A DNA stretch of 32,000 nt, from NCBI RefSeq assembly GCF_000179635.2, contig NC_014833.1, forward strand, positions 2,640,001 through 2,672,000, read 5' to 3'. The translations under genes and the position numbers were made by a program. Positions 1-32,000 of this stretch are shown piece after piece; positions within the stretch are counted from its first letter, which is position 1, and each line of letters starts with the position of its first letter. The notes under the pieces were generated by a model that made no database searches, had not been told where the DNA came from, and saw only the letters and a program-made list of their open reading frames with translations. The stretch is from Ruminococcus albus 7 = DSM 20455. GTDB taxonomy: Bacteria; Bacillota; Clostridia; Oscillospirales; Ruminococcaceae.

Positions 1-151
1 GTATACCGATACGAATCGGACGGCAAGCAGTTCACGGGAACATACCGATGTTAACGCCAATTCCCGAAAGAAAGATAAAGAAGATCAGAACAAAGAAAAA
101 AGACAACATCTCACACAAAACAAATTCTTTGACAGATAAAGGAGAATAACT

Positions 152-1612
152 ATGGGAACCGAGTCGATCATTATTATTTGCGTTATAGTTGCGGTACTTT
201 TCGCAGCACTTATGGCTATACTTTCAAGATACAGAAAATGCCCTTCGGACAAGGTGCTGGTCATCTACGGTAAGGTAGGTACAGACAAGAACGGACAGGC
301 AAGGAGTGCAAGATGTATCCACGGCGGTGCGGCATTCATCATGCCTGTAATACAGTCCTATGAGTACATGGACCTGACACCTATATCCATAAACGTTGAC
401 CTGAAAAATGCGCTTTCAAAGCAGAATATCCGTATCGATGTTCCTTCAAGATTCACAGTTGGTATCTCTACCGAACCCGGCATCATGCAGAACGCCGCTG
501 AAAGACTTCTCGGTCTGAAGCTGATGGAGATACAGGAACTGGCTAAGGATATCATCTTCGGTCAGCTGAGACTTATCATCGCTACAATGGATATCGAAGA
601 GATCAACTCCGACAGAGACAAGTTCCTGCTGGCAGTATCCAACAACGTTGAGATCGAGCTGAAAAAGATCGGTCTGAAACTGATAAACGTTAACGTTACC
701 GATATCACAGACGAGTCCGGATATCTGGAAGCTCTCGGTAAAGAGGCTGCTGCAAAGGCTATCAACGACGCTAAGAAGAGCGTTGCAGAGAAGCACAGAG
801 ACGGTGAGATCGGTCAGTCGCACGCACAGAAAGAGCAGAGGATCGAAGTTGCAGCTGCAAACGCTGACGCTATCAAGGGTGAGAACGATGCTAAGGTAGC
901 TGTTGCACAGTCCGAGGCTGAGAGAAGAGAAAGAGAAGCAGAATCTCTGCGTAAGGCTACCGCTGCCGAAGCAGTTCAGGCTGCAAAGGCTAAGCAGGAA
1001 GCTTACATCGCTCAGCAGGAAGCAGAGCTTACAAGAGCAGAGCTGGAAAAGGCTACACAGAAGGCTGACGTTATCGTTAAGGCTGAGATCAGCAAGCAGC
1101 AGGCTGAGATCCAGGCTGAGGCACAGGCTGAAGTTACAAGACGTAAGGCAAAGGGTGAAGCTGACGCTATCTTCGCTAAGATGGAAGCTGAGGCTAAGGG
1201 TAATCAGGAGATACTCACCAAGCAGGCAGAAGGTCTGAAGCAGATAGTTGCTGCTGCAGGCGGTGATGCTGATGCGGCTGTAAGACTTATCATCGCTGAC
1301 AAGATGGAGCAGCTGATAGCTATTCAGGTAGAGGCTATCAAGAACATCAAGATCGACAAGATCACTGTTTGGGACAGCGGCGCTAACGGCGGACAGGGCG
1401 GCGGCTCTACCGCTAACTTCCTCAGCGGTCTGATGAAGAGCGTACCTCCTCTGAACGATCTGTTCGAGCAGGCAGGTATGTCACTGCCCGAGTTCCTTGG
1501 CAAGGACATGAAGGATGCTCTGGAGAAGTCCCGCGAGGAGGCTATCCAGAGAGTTGCAGCAGAGGAAGCTGAAAAGCTTGGCAGCAACGATGTTGAGATA
1601 ATCGAGCAGTAA
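152..1612 (+). CDS. Flotillin-family (SPFH/band-7) membrane scaffold protein
   Basis: 486-aa ORF with GGAG at 141-144 upstream of the ATG at 152. It has an N-terminal hydrophobic anchor (IIIICVIVAVLFAALMAILS), an SPFH-like core, and a long Ala/Glu/Lys/Gln coiled-coil region (AEAERREREAESLRKATAAEAVQAAKAKQEA...) typical of bacterial flotillins. Confidence 0.9.
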   Translation: MGTESIIIICVIVAVLFAALMAILSRYRKCPSDKVLVIYGKVGTDKNGQARSARCIHGGAAFIMPVIQSYEYMDLTPISINVDLKNALSKQNIRIDVPSRFTVGISTEPGIMQNAAERLLGLKLMEIQELAKDIIFGQLRLIIATMDIEEINSDRDKFLLAVSNNVEIELKKIGLKLINVNVTDITDESGYLEALGKEAAAKAINDAKKSVAEKHRDGEIGQSHAQKEQRIEVAAANADAIKGENDAKVAVAQSEAERREREAESLRKATAAEAVQAAKAKQEAYIAQQEAELTRAELEKATQKADVIVKAEISKQQAEIQAEAQAEVTRRKAKGEADAIFAKMEAEAKGNQEILTKQAEGLKQIVAAAGGDADAAVRLIIADKMEQLIAIQVEAIKNIKIDKITVWDSGANGGQGGGSTANFLSGLMKSVPPLNDLFEQAGMSLPEFLGKDMKDALEKSREEAIQRVAAEEAEKLGSNDVEIIEQ

Positions 1613-1668
1613 ATAGTCATAATGCACAAATAACCTCTCAAAATGCACATATCACCTCAATTGATATA

Positions 1669-1713
1669 CTGCTGTCCGGTGCTGCAGATGCTGTGCCGGA
1701 CAGCAGCTTTTTT
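1669..1713 (+). terminator. Rho-independent terminator after the flotillin gene
   Basis: Perfect 11-bp stem ctgctgtccgg (1669-1679) / ccggacagcag (1696-1706), followed by cttttttat. Confidence 0.8.
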
Positions 1714-2284
1714 ATAATAAACTAATTGAAAACCATGCTATATGAGCATGAGAGAACGATCCGAAATGCATTTATGAAGGCTTTTGTACGTTAAGTTGTA
1801 CGCGAGGCAAGAAAAGGCGCGGAGAGAGGGCTAAAAATCTTTCATGTTTTATCATTTAATTATTTCTAAGCCGTGTAAATTCGACAAATAAATGCTTCTA
1901 AAACGTTTTCTAAAAAATCGTTGGCCAAGACGTGAGTTTCATATCTTCGTACTATCTTTTAACCAAACATAATATTGCGATTATGATAAATTCATTTAAC
2001 ATTCGGTTTTCTCGGAAAAACAGGCAAATCCGGTTACAATCGTTGTAACAATTTTAACATTACGGTAACGGGATATAAATTTCTGACGCTAAGATGTTCA
2101 GAATGTCAAAACTAACCTTAAAATTTCGTGAAAATTACCCACAATCACACCAGCACATTTGTTTCTATACTATATGTTGTATGTTGTATAATTTTAACCA
2201 CTAGATTTGTTGTAATTATTTTGTAACCAGTGAATAAGATAATTAAATTTAACTTAAAAGGCGTTTCGTTAATAATATCAATGG

Positions 2285-2313
2285 TTGACAATGCTAGTAT
2301 TTTCATATATAAT
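2285..2313 (+). promoter_or_regulatory. Sigma-70-type promoter for the dockerin/glucosaminidase gene
   Basis: Consensus TTGACA (2285-2290), 17-nt spacer, consensus TATAAT (2308-2313). It lies about 80 nt upstream of the start codon. Confidence 0.7.
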
Positions 2314-2393
2314 AGGAATACAACAAAACAAACAGTACGAGTAAAGAACAGTCATAAAATTATGTTCCTTTTGTTCACCCGGAGGTGAGTTCG

Positions 2394-3998
2394 TTGAATA
2401 TTAAAAAAACAGCGGCAGCTCTTATGGCAGCTGCAATGATGCTCGGTACAACAGCTGTAACAGGCGGTAATGCCATAACAGCTTCCGCAGCTAAAAACAG
2501 AAACGGAATTTGTACATATACTTACATCGACGTCAAGACAGACGCTGATGCTTACGCAAGCAAGGCAGGCTGGCTCGACGGCGGAGATGCGGTAAGCATC
2601 CTCGGTGAAAAATATGACAGCAACGGAGAACTGTGGTATAAGATACAATATGAACTTCTTATAGGCTATGTTCCCGCAGCTTCCATAAGTGAAAACGGCA
2701 AGGGCTATCAGCCTGCAGACTATAGCGGTGATTTTGAGAGCTATATGGAATCTCAGGGCTTCCCCGAGAGCTACAGGATATACCTCAGAAAGCTCCATGA
2801 GCAGCACCCCAGCTGGATATTCAAAGCTCAGCATCTGGATATAGACTGGAACAATGCGGTTAATGCAGAAACCGTTGTCGGCAGGAACCTTGTTCACAAC
2901 GGTGCTCCCGAGTCATGGAAATCTAAGGCAAGGGGCGCTTACGATGCTAATACAGGCACATGGTATCAGCTTGATACAGGCTGGGTAGCAGCATCTGATG
3001 AAATAATAAAGTATTATCTCGATCCCAGAAATTTCCTGAGCGAGAACTACGTATTCATGTTTGAGAACCTGTCCTATGATCCTGCTGTACACACCCGTGA
3101 CGGTGTTGAGGCTATCCTCAGCGGCACATTCATGGACGGCGGCTATACCTGTCCTGATACATGGGAGTGGTTCACCTATGCTGATACCTTTATGGAAGCA
3201 GCAGAAATATCAGGAGTATCACCCTATCATCTGGCATCGAGATGCCGCAACGAGCAGGGTGTATACGGTGCTCCGCAGTCTCTCGGTACTATATGGGGAT
3301 ATGAGAATTATTTCAATTTCTTTGATGTAGGCGCATACGCTACGGCTTCACTGACAGCAGGCGAAATGGCTGCAAGATATGCGACAAACTATGATCCTGA
3401 TTATCTTTTACCATGGACAAACCAGTACAGATCAATTGTCGGCGGCTCCATATTCCTGGGCAACGGCTATATCAACAGAGAGCAGGATACCCTGTATCTT
3501 CAGAAATTCGATATGGTCGACGGCGGTAACGGCTACTACGCTCACCAGTACATGACCTGTGTATTCGGACAGGCTAACGAAGCTGTCAGCCTGCTGAACG
3601 CTTACAGCGATGATGTGCTTGCTTCTGCTATGGAATTCAAGATACCCGTATACGATAATATGCCAGAAACTCGCTGTCTGAAACCCGGCACTGTTCTCGG
3701 TGAGGACGAGATACCTGTAAAGAACAGCGGCAAGACCGTTAAGAAAGACAATAACAATAATACTAACAATACCAATACTTCTAACAATAGTAACAGCGTC
3801 TCCAAAGTAGATGAAAAATATGATATCAACAGTGACGGTAATGTGAATATCACAGATGCCAGCGTCATGACAGCACATATCTTATCAAGAAAAGCTATGA
3901 ATTCTTCAAGCCTTAAAAAAGCCGATATTGACAAGAACGGCAGATTTGAAGTAACCGATGCTATTCTCGTTATAAAGTACTTAAAGAATATCGTATAG
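2394..3998 (+). CDS. Secreted cell-wall hydrolase-like protein: signal peptide + SH3b-like domain + glucosaminidase (GH73-like) domain + Asn/Thr linker + type-I dockerin
   Basis: The ORF track starts at GTG 2385. TTG 2394 is better placed behind GGAGGTG (2381-2387). The signal peptide is KKTAAALMAAAMMLGTTAVTGGNAITASA. An SH3-like segment reads GWLDGGDAVSILGEKYDSNGELWYKIQY. Glucosaminidase-like motifs are YYLDPRNFL and GVSPYHLASRCRNEQG. The linker is NNNNTNNTNTSNNSNS. The C-terminal duplicated Ca-binding segments DINSDGNVNITDASVM and DIDKNGRFEVTDAILV form a dockerin. Confidence 0.75.
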   Translation: MNIKKTAAALMAAAMMLGTTAVTGGNAITASAAKNRNGICTYTYIDVKTDADAYASKAGWLDGGDAVSILGEKYDSNGELWYKIQYELLIGYVPAASISENGKGYQPADYSGDFESYMESQGFPESYRIYLRKLHEQHPSWIFKAQHLDIDWNNAVNAETVVGRNLVHNGAPESWKSKARGAYDANTGTWYQLDTGWVAASDEIIKYYLDPRNFLSENYVFMFENLSYDPAVHTRDGVEAILSGTFMDGGYTCPDTWEWFTYADTFMEAAEISGVSPYHLASRCRNEQGVYGAPQSLGTIWGYENYFNFFDVGAYATASLTAGEMAARYATNYDPDYLLPWTNQYRSIVGGSIFLGNGYINREQDTLYLQKFDMVDGGNGYYAHQYMTCVFGQANEAVSLLNAYSDDVLASAMEFKIPVYDNMPETRCLKPGTVLGEDEIPVKNSGKTVKKDNNNNTNNTNTSNNSNSVSKVDEKYDINSDGNVNITDASVMTAHILSRKAMNSSSLKKADIDKNGRFEVTDAILVIKYLKNIV

Positions 3999-4023
3999 TT
4001 ATATCTGCGAAGTATAGTTTTAT

Positions 4024-4065
4024 AAAGACTGTCCCGATACCAAGTTATCGGGACAGTCTTTTTTT
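4024..4065 (+). terminator. Rho-independent terminator
   Basis: 16-bp perfect stem aaagactgtcccgata (4024-4039) / tatcgggacagtcttt (4046-4061), followed by a T-run. Confidence 0.85.
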
Positions 4066-4086
4066 GGAAGAATTGACATATTTAAC

Positions 4087-4115
4087 TTGACATTTATTCA
4101 AATTAATATTATAAT
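4087..4115 (+). promoter_or_regulatory. Sigma-70-type promoter for the zinc-ribbon repeat gene
   Basis: TTGACA (4087-4092), 17-nt spacer, TATAAT (4110-4115). A second TTGACA sits at 4073-4078. Confidence 0.7.
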
Positions 4116-4191
4116 TATAATAACCGATATGTTACTGCGGTAATAGTTCATTTACGACAACCCCATATGGATTGTCGGGACAGGAGGATAT

Positions 4192-5799
4192 ATGCTGATA
4201 TGCAATAATTGCGGCAAGACAGGTAAACGCGGAAAATTCTGTGTATACTGCGGCGGTGAGCTGACCGAGTTTTTTACGCTGAAGACCGCTGAAAATAATG
4301 ATGCCCCAAAGGGTAAATGCCCACAGTGCGGAAAGGAATTCGCAGGGGGCAAGTTCTGTGTGTTCTGTGGAACAAAGCTTGATATGGGAGATCAGGAGAA
4401 CGCTTCGGCACTTGTTCAGGAGATACCTGCGCAGGAAGTAAGCGAAGTTCCTGTTTCTGAGCCTGTACAGGAAGTCATCGAAGCTCCTGTAGAAGATGTC
4501 GTTCAGGAAATCACCGAAACTCCTGTCGAAGAAACCGTTCAGGAAGTGAACGAAACCACTGTTGAAGAGGTCGTTCAGGAAATCACCGAAACCACTGTTG
4601 AAGAAGCCGTTCAGGAAACAGAACCTATCGAAGCACCTGTACCTGATGTATCATCTGAGGATAACGGCTTTAAATGCAGCGTATGCGGAAAGCTTCACAG
4701 CAAGGGAAAATTCTGCACAGTATGCGGAGGTGCTCTTGTACCTGTTGACAGCGGATCTGACAAAAGCGCTGTTCCTTCACCTGCGGCATCAGCTGCTGTT
4801 ACGCTGAAATGCGCTAAATGCGGCAAAGTTCATAGCGGCGGAAAGTTCTGTACCGCTTGCGGAGGTGAGCTTGTAGCTGCCGATGAAGCAGCTGATACAT
4901 CAACAAAGGAAGAAACTGCTGCGCCTTCACTTATATGCGAAGTATGCGGAAAGCCCCATGAAAAGGGCAAGTTCTGTACCGCTTGCGGAGGTAAGCTGAT
5001 AAACGCAAATGCTGCAAATCAGACCGATTCGACACCTGAGCCTGCACCGTCTGTTATACCAACACCGGTATCTGCGTCAACGGCAGAAACTTCTGCACCC
5101 GTAACTCAGGTTGCTGGCAAGCTTGTTTGCAAGGAGTGCGGAAAAGCGCATGAGAAAGGCAAATTCTGCACCGCCTGCGGAGGACAGCTCATTCCTGCCG
5201 ATGATACCCCTGCGGCACCTGAAAGTGCTCCTGTTGCGGAATGGCTGAAATGTTCGGTATGCGGTAAGCTTCATGACAAGGGCAAATTCTGCACATCATG
5301 CGGAGGTCAGCTTGTATCTGCAAGTGCGGCAGCTGACACGGTTTCGGCTATACCCACCCCTGTTACACCTGTATCATCGGTGATACCTACACCTGTATCC
5401 GCTCCCCTGCCGAATACATCAACAGCGCCAATATCTGCACCTCTCCCTGCAAGCACTGAAACATCGGGCAAACTGGTATGCAAAGTGTGCGGCAAGATAC
5501 TCGACAAAGGCAAGTTCTGCACTGCCTGCGGCGGTGAGCTGGTTCCTATGGAAAGTCAGACGGTGAGCGCTCCTATTGCAGAAAACAGCAGTCTTGTATG
5601 CCCTTCCTGCGGCAAGACATTTGAACGCGGCAAATTCTGTACCACCTGCGGCGCTACTCTCGTTCCGCAGACTTCGGCTGCAGCTCCCGTCAATGACGGA
5701 AAACTGCACTGCGTACAGTGCGGCAAGATATTTGACCACGGCAAGTTCTGCACATCATGCGGAGGTCAACTTGTTACTTCGGATAAGCTGAATGTGTGA
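4192..5799 (+). CDS. Poly-zinc-ribbon protein (10 tandem CxxC...CxxC zinc-ribbon units separated by low-complexity linkers)
   Basis: AGGAGG (4180-4185) precedes the ATG at 4192. The 535-aa product has ten units of the form C-x2-CGK-x4-GKFC-x2-CG-x-L, for example KCSVCGKLHSKGKFCTVCGGALVP and VCKECGKAHEKGKFCTACGGQLIP. Linkers are rich in Pro/Ala/Ser/Thr/Val/Glu. There is no signal peptide or TM segment. Confidence 0.85.
   Translation: MLICNNCGKTGKRGKFCVYCGGELTEFFTLKTAENNDAPKGKCPQCGKEFAGGKFCVFCGTKLDMGDQENASALVQEIPAQEVSEVPVSEPVQEVIEAPVEDVVQEITETPVEETVQEVNETTVEEVVQEITETTVEEAVQETEPIEAPVPDVSSEDNGFKCSVCGKLHSKGKFCTVCGGALVPVDSGSDKSAVPSPAASAAVTLKCAKCGKVHSGGKFCTACGGELVAADEAADTSTKEETAAPSLICEVCGKPHEKGKFCTACGGKLINANAANQTDSTPEPAPSVIPTPVSASTAETSAPVTQVAGKLVCKECGKAHEKGKFCTACGGQLIPADDTPAAPESAPVAEWLKCSVCGKLHDKGKFCTSCGGQLVSASAAADTVSAIPTPVTPVSSVIPTPVSAPLPNTSTAPISAPLPASTETSGKLVCKVCGKILDKGKFCTACGGELVPMESQTVSAPIAENSSLVCPSCGKTFERGKFCTTCGATLVPQTSAAAPVNDGKLHCVQCGKIFDHGKFCTSCGGQLVTSDKLNV
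4465..4644 (+). repeat. In-frame 36-nt (12-aa) tandem repeat, about 5 copies, inside the zinc-ribbon gene
   Basis: Units begin at 4465, 4501, 4537, 4573 and 4609. They encode VQEVIEAPVEDV / VQEITETPVEET / VQEVNETTVEEV / VQEITETTVEEA / VQETEPIEAPV. Confidence 0.85.
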
Positions 5800-5835
5800 T
5801 AATTCATTAGTACAAAACAGAGATGAGGTCTGAGT

Positions 5836-6300
5836 ATGTCTAACGGACAATGCGGAAAACTCAGCATAGACGGATATGTATTTCAGGTAAAGGACTGCGG
5901 ATCAACAAGGCTCTATATATTCGATAACGACGATGACATCGACGAAGAAAGAGATGTCATAACCAAAACGATATCAATGGATGTATGTTTTGAAAAAGGG
6001 CAGTTCGGTAATGAAGAAGTATCACCAAAGCTTGTTATCAACGAATTTCCCACAGGGAAAGCTGATATCCGAGACATGATCGGCATGGAGTTTGAAGTTA
6101 AAAGCGCCGATGAAGCTTACGAACGTGAAGACACAATGTATATCTTTGAGCACGAACCTCTCATAAACTACAAGCTGAATATCGTTGACATTGAAACCGA
6201 TCTGATGCACGTTAAGATAAGCGGAACTGCTGTTACGGACGGATATTCCACCACTGTGAAGACTGCGGAGTTTGAGGGAGAATTCAGACTTCATATTTAA
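5836..6300 (+). CDS. Hypothetical small acidic cytoplasmic protein, probably co-transcribed with the zinc-ribbon gene
   Basis: 154-aa ORF with GAGG 7 nt upstream of the ATG. It lies 36 nt after the upstream stop with no hairpin between. It is Asp/Glu rich (DNDDDIDEERD). I recognise no family. Confidence 0.6.
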   Translation: MSNGQCGKLSIDGYVFQVKDCGSTRLYIFDNDDDIDEERDVITKTISMDVCFEKGQFGNEEVSPKLVINEFPTGKADIRDMIGMEFEVKSADEAYEREDTMYIFEHEPLINYKLNIVDIETDLMHVKISGTAVTDGYSTTVKTAEFEGEFRLHI

Positions 6301-6321
6301 AATGGTACTATATAAATGTGT

Positions 6322-6359
6322 AAAGGCACTTCTGACAAATATATGTCAAAAGTGCCTTT
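6322..6359. terminator. Bidirectional terminator hairpin between convergent units
   Basis: AAAGGCACTTCTGACA (6322-6337) pairs with TGTCAAAAGTGCCTTT (6344-6359) with one mismatch. The hairpin is T-rich on the 3' side of both strands. Confidence 0.75.
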
Positions 6360-6363
6360 GTAT

Positions 6364-7119
6364 TTATTCTTTGCATTTATCAAGAAGTGTATCAACGACA
6401 AATTCCGCAAAATCACCATCGCCTTTAAAAACGCTTCGGTTGGGGTTTTTAAGGAGCGGATCAAGTGCTTCCGGGATAATGGCGTGGTCTGCTTCTTCAA
6501 GCATGGGCAGGTCGATGGTGCTGTCACCTGCGGCGATGATGAATGCACCGCTCTCGCCCTGTGCAAGACGTTTGAGCGCTCTGCCTTTGGTGATATCGGG
6601 CGGCAGGAAGTATATCTTTCTACCCGAGGGCATTACATCAAGTTCGGTGAGTTTTCCGTATCTGTCCATAAATTCGTCCACATATTCCGGCTTTGCACAG
6701 GATATATAAAGGTACATCTCATCGACAATACGCACCACATTCAGCTTCTCGTTGCCGTCAAGCTCGGCGCGGAGCTTTTCCATAAGGGGCATCAGTTCAT
6801 CGGCATAGCGCTTTTCACGGTTGCGCCATTCTTCATTCTGAATGCCATTCTCTATCAGTATTGCACCGTTGGTGGTTATTGCCCTGGTGTAACAGCCTTC
6901 GGGCAGTTGTATCCTTTCAAACTGCGCCACCGAACGTGTCGTAAGCGGGACAAGTTCGACATTTTCGGGTAGAGAGGACAGATGTGAGCAGACTTTTGCG
7001 CTCATGAAACCCTGTTCTGCACCGTTCAGAAGTTCAACGCATATATCGCCCTCACGCCTGTGCTTATAGGAATGTATCAGCGTATTATCGAGGTCACTTG
7101 CAATCAGTATCTTTCTCAT
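6364..7119 (-). CDS. HAD-superfamily phosphatase (Ter-associated biosynthetic module)
   Basis: The ORF track starts at GTG 7158. ATG 7119 (MRKILIASDLDNTLIHS) places the DxDxT motif at the N-terminus and lies 1 nt after the upstream stop (TGAtATG). The motif IV-like sequence is AAGDSTIDLPML. Confidence 0.8.
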   Translation of the reverse strand: MRKILIASDLDNTLIHSYKHRREGDICVELLNGAEQGFMSAKVCSHLSSLPENVELVPLTTRSVAQFERIQLPEGCYTRAITTNGAILIENGIQNEEWRNREKRYADELMPLMEKLRAELDGNEKLNVVRIVDEMYLYISCAKPEYVDEFMDRYGKLTELDVMPSGRKIYFLPPDITKGRALKRLAQGESGAFIIAAGDSTIDLPMLEEADHAIIPEALDPLLKNPNRSVFKGDGDFAEFVVDTLLDKCKE

Positions 7120-7120
7120 A

Positions 7121-8176
7121 TCAGTTATCCGCCATCGCTTTGATAAGACCGCAGGCACGGTAGTGTTTCAGCGGATACTCAACAAGCTCACAGCCCTTTT
7201 CTTCGGCAAGCTGATAAAGATGTCCCAGATGCTCATTATCATCCAGGCTGTGTACCAGCATTTTCCAGGGCATACGGCGCAGCAGCACTCTTGTGGCTTC
7301 ACCTATGCTGGGCTTTACAAGATTGATATCAGCGATACCGTATTCCTGACAGATGGCTTTTACCTCCTCCATAGTATTTTCGGCTGTATCGGCAGCATTA
7401 TCGTTAAGGTCATAGTCATCAAAGCTGAAATGCTCCTCTACTGTATCTATAAACTTATATGTGAGGTCCTTATGGGCAAGCTCCTTGTAGTACACCGCAC
7501 CGTGAAAGTCCTTTTCGCCTATGATATCGCTTCTGAGGAAAGTCCTGCTGAGAAGTCCCGATACTGTGGAATTAAGGCAGCTGCTGGCGATAAGAAAATC
7601 ATCGTGAGTGCCGCATTTTTCAGAGATAAAGGCGGGGTCGGAAAGAACACCCAGCCCGGGACTGACTTCTGGATAATCCTTCATAGCTTCTTCCAGCTGA
7701 CGGGTGATAGCGCCTTTGCCTGTCCAGCCGTCGATGAACTGGATATCCTGAGGTCTGTGTCTTTCAAGGATATAGTTCATGGCATTTTTGTCTATGCCCC
7801 TGCCGCGGATTATAGAGATAGTATAGTGAGCGACATTTATTCCGTACTTTCTGTCCATATAGTGTTTCAGCAGTACACCGATAGAAGTGCCTGCCCTCGC
7901 AAGGGATACAAGCACTGCGTTTTCGCCCTTGTCCTTAAATATCAGCTGACCCAGCCTGCCCACAGCCTCGGCGGTGATGCCGCTGTACATATCAAGGGCT
8001 GTATAGAATGACTTCATGTACTGCTCGGAGGGTTCGTACTCTATTGGCAGCATCTCACAGTAGTGTCTGCCGCCCTGTATAAGCTTTTCTCTCTCCTCGG
8101 TGCTCTGAGGTTTTACCTTACCTGTGATATCTTTGAGAAGAATCGTAACGTCTTCATTTTTATATGAACCAAACAT
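7121..8176 (-). CDS. PRTase_1 / 'cysteine protease StiP'-family protein (divergent phosphoribosyltransferase fold)
   Basis: 351 aa. The N-terminus MFGSYKNEDV, SLARAGTSIGVLLKHY and the degenerate PRPP-loop-like FIDGWTGKGAI match my memory of this Ter-linked family. The start is 3 nt after the upstream stop (TAGcagATG), with AAAGGA as RBS. Confidence 0.6.
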   Translation of the reverse strand: MFGSYKNEDVTILLKDITGKVKPQSTEEREKLIQGGRHYCEMLPIEYEPSEQYMKSFYTALDMYSGITAEAVGRLGQLIFKDKGENAVLVSLARAGTSIGVLLKHYMDRKYGINVAHYTISIIRGRGIDKNAMNYILERHRPQDIQFIDGWTGKGAITRQLEEAMKDYPEVSPGLGVLSDPAFISEKCGTHDDFLIASSCLNSTVSGLLSRTFLRSDIIGEKDFHGAVYYKELAHKDLTYKFIDTVEEHFSFDDYDLNDNAADTAENTMEEVKAICQEYGIADINLVKPSIGEATRVLLRRMPWKMLVHSLDDNEHLGHLYQLAEEKGCELVEYPLKHYRACGLIKAMADN

Positions 8177-8179
8177 CTG

Positions 8180-9331
8180 CTATATCCTTTCAACAATTAT
8201 CTCATTACATCCGTAATGGTGAAACAGTGCTGCAAGCTCATTCATGGCATCAGTATTTTCGGGGGCTGAATCTGTTACGATAAGCACAGAATCGTACTTT
8301 TTAATATCGTACAGGAAAGTCTGCCTGCCTTTTTCGTAGAAGCTTTGCAGCTTATATCCGTTGAATACGGGATAGTCTGCGGCTTCGCATATCCCTATGG
8401 GACTGCGGGTGGTGGCATGGAACTTCACGCTGTTGTATCTGCCGCTGTTTTCAAGCTTTTCAGCTATGATAAGACCTGCATACATACATTCCTCGGTGCC
8501 GATGACGGCTATATCTTTCCCTGTGGGTATCATGGTGCTGTCGGCTGAATCTATCATATCATGCCGTGATAGGATGCTGTCAGCATACTCCCCTATCTTA
8601 ACACCTGTTCTGGGTGTAGTGCAGGGATCAGGTTTAGTAAGGCATGATGCTTTTATCATACTGTCAGCTTCAGGCAGGTCATCTGCACCGCGGATATTGA
8701 ATGCGTTTACTGTATCTGTATAGTCAATATTCTCTATCTTCAAAAGCTGTCTGCAGATCATGCCGCGGCTTTCAAGGCGGCTGATATTCTCATCGCTCAT
8801 GCGGTTTATGACCGAAGCGGCAACTATCCTTTTGTCGCAAAGCTGAGGAAATTCATCCCTCATCTGTTCTATCATATTGATAAGGGTCTTGCCTGTAGAG
8901 AACTCATCGTCCACGAATATGACAGTATCGGTATCACCGAGGGCTGCAGCAAAGCCGTCTGCAGAAAGCTTCTGCTCGGTAGCATGGCTGTGTTCCTCCT
9001 GAAATTCTATCCACCTGCTGACCTCCGTTACTTCCTCACGGGTGGTCTGTATATATGTACAATCCCTGCCCATACATTCAGCAACGGCAGCACCAATGGC
9101 TGTAGCGGTTTCGGCAAAGCCTACCACAAGCTTTGTACCCGGAAATTCCCTGCTCAGTTCTCCGCCAAGAGTGCGCATCATAGCAAGGGATGCCTTGGGA
9201 CTGACAGGTATATGCTTGCCCTGCAGGGGGTCTACCAGAAGATAGGTGCGCTTTGTGTTGTGAAAGCGTTTTGCAAGACGCATAAGCTGTTCCACGGAAT
9301 ATCTTTTTATCGTGGTCTGTTGGTTTTCCAT
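8180..9331 (-). CDS. Phosphoribosyltransferase (PRTase_2-like) fused to a C-terminal TRSP domain
   Basis: 383 aa with AAGGAG as RBS. The classic PRPP-binding loop is VIFVDDEFSTGKT. The C-terminal region contains the eponymous motif HATTRSPIG. Confidence 0.75.
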   Translation of the reverse strand: MENQQTTIKRYSVEQLMRLAKRFHNTKRTYLLVDPLQGKHIPVSPKASLAMMRTLGGELSREFPGTKLVVGFAETATAIGAAVAECMGRDCTYIQTTREEVTEVSRWIEFQEEHSHATEQKLSADGFAAALGDTDTVIFVDDEFSTGKTLINMIEQMRDEFPQLCDKRIVAASVINRMSDENISRLESRGMICRQLLKIENIDYTDTVNAFNIRGADDLPEADSMIKASCLTKPDPCTTPRTGVKIGEYADSILSRHDMIDSADSTMIPTGKDIAVIGTEECMYAGLIIAEKLENSGRYNSVKFHATTRSPIGICEAADYPVFNGYKLQSFYEKGRQTFLYDIKKYDSVLIVTDSAPENTDAMNELAALFHHYGCNEIIVERI

Positions 9332-9423
9332 ATTTTATCTCCTTTGTCCAAATAATATATGCTCAGTAAAATGCCCGTGATATCCTCACAGACATTTTAC
9401 CGTTCACATAGTCATTACCGTAA

Positions 9424-9455
9424 ACACGGCTCGCACAAAAACGTGTGAGCCGTGT
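9424..9455 (-). terminator. Hairpin after the ATPase gene (possible weak terminator or attenuator)
   Basis: 12-13 bp stem cacggctcgcac / gtgtgagccgtg with one G:T pair. On the minus strand it is followed only by TTTAC, a poor U-tract. Confidence 0.35.
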
Positions 9456-9472
9456 ACAGTATGATATTTGTT

Positions 9473-12238
9473 TTATTCAGCCTTAGCAGGTGCAGATACT
9501 GCCTTTCTGATAAGATCGACAGGTATCATGGTGAGTGCCATGAGTACTACTACGATCCAGCCTGAGATACCGAAAGGTACACAGCTGAACATCTTACCCA
9601 GCCACTGGAAAGGTGCCAGGGGGATAAGTGCGCAGTTTACGATCACTGCCTGAACAGCCATAATTGATATCATAGTCTTCAGGAAACCGGGATTAAGGTT
9701 CAGACCCTTGAAGATGCCGAACTTTTCATCTCTAACATTGAAGCCGTTGGCAAGTGCGCTGACAATAAACAGTACGAAGTAGCCTGTCTTCAGTTTCTCG
9801 ATATTACCGCCGAAGAAGTTCTGGCAAAGCAGACCCTTGGAAAGATCCTTCATAACGTCGCCCACGCTGTTGCCTGCTGCAGGGATCAGGAAGTACAGGA
9901 AGCTCATGATAGTCAGCCATGCGCCCATTACACCGATCTGTACAGCCATAGGCTTGCTGATGATGCTCTCATCTCTTCTTCTGGGCTTCTCGCGCATATA
10001 CTTCTCAAATGCGGGCTCATTACCCAGCATGATAGCGCCAAGACCGTCCATAACGAGGTTGACGAACAGCAGGTGTGTTACCTTCAGGGGTTCTTCGATA
10101 CCGAAGAAAGGTCCGAAAGCGGATACCAGTACAGCTGCAACGTTGATCACCAGCTGGAACTTACAGAATTTAAGGATATTGTTGTAGATGGTTCTGCCGT
10201 AGAGGATAGCATCCTTGATGGACTTGAAGTTATCATCGAGGATAACGATCTCGCCTGCTTCCTTGGCAGCTTCGGTACCGCTGCCCATAGCAAAGCCGAC
10301 ATCAGCCTTTTTAAGTGCAGGGCTGTCGTTTACGCCGTCGCCTGTCATACCTACAACGAGGTTCATTTCCTGACAGATCCTTACCATTCTTGACTTATCT
10401 GTAGGAAGCGCTCTTGCAATAACACGGATATCTCTTACGATCTTCTTTACTTCGTCATCAGACATCTTGTTGAGTTCAGCAGAAGAAAGTGCTATATCCT
10501 TGTCACTCTTGATAAGACCTGCATCCTTAGCGATAGCCTTTGCGGTTTCAAGACGGTCACCAGTGATCATAACTACCTGGATGCCTGCCTCCTGTACCTC
10601 GTGGATAGCTTCCTTAGCCTCGGCACGAACATCATCACGTATACCAACAAGACCGATGATAACAACATCATCATTGATCTCATTCTCTACCATAGGCTTT
10701 TCGGAATAACCAAAGCTCAGTACACGCATTGCCTTGTTTGCAAGTGCATCGATCTTTTCGTTCAGCTTGTCCATATCTATATCCTTGATATTGCCGTCGG
10801 CATCAAGGTACTTTGCAGCCTTTGCGAGAAGTCTTTCGGGAGCGCCCTTGTAGAAGGTCTTGCCCAGATTATCTATTCTGGACTGGCTGAACTTGTTAGC
10901 GGAGTTGAAGCCCTGATATGTGGTGACTTCATATTCCTTGTTATCCTTCAGTGCATTGAAATCAGCCTCACCGATGAAGTGCATCAGAGCCTGATCTGTG
11001 AAGTTACCGCCGATGACATTGTGGTTGCCGTCGAACAGTGACTGTGTATTCTTACCGATGGAGATATCCAGCAGTTCTTTGACTTTCTTGCTGTTTGCAA
11101 GCTTGTCTGCGGGAACGACTTCGCCGTCAGCAGTGAAGAATTCAACAACTTCAAGCTTACCCTTTGTGATAGTACCTGTCTTATCGGAGAACAGAACGTT
11201 CAGCGAACCTGCTGTTTCAATACCGACAGCCTTGCGGACAAGTACGTTATGGTCGAGCATCTTGCTGGTGTTCTGCATAAGAACAAGGGAAATCATCAGC
11301 GGCAGACCTTCAGGTACTGCGCAGACAACTATGATGATAGCGATAGATACACCTTCAACAAACTTGCCTATGATATCACCGATAGTCCAGTTCTCTGTTA
11401 TATTGAAGAAAACAGAGGGACCCTTGCCAAGTATCTCACCGGCATCGGTAGTTACATTTGCAAAGAAAATGAAATAGATCATGTAAACGATAGCTATAAC
11501 GATAGCAGAGATATAACCGAATACGGAGATCTGCTTAGCAAGCTTGGCAAGCTTTACCTTCAGAGGTGAATCTGGTTCTTCCTCATTCATCTCCTCAGCC
11601 ATCTTACCCATCATGGTCTTCAGACCGACCTGTCTTACATCGAGGTATCCCTCACCGTCGATACATACAGCACCTCTGAACAGCGAGTGTTCATCAACGA
11701 AGGTATCACCTGTGATATCTGTAGGCATCTCAAAGCCTGCCTCAGCAGCAGTCTTTTTACATTCCTCTGCCTCACCGTTAAGTGCGGAGTTATCGACTTT
11801 GATATTGCCGTGTACAAGCACACCGTCTGCGGGTATTTTGTCACCGGACTGGAGAAGTATCAGGTCACCCTGAACGACATCATCCACTTCGATAACATTG
11901 GTTGCACCGTCACGGATCGCCTTACACTTATCCTTTTCGGAATTTTCCTTGAGCTCGATATACTTCTGGTCGCTGGCTACATTAGTCTTTGCAGAAACAA
12001 ATGCTACTATCAGTACAGCAACTATGGTACCAACAGGCTCATAAGGTTCAGCATAACCTACGAAAGCCATTATTATCATCAGTACTGCTATAGCCAGCAG
12101 TATCTTGATCATAGGGTCACCGAAGGTTTCAAGAAACTCTTTCAGGAACGTCGTGGGCTCAGCCTCAGGTATGGCATTGGAGCCGTTTTTGGCGCGTGAT
12201 TCTTCGACCTGCTTTGAGGTCAAACCTTTAAGATCCAT
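9473..12238 (-). CDS. P2-type (Ca2+-translocating) P-type ATPase
   Basis: The ORF track starts at TTG 12271. ATG 12238 (MDLKGLTSKQVEESR) follows AAGGGAG by 9 nt. Diagnostic motifs are the DKTGT phosphorylation site (FSDKTGTITKG), the TM4 PEGLP (AVPEGLPLMISL), TGDGVNDSPALKKADVGFAMG, and about 10 TM segments. Confidence 0.9.
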   Translation of the reverse strand: MDLKGLTSKQVEESRAKNGSNAIPEAEPTTFLKEFLETFGDPMIKILLAIAVLMIIMAFVGYAEPYEPVGTIVAVLIVAFVSAKTNVASDQKYIELKENSEKDKCKAIRDGATNVIEVDDVVQGDLILLQSGDKIPADGVLVHGNIKVDNSALNGEAEECKKTAAEAGFEMPTDITGDTFVDEHSLFRGAVCIDGEGYLDVRQVGLKTMMGKMAEEMNEEEPDSPLKVKLAKLAKQISVFGYISAIVIAIVYMIYFIFFANVTTDAGEILGKGPSVFFNITENWTIGDIIGKFVEGVSIAIIIVVCAVPEGLPLMISLVLMQNTSKMLDHNVLVRKAVGIETAGSLNVLFSDKTGTITKGKLEVVEFFTADGEVVPADKLANSKKVKELLDISIGKNTQSLFDGNHNVIGGNFTDQALMHFIGEADFNALKDNKEYEVTTYQGFNSANKFSQSRIDNLGKTFYKGAPERLLAKAAKYLDADGNIKDIDMDKLNEKIDALANKAMRVLSFGYSEKPMVENEINDDVVIIGLVGIRDDVRAEAKEAIHEVQEAGIQVVMITGDRLETAKAIAKDAGLIKSDKDIALSSAELNKMSDDEVKKIVRDIRVIARALPTDKSRMVRICQEMNLVVGMTGDGVNDSPALKKADVGFAMGSGTEAAKEAGEIVILDDNFKSIKDAILYGRTIYNNILKFCKFQLVINVAAVLVSAFGPFFGIEEPLKVTHLLFVNLVMDGLGAIMLGNEPAFEKYMREKPRRRDESIISKPMAVQIGVMGAWLTIMSFLYFLIPAAGNSVGDVMKDLSKGLLCQNFFGGNIEKLKTGYFVLFIVSALANGFNVRDEKFGIFKGLNLNPGFLKTMISIMAVQAVIVNCALIPLAPFQWLGKMFSCVPFGISGWIVVVLMALTMIPVDLIRKAVSAPAKAE

Positions 12239-12290
12239 ATAATTATACTCCCTTACAGATTTATCCAACAAAAACGTTAGAAATATTTGT

Positions 12291-12330
12291 CAGAAAATAA
12301 GGAGAAACCGCGGCGCCGCCGCAGTTCTCC
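12291..12330 (-). terminator. GC-rich hairpin plus U-tract between terD and the ATPase gene (partial terminator or attenuator)
   Basis: Minus strand: GGAGAACTGCGGCGGCGCCGCGGTTTCTCC followed by TTATTTTCTG. Confidence 0.5.
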
Positions 12331-12359
12331 TGTTTTCTCGGTTTAGATTCGGGTCTTTA

Positions 12360-13010
12360 TCACATACCCGCATATCTCTTGGCGAGATCGGCTATGCTGC
12401 CGTCATTGGTACCCTGACCAATGGCATTGAACTTCCATTCGTTGCCGTGTCTGTATATCTCACCGAATACCATAGCAGTTATGCCGGGGTAGCTCTCGGT
12501 AAGATTGTACCTGCATATCTCATTGTTGTTCCTGCCGTCCACCAGCCTGATGAATGCATTTCTTATCATGCCGAAATGCTGGTTCTTCTGCATAGCATGG
12601 TAGATATTTACAGAAACTACTATCCTGTCATACATCGGAGGCACCTGTGAGAGATCTACAACGATCTGCTCATCATCACCGTCACCCGCACCTGTCAGGT
12701 TATCGCCCATGTGGACTACAGAACCTGTTGCATGACGAAGATTGCCGTAGTATACGATATCGTTCTTGTTTGTGAGTCTGCCGCCCTGAAGGAGGAAAGC
12801 CGAAGCATCGCAGTCGATAGTATCGCCGCCGACACTCTGCATATTTCCGGAGGTGTTTCCGCCGAAGAGGTTGGAGAAGAATCCACCCTGCTTCTGCTGT
12901 GCGGGTGCAGGCGCAGCCTCATCCCAGCCCAGACCGACAATTACCTTTGAAAGTCCTGCACTCTCTTTTGAAAGGCTGACTTTTTGTCCTTTTTGCAGAT
13001 TGATAGACAT
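12360..13010 (-). CDS. terD: TerD-domain protein (Ca2+-binding type), paralog 1
   Basis: N-terminus MSINLQKGQKVSL...VGLGWD. Metal-site motifs are DCDASAF and [21 protein letters not shown]. The C-terminal motif is [11 protein letters not shown]. Confidence 0.9.
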   Translation of the reverse strand: MSINLQKGQKVSLSKESAGLSKVIVGLGWDEAAPAPAQQKQGGFFSNLFGGNTSGNMQSVGGDTIDCDASAFLLQGGRLTNKNDIVYYGNLRHATGSVVHMGDNLTGAGDGDDEQIVVDLSQVPPMYDRIVVSVNIYHAMQKNQHFGMIRNAFIRLVDGRNNNEICRYNLTESYPGITAMVFGEIYRHGNEWKFNAIGQGTNDGSIADLAKRYAGM

Positions 13011-13028
13011 GATCTGATCGCTCCTTAA

Positions 13029-13610
13029 TTACTCAGCGTCGATGCCGTAGTGACCGCAAAGTGCAGCCAGACCGCCCTGGAAGCCGCTGCCGATAGCGTT
13101 GAACTTCCACTCGCCGTTATTTCTGTAAAGCTCGCCTACAACGATCGCAGTTTCGATGGAGAAATCCTCACCCAGATCATATCTGATGATCTCCTCACCG
13201 GTTGCCTGATCTACAACACGGATGAAGGAATTGGATACCTGACCGAAGTTCTGTCTTCTGTTGTCAGCATCATATATAGTAACAGTGAAAGCTATCTTGG
13301 AGATATTTTCAGGGATCAGGCTCAGGTCGATCATGATCTGCTCGTCATCGCCGTCGCCGCCGCCTGTCAGGTTATCACCCATGTGCTTAACAGAACCGCT
13401 TGCGTGCTCAAGGTTGCCGTAGAAGATGAATTCCTTCTCGGTGGGGCATCTGCCGCTGTCATCTACCATGAATGCAGCTGTATCCAGGTCGAAATCAGAA
13501 CCTGAATCGAATGCGTTTACGTCCCAGCCCAGACCTACCATGATATTCTTCAGTCCGGGATTACCCTTTGTTAAGCTTACTTTCTGTCCTTTGCTAAGAT
13601 TGATAGGCAT
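13029..13610 (-). CDS. terD: TerD-domain protein (Ca2+-binding type), paralog 2
   Basis: The ORF track starts at 13697, but AGGAGG plus 8 nt precedes ATG 13610 ([13 protein letters not shown]). Motifs are [28 protein letters not shown] and [12 protein letters not shown]. Confidence 0.9.
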
Positions 13611-13696
13611 AATATTGTCCTCCTTATAAATACATTTTGGCTTATTGCCTTTCTTTTGGTTTCGGGCTTTCGCCCATTTATCTCTCCGTATTTGCA

Positions 13697-13725
13697 ATTA
13701 TAGCAGATTTTACCCTGCTTGTCCA
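13697..13725 (-). promoter_or_regulatory. Internal promoter upstream of the terD pair
   Basis: Minus strand: TGGACA (13725-13720), 17-nt spacer, extended -10 TGcTATAAT (13702-13697). It sits in the 165-nt telA-terD gap. A GGGCgaaaGCCC hairpin lies in the predicted leader. Confidence 0.5.
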
Positions 13726-13775
13726 GCTACGCAAGTTGGAACTTCCGCAACGGGCAGTTGCAATTTACAGACAGC

Positions 13776-14963
13776 TTACTTTCTCTTGTCGGGAACATCG
13801 TAGTGAGCCTTGAAATCCTGCTTGATAGCTTCAAGTCTTACCTTATCTTCCTGACGCTTCTTCTTAGCCTCAGCCTCGATACCTCTTGTTTCCTCGATAC
13901 CGTTCATGATGGTCTTCCATGTGGTCTCGAGAGTTTCGATCTGTATGGAGCTGCCTGAAGCAAGTCTTGCGGTCATCTTGGACTGCTCAACTGTATTATG
14001 TGCATTCTTTATGAGCATCTCGTTTGTCTTCTGATCGAGTGCTGCCATAGACTCAGCCTGTATCTTCTGACGTTTCAGAAGTATAGCCTGTGCCAGAGCC
14101 TGCTTGAATATAGGCAGGGTGATTATGAATGCGGAGTTTATCTTTCTTACCAGGTTGTAGTTTGAGAACTCCATGGTCTTGAGCATTGGTATGGACTGCA
14201 TAGCAACGTTCTCGGCTGTTCTCAGGTCCTGTACTCTCTGTTCAAGCATCATAAGAGCCTGATTGAGGGACTGGAGCTCGAACTGTATGGAGTTGTCGCC
14301 TGTCTTGGTAAGCTCATCCTGCTTCTGTGCTATGTAAGCTTCCAGCTCACGGCAGCCCTGCTCACCTGCGAGTATATACTTTACAAGGTCGTGATAGAAG
14401 TTAACATTAGCCTCGAACATGGTGTTCAGCTTTCTGTTGGACTGCTTGATCTCATCCTCATATTTTCTCAGCTGAACGTAGATCTTATCCACCTCGTCAC
14501 CCATAGTATGGTACTTTGCGAGTATCTTATCCAGCTGTTTTCTTGCGTTGTTGAAGAACTTCTTGAAGAACGAGGGATCGTCCTTTATCTCATCAACATC
14601 GAACTTAGACATGATATTGGCAAGCACCTGCATAAGCTGGCTGGTCTCGTCGATCTGTGTCATATTCATGCTGTTGAGCACCTGGTCGGAAGCCTTTGCT
14701 ATCTCGTCGGCAGCCTCAGCGCCGAAGGTAACGATAGAATCCAGGTTATCAAGCTCGATAGTGCTTACAAGAGCATCTACCTCGGGTGAATTTACCAGCT
14801 CGGTGGTCATCTGCTCTCTGTCAGCCACGATATCGTACTTTTCTACTACTGAAAGCTCTGTCTCCTGTGCCACAGGAGCAGCAGCTGCGGTAGGTATTGC
14901 GTCTGTTGTCGGTGCTGCTGCAGGTGCGGCCTGGGGAGCAGCCTTTGAAAAATCAAGTCCCAT
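13776..14963 (-). CDS. telA: TelA-family toxic-anion-resistance protein (YceH-like)
   Basis: 395 aa. An Ala/Pro-rich N-terminus is followed by a long helical body resembling TelA/YceH. The start lies 2 nt after the upstream stop, with GAGAGG as RBS inside the upstream gene's end. Confidence 0.8.
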   Translation of the reverse strand: MGLDFSKAAPQAAPAAAPTTDAIPTAAAAPVAQETELSVVEKYDIVADREQMTTELVNSPEVDALVSTIELDNLDSIVTFGAEAADEIAKASDQVLNSMNMTQIDETSQLMQVLANIMSKFDVDEIKDDPSFFKKFFNNARKQLDKILAKYHTMGDEVDKIYVQLRKYEDEIKQSNRKLNTMFEANVNFYHDLVKYILAGEQGCRELEAYIAQKQDELTKTGDNSIQFELQSLNQALMMLEQRVQDLRTAENVAMQSIPMLKTMEFSNYNLVRKINSAFIITLPIFKQALAQAILLKRQKIQAESMAALDQKTNEMLIKNAHNTVEQSKMTARLASGSSIQIETLETTWKTIMNGIEETRGIEAEAKKKRQEDKVRLEAIKQDFKAHYDVPDKRK

Positions 14964-14965
14964 AG

Positions 14966-17251
14966 TTATTTACCTCTCTTAAATATTCTTTCTCGCCATG
15001 AAGTTGGCTGTTTTTTAACTACAAATCTTCTCAGGTCTGGCACGTTAAGGTCGTAGACGTACTGCCCTACCTGATGCTCCTCCATAACGGTGGAGCTGAA
15101 GAATTTCTCAACGCTCTGATACCCTGTGGGCACGAAGAATACTATATCGAAGCCTATAAGGTTCAGGAATGCGATGATTATTGAATCCTCCAATGATATT
15201 ACCCTTTCGCCGGGATTTACATATACCAGCTTGGGGTTTGACTTTGTAAAATCAAAACTCTGTATCTTTCTGACCATATCCATATTCAGGTTCATTATGG
15301 TCGCAACTATCGTATACTCTGTGCCGTTTTCAAAAGTGCCCTTTATCATACGGCTGTCGATGAGCAGCTGAAGCTTATCGAGTATATGATCCTGTATCTC
15401 ATCCCTCAGGAAACCGTAGTGGTAGCTGGGGTGATTCTTTATCACCTGTCTTTGCAGCACTCCCCTTTTCAGGAACTCAGTGCTGTAGCTCTTCATCTCG
15501 TTATAGCTGTCAGAGCTTATATACGGCGCCTGTGTGATAAGGAATGTATCGGGGGTCAACAGCTGCTTGATGCTGCCCCAGTACTGTTCAAGGTCGCCGT
15601 CCTTTACACCTGATACCTTTGCGAAGATGACGGGCATATTCACCACGTCTTCAACTGTACTGAAATTCGGACGGTATTTAAGTTCCTCTTTCCAGAGCAG
15701 TGCTATCTCCTCGTACATTGTCTTTAGTGTTACCGCATTGGCCTTGGAATACTGCCTGTTGCGGTATATACCCGAGTCCTGATACATCAGTGTATCCAGT
15801 TCGCGCTCGGCATGGTACGCAAGGGTAGGCATCTGCAGCTGAGTAGTCTCCGACGGGAATTTCTTCGCATCAAGAGTTTCAGCACAATTCTGCTCAAACA
15901 GCAGCTTATCTTTAAGGCAGCACTTATCAGCGCTAAGGTCGGGCACCAGTATCAGCACATCCACAGGCAGCCTTGCCAGAAATCTCAGGAACATGGCTTC
16001 GTGCTCGTTCTTGCAGCCGCCCATGAGTATGAAGCAGGCAAGTTCGGGCATACGCCAGTTTGTGAAAAGCTGCGCCATATAGCGTTTCAGCCAGCATATC
16101 ATATATACTGCCTTGTTGGTCAGCCTGTTGAGGTTGCTCGGATCAGCCGCACATTCGCCCAGCATGATATCCACAAAGTTTTTCGCCATTACCCTCTGCA
16201 GTTCGATGTTATTGCCGTAGCGTATCTGCAAAGCCAGATCGGCTATCATCTGTTCGGGCTGGTTATAGTATTTTCTCGGCACACCGTTTATCTCGTCCGG
16301 TGACGGCAGAGGTATGCCCTCATCTATCACCACGACTTTTCTGCCGTTCTTTTTAAGTTCAAGCTGCATCTGATAAAGGTCATTGAGGTAAGTCATCTTA
16401 TCCCACACACCGTTTATCCTTGTGAAGATGTTATAATACATCTTCGGGTCAGAACCTCTCTCATTAGCTGGACGCTTGAAATCGGATATATGATCCTCTT
16501 CTCCGCTGAGCCATGCATTTGTGCAGTTAGTGAACCTCGGTTCAGCCCCGTATAGCCTCTGCCTGTTCGCCTGAGCCTGCTGCATCTGACGCATATTGTT
16601 AAGGCTGAAACCGTCGGGGAAAGCCCCCAGTCCTGCGATATCCAGTTTGAAGGAATCGGCTGACTGCGGATCGAGTTTCAGATATTCATCATCACCATGA
16701 TACTGCAAAAGCACCACATCGCATCCTGCGTTTGAAAGTACGGTTATCAGCAGAAGTTCATAGTTGCTGATATCGCCCTCATAGAGTATCTTAGGCACCT
16801 TGCTCTCACCAAGCTGAGAAGTCACGCGCTCAAACTTATAGTAAAGCCAGCACATGAATTTGATATAACAGTTTTTCAGCATATTATCATTTTTACCCTG
16901 AGTTCTCAGCACACTCAGTGTATTGTATATAGAGCCTGCAACGGCACTGCGCTGGTATTCACTCATACGGGGGAGCCATTTTTTCAGCTTCATATTCAGG
17001 AAGTTCAGATCCATTTTGAAATCCATGCCCATCATTTCTTCAAAATAGGCGAGGTTCTTGTTATCGGGATTTGGTATCCTGCCCTCGATGATGACACCGC
17101 CTGTGCGTGCGGCTTCATAATATTTTTTCAAAAATTCCGCTACCTGCTCGTTATATCCGCAGAAGCGGTAAAAATAAACTCCTTTTTCGGGTCTTGCGCT
17201 AAGTTCCTTGAAGTAGTCATCAAGCCCGACCAATCTCTTATGTTCAAACAT
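14966..17251 (-). CDS. Large soluble protein, YceG-like (Ter-associated protein of unknown function)
   Basis: 761 aa, with no TM segment or signal peptide. The call rests mainly on position immediately upstream of, and coupled to, telA, as in B. subtilis yceG-yceH. I recognise no catalytic motif. Confidence 0.45.
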   Translation of the reverse strand: MFEHKRLVGLDDYFKELSARPEKGVYFYRFCGYNEQVAEFLKKYYEAARTGGVIIEGRIPNPDNKNLAYFEEMMGMDFKMDLNFLNMKLKKWLPRMSEYQRSAVAGSIYNTLSVLRTQGKNDNMLKNCYIKFMCWLYYKFERVTSQLGESKVPKILYEGDISNYELLLITVLSNAGCDVVLLQYHGDDEYLKLDPQSADSFKLDIAGLGAFPDGFSLNNMRQMQQAQANRQRLYGAEPRFTNCTNAWLSGEEDHISDFKRPANERGSDPKMYYNIFTRINGVWDKMTYLNDLYQMQLELKKNGRKVVVIDEGIPLPSPDEINGVPRKYYNQPEQMIADLALQIRYGNNIELQRVMAKNFVDIMLGECAADPSNLNRLTNKAVYMICWLKRYMAQLFTNWRMPELACFILMGGCKNEHEAMFLRFLARLPVDVLILVPDLSADKCCLKDKLLFEQNCAETLDAKKFPSETTQLQMPTLAYHAERELDTLMYQDSGIYRNRQYSKANAVTLKTMYEEIALLWKEELKYRPNFSTVEDVVNMPVIFAKVSGVKDGDLEQYWGSIKQLLTPDTFLITQAPYISSDSYNEMKSYSTEFLKRGVLQRQVIKNHPSYHYGFLRDEIQDHILDKLQLLIDSRMIKGTFENGTEYTIVATIMNLNMDMVRKIQSFDFTKSNPKLVYVNPGERVISLEDSIIIAFLNLIGFDIVFFVPTGYQSVEKFFSSTVMEEHQVGQYVYDLNVPDLRRFVVKKQPTSWRERIFKRGK

Positions 17252-17358
17252 TCAGACATACCCTTATTTATCCGCTTAATAAGCCCTTATATCGGCTTTT
17301 TGCGGAGCATTATTTCTTTTTGGATAAAACCGATTATACGGCTTTATTTTCCTCAATT

Positions 17359-17388
17359 ATTATACCTCATTTCACGAATAAAAGTCAA
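17359..17388 (-). promoter_or_regulatory. Promoter of the Ter-type operon
   Basis: Minus strand: TTGACT (17388-17383), 18-nt spacer, TATAAT (17364-17359). It gives a leader of about 100 nt before the ATG at 17251. Confidence 0.6.
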
Positions 17389-17543
17389 GGGTTATTCATA
17401 GTTTTGACTTCGATTCGTTAATTTATATATATCGGCTCGCTTATACTTAGTCATTTCATATAAAGTGAATATGATGATATTGTTAAAAACGTACTAACGG
17501 TCATTTAAAGCTCCAGCGTGTCAAATCACATTGTTTTAATAAG

Positions 17544-17569
17544 CAAAAAAGACCTGCATTGGCAGGCCT
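17544..17569 (-). terminator. Terminator after the pdaA-like gene
   Basis: Minus strand: GGCCTGCcaatGCAGGTC followed by TTTTTTGC. Confidence 0.55.
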
Positions 17570-17597
17570 TGATTTGTTTGCTGTATCACGCATCGGA

Positions 17598-18413
17598 TCA
17601 GTTTATCTCAAATCCCTTATCGCGGATACCGTCTATCAGATCACCCAGTATCTCCGCGTTGGTAGCTGACACCGAATGCAGCAGATATATCGCCCCGGGG
17701 TGAGCGGCATTTTTCAGCTTTTCAAGGGCTTCTGCAGGGTCTGGCTGAGCATCGGGATCCCAGTCGGCATAAGCAAAGCTCCACAGCATCGTCTTATAGC
17801 CGCATTCCTGCGTGACAGCAAGGGACTGTTCTGAAAACTCACCCATAGGCGGACGGAACATTGTCATCTCCACCCCGAAATTCTTGCTTATATACTCATG
17901 CAGTCCCATTATCTCGCTTCGGGCGGCATCGGGCGCAAGTGATGGCATAGAGTGGTGGTGTACCGAATGGTTCGCTATGGTATGACCCTCATCTATCATG
18001 CGCTGCACAAGTTCAGGGTTGCGCTCGGCATAGTCCTGCACCAGGAAGAATATAGCTTTTACATCCTTCTCTTTCAGTGTGTCAAGTATCTTTGCTGTAT
18101 AGCCGTTTTCATACCCCTGATCGAAAGTTAGTGTGATGGCATCATCATCCTCATTTATGGCGGCTGCATTGTAGCTGCCGTAATCCCTGTTGAAATACAG
18201 CGCACCTGTTGTGCGGTTCCTTTCATCAACCTGTACGCCTTGTCCGTAACCGTGCTTCTCCGTCGAAAGCGCTGAGATATCCTTTGGTGTCTGTGTTGTT
18301 AGCATGACAGGGTCAGCCGTACCTTTTCTGCCCGACTTCACTGCCACTCCGCAGGCTGTAAGCACACCTGCCGTGAAAAGCGCGGCAAGTCTTGCCAGTA
18401 TAAGCTTATTCAT
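17598..18413 (-). CDS. Polysaccharide deacetylase lipoprotein (NodB fold), PdaA-like
   Basis: AGGAGGA plus 7 nt precedes ATG 18413 (MNKLILARLAALFTAGVLTAC, with lipobox LTAC). NodB motifs are TFDQGYENGYT and HTIANHSVHHH. Confidence 0.8.
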   Translation of the reverse strand: MNKLILARLAALFTAGVLTACGVAVKSGRKGTADPVMLTTQTPKDISALSTEKHGYGQGVQVDERNRTTGALYFNRDYGSYNAAAINEDDDAITLTFDQGYENGYTAKILDTLKEKDVKAIFFLVQDYAERNPELVQRMIDEGHTIANHSVHHHSMPSLAPDAARSEIMGLHEYISKNFGVEMTMFRPPMGEFSEQSLAVTQECGYKTMLWSFAYADWDPDAQPDPAEALEKLKNAAHPGAIYLLHSVSATNAEILGDLIDGIRDKGFEIN

Positions 18414-18463
18414 TCTGCATTCCTCCTTTTTCACATTATCTGCAAAAAAGAAGTTTTGATACA

Positions 18464-18495
18464 CAAAAAGAGGACGGAAAATACTCCCGTCCTCT
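18464..18495 (-). terminator. Terminator after ireB
   Basis: 9-bp stem agaggacgg (18469-18477) / ccgtcctct (18487-18495). On the minus strand it is followed by TTTTT. Confidence 0.75.
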
Positions 18496-18506
18496 GAAAG
18501 CTCATA

Positions 18507-18752
18507 TCAGTCCTGAAGATAATTCTTTACCAGCGCCTGAAGCAGCTCATCTCTGTCGATATGACGTATCAGACTTCTGGCGTTGTTGTATGTGGTTATG
18601 TAGGTTGGATCCTCGGAAAGGATATAACCTACTATCTGATTCACAGGATTATAGCCTTTTTCTTTAAGCGCGTCATAGACCTCCGTCAATGTCTTTTTAA
18701 GTTCGGATTCCTTATCACGCTGAAGTGAAAATTCCATTGTTCTGTCATTCAT
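18507..18752 (-). CDS. ireB: IreB-family regulatory phosphoprotein (UPF0297)
   Basis: The conserved core is [56 protein letters not shown]. The start was chosen at ATG 18752 (MNDRTMEF) behind AAGGAG; the ORF track starts at 18782. Confidence 0.8.
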
Positions 18753-18834
18753 ACGATTCATCTCCTTGCTATACAGCACCACTCCGTAAAAGTTAATATC
18801 ATGACATCGGTGCTTGTATATTGTCCTTGATAAT

Positions 18835-18863
18835 ATTATACTCTACTTTTTGGAAAATAACAA
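18835..18863 (-). promoter_or_regulatory. Promoter for ireB
   Basis: Minus strand: TTGTTA (18863-18858), 17-nt spacer, TATAAT (18840-18835). Confidence 0.55.
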
Positions 18864-18925
18864 GGGGTTGAATAAATTTTATCAATTTTGTACAAATTCA
18901 GTAACGAATTTTTAACATTTTGTAT

Positions 18926-21337
18926 TTATCTGAGCTCAGCACCAATTGCAGCCAGTTCCTTTATAGCCTTTTCCATAGCCTTATCAGCCTGATCATCGGT
19001 AAGAGTGCCTTCCAGTGATCTCATGGAGATAGAATAGGATACAGACTTCTTGCCGGCCTCGATCTGCTCACCTCTGTATACATCAAAGAGAGTAACGCTC
19101 TCCAGTATACCGCCGACAGCCTTCTTTATAGCCTTTTCAAGCTCAGCAGCGGGCAGCTCCTCATCGCATACCACAGAGAGATCTCTTGTTGATGCAGGGA
19201 ACTTGGGCAGAGGCTTGTATGTCTTGGTATCGCATGAAAGCTCCATCAGTTCGGGGATATTGATCTTGCCGATGTAAGTTCTTGCTTCGATGCCGTAGTT
19301 CTCCATTACCTTGGGGTGGAGCTCACCGATGATACCCACCTGCTTGCCGTCAACCTTGATAACAGCACATCTGCCGGGGTGGAAAGCGCTTACCTCAGCG
19401 AACTCGCAGTCATCACCGGGTCTTTCGTACTCAGCTTCCTCTGCACCTACCGCATTCAGCAGACCGTCAGCCATACCCTTGAGGGTATAGAAATCAGCCT
19501 TATCGGTGGTATCATAGAAACCGAAACCAAGTCTTACAGGCTCATTGGGGAGCACCTCGCCCTCAACGGGGATATACTCGTTGCCCATCTCGAACACATA
19601 GCACTCGGGGTTGCGGTAGCTGTAGTTTCTTGCAACAACTTCCAGTACAGAAGGAATGATAGTTGTTCTCATAACGCTGGTATCTTCACCCAGAGGGTTC
19701 ATGATAGTAACAGTATTTCTCAGCTTGCTGTCAGCAGGGAGAGCTATCTTGTCAAAATACTTGGGCGAGATGAAAGAGAATGTCTCTATCTCGTTAAGAC
19801 CCATTGAAAGCATAGCTGCCTTTACCTTGCGCTCGTAATTCTGCTTGGGGGTGCGCTGTGCGTTGGCAACACCTCTGATAATGGTATCGGGAATGCTGTT
19901 ATAGCCGTAGATACGAGCAACTTCCTCAGCGATATCAGCCTTGCAGCCGATGTCAACCCTGAACCACGGAGCGTATACTCTGCCGTCCTTAACGGTGAAT
20001 TCCAGCTTTTCAAGAATGCTGATCATCTCAGCCTCGGGTATATCAGTGCCGAGGAAATTGTTTATCCAGTCAGCGCTGAACTCAACATTAAGAGGAGTTT
20101 CGTTCTGGTAGTTCTCGTCGATAACAGTCTTTACAACTTCACCTGCGCCCAGTTCTTCAACCAGCTGGCAGGCACGCATAAGAGCCTCATAGCACTCGTG
20201 TGGGTCAAGACCCTTGTCGTATCTGGAAGAAGCATCTGTTCTCATGCGGAGCTTCTTGGCAGTTGTTGCTATGCTTGCGCCGTCAAAGCAAGCAGACTCA
20301 AATACAACGGTGGTGGTATCGTCCATGATACCGCTGTACTCGCCGCCCATAACACCTGCTACAGCTACGGGCTTCTTAGCATCGGCGATGACCAGCATTT
20401 CCTCGCTCAGTTCTCTCTCTATGCCGTCAAGAGTAGTTATCTTTTCGCCCTGCTTTGCGTTGCGGACATTTATCTCAGCGCCCTCAACATATCTCAGGTC
20501 GAAAGCGTGCATGGGTCTGCCATATTCAAGCATTACATAGTTTGTGATATCAACGAAATTGTTGATAGGACGAACACCGCTGGCACGGAGTCTTTCTCTC
20601 ATCCATCTGGGAGAAGGTCCTATCTTGACATTCTTTACGATAGCACCGATGTATCTCTTGCAGAGGTCGGTGTTATGTATCTTGACTTTCAGCATCTCGT
20701 TGATATCGCCGTCAACGCCCTTGAATTCGGGAGCCTTGACTTTCAGCTCCTTGCCGAAAGTAGCGGCGGTCTCTCTTGCAAGACCGATAACGGACATACA
20801 ATCGGGACGGTTGGAGGTTATCTCGAACTCAACAGTGGTATCATTGAAGCCGATAGCCTCTCGGATATCCTTGCCGACTGTCTTATCGCAGTCATCACCC
20901 AGTATGAATATGCCGTCCTCGATAGCATATGGGAAATCGTGTACCGAAAGACCCAGTTCGCCCAGCGAGCAGAGCATACCGTTAGAAGCCTCGCCTCTCA
21001 GCTTGCCCTTTGTGATCTTTACGGTCTTGCCCTCGTGAAGTACAGTTGACTTGTGCTTTGCAACAGGAACGAAATCGTCCTTCTTTACGTTCTGTGCGCC
21101 TGTAACTATCTGTACCAGTGCGCCCTCGCCGACATCAAGCTGGCAGATGAACATATGGTCGGAATTGGGGTGAGGAACTATGTCCTTTACCTGACCTACC
21201 ACAACGTTCTCCAGATAATCGCCTTCTTCGTTATAGCACTCAACTTTTGAGCCCGAAAGGGTTATACCCGAAACAAAATCCTTTATAGGCATATCGCAGT
21301 CAACATAATCTGCGAGCCATCTCATTGAAAGATCCAT
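18926..21337 (-). CDS. pheT: Phenylalanine--tRNA ligase beta subunit
   Basis: 803 aa. The N-terminus MRWLADYVD plus a tRNA-binding domain, B3/4, B5 and C-terminal FDX-ACB-like regions are typical of PheT. GGAGG is the RBS. It follows pheS by 40 nt. Confidence 0.95.
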   Translation of the reverse strand: MDLSMRWLADYVDCDMPIKDFVSGITLSGSKVECYNEEGDYLENVVVGQVKDIVPHPNSDHMFICQLDVGEGALVQIVTGAQNVKKDDFVPVAKHKSTVLHEGKTVKITKGKLRGEASNGMLCSLGELGLSVHDFPYAIEDGIFILGDDCDKTVGKDIREAIGFNDTTVEFEITSNRPDCMSVIGLARETAATFGKELKVKAPEFKGVDGDINEMLKVKIHNTDLCKRYIGAIVKNVKIGPSPRWMRERLRASGVRPINNFVDITNYVMLEYGRPMHAFDLRYVEGAEINVRNAKQGEKITTLDGIERELSEEMLVIADAKKPVAVAGVMGGEYSGIMDDTTTVVFESACFDGASIATTAKKLRMRTDASSRYDKGLDPHECYEALMRACQLVEELGAGEVVKTVIDENYQNETPLNVEFSADWINNFLGTDIPEAEMISILEKLEFTVKDGRVYAPWFRVDIGCKADIAEEVARIYGYNSIPDTIIRGVANAQRTPKQNYERKVKAAMLSMGLNEIETFSFISPKYFDKIALPADSKLRNTVTIMNPLGEDTSVMRTTIIPSVLEVVARNYSYRNPECYVFEMGNEYIPVEGEVLPNEPVRLGFGFYDTTDKADFYTLKGMADGLLNAVGAEEAEYERPGDDCEFAEVSAFHPGRCAVIKVDGKQVGIIGELHPKVMENYGIEARTYIGKINIPELMELSCDTKTYKPLPKFPASTRDLSVVCDEELPAAELEKAIKKAVGGILESVTLFDVYRGEQIEAGKKSVSYSISMRSLEGTLTDDQADKAMEKAIKELAAIGAELR

Positions 21338-21377
21338 TTATTTAAAACCTCCGTTATTAATCAATATTACCAGCTTA

Positions 21378-22397
21378 TCAGAACTGCTCCAGGAACCTCA
21401 TATCGTTCTCATAAAGCAGACGCATATCGTTTATGCTGTAACGTCCCATGGTGATCCTTTCAAGACCGATGCCGAAGGCGAAACCGCTGTATACCTCGGG
21501 ATCTATGCCGCATTCTTCAAGCACCTTGGGGTGTACCATACCTGAACCAAGAAGCTCTACCCAGCCTTCCTGCTTGCACATGGAACAGCCCTTGCCGTGG
21601 CAGTTGAAGCACATCAGATCGACCTCTGCTGAAGGCTCGGTGTAGGGGAAGTGGTGGGGTCTGAATCTTACCTGAGTTTCCTCGCCGTAAAGACGCTTCA
21701 TCAGCAGTTCAAGAGTACCCTTGAGGTCAGCCATAGTAATGCCCTTGTCGATAACAAGACCCTCGATCTGGTGGAACAGAGGTGAATGAGTAGCGTCAAC
21801 AGCATCAGAACGGTAAACTCTGCCGGGGGAGATTATACGGATAGGAGGCTTTCTGTTCTCCATAGTCCTTATCTGAACGGAGGAGGTCTGTGTTCTCAGC
21901 AGAACGTTCTCATTGATATAGAAAGTATCCTGAGTATCTCTTGCAGGGTGATGCTTGGGCATATTCAGTGCCTCAAAGCAGTAGTGGTCTGTTTCTACCT
22001 CGGGACCTTCAACGATATCGAATCCCATGCCGAGGAATACTTCCTCTACCTGCTCCAGTGTAACCTGCAGGGGGTGTGCCCTGCCTATCTTCATAGGCTT
22101 GCCGGGGAGAGTAACGTCAAGTCTTTCAGCTTTAAGGCGAAGTTCCTCAGCCTTGCTTTTCAGCTCTTCCTTGCGTGCATTGAGAGCTTCCTCGATATCG
22201 CTTCTCACCTTGTTTGCCAGCTGACCGATAACAGGTCTTTCCTCAGCGGAAAGCTTGCCCATCTGCTTGAGTATAGCAGTCAGCTCACCCTTTTTGCCGA
22301 GGAACCTTACGCGGAAATCCTCCAGCAGCTTGATGTCGCTGATACCCGAAAGTTCGGATTTAGCGCGTTCTTCGATACTGGTTAACTGTTCTTTCAT
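21378..22397 (-). CDS. pheS: Phenylalanine--tRNA ligase alpha subunit
   Basis: 339 aa. Class II aaRS motifs are present ([30 protein letters not shown]). AGGAGG is the RBS. Confidence 0.95.
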
Positions 22398-22426
22398 AAT
22401 TTATCCTCCTAAAATAATACTTAACT

Positions 22427-22533
22427 TATATACTAAACTCTATTGCAAAATACGCATATAAAGCTCACATGAGCTATGCTTTTTGCAATTGGGAGCTTTA
22501 GAGGCGCATATTTTGCTATAGAGTTTAGTATAT
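22427..22533. repeat. ~107-bp element with ~29-bp near-perfect terminal inverted repeats, lying between the methyltransferase gene and pheS
   Basis: The arms are tatatactaaactctattgcaaaatacgc (22427-22455) and gcgcatattttgctatagagtttagtata (22504-22532), with 1 mismatch and a 1-nt bulge. The 48-nt centre contains the sub-palindrome AGCTCAtgTGAGCT. The right arm overlaps the methyltransferase stop codon (22533-22535). Confidence 0.8.
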
Positions 22534-23285
22534 TATAGCTTACGTACTGTTTTAAGTATGTAAGTATCGTTATATACAACTTTTCCGCCATGCGCCTGCA
22601 CAGCTTCGTATACCCCCGCAAAGAATGGTGTGCGGTAGGGTTCTTCAAGCGTTATGTGATCGCTGTGGGTGCCGATGTACTGAATATACTCGTCCGCCGT
22701 ATACTCACGCCTGCCCTTGAAATACTTCGTTTCAAGCTCGGTAAAGCCGTAGTTCACCGCATTGTCGTAAACGAACCCACCCTTGTAGCTGGTCGGCGGC
22801 TTGAAGTATTTGTCATAGACCTTCTGTATATCCGCAAAAAGCGCAGGGTCGGGAGTTTTATAGTCCCCGCGGAGATACATCATCGCCAGCATACCGCCGC
22901 TGTTCAGCAGTTCAAAGGTCTTGCCGAAAGCGACTATCTCGGGTATCCACTGTATAGTCGCCGCGGAGTAGATAAAGTCAAACTTTTCACCATTAAAATC
23001 GTGGGTGATGAAGTCATCATTTATCAGCCTGTAATTGCCGCGTCCGCCGTACTTTTTACGCAGTACTTCCGCGAAATTTGAGCCAAGTTCAATGGCGGTA
23101 TAGTCACAGCCCGTATCAAGTATCGGGTCGGTAGCCTGCCCCGTCCCGGGACCCAGTTCCAGCACTTTTGTACCCCTGCCGATATCCGCCTTAGCGATGA
23201 TATGTGCAAACAGTTCATCACTGTAATGTATGCGCCACTTATCGAACTGCTCGGGTATAGTATCAAAACAAAGCCTGTATTCCAT
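22533..23285 (-). CDS. Class I SAM-dependent methyltransferase
   Basis: 250 aa. Motif I is VLELGPGTGQAT and the post-I acidic residue is in AIELG. The RBS is AAGGGGGG. Confidence 0.8.
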   Translation of the reverse strand: MEYRLCFDTIPEQFDKWRIHYSDELFAHIIAKADIGRGTKVLELGPGTGQATDPILDTGCDYTAIELGSNFAEVLRKKYGGRGNYRLINDDFITHDFNGEKFDFIYSAATIQWIPEIVAFGKTFELLNSGGMLAMMYLRGDYKTPDPALFADIQKVYDKYFKPPTSYKGGFVYDNAVNYGFTELETKYFKGRREYTADEYIQYIGTHSDHITLEEPYRTPFFAGVYEAVQAHGGKVVYNDTYILKTVRKL

Positions 23286-23298
23286 ACGCCCCCCTTAA

Positions 23299-23334
23299 AC
23301 AAAAAACGGTCTTGTCCAAAAAACAGGACAAGAC
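23299..23334 (-). terminator. Intrinsic terminator of the T-box expression platform
   Basis: Minus strand: GGTCTTGTCC tgtttttt GGACAAGACC followed by GTTTTTTG. It ends about 14 nt before the methyltransferase ATG. Confidence 0.85.
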
Positions 23335-23593
23335 CGACTAAGACGCATCTTGTATATGGTCAAACTTTAAAGTCTGACCGTGACCACCCTGGGGAACCAA
23401 CATTCCCCTTTCCCGTAACGCAGGCACAGCGTCCGCACTTACAAGCCTAAGCCTTCGGCGCAGCCACTCACAAGTGAACTTCGGCACTCCGCGAAATAAA
23501 CCGCTTTCAGCACCACAATGGGCGGTTCTCTCTGAAATTCGTGTTGAGTACGTACTCTCTTGGTCATAGTGTTTGATGTGATATAAATTTTAC
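23299..23593 (-). promoter_or_regulatory. T-box riboswitch leader with a Phe (UUC) specifier
   Basis: All elements read on the minus strand. The 5' GA/K-turn motif is AGAGAGUA (23560-23553). The AG bay is AGAGAG (23533-23528). The distal loop is GGUGCUGAAAG (23514-23504). The specifier context is GAAG-UUC-A (UUC = 23478-23476). An F-box-like CGUUAC is at 23420-23415. The stem III hairpin is GGGGAAuguuggUUCCCC (23408-23391). It is immediately followed by the T-box sequence AGGGUGGUCACGG (23390-23378), then the terminator. Confidence 0.8.
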
Positions 23594-23600
23594 AAACTAT

Positions 23601-23629
23601 ATGATATCATATTTTTTCGGAGATTTCAA
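23601..23629 (-). promoter_or_regulatory. Promoter driving the T-box leader
   Basis: Minus strand: TTGAAA (23629-23624), 17-nt spacer, TATCAT (23606-23601). Confidence 0.55.
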
Positions 23630-23690
23630 GGGGTTTACAGAAATTTTACATTCATCTGTATTCTTTGCAGATCATTCCACAAGTCATGGT

Positions 23691-24575
23691 TCACTCTTTC
23701 TTCTCATTCTCCACATGGAGAAAATTGTTATATACAAACACCAGCACAGCCATCGCAATGATTATCACATATCCCACAAAGCTCCATTTATCGGGGAACT
23801 GGTTCAGGAATATCACACCTAGGATAGTAGAGAATATCAACTGTGAATAGTCATATACCGATATCTCTTTTGCGGGGGCATGGGAGTATGCCGCGGTTAT
23901 CGAGAACTGTCCGCCTGCCGCCGAAATGCCTGCGCCCAGCAGCATAAGGAACTGCACCAGCGTCATGGGCTTGTACTGTATTATAAGGAAAGGCAGTGCG
24001 AAAAGGCTTGAAAATGCCGAGAAATACGCAACTATCACAGGGCCTTTAACGCCGTGCTGTCCTAAATATCGTACACAAGTATAGGCAAGTCCTGCGCCCA
24101 TTCCTCCTAAAAATCCGCATATTGCAGGGAAAAGCTCAACATTCGAGAAGCTTGGCTTGATGATAAAAAGACTTCCGATGAACGCGCCCGCTACCGTCAG
24201 CGCCTGAAACGGGGTCAGCTTCTCTTTCAGGAATATGAATGAGAAAACTATCACAAAAAAAGGCGACATCTTGTTCAGCATCAGCGCATCCGATAGGTTC
24301 ATTTTGCCCAGTGCGTAGAAATTTCCCACCATGCCTATGGTTCCGCCGAAGGCTCGCACGAACAGCACTGCATGGTTCTTTTTGTCGCCTATCTCGAATT
24401 TCGTACCGCTCTTTTTCAGCGATACGATGGCTATGAACAGCGCAAAGAAGTTTCTGAAAAAGACTTTCTGCATTGTGGGCAGGTCACCCGATGCCGATAC
24501 GAAAAGCCCCATCAGCGCAAAGCAGAACGCCGAAAGTACTATATAAAATACTGCCTTGTATTTGCTCTTAACCAT
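23691..24575 (-). CDS. EamA/DMT-superfamily transporter
   Basis: About 10 TM segments with the duplicated EamA-type pattern. ATG 24575 overlaps the upstream stop as ATGGTTAA; the ORF track starts at GTG 24584. Confidence 0.8.
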   Translation of the reverse strand: MVKSKYKAVFYIVLSAFCFALMGLFVSASGDLPTMQKVFFRNFFALFIAIVSLKKSGTKFEIGDKKNHAVLFVRAFGGTIGMVGNFYALGKMNLSDALMLNKMSPFFVIVFSFIFLKEKLTPFQALTVAGAFIGSLFIIKPSFSNVELFPAICGFLGGMGAGLAYTCVRYLGQHGVKGPVIVAYFSAFSSLFALPFLIIQYKPMTLVQFLMLLGAGISAAGGQFSITAAYSHAPAKEISVYDYSQLIFSTILGVIFLNQFPDKWSFVGYVIIIAMAVLVFVYNNFLHVENEKKE

Positions 24576-24975
24576 TTCCGTCACGCTTTCCGCGGGAGGT
24601 CATGTACTCGTGCTCCCTTGCAAGTTCGCCTGCCAGTGCTGAAACCGTCCAGTCCCTGTTGTGGGGTGTTACCATAGCTTTCAGCGGAATGTCACAGCCC
24701 TTGCTTCTCAGAATGGTGACTGCCTTATTGAGCTCTCTGCCGTCAAGCCCCGAGAATATAAGCAGTTCCTCAGTGACTTCCGTTCTCGATTCGTTTTCTG
24801 TATATCCGGGAAGTCCGCACACGTATCCCACGCTGTCTGCACCGCAGTCATTGACTGCCGCTGTATACTTTCCGCCCACATCCGACATGGCTTCTTCAAC
24901 TGCCGCCGCTTTCTCCGGCAGTACATTTACTCCCACCGCAAGTTTTGGCACAGGTGCGCTCAGCCTTGCTTTCAT
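24568..24975 (-). CDS. Small soluble protein, DUF3783-like (function unknown)
   Basis: 135 aa with AGGAAG as RBS. It lies 11 nt after the upstream gene. The C-terminal segment KAMVTPHNRDWTVSALAGELAREHEYM resembles what I recall of DUF3783. That call is tentative. Confidence 0.5.
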   Translation of the reverse strand: MKARLSAPVPKLAVGVNVLPEKAAAVEEAMSDVGGKYTAAVNDCGADSVGYVCGLPGYTENESRTEVTEELLIFSGLDGRELNKAVTILRSKGCDIPLKAMVTPHNRDWTVSALAGELAREHEYMTSRGKRDGNG

Positions 24976-24986
24976 TTTACCACTTC

Positions 24987-25631
24987 CTATAATCCGTGTT
25001 TATGGAGTGGATCCCACTCCATATCTTCCTTACTGTAATAATCGTCATCGTCGGTGATGACCTTGTAGTTTTTCTTTGGATACTTTATCTCATCATGGAA
25101 TTTCTCTATAAGGGTAAGCTTAGCCTTTGTGTCGATGAATTTAAGCACTGCCAAACCGTCCTTAGGCTGATATGCACTCTCGCTCCCCTTTTTTCCGACC
25201 TTTGCAAACTGCGACTTTTCGCACTTTTTCAGCTTAAAGCACATATTGCCCCTGCCGTCCTGAGAAGTGCGCTCCACCTCATCGTAAAAGAGGGTCACTT
25301 TCAGCATATCCCCCATAAGACCAAGCTTTTGCAGATGTTCTATCCTGTCGGTGTATATGCGCGTATACAGCCGTGTATCCCGTGAGAGAGCGTAGTATCT
25401 GTACAAAATAATTCCCACCGCGGCATTACCTGCCGCAAGCAGCATCAGCACTATCTTTACAACGATGAACTTCACAAACAGCGAAAGAGCAAATATAACA
25501 CCTGCCAGTATCAGGTTCCTGTACATTTGTTTGGACATCTTTCTGTGCTCAGCCAGATCGTTGAGTGCCTTTGCCTGCTTTTCAGTACGTGACAGCTCAG
25601 GCGGAAAAACATAAACAGGTACACTTTCCAA
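24987..25631 (-). CDS. Hypothetical membrane protein (2 TM segments plus a C-terminal soluble domain)
   Basis: The ORF track starts at ATG 25646, only about 13 nt after a good -10. GGAGG (25645-25641) plus 8 nt precedes TTG 25631. The TM pair is LILAGVIFALSLFVKFIVVKIVLMLLAAGNAAVGIILY. Confidence 0.6.
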   Translation of the reverse strand: MESVPVYVFPPELSRTEKQAKALNDLAEHRKMSKQMYRNLILAGVIFALSLFVKFIVVKIVLMLLAAGNAAVGIILYRYYALSRDTRLYTRIYTDRIEHLQKLGLMGDMLKVTLFYDEVERTSQDGRGNMCFKLKKCEKSQFAKVGKKGSESAYQPKDGLAVLKFIDTKAKLTLIEKFHDEIKYPKKNYKVITDDDDYYSKEDMEWDPLHKHGL

Positions 25632-25659
25632 GCTCTGCACCTCCATTCACACGGCTTAC

Positions 25660-25688
25660 ATTATATCATACCGGTATAAAAAAATCAA
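25660..25688 (-). promoter_or_regulatory. Promoter for the membrane-protein/DUF3783/EamA unit
   Basis: Minus strand: TTGATT (25688-25683), 17-nt spacer, TATAAT (25665-25660). Confidence 0.55.
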
Positions 25689-25710
25689 GCACAAACTGCG
25701 CAGGCATCCC

Positions 25711-27513
25711 TTACTGACCCAGTTCATCCATTTGCTTTATCAGGTCACCAAATAATGCCAGCGCATCGGTGACAGGCTTAGTGGTTGACATATCCACACC
25801 TGCCCTCTTCAGCAGTGTTATCGGATCAGCCGAGCATCCGCCCATGAGGAATCCCTCGATATAGTCCTTTACAGCAGGCGCACCCTCTTTGAGTATACGC
25901 TGTGAAAGTGCTATGGCTGCAGAATATCCCGTAGCGTACTGGTATACGTAGAAATTGTAGTAGAAATGTGGGATGCGAGCCCATTCCATTTTGATATCCT
26001 CATCCATTACTATACCGTCACCGAAGTACAGCTTGTTCAGGTCGCCGTATATCTCGCAGAGTTTATCCGCAGTAAGGGTATCGCCCGAAGCGCATATCTC
26101 ACTGCACTTCAGCTCAAACTCAGCGAACATGGTCTGTCTGTAAAGAGTAGTGCGGAACTGTTCAAGGAAGTAGTTTATGAGATATGCCTTTTCTTTCCTG
26201 TCATCGGTGTGTGCAAGAAGATACTGCATCAGCAGTGCTTCGTTGCAGGTAGAAGCCACCTCAGCCACGAATATAACATAATCGCTGTATACCACAGGCT
26301 GGTTCTTGTTTGAGAGATATGAGTGTATAGCGTGACCCATCTCATGTGCAAGTGTGAACATACAATCAAGGGTATCCTTGTGGTTCAGCATAACAAAGGG
26401 GTGTACTCTTGCGCCTGCGGAATACGCACCGCTTGCCTTGTTTTCGTTCTCGTAAACATCTATCCAGCGGTTCTCAAAGCCCTCTTTCAGTATGGCGATA
26501 TAATCCTCGCCCATTGGTGCAAGTGCTTTCAGAACAGTTTCCTTAGCTTCTTCAAAGGTGACCTTCATGGTGAAGTCGGATACTATCGGGGTGTAGAGGT
26601 CATAGAAATGCAGTTCATCAACACCGAGAAGCTTTTTGCGCAGTGCGACATAATCGTACATATAGTTAATATTGTCGTGTACTGCCTTGATAAGATTATG
26701 GTAGACCTCCACGGGTACCTCATTTGAGGAAAGCGAACCTTCCAGCGCAGAATTATAATTTCTCGCCTTGGTATAGAATTCCAGCGCCTTCATCTGTGAA
26801 TCGAGCGTAGCCGCACAGGTGTTGCGGAAATTGCCGTAGCCCTTGTATATGGAAGCAAATGCGGACTTTCTCAGTTCCCTGTCGGTGGACTTCACCAGAG
26901 GGATATAACTGCCGTGGGTCACCTGATGAGTCTTGCCCTCGCTGTCAACAGCATCCTCAAATTTAAGGTCTGCATCTGAGAACATGGAGTATATCTTGTC
27001 TGCCGAATTGCCCATCTCGCCTGCCAGCGCAATTATCCTTTCCTCAGCTTCGGAAAGTACATGGTCTTTCCTGAGTCGTATGCGGTCAAGCTGACGGCGG
27101 TACAGTTCAAGCCCGCTGTTCTGCTTATAGAAGCCTTCAAGCACATCATCGGGTATCGAGATAAGCTCGGGACTTTCAAAGCTGCTTGCTGCATTAAACG
27201 CAACAAACACATTCATCATCTGACCCACATAGCCCTGATACTTTGCAACAGCCGTATCCTCATCGGACTTGCGCTGTGCATAGTTCACGATGGAATCAGC
27301 TGCTACTGATATATCATCGCTCAGCTTTAAAAACTCAAGCAGAGTATCGGCACTTTCACCAAGTCTGCCCTTGTATGCAGCTACCCTTTCGGGGAGCTTT
27401 TTAAATTCCTCCAGCGCAGCCTCCCATGCCTCATCTGTTGGGAAAATATCCTCCAATGCCCAGGTGTTTTCCTTGGCAACTTCACTTCTCTTTGGTATTC
27501 TTTCTTCGCTCAT
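25711..27513 (-). CDS. pepF: Oligoendopeptidase F (M3B metallopeptidase)
   Basis: 600 aa. The zinc motif is HEMGHAIH, and the length and N-terminal helical domain are PepF-like. The RBS is GGAGGA. Confidence 0.9.
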   Translation of the reverse strand: MSEERIPKRSEVAKENTWALEDIFPTDEAWEAALEEFKKLPERVAAYKGRLGESADTLLEFLKLSDDISVAADSIVNYAQRKSDEDTAVAKYQGYVGQMMNVFVAFNAASSFESPELISIPDDVLEGFYKQNSGLELYRRQLDRIRLRKDHVLSEAEERIIALAGEMGNSADKIYSMFSDADLKFEDAVDSEGKTHQVTHGSYIPLVKSTDRELRKSAFASIYKGYGNFRNTCAATLDSQMKALEFYTKARNYNSALEGSLSSNEVPVEVYHNLIKAVHDNINYMYDYVALRKKLLGVDELHFYDLYTPIVSDFTMKVTFEEAKETVLKALAPMGEDYIAILKEGFENRWIDVYENENKASGAYSAGARVHPFVMLNHKDTLDCMFTLAHEMGHAIHSYLSNKNQPVVYSDYVIFVAEVASTCNEALLMQYLLAHTDDRKEKAYLINYFLEQFRTTLYRQTMFAEFELKCSEICASGDTLTADKLCEIYGDLNKLYFGDGIVMDEDIKMEWARIPHFYYNFYVYQYATGYSAAIALSQRILKEGAPAVKDYIEGFLMGGCSADPITLLKRAGVDMSTTKPVTDALALFGDLIKQMDELGQ

Positions 27514-27550
27514 ATCTGATCCTCCATTCGGTAATAATCATAACAGTAAT

Positions 27551-27579
27551 ATTATACCACGTAAGTCTGTAAATTACAA
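27551..27579 (-). promoter_or_regulatory. Promoter for pepF
   Basis: Minus strand: TTGTAA (27579-27574), 17-nt spacer, extended -10 TGgTATAAT (27556-27551). Confidence 0.6.
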
Positions 27580-27728
27580 GTTTTTTTTGCGAATTGGTTT
27601 TTCTTAACTAACCGAAGCCCCCACGCGCAGCATCGTCAGATATATGGCAATTGTAAATTACTTACCGTTAATTAAACTATTATTTTAACAAGTTTCCCAA
27701 AGTTTCAAATGGTGTTTTTAGATAATTC

Positions 27729-27757
27729 TTGACAAATGTTTCCCTCATTGTTATAAT
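27729..27757 (+). promoter_or_regulatory. Promoter for the micro-ORF / Fn3 gene
   Basis: TTGACA (27729-27734), 17-nt spacer, TATAAT (27752-27757). Confidence 0.65.
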
Positions 27758-27873
27758 ATAGTTAATAAGTATCAAGTAGTTTATCATTTTGCTTGACAAT
27801 TATTGAAATGCATCATTATACCGAAAGCTTTGCTGAATGTATAAGTGATAATACCGAAAAAGGAGGAACTCGA

Positions 27874-27930
27874 ATGAACAGGTTTCATACGAACGTAGCT
27901 AAGTATAATGCAAACGTCGATAATATGTAG
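27874..27930 (+). CDS. 18-codon upstream micro-ORF (MNRFHTNVAKYNANVDNM)
   Basis: Perfect AGGAGG (27861-27866) lies 7 nt before the ATG at 27874. The stop TAG ends 19 nt before the Fn3 gene ATG. Coding status is unproven. Confidence 0.35.
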   Translation: MNRFHTNVAKYNANVDNM

Positions 27931-27949
27931 AAAGGAACGGTGTAATAAT

Positions 27950-28612
27950 ATGAAAAATAATACCAAGAGAATCGCAGCAAGTCTTTGCATCATGATGATG
28001 ATGGGCGCAGCAGTACCTGTAGGAGTTATCGGCGGTGTTGCATCTATAAACGCTAGTGCTGAAACAAGGTCAGTATACACCCCGCCCGTTATAACTTACC
28101 TGAAGGGCAACAAAGCTGTCAAGCTGAGCTGGAATGCTATAGAGGGCGCTGAGAGATATGCTGTTGCTGGATATATGAACGGTGAGTGGAAGATGCTCGA
28201 CAGGACAGAAGACACCACCTATATACTTAGCGGTCTGAAGGATAACACAGAGTACAGGGTAGCTGTTATACCCATGCTGAACGGGAAATACGTGAAGGAT
28301 TTCTCAAACAGCATAGTTGTAACACCCAAGCCCGCATATCCCAAGGTGACCAATATCGTATACAACAAGACATATCATCAGTTCAAGGTCAGCTGGAACA
28401 AGGTCCCCAACGCTGAGTGTTACGGTGTAGCTATATATCTCGCAGGCAAGTGGAGGATAATAGATCAGAACATTTCCGCGGATATAACAACATATACTTC
28501 TCCCAAGCTAAAACCCGGCAAGACCTACAAGATGATGATCGGTGCTAAGGTAAACGGCAAGTGGGATCTTTCCAATGTTAACAGCAGATCTTTCATGGTA
28601 ACAGTAAGGTAA
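27950..28612 (+). CDS. Secreted protein with two fibronectin type III-like repeats
   Basis: ATG 27950 gives the signal peptide MKNNTKRIAASLCIMMMMGAAVPVGVIGGVASINASA. Two roughly 85-aa repeats each carry (K)LSWN...AE(R/C)Y(A/G)VA...W. The ORF track starts at 27908. Confidence 0.75.
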   Translation: MKNNTKRIAASLCIMMMMGAAVPVGVIGGVASINASAETRSVYTPPVITYLKGNKAVKLSWNAIEGAERYAVAGYMNGEWKMLDRTEDTTYILSGLKDNTEYRVAVIPMLNGKYVKDFSNSIVVTPKPAYPKVTNIVYNKTYHQFKVSWNKVPNAECYGVAIYLAGKWRIIDQNISADITTYTSPKLKPGKTYKMMIGAKVNGKWDLSNVNSRSFMVTVR

Positions 28613-28650
28613 GACTTATACTATTCTCCTTATATACATTTAAGCATGAC

Positions 28651-28697
28651 AAACAGCCGTACTGCACATCCAGTACGGCTGTTTGCTTTTGCTTTTT
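28651..28697 (+). terminator. Rho-independent terminator after the Fn3 gene
   Basis: 14-bp perfect stem aaacagccgtactg / cagtacggctgttt, followed by gcttttgcttttt. Confidence 0.85.
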
Positions 28698-28765
28698 AGA
28701 ATATACGTTCCCATGCGACGGCATATAACCGTATACGAACCTATGCACTGCACCTGCTGTAATAA

Positions 28766-28993
28766 ATGCATTCCTATGCCGCATTATGCGATCGCATAAG
28801 TTGGTATGCGAAAAATGCCGATAAAGATAAAGAAGAAGATAAAGATAAAGAAAAAGATAAAGATAAATATAAAGATGAGGATGAGGATAAAGAAGAAGAT
28901 AAAGAGAGTGCGATGACCTTTCCTGCTGACTTCGTCAGCCTCCCCCTCCCCACAGGATACAAAGATCCGTTTTATTTTGACCCGTTGAGATAA
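28766..28993 (+). CDS. Possible 75-aa hyper-charged Asp/Lys/Glu-rich micro-protein (doubtful)
   Basis: The ORF is in frame with the hexamer repeat (DKDKEEDKDKEKDKDKYKDEDEDKEEDKE). It has no recognisable SD before the ATG. It is bracketed by terminators at 28651-28697 and 28995-29034. Confidence 0.25.
   Translation: MHSYAALCDRISWYAKNADKDKEEDKDKEKDKDKYKDEDEDKEEDKESAMTFPADFVSLPLPTGYKDPFYFDPLR
28820..28909 (+). repeat. Imperfect hexanucleotide microsatellite (GATAAA/GAAGAA)15
   Basis: There are 15 consecutive 6-nt units: gataaa gataaa gaagaa gataaa gataaa gaaaaa gataaa gataaa tataaa gatgag gatgag gataaa gaagaa gataaa gagagt. The plus strand has no C for 90 nt. Confidence 0.9.
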
Positions 28994-28994
28994 C

Positions 28995-29034
28995 AACAGC
29001 CGCACCCGGGACGGATACGGCTGTTTGTTTTTTC
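28995..29034. terminator. Terminator hairpin (plus-strand T-run) abutting the stop of the minus-strand membrane gene
   Basis: Stem aacagccg (28995-29002) / cggctgtt (29018-29025), followed by tgtttttt. Confidence 0.65.
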
Positions 29035-29333
29035 TACTTCATTTTCCGGTAGATGATATTCGCATATATGAGCCATGCTAACCCTCCCGGGTCTAGCACT
29101 ATAAATATAAGGGATATCCACGGGTGGGCAAAGCGAAAAGCTATCAGCACGCCAAGAGCACAAAATATCCCGCCCAGGAACGGTGCACCCGAGGGATATC
29201 GCTTTCGTTTCTCCACGGGGAGTTTGGAGTTCTTTATTGCCATAACTGTGACATAGTAGTTGAGCGCCACCATAAGTGCCCCCGGCACAAAAAACATCAG
29301 CCCTGCAAGTATCCACTGTAATGTCATCGACAT
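29034..29333 (-). CDS. Small hypothetical membrane protein (3 TM segments)
   Basis: Hydrophobic segments are LQWILAGLMFFVPGALMVALNYYV, FLGGIFCALGVLIAF and ISLIFIVLDPGGLAWLIY. AAAGGGG precedes ATG 29333; the ORF track starts at 29351. It is preferred over the overlapping 175-aa ORF in another frame. Confidence 0.55.
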   Translation of the reverse strand: MSMTLQWILAGLMFFVPGALMVALNYYVTVMAIKNSKLPVEKRKRYPSGAPFLGGIFCALGVLIAFRFAHPWISLIFIVLDPGGLAWLIYANIIYRKMK

Positions 29334-29463
29334 AGTCACCGCCCCTTTCACAGAAGCGCCCTGTCGTTTTCGGCAAGGCGCTTTTCGTTGTGTTTATGCA
29401 CATGATCCTCGAATGGACTTTGTACAAACAAATGATTTTTGTTTTAACTCGGACATATTTCTG

Positions 29464-29493
29464 CAAAAGTTGTACAAAAACGTACAACTTTTG
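29464..29493 (-). terminator. Hairpin after carB-dapF
   Basis: Perfect 12-bp stem caaaagttgtac / gtacaacttttg with a 6-nt loop. It is AT-rich, with the U-run forming part of the 3' arm. Confidence 0.45.
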
Positions 29494-29520
29494 GCACAAA
29501 ATCGCTGTATATAGAGGGGC

Positions 29521-32000
29521 TTATACTCTGATATCGCCCTCGAATACAGTAACTGCTTCACCTGTCATGTAAACTGTTTCATCAGTGTAGCGTATAGTCA
29601 GGTTGCCGCCGCGGAGCATTACTGTTACTTCCTCGTCCTTGGGACAATAGCCGTTGAGCACTGCTGCTACTACAGCCGCACAAGCACCTGTGCCGCAGGC
29701 AAATGTCTCGCCCGAACCTCTCTCCCATACACGCATTTTCAGGGTATGGCTGTCTATCACCTTGATGAACTCGGTGTTGACTCTCTCGGGGAATATTGGG
29801 TCATGCTCAAACTTAGGACCTATCTTCTCTATCTCCATATCGTCGATATTATTCATAAAGACGATGCAGTGAGGGTTGCCCATAGATACGCAGGTAACGT
29901 TGTGCTTCTCCCCTGCTATATCAACTTCTCTGTTGACTACCATGCCGTTCTCGTCAGCAGGCAGTGTGCAGGGTATCTTCACAGGGTCAAGGATAGCAGC
30001 GCCCATATCAACAGTAGCACCGTTGACCTCGCCGTAATGTCTGCTGAGCTTGACCTTGATGATGCCCGACAGTGTTTCAATGGTCATGAGATCGCGGTCT
30101 ACCAGACCATTATCACGCATGAACTTAGCCACGCATCTGATACCGTTGCCGCACATCTTGCCCTCAGAACCGTCGAGGTTGAACATCCTCATACGTCCGT
30201 CAGCCACCTTGGAACGGCATACCAGTATAACACCGTCGCCGCCGATACCGAAATGTCTGTCGGAAAGGTTCAGCGCAAAGCCCTCGGGGTTATCTATCAT
30301 ACGGTCGAAGCAGTTGAAGTAAACGTAGTCGTTGCCGCAGCCGTGCATCTTGGTGAAGTGCAGAGTGGTCTTTTCGCGGCGCATATTGTTTATATCAACT
30401 ATCTCGGTGTTGCTCTCGTTGTACTTGCTCCTGATGGAGGAAGCGATAGCGTTTGCAGTATCTATAGAAGTCAGGCAGGGTATGTTCCACTCGACTGTCT
30501 TTCTTCTTATCTTAACCGAATCACGGGAAGGTATACGACCCTTTGAAGATGTGGAGATAACGTAGTTTACCTTGCCGCTCTCGATGAGTGTAAGGGTGTT
30601 CTCGTCGCTCTCGTGTATCTTCTTTACAGCCTCAGCCTTGATGCCGTGGTCATGCAGTACTCTTGCAGTACCCTCGGTAGCATATATCTTGAATCCCAGG
30701 TCAGCGAACATCTTAGCTGTCTGAGGTATCTCCTTCTTATCGGAATCACGTACAGTTATGAATACGCCGCCCTTCTGCTCCAGCTTGTAGCCTGCAGCAG
30801 TCAGACCCTTGTACAGGGATTCTTCCAGTGAGCTTGATACTGCCAGTACCTCACCTGTAGACTTCATCTCAGGTCCAAGGTGGTTATCAACGCCTATGAG
30901 CTTTTCAAAGCTGAATACAGGCACCTTTACTGCAACATAAGGCGAATTGGGGTGCAGACCTACACCATAGCCCATATCGCGGAGCTTTTCGCCAAGCATA
31001 GCCTTTGTTGCGAGGTCTACCATAGGTACACCCGTAACCTTGGAGATATAAGGAATGGTTCTGGAAGAACGTGGGTTTACTTCGATAACATACAGCTCGT
31101 CATCATAGATGAGGTACTGGATATTTACAAGACCCTTGGTCTTCAGTGACAGTGCCAGACGCTTTGAGCAGTCAACTACCTTGTCTATAAGTCTGTCAGA
31201 TACGTTCCATGCAGGGTATACTGCTATGGAGTCGCCCGAGTGTATACCTGTTCTCTCGATATGCTCCATAATGCCGGGGATAAGTATCTCCTCACCGTCG
31301 CATATAGCATCTATCTCAAGCTCGATACCCATGAGGTACTTATCTATAAGTACGGGGTTCTCGATGCCCTGGTCGAGTATGATAGCCATATACTCCTTGA
31401 TATCAGCCTCGTTGAAGGCGATTATCATGTTCTGACCGCCCAGCACGTAGGAAGGACGCATGAGCACAGGGTAGCCTATCTTATCGGCAACGTCCAGTGC
31501 TTCCTCACAGGTCATTACTGTGAAGCCCTCGGGACGCTTGATGTGCAGGTCTTCCAGCAGTTCATCAAAACGCTCTCTGTCCTCTGCGGCATCTATGGAA
31601 TCGGGAGGTGTACCCAGTATCTTGACACCGTTCTCGCTCAGATACTTTGTGAGCTTGATAGCGGTCTGTCCGCCGAAGGCTACCACTACGCCCACAGGCT
31701 TCTCAACGCGGATGATGTTCATAACGTCCTCGTTGGTCAGCGGCTCGAAGTACAGTCTGTCAGCTGTATCGAAGTCGGTGGAAACAGTCTCGGGGTTATT
31801 GTTTACGATAACTACGTCATAGCCGTGTTCTTTCAGCGCCCATACGCAGTGTACGGAAGCGTAGTCGAACTCGATGCCCTGACCGATACGTATAGGACCC
31901 GAACCGAAAACTATTACAGTATCCTTCTTCTGCTTCTGCTCAGCGATGAACTCGGCAGCCTCGTCCTCATCATCGTAGGTGGAGTAGAAGTAAGGGGTAT
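29521..32000 (-). CDS. carB: Carbamoyl-phosphate synthase large subunit (5'-truncated by the window edge) fused in frame to diaminopimelate epimerase
   Basis: The frame is open from 32000; my translation of 31723-31998 gives ...GSGPIRIGQGIEFDYASVHCVWALKEHGYDVVIVNNNPETVSTDFDTADRLYFEPLTNEDV. The CarB second ATP-grasp half and the MGS-like domain (GVFITVRDSDKKE...ATEGTARVL) run to ...EIVDINN. With no stop codon the frame continues into MRREKTTLHFTKMHGCGNDYVYF. That begins a complete 287-aa DapF (30384-29521) with both catalytic Cys motifs (MCGNGIRC, FACGTGACA). Confidence 0.85.
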   Translation of the reverse strand, partial: TPYFYSTYDDEDEAAEFIAEQKQKKDTVIVFGSGPIRIGQGIEFDYASVHCVWALKEHGYDVVIVNNNPETVSTDFDTADRLYFEPLTNEDVMNIIRVEKPVGVVVAFGGQTAIKLTKYLSENGVKILGTPPDSIDAAEDRERFDELLEDLHIKRPEGFTVMTCEEALDVADKIGYPVLMRPSYVLGGQNMIIAFNEADIKEYMAIILDQGIENPVLIDKYLMGIELEIDAICDGEEILIPGIMEHIERTGIHSGDSIAVYPAWNVSDRLIDKVVDCSKRLALSLKTKGLVNIQYLIYDDELYVIEVNPRSSRTIPYISKVTGVPMVDLATKAMLGEKLRDMGYGVGLHPNSPYVAVKVPVFSFEKLIGVDNHLGPEMKSTGEVLAVSSSLEESLYKGLTAAGYKLEQKGGVFITVRDSDKKEIPQTAKMFADLGFKIYATEGTARVLHDHGIKAEAVKKIHESDENTLTLIESGKVNYVISTSSKGRIPSRDSVKIRRKTVEWNIPCLTSIDTANAIASSIRSKYNESNTEIVDINNMRREKTTLHFTKMHGCGNDYVYFNCFDRMIDNPEGFALNLSDRHFGIGGDGVILVCRSKVADGRMRMFNLDGSEGKMCGNGIRCVAKFMRDNGLVDRDLMTIETLSGIIKVKLSRHYGEVNGATVDMGAAILDPVKIPCTLPADENGMVVNREVDIAGEKHNVTCVSMGNPHCIVFMNNIDDMEIEKIGPKFEHDPIFPERVNTEFIKVIDSHTLKMRVWERGSGETFACGTGACAAVVAAVLNGYCPKDEEVTVMLRGGNLTIRYTDETVYMTGEAVTVFEGDIRV

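Follow-up and report, generated by a model that had tools for sequence, protein, structure and literature searches.

Gene content and domain organisation of the cluster

In the current analysis eight open reading frames running from 17251 to 6364 on the minus strand have been studied in the window, the whole 32-kb stretch of DNA that was analysed. All eight have been recovered, in the order YceG_bac, TelA, TerD, TerD, PMCA-type P-type ATPase, PRTase_2 with TRSP, StiP (PRTase_1) with PELOTA_1 and HAD-IIB phosphatase (Table 1). The Pfam matches of every one of the cluster proteins lie far above the gathering score, in agreement with the first-pass annotation, which had listed eight co-directional genes of these families from the DNA alone. 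Each assignment that it predicted is recovered by profile HMMs, which place the products of 7121-9331 and 14966-17251 in Ter-associated families, and the motifs it named are all found in the translations. The start codons of three cluster genes have been corrected, in line with gene calls made independently on identical contigs. Both the gene call and a ribosome-binding site, AAGGAGG, put the start of terD1 at ATG 13610 and not at TTG 13697, while the ATPase and HAD genes start at ATG 12238 and ATG 7119. We are highly confident that the eight genes form a chromosomal cluster of the Ter stress-response type in a gut bacterium of the Ruminococcus albus group. The set is real and conserved, and its kind is already known.

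Table 1. Genes and predicted signals of the cluster, in the direction of transcription
Feature	Position	Strand	Details
Conserved upstream box 1 (TTAACAATATCATCATA), candidate regulator site	17470..17486	-	near-invariant, six R. albus-group loci
Conserved upstream box 2 (ATAAATTAACGAATCGAA)	17409..17426	-	just upstream of -35; kept in six loci
Predicted promoter P(yceG), TTGACT-18-TATAAT	17359..17388	-	consensus match 11/12
5'-UTR hairpin before yceG ribosome-binding site	17262..17312	-	-14.2 kcal/mol, z = -2.3
yceG-like gene, 761 aa, three YceG_bac repeats	14966..17251	-	Pfam PF14266, 2.5e-126
telA, 395 aa	13776..14963	-	Pfam PF05816, 5.9e-98; 2-nt gap after yceG
Predicted internal promoter P(terD), TGGACA-17-TATAAT, extended -10	13697..13725	-	consensus match 11/12
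terD1, 193 aa	13029..13610	-	Pfam TerD, 5.2e-84
terD2, 216 aa, with ~30 aa insertion	12360..13010	-	Pfam TerD, 2.4e-73
Predicted intrinsic terminator or attenuator after terD2	12292..12331	-	stem -22.3 kcal/mol, z = -4.7
PMCA-type (P2B-like) Ca2+ P-type ATPase, 921 aa	9473..12238	-	TIGR01517
Hairpin after ATPase gene	9424..9455	-	-21.2 kcal/mol, z = -5.0, weak U-tract
PRTase_2 + TRSP protein, 383 aa	8180..9331	-	Pfam PF15609 (1.8e-47) + PF12500 (6.3e-21)
StiP / PRTase_1 + PELOTA_1 protein, 351 aa	7121..8176	-	Pfam PF11202 (9.6e-102) + PF15608 (1.8e-29)
HAD-IIB (Cof-like) phosphatase, 251 aa	6364..7119	-	Pfam Hydrolase_3; 1-nt gap after StiP
Terminal hairpin between convergent HAD and u154 genes	6323..6358	.	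-23.1 kcal/mol, z = -9.4

TerD1 matches TerD of Klebsiella (2KXT/2KXV) over its full length (3e-68) and retains the acidic GDNxTGxGDGDDE motif, and the terD2 product carries GDNLTGAGDGDDE. This acidic motif of TerD was reportedly recognised as its Ca2+-binding site by Pan et al. in 2011, and both TerD proteins are predicted to bind Ca2+. YceG and TelA are encoded next to each other in all 22 loci that have the pair, and their junction, TAACTATG with a gap of 2 nt, suggests that the two genes are translationally coupled. The AF2 model of YceG (pLDDT 70.5) gave no significant match in a fold search of PDB and BFVD, and neither a recognisable fold nor a catalytic motif has been found in this protein. 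Mutants of B. anthracis in yceGH are sensitive to tellurite and H2O2, according to a statement cited in PMC11994780.

The ATPase comprises Cation_ATPase_N, E1-E2_ATPase, Hydrolase and Cation_ATPase_C domains and scores 527 bits against the NCBIfam model of PMCA-type Ca2+ ATPases (TIGR01517, cut-off 507). Its best PDB matches are the plant PMCA-type ACA8, LMCA1 of Listeria and human PMCA (1e-101). The motifs DKTGT, PEGL and TGDGVND, the TM6 sequence NLVMD and PMCA-like TM5/TM6 residues are present, a CPC-type trans-membrane motif is absent from the sequence, and the scores against the heavy-metal P1B models of NCBIfam are far below their cut-offs. The pump is therefore likely to be specific for Ca2+; P2-type pumps may also transport Mn2+.

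In the PRTase_2 protein the PRPP loop VIFVDDEFSTGKT and the HATTRSP motif are invariant across 18 homologues, and this protein is the fastest-evolving component of the cluster. StiP, the next product after a 3-nt gap (TAGCAGATG), is the most conserved one, with 66-70% identity across families. It bears the name of a cysteine protease in NCBI and Pfam, but its AF2 model (pLDDT 76.6) matches PyrR, HGPRT and XGPRT at the top of a Foldseek search with a probability of about 1.0, and no protease occurs among the top 50 matches. StiP thus looks like a PRTase-fold protein, which may be non-catalytic since its PRPP loop is shortened (FIDGWTGKG). The HAD gene follows at TGATATG, and its product shows the motifs DLDNT and GDSTID and matches the HAD-IIB/Cof-type models of NCBIfam weakly, below cut-off. 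The three short junctions are as the first-pass annotation had described them.

Predicted transcription signals

Box 1 is near-invariant in six R. albus-group loci despite diverged flanks and, like box 2, occurs in one copy in the window; the former is a candidate regulator site and the latter may also have a function. The predicted sigma-70-type promoter ahead of yceG-telA is conserved, both of its hexamers being invariant in 5-6 orthologous R. albus-group loci, and P(terD) is conserved in 6/6 loci of this group. The promoter scan gave 28 sites in total with 21.1 expected, a number not above chance. The hairpin in the 5'-UTR of yceG, which has no match in Rfam, keeps its stem with different sequences in three orthologous loci (L004-L006). 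The terminator stem following terD2 precedes UUAUUUUCU; across six loci the loop varies, and neither the stem arms nor the U-tract change. The stem CACGGCTCACAC/GTGAGCCGTG after the ATPase gene is also kept in six loci, and orthologous loci have an equivalent of the terminal hairpin.

One good promoter followed by tightly packed genes had been proposed for the cluster. The promoter ahead of yceG and the short junctions stand, but three of the intergenic gaps, about 90-165 nt long, hold further conserved signals, namely a second promoter, a terminator and a hairpin. These elements argue for a supra-operon, with a promoter and a terminator conserved in its interior, in place of one simple transcription unit, and the cluster falls into four blocks: yceG-telA, the terD pair, the ATPase gene, and PRTase_2/TRSP-StiP-HAD. 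Since the terD pair lies between its own conserved promoter and a conserved terminator, a large excess of TerD over the downstream products is predicted. The terminator might insulate the downstream genes fully, and the ATPase gene is probably expressed through read-through. The cluster encodes no regulator or sensor of its own.

Conservation and genomic context

About 90 loci have been compared, of which 80 enter the gene-presence counts and 41 are full-span. Every R. albus-group locus that covers the cluster from end to end (L001, L002, L004-L006, L081 and L087-L089) has the eight genes in exactly this order, whereas in Oscillospiraceae, Lachnospiraceae and Selenomonadaceae the gene set is kept and its order permuted; in Lachnospiraceae the HAD gene follows the ATPase gene, and those of PRTase_2 and StiP lie upstream of yceG. 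The modules are thus conserved together, as anticipated. The gene of this ATPase directly adjoins a TerD gene in 30 of the 32 TerD-bearing loci among the 41 full-span ones, in at least three different gene orders, and the linkage is also seen on IMG/VR contigs. The pump, earlier taken for an addition to a minimal variant, is instead the standard partner of TerD throughout this clade. TerC and TerB are absent from every gene-called related locus and from the families listed for 114 representative unassigned ORFs, and the ATPase apparently stands where classical ter operons have TerC. Proteins of the TerC family are Mn(II) exporters, and the core role of ter is still elusive (PMC12054061).

The 32-kb window encodes no TerC, TerB, ATP-grasp_Ter or C-C lyase. 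The description of the locus as reduced or minimal is correct, because relatives carry the lyase (57/80 loci) and the ATP-grasp (21/80). Both are missing from 12 of the 41 full-span relatives, and the R. albus locus is thus not alone in having the three-enzyme module. The triad of PRTase_2, StiP and HAD is found in 71-77 of the 80 loci and, in 9 of the 41 full-span loci, without a nearby TerD, which suggests that the biosynthetic block can work without the Ca2+ block. The version in the window is the smallest among the loci compared, with two TerD genes and without C-C lyase, ATP-grasp, rhomboid, AIM24 and protease genes. With high confidence, this type of cluster is widespread in Clostridia and Negativicutes, and the R. 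albus form is the most reduced one found.

On one side the cluster is bordered by pheST and a gene for a deacetylase, on the other by genes for flotillin and dockerin, a context conserved across species. Both flanks are kept in L001 and L002, and all six R. albus-group loci retain the zinc-ribbon neighbour downstream, on which grounds vertical inheritance is argued with high confidence. The setting is conserved core chromosome beside pheST.

Proposed function and alternative explanations

A nucleoside-like compound is the predicted product of the PRTase/HAD module (PMC7824862, PMC11994780). We propose, with a probability of roughly 0.55, that the cluster serves in a Ca2+-linked response to envelope stress and in addition makes such a product. 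Damage to the envelope by phage, bacteriocin, oxidant or ionophore would let Ca2+ leak in; the TerD proteins would bind it and act with TelA and YceG beneath the membrane to buffer the signal or pass it on. The P-type ATPase, as a single-site exporter, would return Ca2+ outward and fill the divalent-cation-export role of TerC in classical ter operons. PRTase_2 would couple a pre-existing aglycone with PRPP, with StiP assisting or regulating this step, and HAD would remove the 5'-phosphate to give a nucleoside-like signal or protectant. Without a C-C lyase or an ATP-grasp, the cluster would have to draw its aglycone from common metabolites or from a pathway encoded elsewhere in the genome. No experimentally defined product or trigger of the cluster was found in the literature, as the first-pass annotation had held.

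Defence against phages or bacteriocins is a possible but clearly less probable role, in which Ca2+ influx or membrane perturbation on infection would elicit a nucleoside-like alarm or toxic analogue while TelA and TerD block entry or abort infection. Phage inhibition and colicin resistance are ascribed to classical ter clusters (Whelan 1995, as cited in PMC12054061; PMC7824862), TelA, TerD and P-type ATPase families occur in phages (PHROGs; Jug phages, PMC12880540), the entire cluster is present on putatively viral IMG/VR contigs, and the rapid evolution of PRTase_2 would fit. However, none of the PADLOC families matched the locus save a weak PRTase_III-A, this reduced version has no nuclease, protease or pore effector, and the context conserved across species argues that it is not a mobile defence island. 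It is doubtful that PRTase_2, StiP and HAD make no free metabolite and that StiP, as a PyrR-like RNA-binding regulator with a PELOTA domain, controls translation or modifies RNA. The structural match to PyrR, an RNA-binding attenuation regulator of PRTase fold, the PELOTA_1 domain at the C-terminus, the shortened PRPP loop and the high conservation of StiP all agree with such a role, but StiP is always co-encoded with a HAD phosphatase and a PRTase_2 that has a canonical PRPP loop, the lyase and ATP-grasp of relatives are typical of small-molecule biosynthesis, and no conserved RNA element was detected with Rfam.

A literal resistance to metals or metalloids, with TerD and TelA handling tellurite or other oxyanions and the pump exporting toxic Mn, Zn or Cd, is unlikely. 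The family names and the phenotypes in other organisms fit: in Klebsiella, Te(IV), Zn and Mn switch on the ter operon and a terC deletion reduces resistance to Te and Zn (PMC12054061), and tellurite alters the abundance of TerD in B. altitudinis (PMC11994780). The scores of the pump and its lack of a CPC-type motif speak against this, tellurite seems implausible as a selective agent in rumen or gut, and the conserved PRPP-dependent enzymes would be left unexplained. Least probable of all, and very unlikely, is a chance adjacency of a yceG-telA-terD stress unit, a Ca2+ pump with housekeeping duties and a salvage-type operon for PRTase and phosphatase. The conserved promoter, terminator and hairpin that separate the blocks and the genomes with PRTase_2, StiP and HAD alone would be in line with it, but the linkage outlasts extensive rearrangement in the three families with permuted orders, the ATPase gene keeps its place beside TerD, and Lachnospiraceae interleave the blocks.

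Gene content and family assignment

An ORF scan of the window has identified eight head-to-tail reading frames on the minus strand, the products of which all score far over the Pfam gathering thresholds and include a cation P-type ATPase with four matched domains and a HAD protein of the Hydrolase_3 type. The Pfam profiles agree with the families predicted in the first-pass annotation, namely YceG_bac, TelA, TerD (two copies), the ATPase, PRTase_2 with TRSP (the protein referred to here as PRT2), StiP and HAD, and add a PELOTA_1 domain to StiP; every motif quoted there is found in the translations, and its 2-, 3- and 1-nt junctions are recovered by direct reading of the sequence. These three junctions (1-3 nt) and a fourth, of 18 nt, are compatible with coupling. 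The start codons of terD1, the ATPase gene and the HAD gene have been moved from those of the mechanical ORFs, and the revised starts match independent gene calls on metagenomic contigs whose StiP is identical to that of the window.

Coordinates of the cluster, its signals and neighbouring features in the window
Feature	Position	Strand	Remark
Eight-gene cluster	17251-6364	minus	yceG, telA, terD1, terD2, ATPase (pump), PRT2, StiP, HAD
terD1, revised start	13610	minus	ATG
ATPase gene, revised start	12238	minus	ATG
PRT2	8180-9331	minus	PRTase_2 + TRSP
StiP	7121-8176	minus	PRTase_1 (PF11202) + PELOTA_1
HAD gene, revised start	7119	minus	ATG
yceG promoter	17388-17359	minus	TTGACT-18-TATAAT
Upstream box, proximal	17409-17426	minus	
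Upstream box, distal	17470-17486	minus	
5'-UTR hairpin before yceG	17262-17312	minus	
5'-UTR hairpin before terD1	13660-13690	minus	
pheST region	21378-22532	minus	
Zinc-ribbon repeat protein	4192-5799	plus	535 aa
SPFH/flotillin-like protein	152-1612	plus	
CarB-like/MGS/DapF ORF	29521-31722	minus	733 aa

Both TerD genes of the cluster have the acidic GDNxTGxGDGDDE motif intact, and TelA (Pfam 5.9e-98) occupies the place of the membrane-associated partner, which in Ter systems is TelA and/or TerC. TerC itself is found neither in the window nor in any gene-called relative. No domain of TerB, the linker of TerD/TerC to the biosynthetic module, is present in the window; TerB is frequent in Ter systems, not obligatory (PMC9240799). 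A PRTase and a HAD phosphatase are common to the two-enzyme and five-enzyme forms of the module (summarised in PMC11994780), and the window encodes both, as a PRTase_2+TRSP protein and a HAD-IIB phosphatase with intact PRPP loop and DxDxT motifs. A second PRTase (StiP) is also encoded, and tblastn searches of the window with ATPgrasp_Ter and C-C_Bond_Lyase queries are empty. The identity of the locus is near-certain: it is a genuine member of an uncharacterised but well-catalogued system, and its first interpretation was correct overall.

Transcription signals

The promoter proposed upstream of yceG in the first-pass annotation is upheld, both hexamers being invariant in six orthologous loci amid diverged surrounding sequence. 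Its use as the sole promoter of an eight-gene operon is in doubt because of a conserved internal promoter, a terminator and a further hairpin. The internal promoter, situated between telA and terD1 (11-of-12, with an extended -10), is kept in all six loci. Directly 3' of terD2 a hairpin (-22.3 kcal/mol) precedes UUAUUUUCU; stem arms and U-tract are invariant and the loop is variable among the loci of the Ruminococcus albus group; the hairpin 3' of the ATPase gene (-21.2 kcal/mol) is likewise conserved. A sigma-70 promoter of its own has been rejected for the ATPase gene, none being conserved from the terminator to the start codon, and read-through is assumed. We infer a supra-operon in which TerD would be made in excess and the pump and the enzymes would depend on read-through.

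Two boxes upstream of the yceG promoter have been kept in six relatives at species level while the DNA around them diverged, and are candidate sites for a regulator encoded outside the cluster. Each box is single-copy in the window, and a window-wide regulon has been discarded. The 5'-UTR hairpins before yceG and terD1 maintain their pairing through differing sequences, as exemplified by GGGCGAAAGCCC versus GGGGCAATACCCC in the relatives, and have no Rfam match. The yybP-ykoY element is common ahead of TerC genes and P-type ATPases. Control by a riboswitch or known RNA such as this Mn2+ element has been rejected, as no Rfam family, including a T-box upstream of pheST, reaches its gathering score in the 32-kb window; at E<=1 the region 6000-18000 gives one chance-level sRNA match only.

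Conservation and rearrangement in related genomes

One genome per GTDB species has been scanned with the PRTase_2/TRSP protein as anchor, which gave 80 loci with 10-kb flanks. These have been annotated by tblastn, the queries being the window proteins and additional families recognised with Pfam, and eleven further contigs with Pfam-labelled gene calls have been added; the survey as a whole covers PRT2- and YceG-anchored loci, mainly of Clostridia and Negativicutes. The exact eight-gene order is confined to the R. albus group, and the gene set itself is kept in permuted orders across families. In Oscillospiraceae (Flavonifractor, Oscillibacter, Lawsonibacter and relatives) the order is YceG-TelA-TerD x3-4-ATPase-(rhomboid)-PRT2-StiP-(YceG::trypsin)-HAD, with a C-C lyase nearby. 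Selenomonas and other Oscillospirales have ATPase-TerD-AIM24-TerD...-lyase-ATPgrasp-PRT2-StiP-HAD, and Lachnospiraceae (e.g. locus L091) PRT2-StiP-ATPgrasp-lyase-DUF445-trypsin-rhomboid-YceG-TelA-TerD x3-ATPase-HAD.

The PRT2-StiP-HAD block is near-universal (77/80 and 71/80 loci). The lyase is present in 57/80 loci and ATP-grasp in 21/80; neither is found in 12 of the 41 loci whose flanks span the whole cluster, the R. albus group included. TerD occurs in 32 of these 41 loci, and in 30 of the 32 the ATPase immediately adjoins a TerD gene. TerC and TerB are absent from every gene-called locus, and neither is among the 25 families listed for 114 representative unassigned neighbour ORFs, a listing that takes in all families with at least two matching ORFs but few of the single-ORF families. 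The description of the locus as a minimal variant is therefore retained, given that TerB, TerC, ATP-grasp_Ter and lyase are missing from the window; the pump, which had been taken for an addition, is the clade-wide membrane partner of TerD.

The larger clostridial versions (for example L091 of Lachnospiraceae and L083 and L085 of Oscillospiraceae) share all eight families with the window at typical identities of ~60% for YceG, 65-70% for TelA, up to 80% for TerD and 60-70% for StiP, and in them the ATPase always adjoins a TerD gene. The window differs from them in having no lyase, ATP-grasp, rhomboid, trypsin-like protease, AIM24, radical-SAM, kinase or extra TerD. The identity of the ATPase to that of the window is 66-69% in Oscillospiraceae and only 31-47% in other architectures.

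A fusion of YceG_bac to a trypsin-like serine protease is present in some Oscillospiraceae (12224-13672 in L083/L084 and 12182-13663 in L008), and in many clusters of this family a rhomboid protease gene separates those of the ATPase and PRT2. Proteolysis is thereby suggested as a step of the larger versions, one absent from the version in the window.

TerD and the predicted calcium pump

The alignment of TerD1 to Klebsiella TerD (2KXT/2KXV; 3e-68) is full-length. The structure of the Klebsiella protein, by Pan et al. 2011, is reportedly that of a two-site Ca2+ binder, with the GDNxTGxGDGDDE motif reported as its Ca2+-binding site.

The pump scores 527.2 bits against TIGR01517, the PMCA-type Ca2+ ATPase family (cut-off 507.05), and falls below the cut-offs of all other pump equivalogs in NCBIfam. 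Its best solved relatives are the plant PMCA-type ACA8, Listeria LMCA1 and human PMCA (~1e-101 to ACA8 and LMCA1). The motifs DKTGT, PEGL (TM4) and TGDGVND, which it has in common with the PMCA/LMCA1 Ca2+-ATPases, are visible in the alignments to 8QMP and 9EUQ. In TM5 it has N, with A at the position of SERCA E771, and in TM6 NxxMD (NLVMD), which is the single-site PMCA-type pattern and not that of SERCA. By motifs, TM5/TM6 ligands and score the protein classifies as a P2B (PMCA-type) ATPase with Ca2+ as the predicted ion, and the ligand pattern implies that it would carry a single Ca2+ site.

The ATPase is the sole integral-membrane component of the cluster in the window. A PMCA-type Ca2+ pump appears, in Clostridia and Negativicutes, to hold the place of the TerC of classical ter operons, directly beside TerD through many rearrangements. 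Coupling to TerD is not described for LMCA1 or PMCA, and no mention of a TerD-pump association has been found in those Ter papers searched that postdate the 2012 comparative analysis. A 2026 paper on gut jumbo phages records TerD genes and, for the same phages, a Ca2+ P-type ATPase, and draws no connection between the two (PMC12880540).

The predicted biosynthetic enzymes and YceG

In the PRPP loop of PRT2, VIFVDDEFSTGKT, the residues D142, E143, S145, T146, G147, K148 and T149 are invariant and D141 nearly so among 18 homologues. The loop has the hydrophobic stretch, two acidic residues and xxxTGxT of type I phosphoribosyltransferases, an activity that is predicted for PRT2 on this basis, and weak Pribosyltran and APRT/HPT matches are also found. 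PRT2 diverges fastest of all the cluster's proteins, with 72-80% identity within the R. albus group compared to 83-96% for most others (HAD, 72-87%) and ~45% across families compared to ~65%. The copy in the window lacks the ~30-aa N-terminal extension of its R. albus orthologues (L001-L006).

StiP owes its name of 'cysteine protease' in Pfam/NCBI to work on Acinetobacter (cited in PMC11994780). When its AF2 model (pLDDT 76.6) is compared with PDB by Foldseek, PRTases (PyrR, HGPRT, XGPRT; probability 0.97-1.0) make up most of the 50 best matches, alongside a few low-TM PLP enzymes; a protease role finds no support in this fold comparison, no protease being among the 50. Cys200 is invariant and lies in a low-confidence loop of the model. 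The model supports the older PRTase_1 assignment, and the name 'Cysteine protease StiP' is probably an annotation problem for a protein that models as a PRTase fold. Profile-profile comparison of StiP with PRT2 detects no homology (probability 0.3), from low-diversity alignments that carry little information.

YceG (761 aa, three YceG_bac repeats) has no sequence match in PDB, and its model (pLDDT 70.5, pTM 0.47) has no significant Foldseek match in PDB or BFVD; the likeness to tandem RecA-like or helicase domains in these searches is of low TM (<=0.2) and low probability, and no Walker A / P-loop motif is seen in the sequence. The protein appears in the model to consist of three alpha/beta repeats. 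One YceG homologue is labelled 'putative component of biosynthetic module' in UniRef.

Comparison with known Ter systems

Ter-dependent stress-response systems with a 'biosynthetic module' were reportedly delineated by Anantharaman, Iyer and Aravind in 2012, and the Pfam families are said to have been defined from that comparative analysis. Such a cluster in Bacillus altitudinis 3W19 comprises terB, three terD, terC, lyase, PRTase, StiP, HAD, yceG and yceH (PMC11994780). It has TerD paralogues, TelA, YceG, PRTase_2+TRSP, StiP+PELOTA and HAD in common with the window, whereas the latter is without TerC, TerB and the C-C lyase, and has two TerD only and a PMCA-type ATPase. In both, function is inferred from gene neighbourhoods alone.

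The yceCDEFGH operon of B. subtilis and B. anthracis (three TerD, TerC, YceG, TelA) is a chromosomal stress operon of Firmicutes that shares with the locus in the window the adjacent YceG-TelA pair and the TerD paralogues; the window differs in the reversed order (yceG-telA first), in the Ca2+ ATPase for TerC and in the attached PRPP-dependent block of three enzymes. The classical terZABCDEF (+terWXY) clusters of IncHI2 plasmids, E. coli O157 and Klebsiella have the same acidic TerD motif. They are, however, proteobacterial and plasmid- or island-borne, contain TerA, TerB, TerC, TerE, TerF, TerZ and the vWA protein TerY, and have neither the TelA-YceG pair nor a P-type ATPase, while the locus of the window is core-chromosomal. 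What is distinct here is the TerC-less, TerB-less architecture built on a Ca2+ pump and cut to two TerD and three enzymes.

Genomic context

The closest genomes are those of R. albus AR67 and KH2T6, in which the individual proteins are 80-96% identical at the amino-acid level. The cluster is preceded by pheST, ireB and a polysaccharide deacetylase gene and followed, convergently, by genes for a 154-aa orphan, a protein with a ten-fold zinc-ribbon repeat, a dockerin/SH3 protein and a flotillin-like SPFH protein. Counterparts of the two flanks occur in AR67 and KH2T6 (L001, L002), and the zinc-ribbon gene adjoins HAD in six of six R. albus-group loci. The locus is therefore a vertically inherited part of the core chromosome and not a mobile island, and it is an ordinary member of a kind of system already known. 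A reading as defence island has been downgraded, the flanks being housekeeping or cellulosome genes and PADLOC 2.0 near-empty: its sole match is a weak PRTase_III-A for PRT2 (6.4e-06), with none for the other proteins scanned.

Proposed function and alternatives

Ter/TelA clusters are common in pathogens and gut commensals, and for ~30 years a part in the survival of tellurite, phages, colicins, antibiotics and macrophages has been ascribed to them. TerC-family proteins export Mn(II), and the phenotypes of classical ter clusters concern tellurite, phages and colicins, the core function of ter being still termed elusive (PMC12054061). The yceGH genes protect B. anthracis from tellurite and H2O2 (cited in PMC11994780), and a nucleoside-like compound is the predicted product of the PRTase/HAD module (PMC7824862, PMC11994780). 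No experimental phenotype data for Ruminococcus Ter loci have been found in the literature.

From this literature together with the parts list, the conserved gene set, the TerD-pump adjacency, the intact motifs and the expression signals, we infer a Ca2+-linked envelope-stress module, a package to which we assign a probability of about 0.55; the mechanism in itself has roughly one chance in three. Damage to the envelope would let Ca2+ enter, and abundant TerD may bind it and, with TelA/YceG, buffer or relay the event, while the pump would bring Ca2+ back to the resting level. PRT2, possibly with StiP, would ribosylate a common aglycone from PRPP, and HAD would free the nucleoside.

Among the alternatives, a true anti-phage system would accord with the phage phenotypes of the classical clusters; it is unlikely in view of the housekeeping flanks and the PADLOC result. 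The shortened PRPP loop of StiP (FIDGWTGKG) and its PELOTA domain make a regulatory or RNA-linked role of this protein possible; for an RNA-directed role of the whole StiP block the odds are lower still. Literal metal resistance would be in line with the tellurite phenotypes of other organisms, and we regard it as improbable. That the genes are unrelated neighbours is the least credible of these, as the gene set stays linked through permuted orders and the ATPase adjoins TerD in nearly all full-span loci that have TerD.

The near-constant position of TerD beside a Ca2+-type P-type ATPase in the surveyed loci, with no TerC seen, points to divalent-cation handling as the conserved logic. If TerC has truly been displaced, which is doubtful at present, Ter systems would have as their common function the control of a transient in cytosolic divalent cations (Ca2+) when the envelope is breached. 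This would be a bacterial 'wound response' to which a nucleoside-like second messenger or protectant is coupled, with the eight-gene R. albus cluster as its smallest self-contained version, and since this has only three biosynthetic enzymes, product and trigger could be identifiable by reconstitution. A natural minimal version with two TerD and three enzymes also narrows the possible chemistry to PRPP and a common aglycone, followed by dephosphorylation. The locus is of moderate value, mainly as a minimal model amenable to study and for its pointer to Ca2+.

Other features of the loci and the window

Contigs catalogued as viral in IMG/VR contain TelA-TerD x3-ATPase-HAD-lyase-PRT2-StiP, whole or in part (L094 and L098, of 85 and 108 kb; L096, L097 and L099, of 244-345 kb), and PHROGs includes TelA, TerD and P-type ATPase families.

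The zinc-ribbon protein downstream of HAD comprises about ten CxxCGK...GKFCxxCGG repeats joined by Pro/Ala/Ser/Thr-rich linkers, and a homologue has not been seen beside the cluster in clades other than the R. albus group. Compared with its counterparts in AR67 and KH2T6, the SPFH/flotillin-like protein is 98% identical, and the genes that separate it from the Ter cluster just 50-67%. A protein of membrane microdomains is thus encoded near a membrane-stress cluster, and there is no sign of linkage beyond the R. albus group.

The 733-aa ORF contains a CarB-like ATP-grasp half (carbamoyl-phosphate synthase, large chain), an MGS domain and a complete DapF (diaminopimelate epimerase) domain. Either the fusion is genuine and unusual, or a missing stop has joined two genes. 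The ORF encodes the sole ATP-grasp of the window, and its weak match to ATPgrasp_Ter (1e-08) reflects generic ATP-grasp similarity.

Follow-up and report, generated by a model that had tools for sequence, protein, structure and literature searches.

The ter loci of bacteria confer resistance to tellurite, colicins and phage, and that of Klebsiella contributes to fitness in the gut. Their mode of action has been obscure for decades. The closest described counterpart of the genes reported here is the 'biosynthetic module' of the IncHI2 plasmid ter loci, which is composed of an ATP-grasp protein, a PRTase, a HAD protein (encoded by an unnamed 257-aa gene), StiP and an HpcH-type lyase. Anantharaman, Iyer and Aravind predicted in 2012 that this module makes a nucleoside-like metabolite (as cited in PMC11994780, section 15; PMC7824862, section 22; PMC8115787, Discussion), and the function is still described as a prediction in PMC8115787 (2021) and PMC11994780 (2025). 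Bacillus clusters of the yceC-H type likewise combine TerD paralogues with YceG and TelA/YceH, and the cluster of B. altitudinis 3W19, as described in PMC11994780, has PRTase, StiP and HAD genes beside TerD, YceG and TelA genes and retains the HpcH lyase, TerB and TerC. Acinetobacter baylyi StiP, from which Pfam PF11202 takes its family name, is surrounded by ter genes and is linked to a tellurite phenotype (as cited in PMC11994780).

The window (the whole 32-kb stretch of Ruminococcus albus DNA that was analysed) contains three minus-strand open reading frames of 383, 351 and 251 aa (Table 1) that terminate a Ter cluster of YceG, TelA, two TerD genes and a Ca2+ P-type ATPase. All three proteins are orthologous to those of the IncHI2 module (StiP, 39% identity; PRTase_2, 26%, E 1e-30; HAD, 25%, E 6e-13). 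The R. albus and the IncHI2/enterobacterial loci have in common the PRTase_2+TRSP and StiP+PELOTA fusions and the linkage to TerD; the gene order is PRTase-StiP-HAD in R. albus and PRTase-HAD-StiP in IncHI2. ATPgrasp_Ter, C-C_Bond_Lyase, TerB, TerC, TerZ/A/E/F, TerW and vWA/TerY of the plasmid locus are missing from the R. albus locus, whose module is joined instead to YceG, TelA, two TerD and the Ca2+ ATPase, the latter occupying the position of the lyase, TerB and TerC retained in B. altitudinis. The features that define the module, namely PRTase_2+TRSP, StiP+PELOTA, an adjacent HAD gene and TerD/TelA linkage, were all found. The trio is real, and it is a reduced form of the enzyme set already predicted in 2012: a module of a known kind with, judging from sequence, a predicted chemistry.

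Gene arrangement and genomic setting

A first-pass annotation had described a protein with a canonical PRPP loop and a TRSP tail, a second one with a degenerate loop, a DxDxT phosphatase and gaps of 1-3 nt between the three genes, and all four items are present in the sequence. The PRTase_2/StiP junction reads TAG-CAG-ATG and the StiP/HAD junction TGA-T-ATG, which gives gaps of 3 nt and 1 nt, identical to those in public gene calls with proteins of the same lengths. The mechanically derived reading frame of the phosphatase reaches upstream to a GTG at 7158; independent public gene calls place the start at the ATG at 7119.

The two TerD genes, TelA and YceG lie within 8 kb of the trio on the same strand. 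YceG_bac and TelA are the first genes of the cluster, and the best promoter-like site of the cluster (11 of 12 positions matched) lies at 17388-17359. The Ca2+ ATPase adjoins the module on its upstream side, and the equivalent position is filled in about 20 related loci. The structured region between the ATPase and PRTase_2 genes contains two strong hairpins followed by a ribosome-binding site (AAAGGAG); among the closest R. albus relatives its conservation is only partial. Its minus strand has no sigma-70-like site that the search could find, and no conserved leader RNA was found for the module. At the other end, the module is closed by a hairpin between the HAD gene and the convergent ORF 5836-6300, probably a terminator for both directions. 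The position of the trio in a Ter cluster had been missed at first pass, and the earlier statement that its biological role is unknown no longer holds for the setting, since the trio belongs to a Ter/TelA/YceG cluster.

The first-pass annotation also reported that the trio is without a ligase or lyase partner. A tblastn search of the 32 kb with proteins from related loci agrees, yielding no homologue of the amidoligase ATPgrasp_Ter or the TIM-barrel lyase C-C_Bond_Lyase; the sole ATP-grasp match in the window is a housekeeping CarB-like protein (29521-31722). Among 61 related loci of the Clostridia type, most of which keep the order PRTase_2-StiP-HAD and which usually adjoin TerD, TelA and YceG, the C-C lyase is present in 25 and the ATP-grasp protein in 11. 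Both are missing in 17 of 40 well-flanked loci, so the three-gene module is a recurrent reduced form. It is the smallest version that has both PRTase-fold proteins and the phosphatase.

Long proteins account for 54 of 122 StiP family representatives (clustered at 50% identity), and 52 of the 54 contain PRTase_2, with the domain order PRTase_2-TRSP-StiP-PELOTA in all seven that were sampled. Complete genomes of Desulfonema limicola and Arthrobacter confirm two of the fusions, and one PRTase_2/StiP fusion also carries ATP-grasp. The occurrence of these fusions in many other lineages suggests that the two PRTase proteins act together.

Table 1. Features of the R. albus locus, with positions counted from the first letter of the window
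Feature	Position	Strand	Evidence or remark
Hairpin between HAD gene and ORF 5836-6300	6322..6359	.	stems AAAGGCACTTTTGACA and TGTCAGAAGTGCCTTT, read from sequence
HAD-IIB (Cof/TPP-like) phosphatase, 251 aa	6364..7119	-	Pfam Hydrolase_3 6.4e-8; NCBIfam HAD-IIB; below most curated cut-offs
DxDxT motif (DLDNT), residues 9-13	7081..7095	-	
StiP + PELOTA_1 protein, 351 aa	7121..8176	-	
PELOTA_1 (L7Ae/eL8/Snu13-like) domain, residues 268-346	7139..7375	-	Pfam PF15608 1.8e-29
StiP (formerly PRTase_1) domain, residues 1-250	7427..8176	-	Pfam StiP/PF11202 9.6e-102
Loop FIDGWTGKGAI at PRPP-loop position, residues 147-157	7706..7738	-	translation; AF2 model
PRTase_2 + TRSP protein, 383 aa	8180..9331	-	Pfam PF15609 1.8e-47, PF12500 6.3e-21
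TRSP domain, residues about 225-383	8183..8659	-	TTRSP motif at 8399-8413
Canonical PRPP-binding loop VIFVDDEFSTGKT, residues 137-149	8885..8923	-	read from translation
Structured intergenic region, ATPase/PRTase_2	9332..9472	-	two strong hairpins; MFE -60.2 kcal/mol, z -10 vs shuffles
PMCA-type Ca2+-translocating P-type ATPase	9473..12271	-	NCBIfam TIGR01517 8.3e-158, above cut-off
TerD paralogue 1	12360..13010	-	Pfam TerD; pair scores 2.4e-73 and 5.2e-84
TerD paralogue 2	13029..13613	-	Pfam TerD; pair scores 2.4e-73 and 5.2e-84
TelA	13776..14963	-	Pfam TelA 5.9e-98
YceG_bac protein	14966..17251	-	Pfam YceG_bac 2.5e-126

The PRTase_2 and HAD proteins

The PRPP loop of the PRTase_2 protein parses as VIFV-DD-EFS-TGKT and matches the type I pattern of four hydrophobic residues and two acidic ones followed by x-x-[ST]-G-x-T. 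Residues D142, E143, T146, G147 and T149 are each at least 90% conserved among 86 PRTase_2 homologues. The AF2 model (mean pLDDT 92.8) has APRT, XPRT and OPRT as best Foldseek matches, with TM-scores on the target of 0.65-0.73, and the N-terminal domain is, on this model, a canonical APRT/XPRT-like type I PRTase fold. The intact loop and the TRSP tail described at first pass are thus both confirmed. APRT and XPRT (PDB 5y07, 1y0b, 1l1r; TM-score on the target up to 0.73) have the canonical PRPP loop in common with PRTase_2 at 15-20% identity; PRTase_2 differs by an extra conserved F-x-EEHSHAT segment and by a fused degenerate TRSP domain where the homodimer partner would be. In this tail, which contains the TRSP motif (T307-P311), the secondary-structure elements of the AF2 model follow one another just as in the N-terminal domain, and hhalign aligned the two over 111 columns with a probability of 93% (P 2.7e-7, score 47.8; scores of reversed and 20 column-shuffled controls ≤ 19). 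By profile and model, TRSP arose as a duplicate of the catalytic domain within PRTase_2 and has since degenerated, its PRPP loop being lost. The PRTase ancestry of the tail had been missed at first pass.

The third protein was assigned to the HAD-IIB phosphatases by NCBIfam and Pfam matches that lie below most curated cut-offs. Motifs I-IV (DxDxT, S/T, K, GDxxxD) are all present, the Thr of motif II being read from the translation within LTTRS, and each of the residues D9, D11, T13, K178, D199 and D203 is found in 45 of the 49 homologues that were aligned. With its catalytic motifs all retained, the protein is a predicted DxDxT phosphatase, as it had been described. The nearest solved sequence is trehalose-6-phosphate phosphatase (E 4.5e-6).

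The StiP protein

The AF2 model of the StiP protein has a mean pLDDT of 95.9. All 31 of its Foldseek matches in the PDB at E ≤ 1e-3 are PyrR or 6-oxopurine PRTases, as are nearly all of the top 50, among which there is no protease fold. According to the model, the StiP domain adopts the type I PRTase fold; its loop is atypical and near-invariant. In the model the loop segment runs as a strand (145-151) followed by a helix (156-167), and a PPi-loop-like SLARAG is present. Conservation of the acidic pair of the type I PRPP loop had been raised as a question at first pass; the pair occurs in none of the 122 homologues, all of which have a single Asp, D149, instead. The other loop residues are kept nearly as well (W151 in 122; G155 in 121; F147 in 120; G150 and G153 in 119; K154 in 118; I157 in 115; T152 in 107), giving a consensus F-[VI]-D-G-W-T-G-K-G that is nearly invariant family-wide. 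The earlier term 'degenerate' is misleading, since few segments of the family are conserved as well as this loop, which is not decaying. Invariant residues of the domain are E46, G96, D129, A132, D149, W151, D180, D193, G207 and D237.

The family profile matches L7Ae chains in the PDB (E 1.2e-6) through the C-terminal PELOTA_1 domain, with KPGiGEttRvLLRR aligned to KKGtNETtKavER. The RNA-binding helix of L7Ae carries the signature N-E-x-x-K; GETTR of PELOTA_1 is aligned with NETTK, Gly replacing the signature Asn, and E293 and R296 are invariant. On this resemblance, the PELOTA_1 domain probably binds RNA. It had been missed at first pass. Structurally, the StiP domain is closest to PyrR (PDB 4p86, 1a3c), a bifunctional protein that is both an attenuator binding pyr mRNA and a uracil PRTase, with a TM-score of only about 0.5 on the target. 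PyrR combines the PRTase fold with RNA binding, as is predicted for StiP, but in PyrR it is the PRTase domain that binds the RNA and the acidic pair is retained, whereas in StiP the loop has one Asp and the L7Ae-like domain is a separate one. This domain, and an RNA-binding PRTase as nearest fold neighbour, strengthen the view that StiP is regulatory or linked to an RNA. StiP+HAD pairs were also found without the canonical PRTase_2, which suggests that StiP may be a catalyst in its own right and could itself supply the HAD substrate.

The first-pass annotation saw nothing in the sequence to support the database label 'cysteine protease StiP', and the family-wide data agree. No cysteine is invariant among the 122 representatives; the best, C200, occurs in 76 and gives way to I, L, A or V in the others, as is typical of a buried residue. 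Two histidines, H117 and H225, are conserved without a Cys partner, so that a conserved Cys-His dyad, the mark by which the homologues would have been genuine proteases, was looked for and not found. No Pfam peptidase family matched, even at E ≤ 10. The protease assignment of A. baylyi StiP thus has no counterpart in cysteine conservation or predicted fold, and there are concrete reasons to distrust this widely propagated annotation.

Details that are new here are the lack of a conserved StiP cysteine, the PRTase-only (PyrR, HGPRT) matches of the StiP model, the near-invariant odd loop, the L7Ae-like C-terminus, TRSP as a PRTase copy and the PRTase gene fusions in many lineages.

Proposed chemistry and alternative readings

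The module is predicted to make a nucleoside-like molecule for Ter clusters under tellurite and phage stress. From its folds, motifs and gene linkage we infer the following chemical steps. The N-terminal domain of PRTase_2 would join PRPP to a pre-existing nucleobase-like acceptor, giving a ribonucleoside 5'-monophosphate analogue, with the TRSP tail as a dead PRTase copy that is probably a built-in dimer partner. StiP, the other PRTase-fold enzyme, whose one-Asp loop is specific to its family, would stand in one complex with PRTase_2 and would carry out a second phosphoribosyl step or bind the nucleotide product, a state that its L7Ae-like domain may link to an RNA. The HAD-IIB protein would then take off the 5'-phosphate, and the resulting nucleoside-like small compound would act in the TerD/TelA response to membrane stress and in phage resistance. 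The ATP-grasp protein and C-C lyase of the five-gene form would be optional decorating or base-building enzymes; as both are absent, the acceptor in R. albus would have to be a common cellular metabolite. The same logic is seen in the CobT/CobC route to alpha-ribazole, where ribosyl-5-phosphate is transferred to a base and the 5'-phosphate is then removed, and in nucleoside antibiotic pathways, where PRPP-dependent steps are followed by HAD/Nudix phosphatases. These routes act on known bases and have no second PRTase-fold or L7Ae-like component.

A reduced three-gene Ter 'biosynthetic module' with this PRTase_2/StiP/HAD nucleoside route is considered the best explanation, at slightly better than an even chance. 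Domain content, tight coupling, IncHI2 orthology, the kept gene order beside ter genes, the conserved PRPP loop, PPi-loop-like motifs and HAD catalytic residues, and the high-confidence models of both PRTase proteins, which match type I PRTases only, speak in its favour. The first-pass interpretation held wherever it could be tested and is partly supported overall. The route from base and PRPP via a nucleoside monophosphate analogue to a nucleoside, as put forward at first pass, is a rediscovery of the identical prediction published in 2012. Several points stand against it. The HAD protein is closest to trehalose-6-phosphate and mannosyl-3-phosphoglycerate phosphatases and not to known 5'-nucleotidases; the acidic pair that acts on the ribose in type I PRTases is missing from StiP; protease activity was reported for A. 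baylyi StiP (Reichert et al. 2013); and the hairpins between the ATPase and PRTase_2 genes make co-transcription with the ter genes uncertain. The window also lacks TerB and TerC (no Pfam match among the ORFs of 120 aa or more), which PMC11994780 and PMC9240799 present as usual, not obligatory, companions. As it has no base-building enzymes, the three-gene form lends itself to reconstitution more readily than the enterobacterial locus with its 14 genes, and the sequence comparisons supply testable residues and a likely RNA-binding surface.

Alternatively, the PRTase-fold proteins may be sensors or regulators, StiP being PyrR-like with an altered site that binds nucleotide or PRPP and an L7Ae-like domain that binds RNA (a K-turn in mRNA, or the ribosome), PRTase_2-TRSP a PurR-like pseudo-dimeric ligand sensor, and HAD resetting a phosphorylated signal. 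The PyrR neighbours of StiP, ppGpp-bound PurR among the structural matches of both models, the GETTR signature with its invariant E293 and R296 and the missing acidic pair are consistent with this. However, PRTase_2 has a complete and strongly conserved catalytic PRPP loop, the invariant acidic residues of StiP (E46, D129, D149, D180, D193, D237) are typical of catalysis or metal binding, and the searches found no leader RNA that is conserved; a pathway is also the better fit for the obligate pairing with a phosphatase whose catalytic residues appear intact, and elsewhere with ATP-grasp and lyase. We regard the sensor role as unlikely.

The module could also be a defence or toxin effector that, when triggered by stress or phage, drains or corrupts nucleotide pools through PRPP/purine use and subsequent dephosphorylation, no signal being made. 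PRTase_2 weakly matches the PRTase effector of PADLOC retron type III-A (E 6.4e-6), Ter loci are tied to phage resistance (PMC7824862, PMC8115787), and PRTase toxins that disrupt purine metabolism exist (PMC11961720). Such an action has been described for the PRTase toxin ShosT and for retron PRTase effectors. The role is nevertheless judged quite improbable: the other proteins have no PADLOC match, no typical antitoxin or sensor partner is present, the module lies in a conserved chromosomal stress cluster and not in a defence island, and phage homologues are rare (3 records).

It is a long shot that PRTase_2-TRSP and StiP-PELOTA form one complex of three PRTase-fold domains, one of them canonical, in which the one-Asp site of StiP performs a chemistry unseen in known PRTases (transfer of a further phosphoribosyl group, or a reaction on an RNA that the L7Ae-like domain holds) and the product is a nucleoside-type second messenger for a TerD/Ca2+-ATPase membrane response. 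If true, bacteria would have their own equivalent of nucleotide-gated calcium signalling.

Very little probability is given to a macromolecular substrate, that is, to an L7Ae-guided StiP that phosphoribosylates RNA (or protein) with PRPP, after which HAD trims the phosphate. The PRTase fold is fused to an RNA-binding-type domain with an apparently intact signature, and StiP+HAD occurs as a minimal pair; yet no RNA partner was found, and the frequent association with an ATP-grasp amidoligase and a C-C lyase points to a metabolite. To our knowledge, no type I PRTase modifies RNA.

That StiP is a cysteine protease for cell morphology and tellurite resistance, functionally separate from the PRTase and HAD proteins, is disfavoured by the evidence of this analysis and is extremely improbable: the activity and the tellurite and morphology phenotypes of A. 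baylyi StiP reported by Reichert et al. (2013, Can J Microbiol 59:726; as cited in PMC11994780 and PMC11179108) stand against a buried-residue pattern at C200, no peptidase match, a model that resembles PRTases only and the fusion of 52 of the 122 representatives to PRTase_2. The label has already led authors to leave StiP out of the pathway (PMC11994780, section 15).

Gene order and relation to known Ter loci

The first-pass annotation described three genes coupled by gaps of 1-3 nt, and the coordinates and junctions as read agree with this; all three are on the minus strand. PRTase_2 and StiP are joined by TAG-CAG-ATG (3-nt gap) and StiP and HAD by TGA-T-ATG (1-nt gap). The same three products with the same gaps are present in the gene calls of three public metagenome contigs that carry an identical StiP. 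A hairpin lies between the HAD gene and the ORF that converges on it. The StiP protein is 94-95% identical to those of R. albus AR67 and KH2T6, and the entire neighbourhood is syntenic across the R. albus-group genomes.

Features of the Ter-related cluster and other loci in the window
Feature	Position	Strand	Support
SPFH/Band-7 gene	152-1612		
Double zinc-ribbon (DZR) repeat protein, 535 aa	4192-5799	plus	
ORF, 154 aa	5836-6300	plus	no family match
Hairpin	6322-6359		
HAD-IIB-like protein, 251 aa, N-terminus MRKILIASDLDNTL	6364-7119	minus	translation
StiP protein, 351 aa	7121-8176	minus	Pfam StiP/PF11202 9.6e-102
PRTase_2+TRSP protein, 383 aa	8180-9331	minus	Pfam PRTase_2 1.8e-47, TRSP 6.3e-21
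TRSP domain	8183-8659		
Gap of 141 nt, ATPase to PRTase_2	9332-9472	minus	sequence
PMCA-type Ca2+ P-type ATPase	9473-12271	minus	TIGR01517 8.3e-158
TerD paralogue	12360-13010	minus	Pfam
TerD paralogue	13029-13613	minus	Pfam
TelA	13776-14963	minus	Pfam
YceG_bac protein	14966-17251	minus	Pfam
Partial carbamoyl-phosphate synthase/DapF ORF	29521-31722	minus	CPSase_L_D2 + MGS

The window PRTase_2 aligns with the phosphoribosyltransferase of an IncHI2 plasmid (E 1e-30) and the HAD protein with a 257-aa hypothetical protein of the same plasmid (E 6e-13), which identifies the trio as the core of the Ter biosynthetic module, a name reportedly introduced by Anantharaman, Iyer and Aravind (Mol Biosyst 2012). 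The annotated order on this plasmid is ATP-grasp, phosphoribosyltransferase, 257-aa hypothetical protein, 'cysteine protease StiP' and HpcH/HpaI lyase, flanked by terZABCD(E)/vWA on one side and by terW with further vWA/TerD/TerY-C genes on the other. StiP homologues occur in 2,573 plasmid records, mostly from Klebsiella, Escherichia, Enterobacter and Salmonella. Papers that cite the 2012 study recount its content. PMC11994780 describes the module as two or five enzymes that always include a PRTase and a HAD enzyme, the five-gene form being extended by an ATP-grasp, a TIM-barrel enzyme and another PRTase, and gives a pyrimidine-derived ribonucleoside as the likely product. According to PMC7824862, the PRTases and HAD enzymes yield a derivative of a nucleoside or nucleotide serving as a threat signal. 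No experimental product of the module is reported in these citing papers up to 2025 or in the literature searched.

The kind of system is already known, each domain having a Pfam family named for the Ter context, and the window copy is an ordinary, automatically annotated member in a reduced Clostridial form. The earlier suggestion of a nucleoside-making pathway was sound, but it is a rediscovery of the 2012 prediction. Newly added here are a quantitative case against the protease label, a near-invariant atypical loop, a conserved L7Ae-like signature, a PRTase origin for TRSP, and the frequencies of PRTase_2-StiP fusion and of the lyase- and ligase-free form. The identity and role of the module's molecule is the underlying question and is experimentally tractable.

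Compared with the textbook Ter module, the trio lacks the ATP-grasp and the lyase, the window encodes neither TerB nor TerC, and a Ca2+ P-type ATPase stands between TerD and the module. TerB is given as a usual companion of the module in PMC11994780 and PMC9240799. The trio was not classed as a known defence system, PADLOC returning no match in it except a weak one to a retron PRTase effector.

The distribution was surveyed in 61 StiP-seeded loci from species-representative genomes, nearly all from Clostridia and other Firmicutes with one Treponema MAG, a sample biased to the relatives of the window. The order PRTase_2-StiP-HAD is kept in most of them; a C-C_Bond_Lyase (PF15617, 3.6e-99) lies beside the trio in 25 and an ATPgrasp_Ter (PF15632, 4.1e-37) in 11. 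Module content was counted in the 40 loci whose flanks reach 3 kb or more on each side: the trio occurs without lyase or ATP-grasp in 17, with the lyase only in 6 and with both in 5, while StiP and HAD without PRTase_2 (3 loci), PRTase_2 and StiP without a nearby HAD (3) and other combinations (6) make up the rest. In the 17 trio-only loci the preceding genes are almost always YceG-TelA-TerD(2-3)-Ca2+-ATPase. That the trio has no ligase or lyase partner was confirmed by tblastn with lyase and ATP-grasp queries, which detected in the window only the housekeeping CarB-like ATP-grasp of the partial carbamoyl-phosphate synthase ORF; the partnerless trio is a conserved arrangement that recurs across loci, rather than something lost locally.

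About 20 related Clostridial loci share with the window an ATPase gene placed after the TerD genes and before the PRTase module. The association may have a functional basis, given that TerD proteins bind Ca2+. Loci of the Flavonifractor/Oscillibacter group have an additional rhomboid protease gene that separates the ATPase from PRTase_2. The StiP+HAD pairs without PRTase_2 (loci L039, L040 and L046), together with L032, which has the order lyase (441 aa)-StiP-HAD, belong to Oscillospiraceae/Huintestinicola and contain no PRTase_2, TerD or TelA within 10 kb. These pairs suggest that the smallest conserved unit may be StiP plus the phosphatase.

Fold and conserved residues of the StiP protein

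The StiP family set comprised 122 representatives, obtained from 1,059 hits by clustering at 50% identity. Single-sequence PDB searches with StiP and PRTase_2 gave nothing useful, the family profile and fold comparison being informative instead, and no NCBIfam model matches StiP or YceG. The AlphaFold model of StiP has a mean pLDDT of 95.9 and a pTM of 0.94. Type I PRTases account for all 31 of its PDB matches at E <= 1e-3 and for nearly all of the top 50. PyrR heads the ranking, ahead of hypoxanthine, guanine and xanthine PRTases, and the list contains no protease fold. Profile-profile comparison of the StiP domain with the N-domain of PRTase_2 is not significant (probability 5%), and the PRTase assignment of StiP rests therefore on the model and not on sequence.

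The loop FIDGWTGKGAI (residues 147-157) had been described as degenerate. The catalytic acidic pair is absent in all 122 homologues checked, but the loop itself is near-invariant, with F147, D149, G150, W151, G153, K154, G155 and I157 each present in 115-122 of the 122 representatives. Such conservation points to a strongly selected, family-specific variant and not to a decaying site. In the model the segment is carried on a strand that leads into a helix, exactly at the PRPP-loop position of the fold. An APRT-like SLARAG motif is almost invariant (R94 in 120/122), and acidic residues predominate among the remaining invariant positions (E46, D129, D180, D193, D237).

The label 'cysteine protease StiP' was traced, through PMC11994780 and PMC11179108, to Reichert et al. 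2013 on Acinetobacter baylyi. The doubt previously cast on it was justified. No cysteine is invariant or near-invariant across the 122 representatives; the best, C200, is present in 76 and replaced elsewhere by I, L, A or V, a pattern expected of a buried hydrophobic residue rather than of a nucleophile. Peptidase families gave zero matches even at E <= 10. In the Flavonifractor group (L017, L020, L022, L026, L027, L029 and L061) a protein combining a partial YceG with a trypsin-like serine peptidase is encoded downstream of HAD; a real protease, other than StiP, accompanies some clusters.

Residues 268-346 of StiP form a PELOTA_1 domain (Pfam 1.8e-29). In the PDB, the family profile built from the 122 representatives matches L7Ae/eL8/Snu13 chains of archaea and eukaryotes with E down to 1.2e-6, pairing the family segment KPGiGEttRvLLRR with KKGtNETtKavER of L7Ae, the RNA-contacting helix of that protein. 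E293 and R296 of the GETTR segment are invariant. By this resemblance the domain would be a candidate for RNA binding.

PRTase_2, HAD and the predicted pathway

The PRTase_2 protein has the canonical PRPP loop attributed to it, VIFVDDEFSTGKT at residues 137-149, and the TRSP tail. Conservation is at least 90% for the loop residues D142, E143, T146, G147 and T149, for the A-E-T-A-T loop and for the segment F110-x-E112-x-H114-S115-H116-A117. Its model (mean pLDDT 92.8) is closest to adenine PRTases (E 4e-8, TM-score on target up to 0.73), followed by Bacillus xanthine PRTase and then orotate and uracil PRTases; the acceptor cannot be read from this similarity of predicted folds. TRSP aligns with the PRTase_2 catalytic domain over 111 columns (hhalign probability 93%, P 2.7e-7, score 47.8), against scores of at most 19 for reversed and 20 column-shuffled controls. 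The alignment pairs LGTEE with GFAET and STTRSP with HTTRE, and in the predicted model helices and strands follow one another in the same sequence in both halves of the protein. TRSP is thus no new fold but a degenerate internal duplicate of the catalytic domain that has lost the PRPP loop; the operon therefore encodes three PRTase-fold domains, only one of them canonical.

The third gene was correctly assigned to a HAD phosphatase, D9, D11, T13, K178, D199 and D203 being kept in 45 of 49 homologues. Its nearest characterised relatives are HAD-IIB sugar-phosphate phosphatases, including trehalose-6-phosphate phosphatase (E 4.5e-6) and the mannosyl-3-phosphoglycerate phosphatase family. These relatives are compatible with, and not specific for, a ribose-5-phosphate ester as substrate.

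PRTase_2 and StiP are found as a single polypeptide in about 43% of the family representatives: 54 of the 122 are longer than 650 aa, and 52 of these 54 contain PRTase_2. Seven PRTase_2-bearing long proteins scanned with Pfam have the order PRTase_2-TRSP-StiP-PELOTA_1, and one fusion of 1,055 aa has an additional N-terminal ATP-grasp. Complete genomes of the cultured Desulfonema limicola (808 aa) and Arthrobacter (877-891 aa) encode fused forms. The fusions argue for a physical or pathway partnership of the two proteins. In Clostridia the genes are separate, overlapping by a few bases or lying no more than 9 nt apart; 20 apparent fusions proved to be short out-of-frame overlaps, leaving no true fusion among the 61 Clostridia-type loci, the real ones being from other lineages. 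In the R. albus clade (L001-L009; window 8177-8182) the two genes are in-frame, separated by one stop and one sense codon, which resembles the outcome of a recent fission of one gene, or else a state one mutation short of fusion. The stop is TAG, TAA or TGA, and programmed readthrough was rejected because of this variation. Type I PRTases are usually dimers, and the degenerate TRSP copy or StiP may replace the dimer partner.

With moderate confidence, the trio is read as the published Ter biosynthetic module in reduced form. Taking the observed folds, motif conservation, gene order, fusions and orthology as the starting point, the pathway, with its predicted chemistry, complex formation, RNA contact and connection to the Ter proteins, would run as follows: PRTase_2 couples PRPP to a pre-existing base-like acceptor; StiP, in the same complex, either catalyses another transfer or holds the product and connects it to RNA; and HAD frees a nucleoside-like molecule for the TerD/TelA response. 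A purely regulatory StiP, suggested by its PyrR-like, L7Ae-bearing architecture, is considered unlikely, since the StiP+HAD pairs without PRTase_2 make a catalytic StiP the likelier reading. Ranked below both the published model and regulation, each on its own grounds, are a module acting as nucleotide-pool effector, which is doubtful, and one serving RNA modification, which is more doubtful still. Proteolysis by StiP is highly improbable in view of its cysteines, peptidase searches and fold neighbours.

Flanking regions

The gap between the ATPase and PRTase_2 contains two tandem strong hairpins (MFE -60.2 kcal/mol, z -10), which the closest R. albus genomes share only in part. Those genomes have a longer gap and a PRTase_2 with an apparent N-terminal extension, about 35 aa long and absent in the window. 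An Rfam scan of the whole window found zero RNA families, and a conserved leader or K-turn RNA was rejected because the hairpin-rich region is unconserved past the closest relatives. No promoter-like site was found after the hairpins on the same strand; the trio may be read through from the ter genes.

The plus-strand DZR protein consists of many double zinc-ribbon repeats. The adjoining 154-aa ORF, convergent on the HAD gene, is found in some R. albus relatives (66% identity) and is uncalled on the contigs with an identical StiP. The distal minus-strand ORF joins the C-terminal half of the carbamoyl-phosphate synthase large subunit to a full DapF and starts in the middle of the pre-ATP-grasp domain; an unusual fusion, a split carB and a frameshift are all conceivable. 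The SPFH/Band-7 gene is syntenic with the Ter cluster in R. albus genomes, and in the Treponema locus (L051, 7296-8716) NfeD-like and SPFH genes lie directly upstream of PRTase_2. This proximity may reflect a membrane-microdomain link or coincidence.
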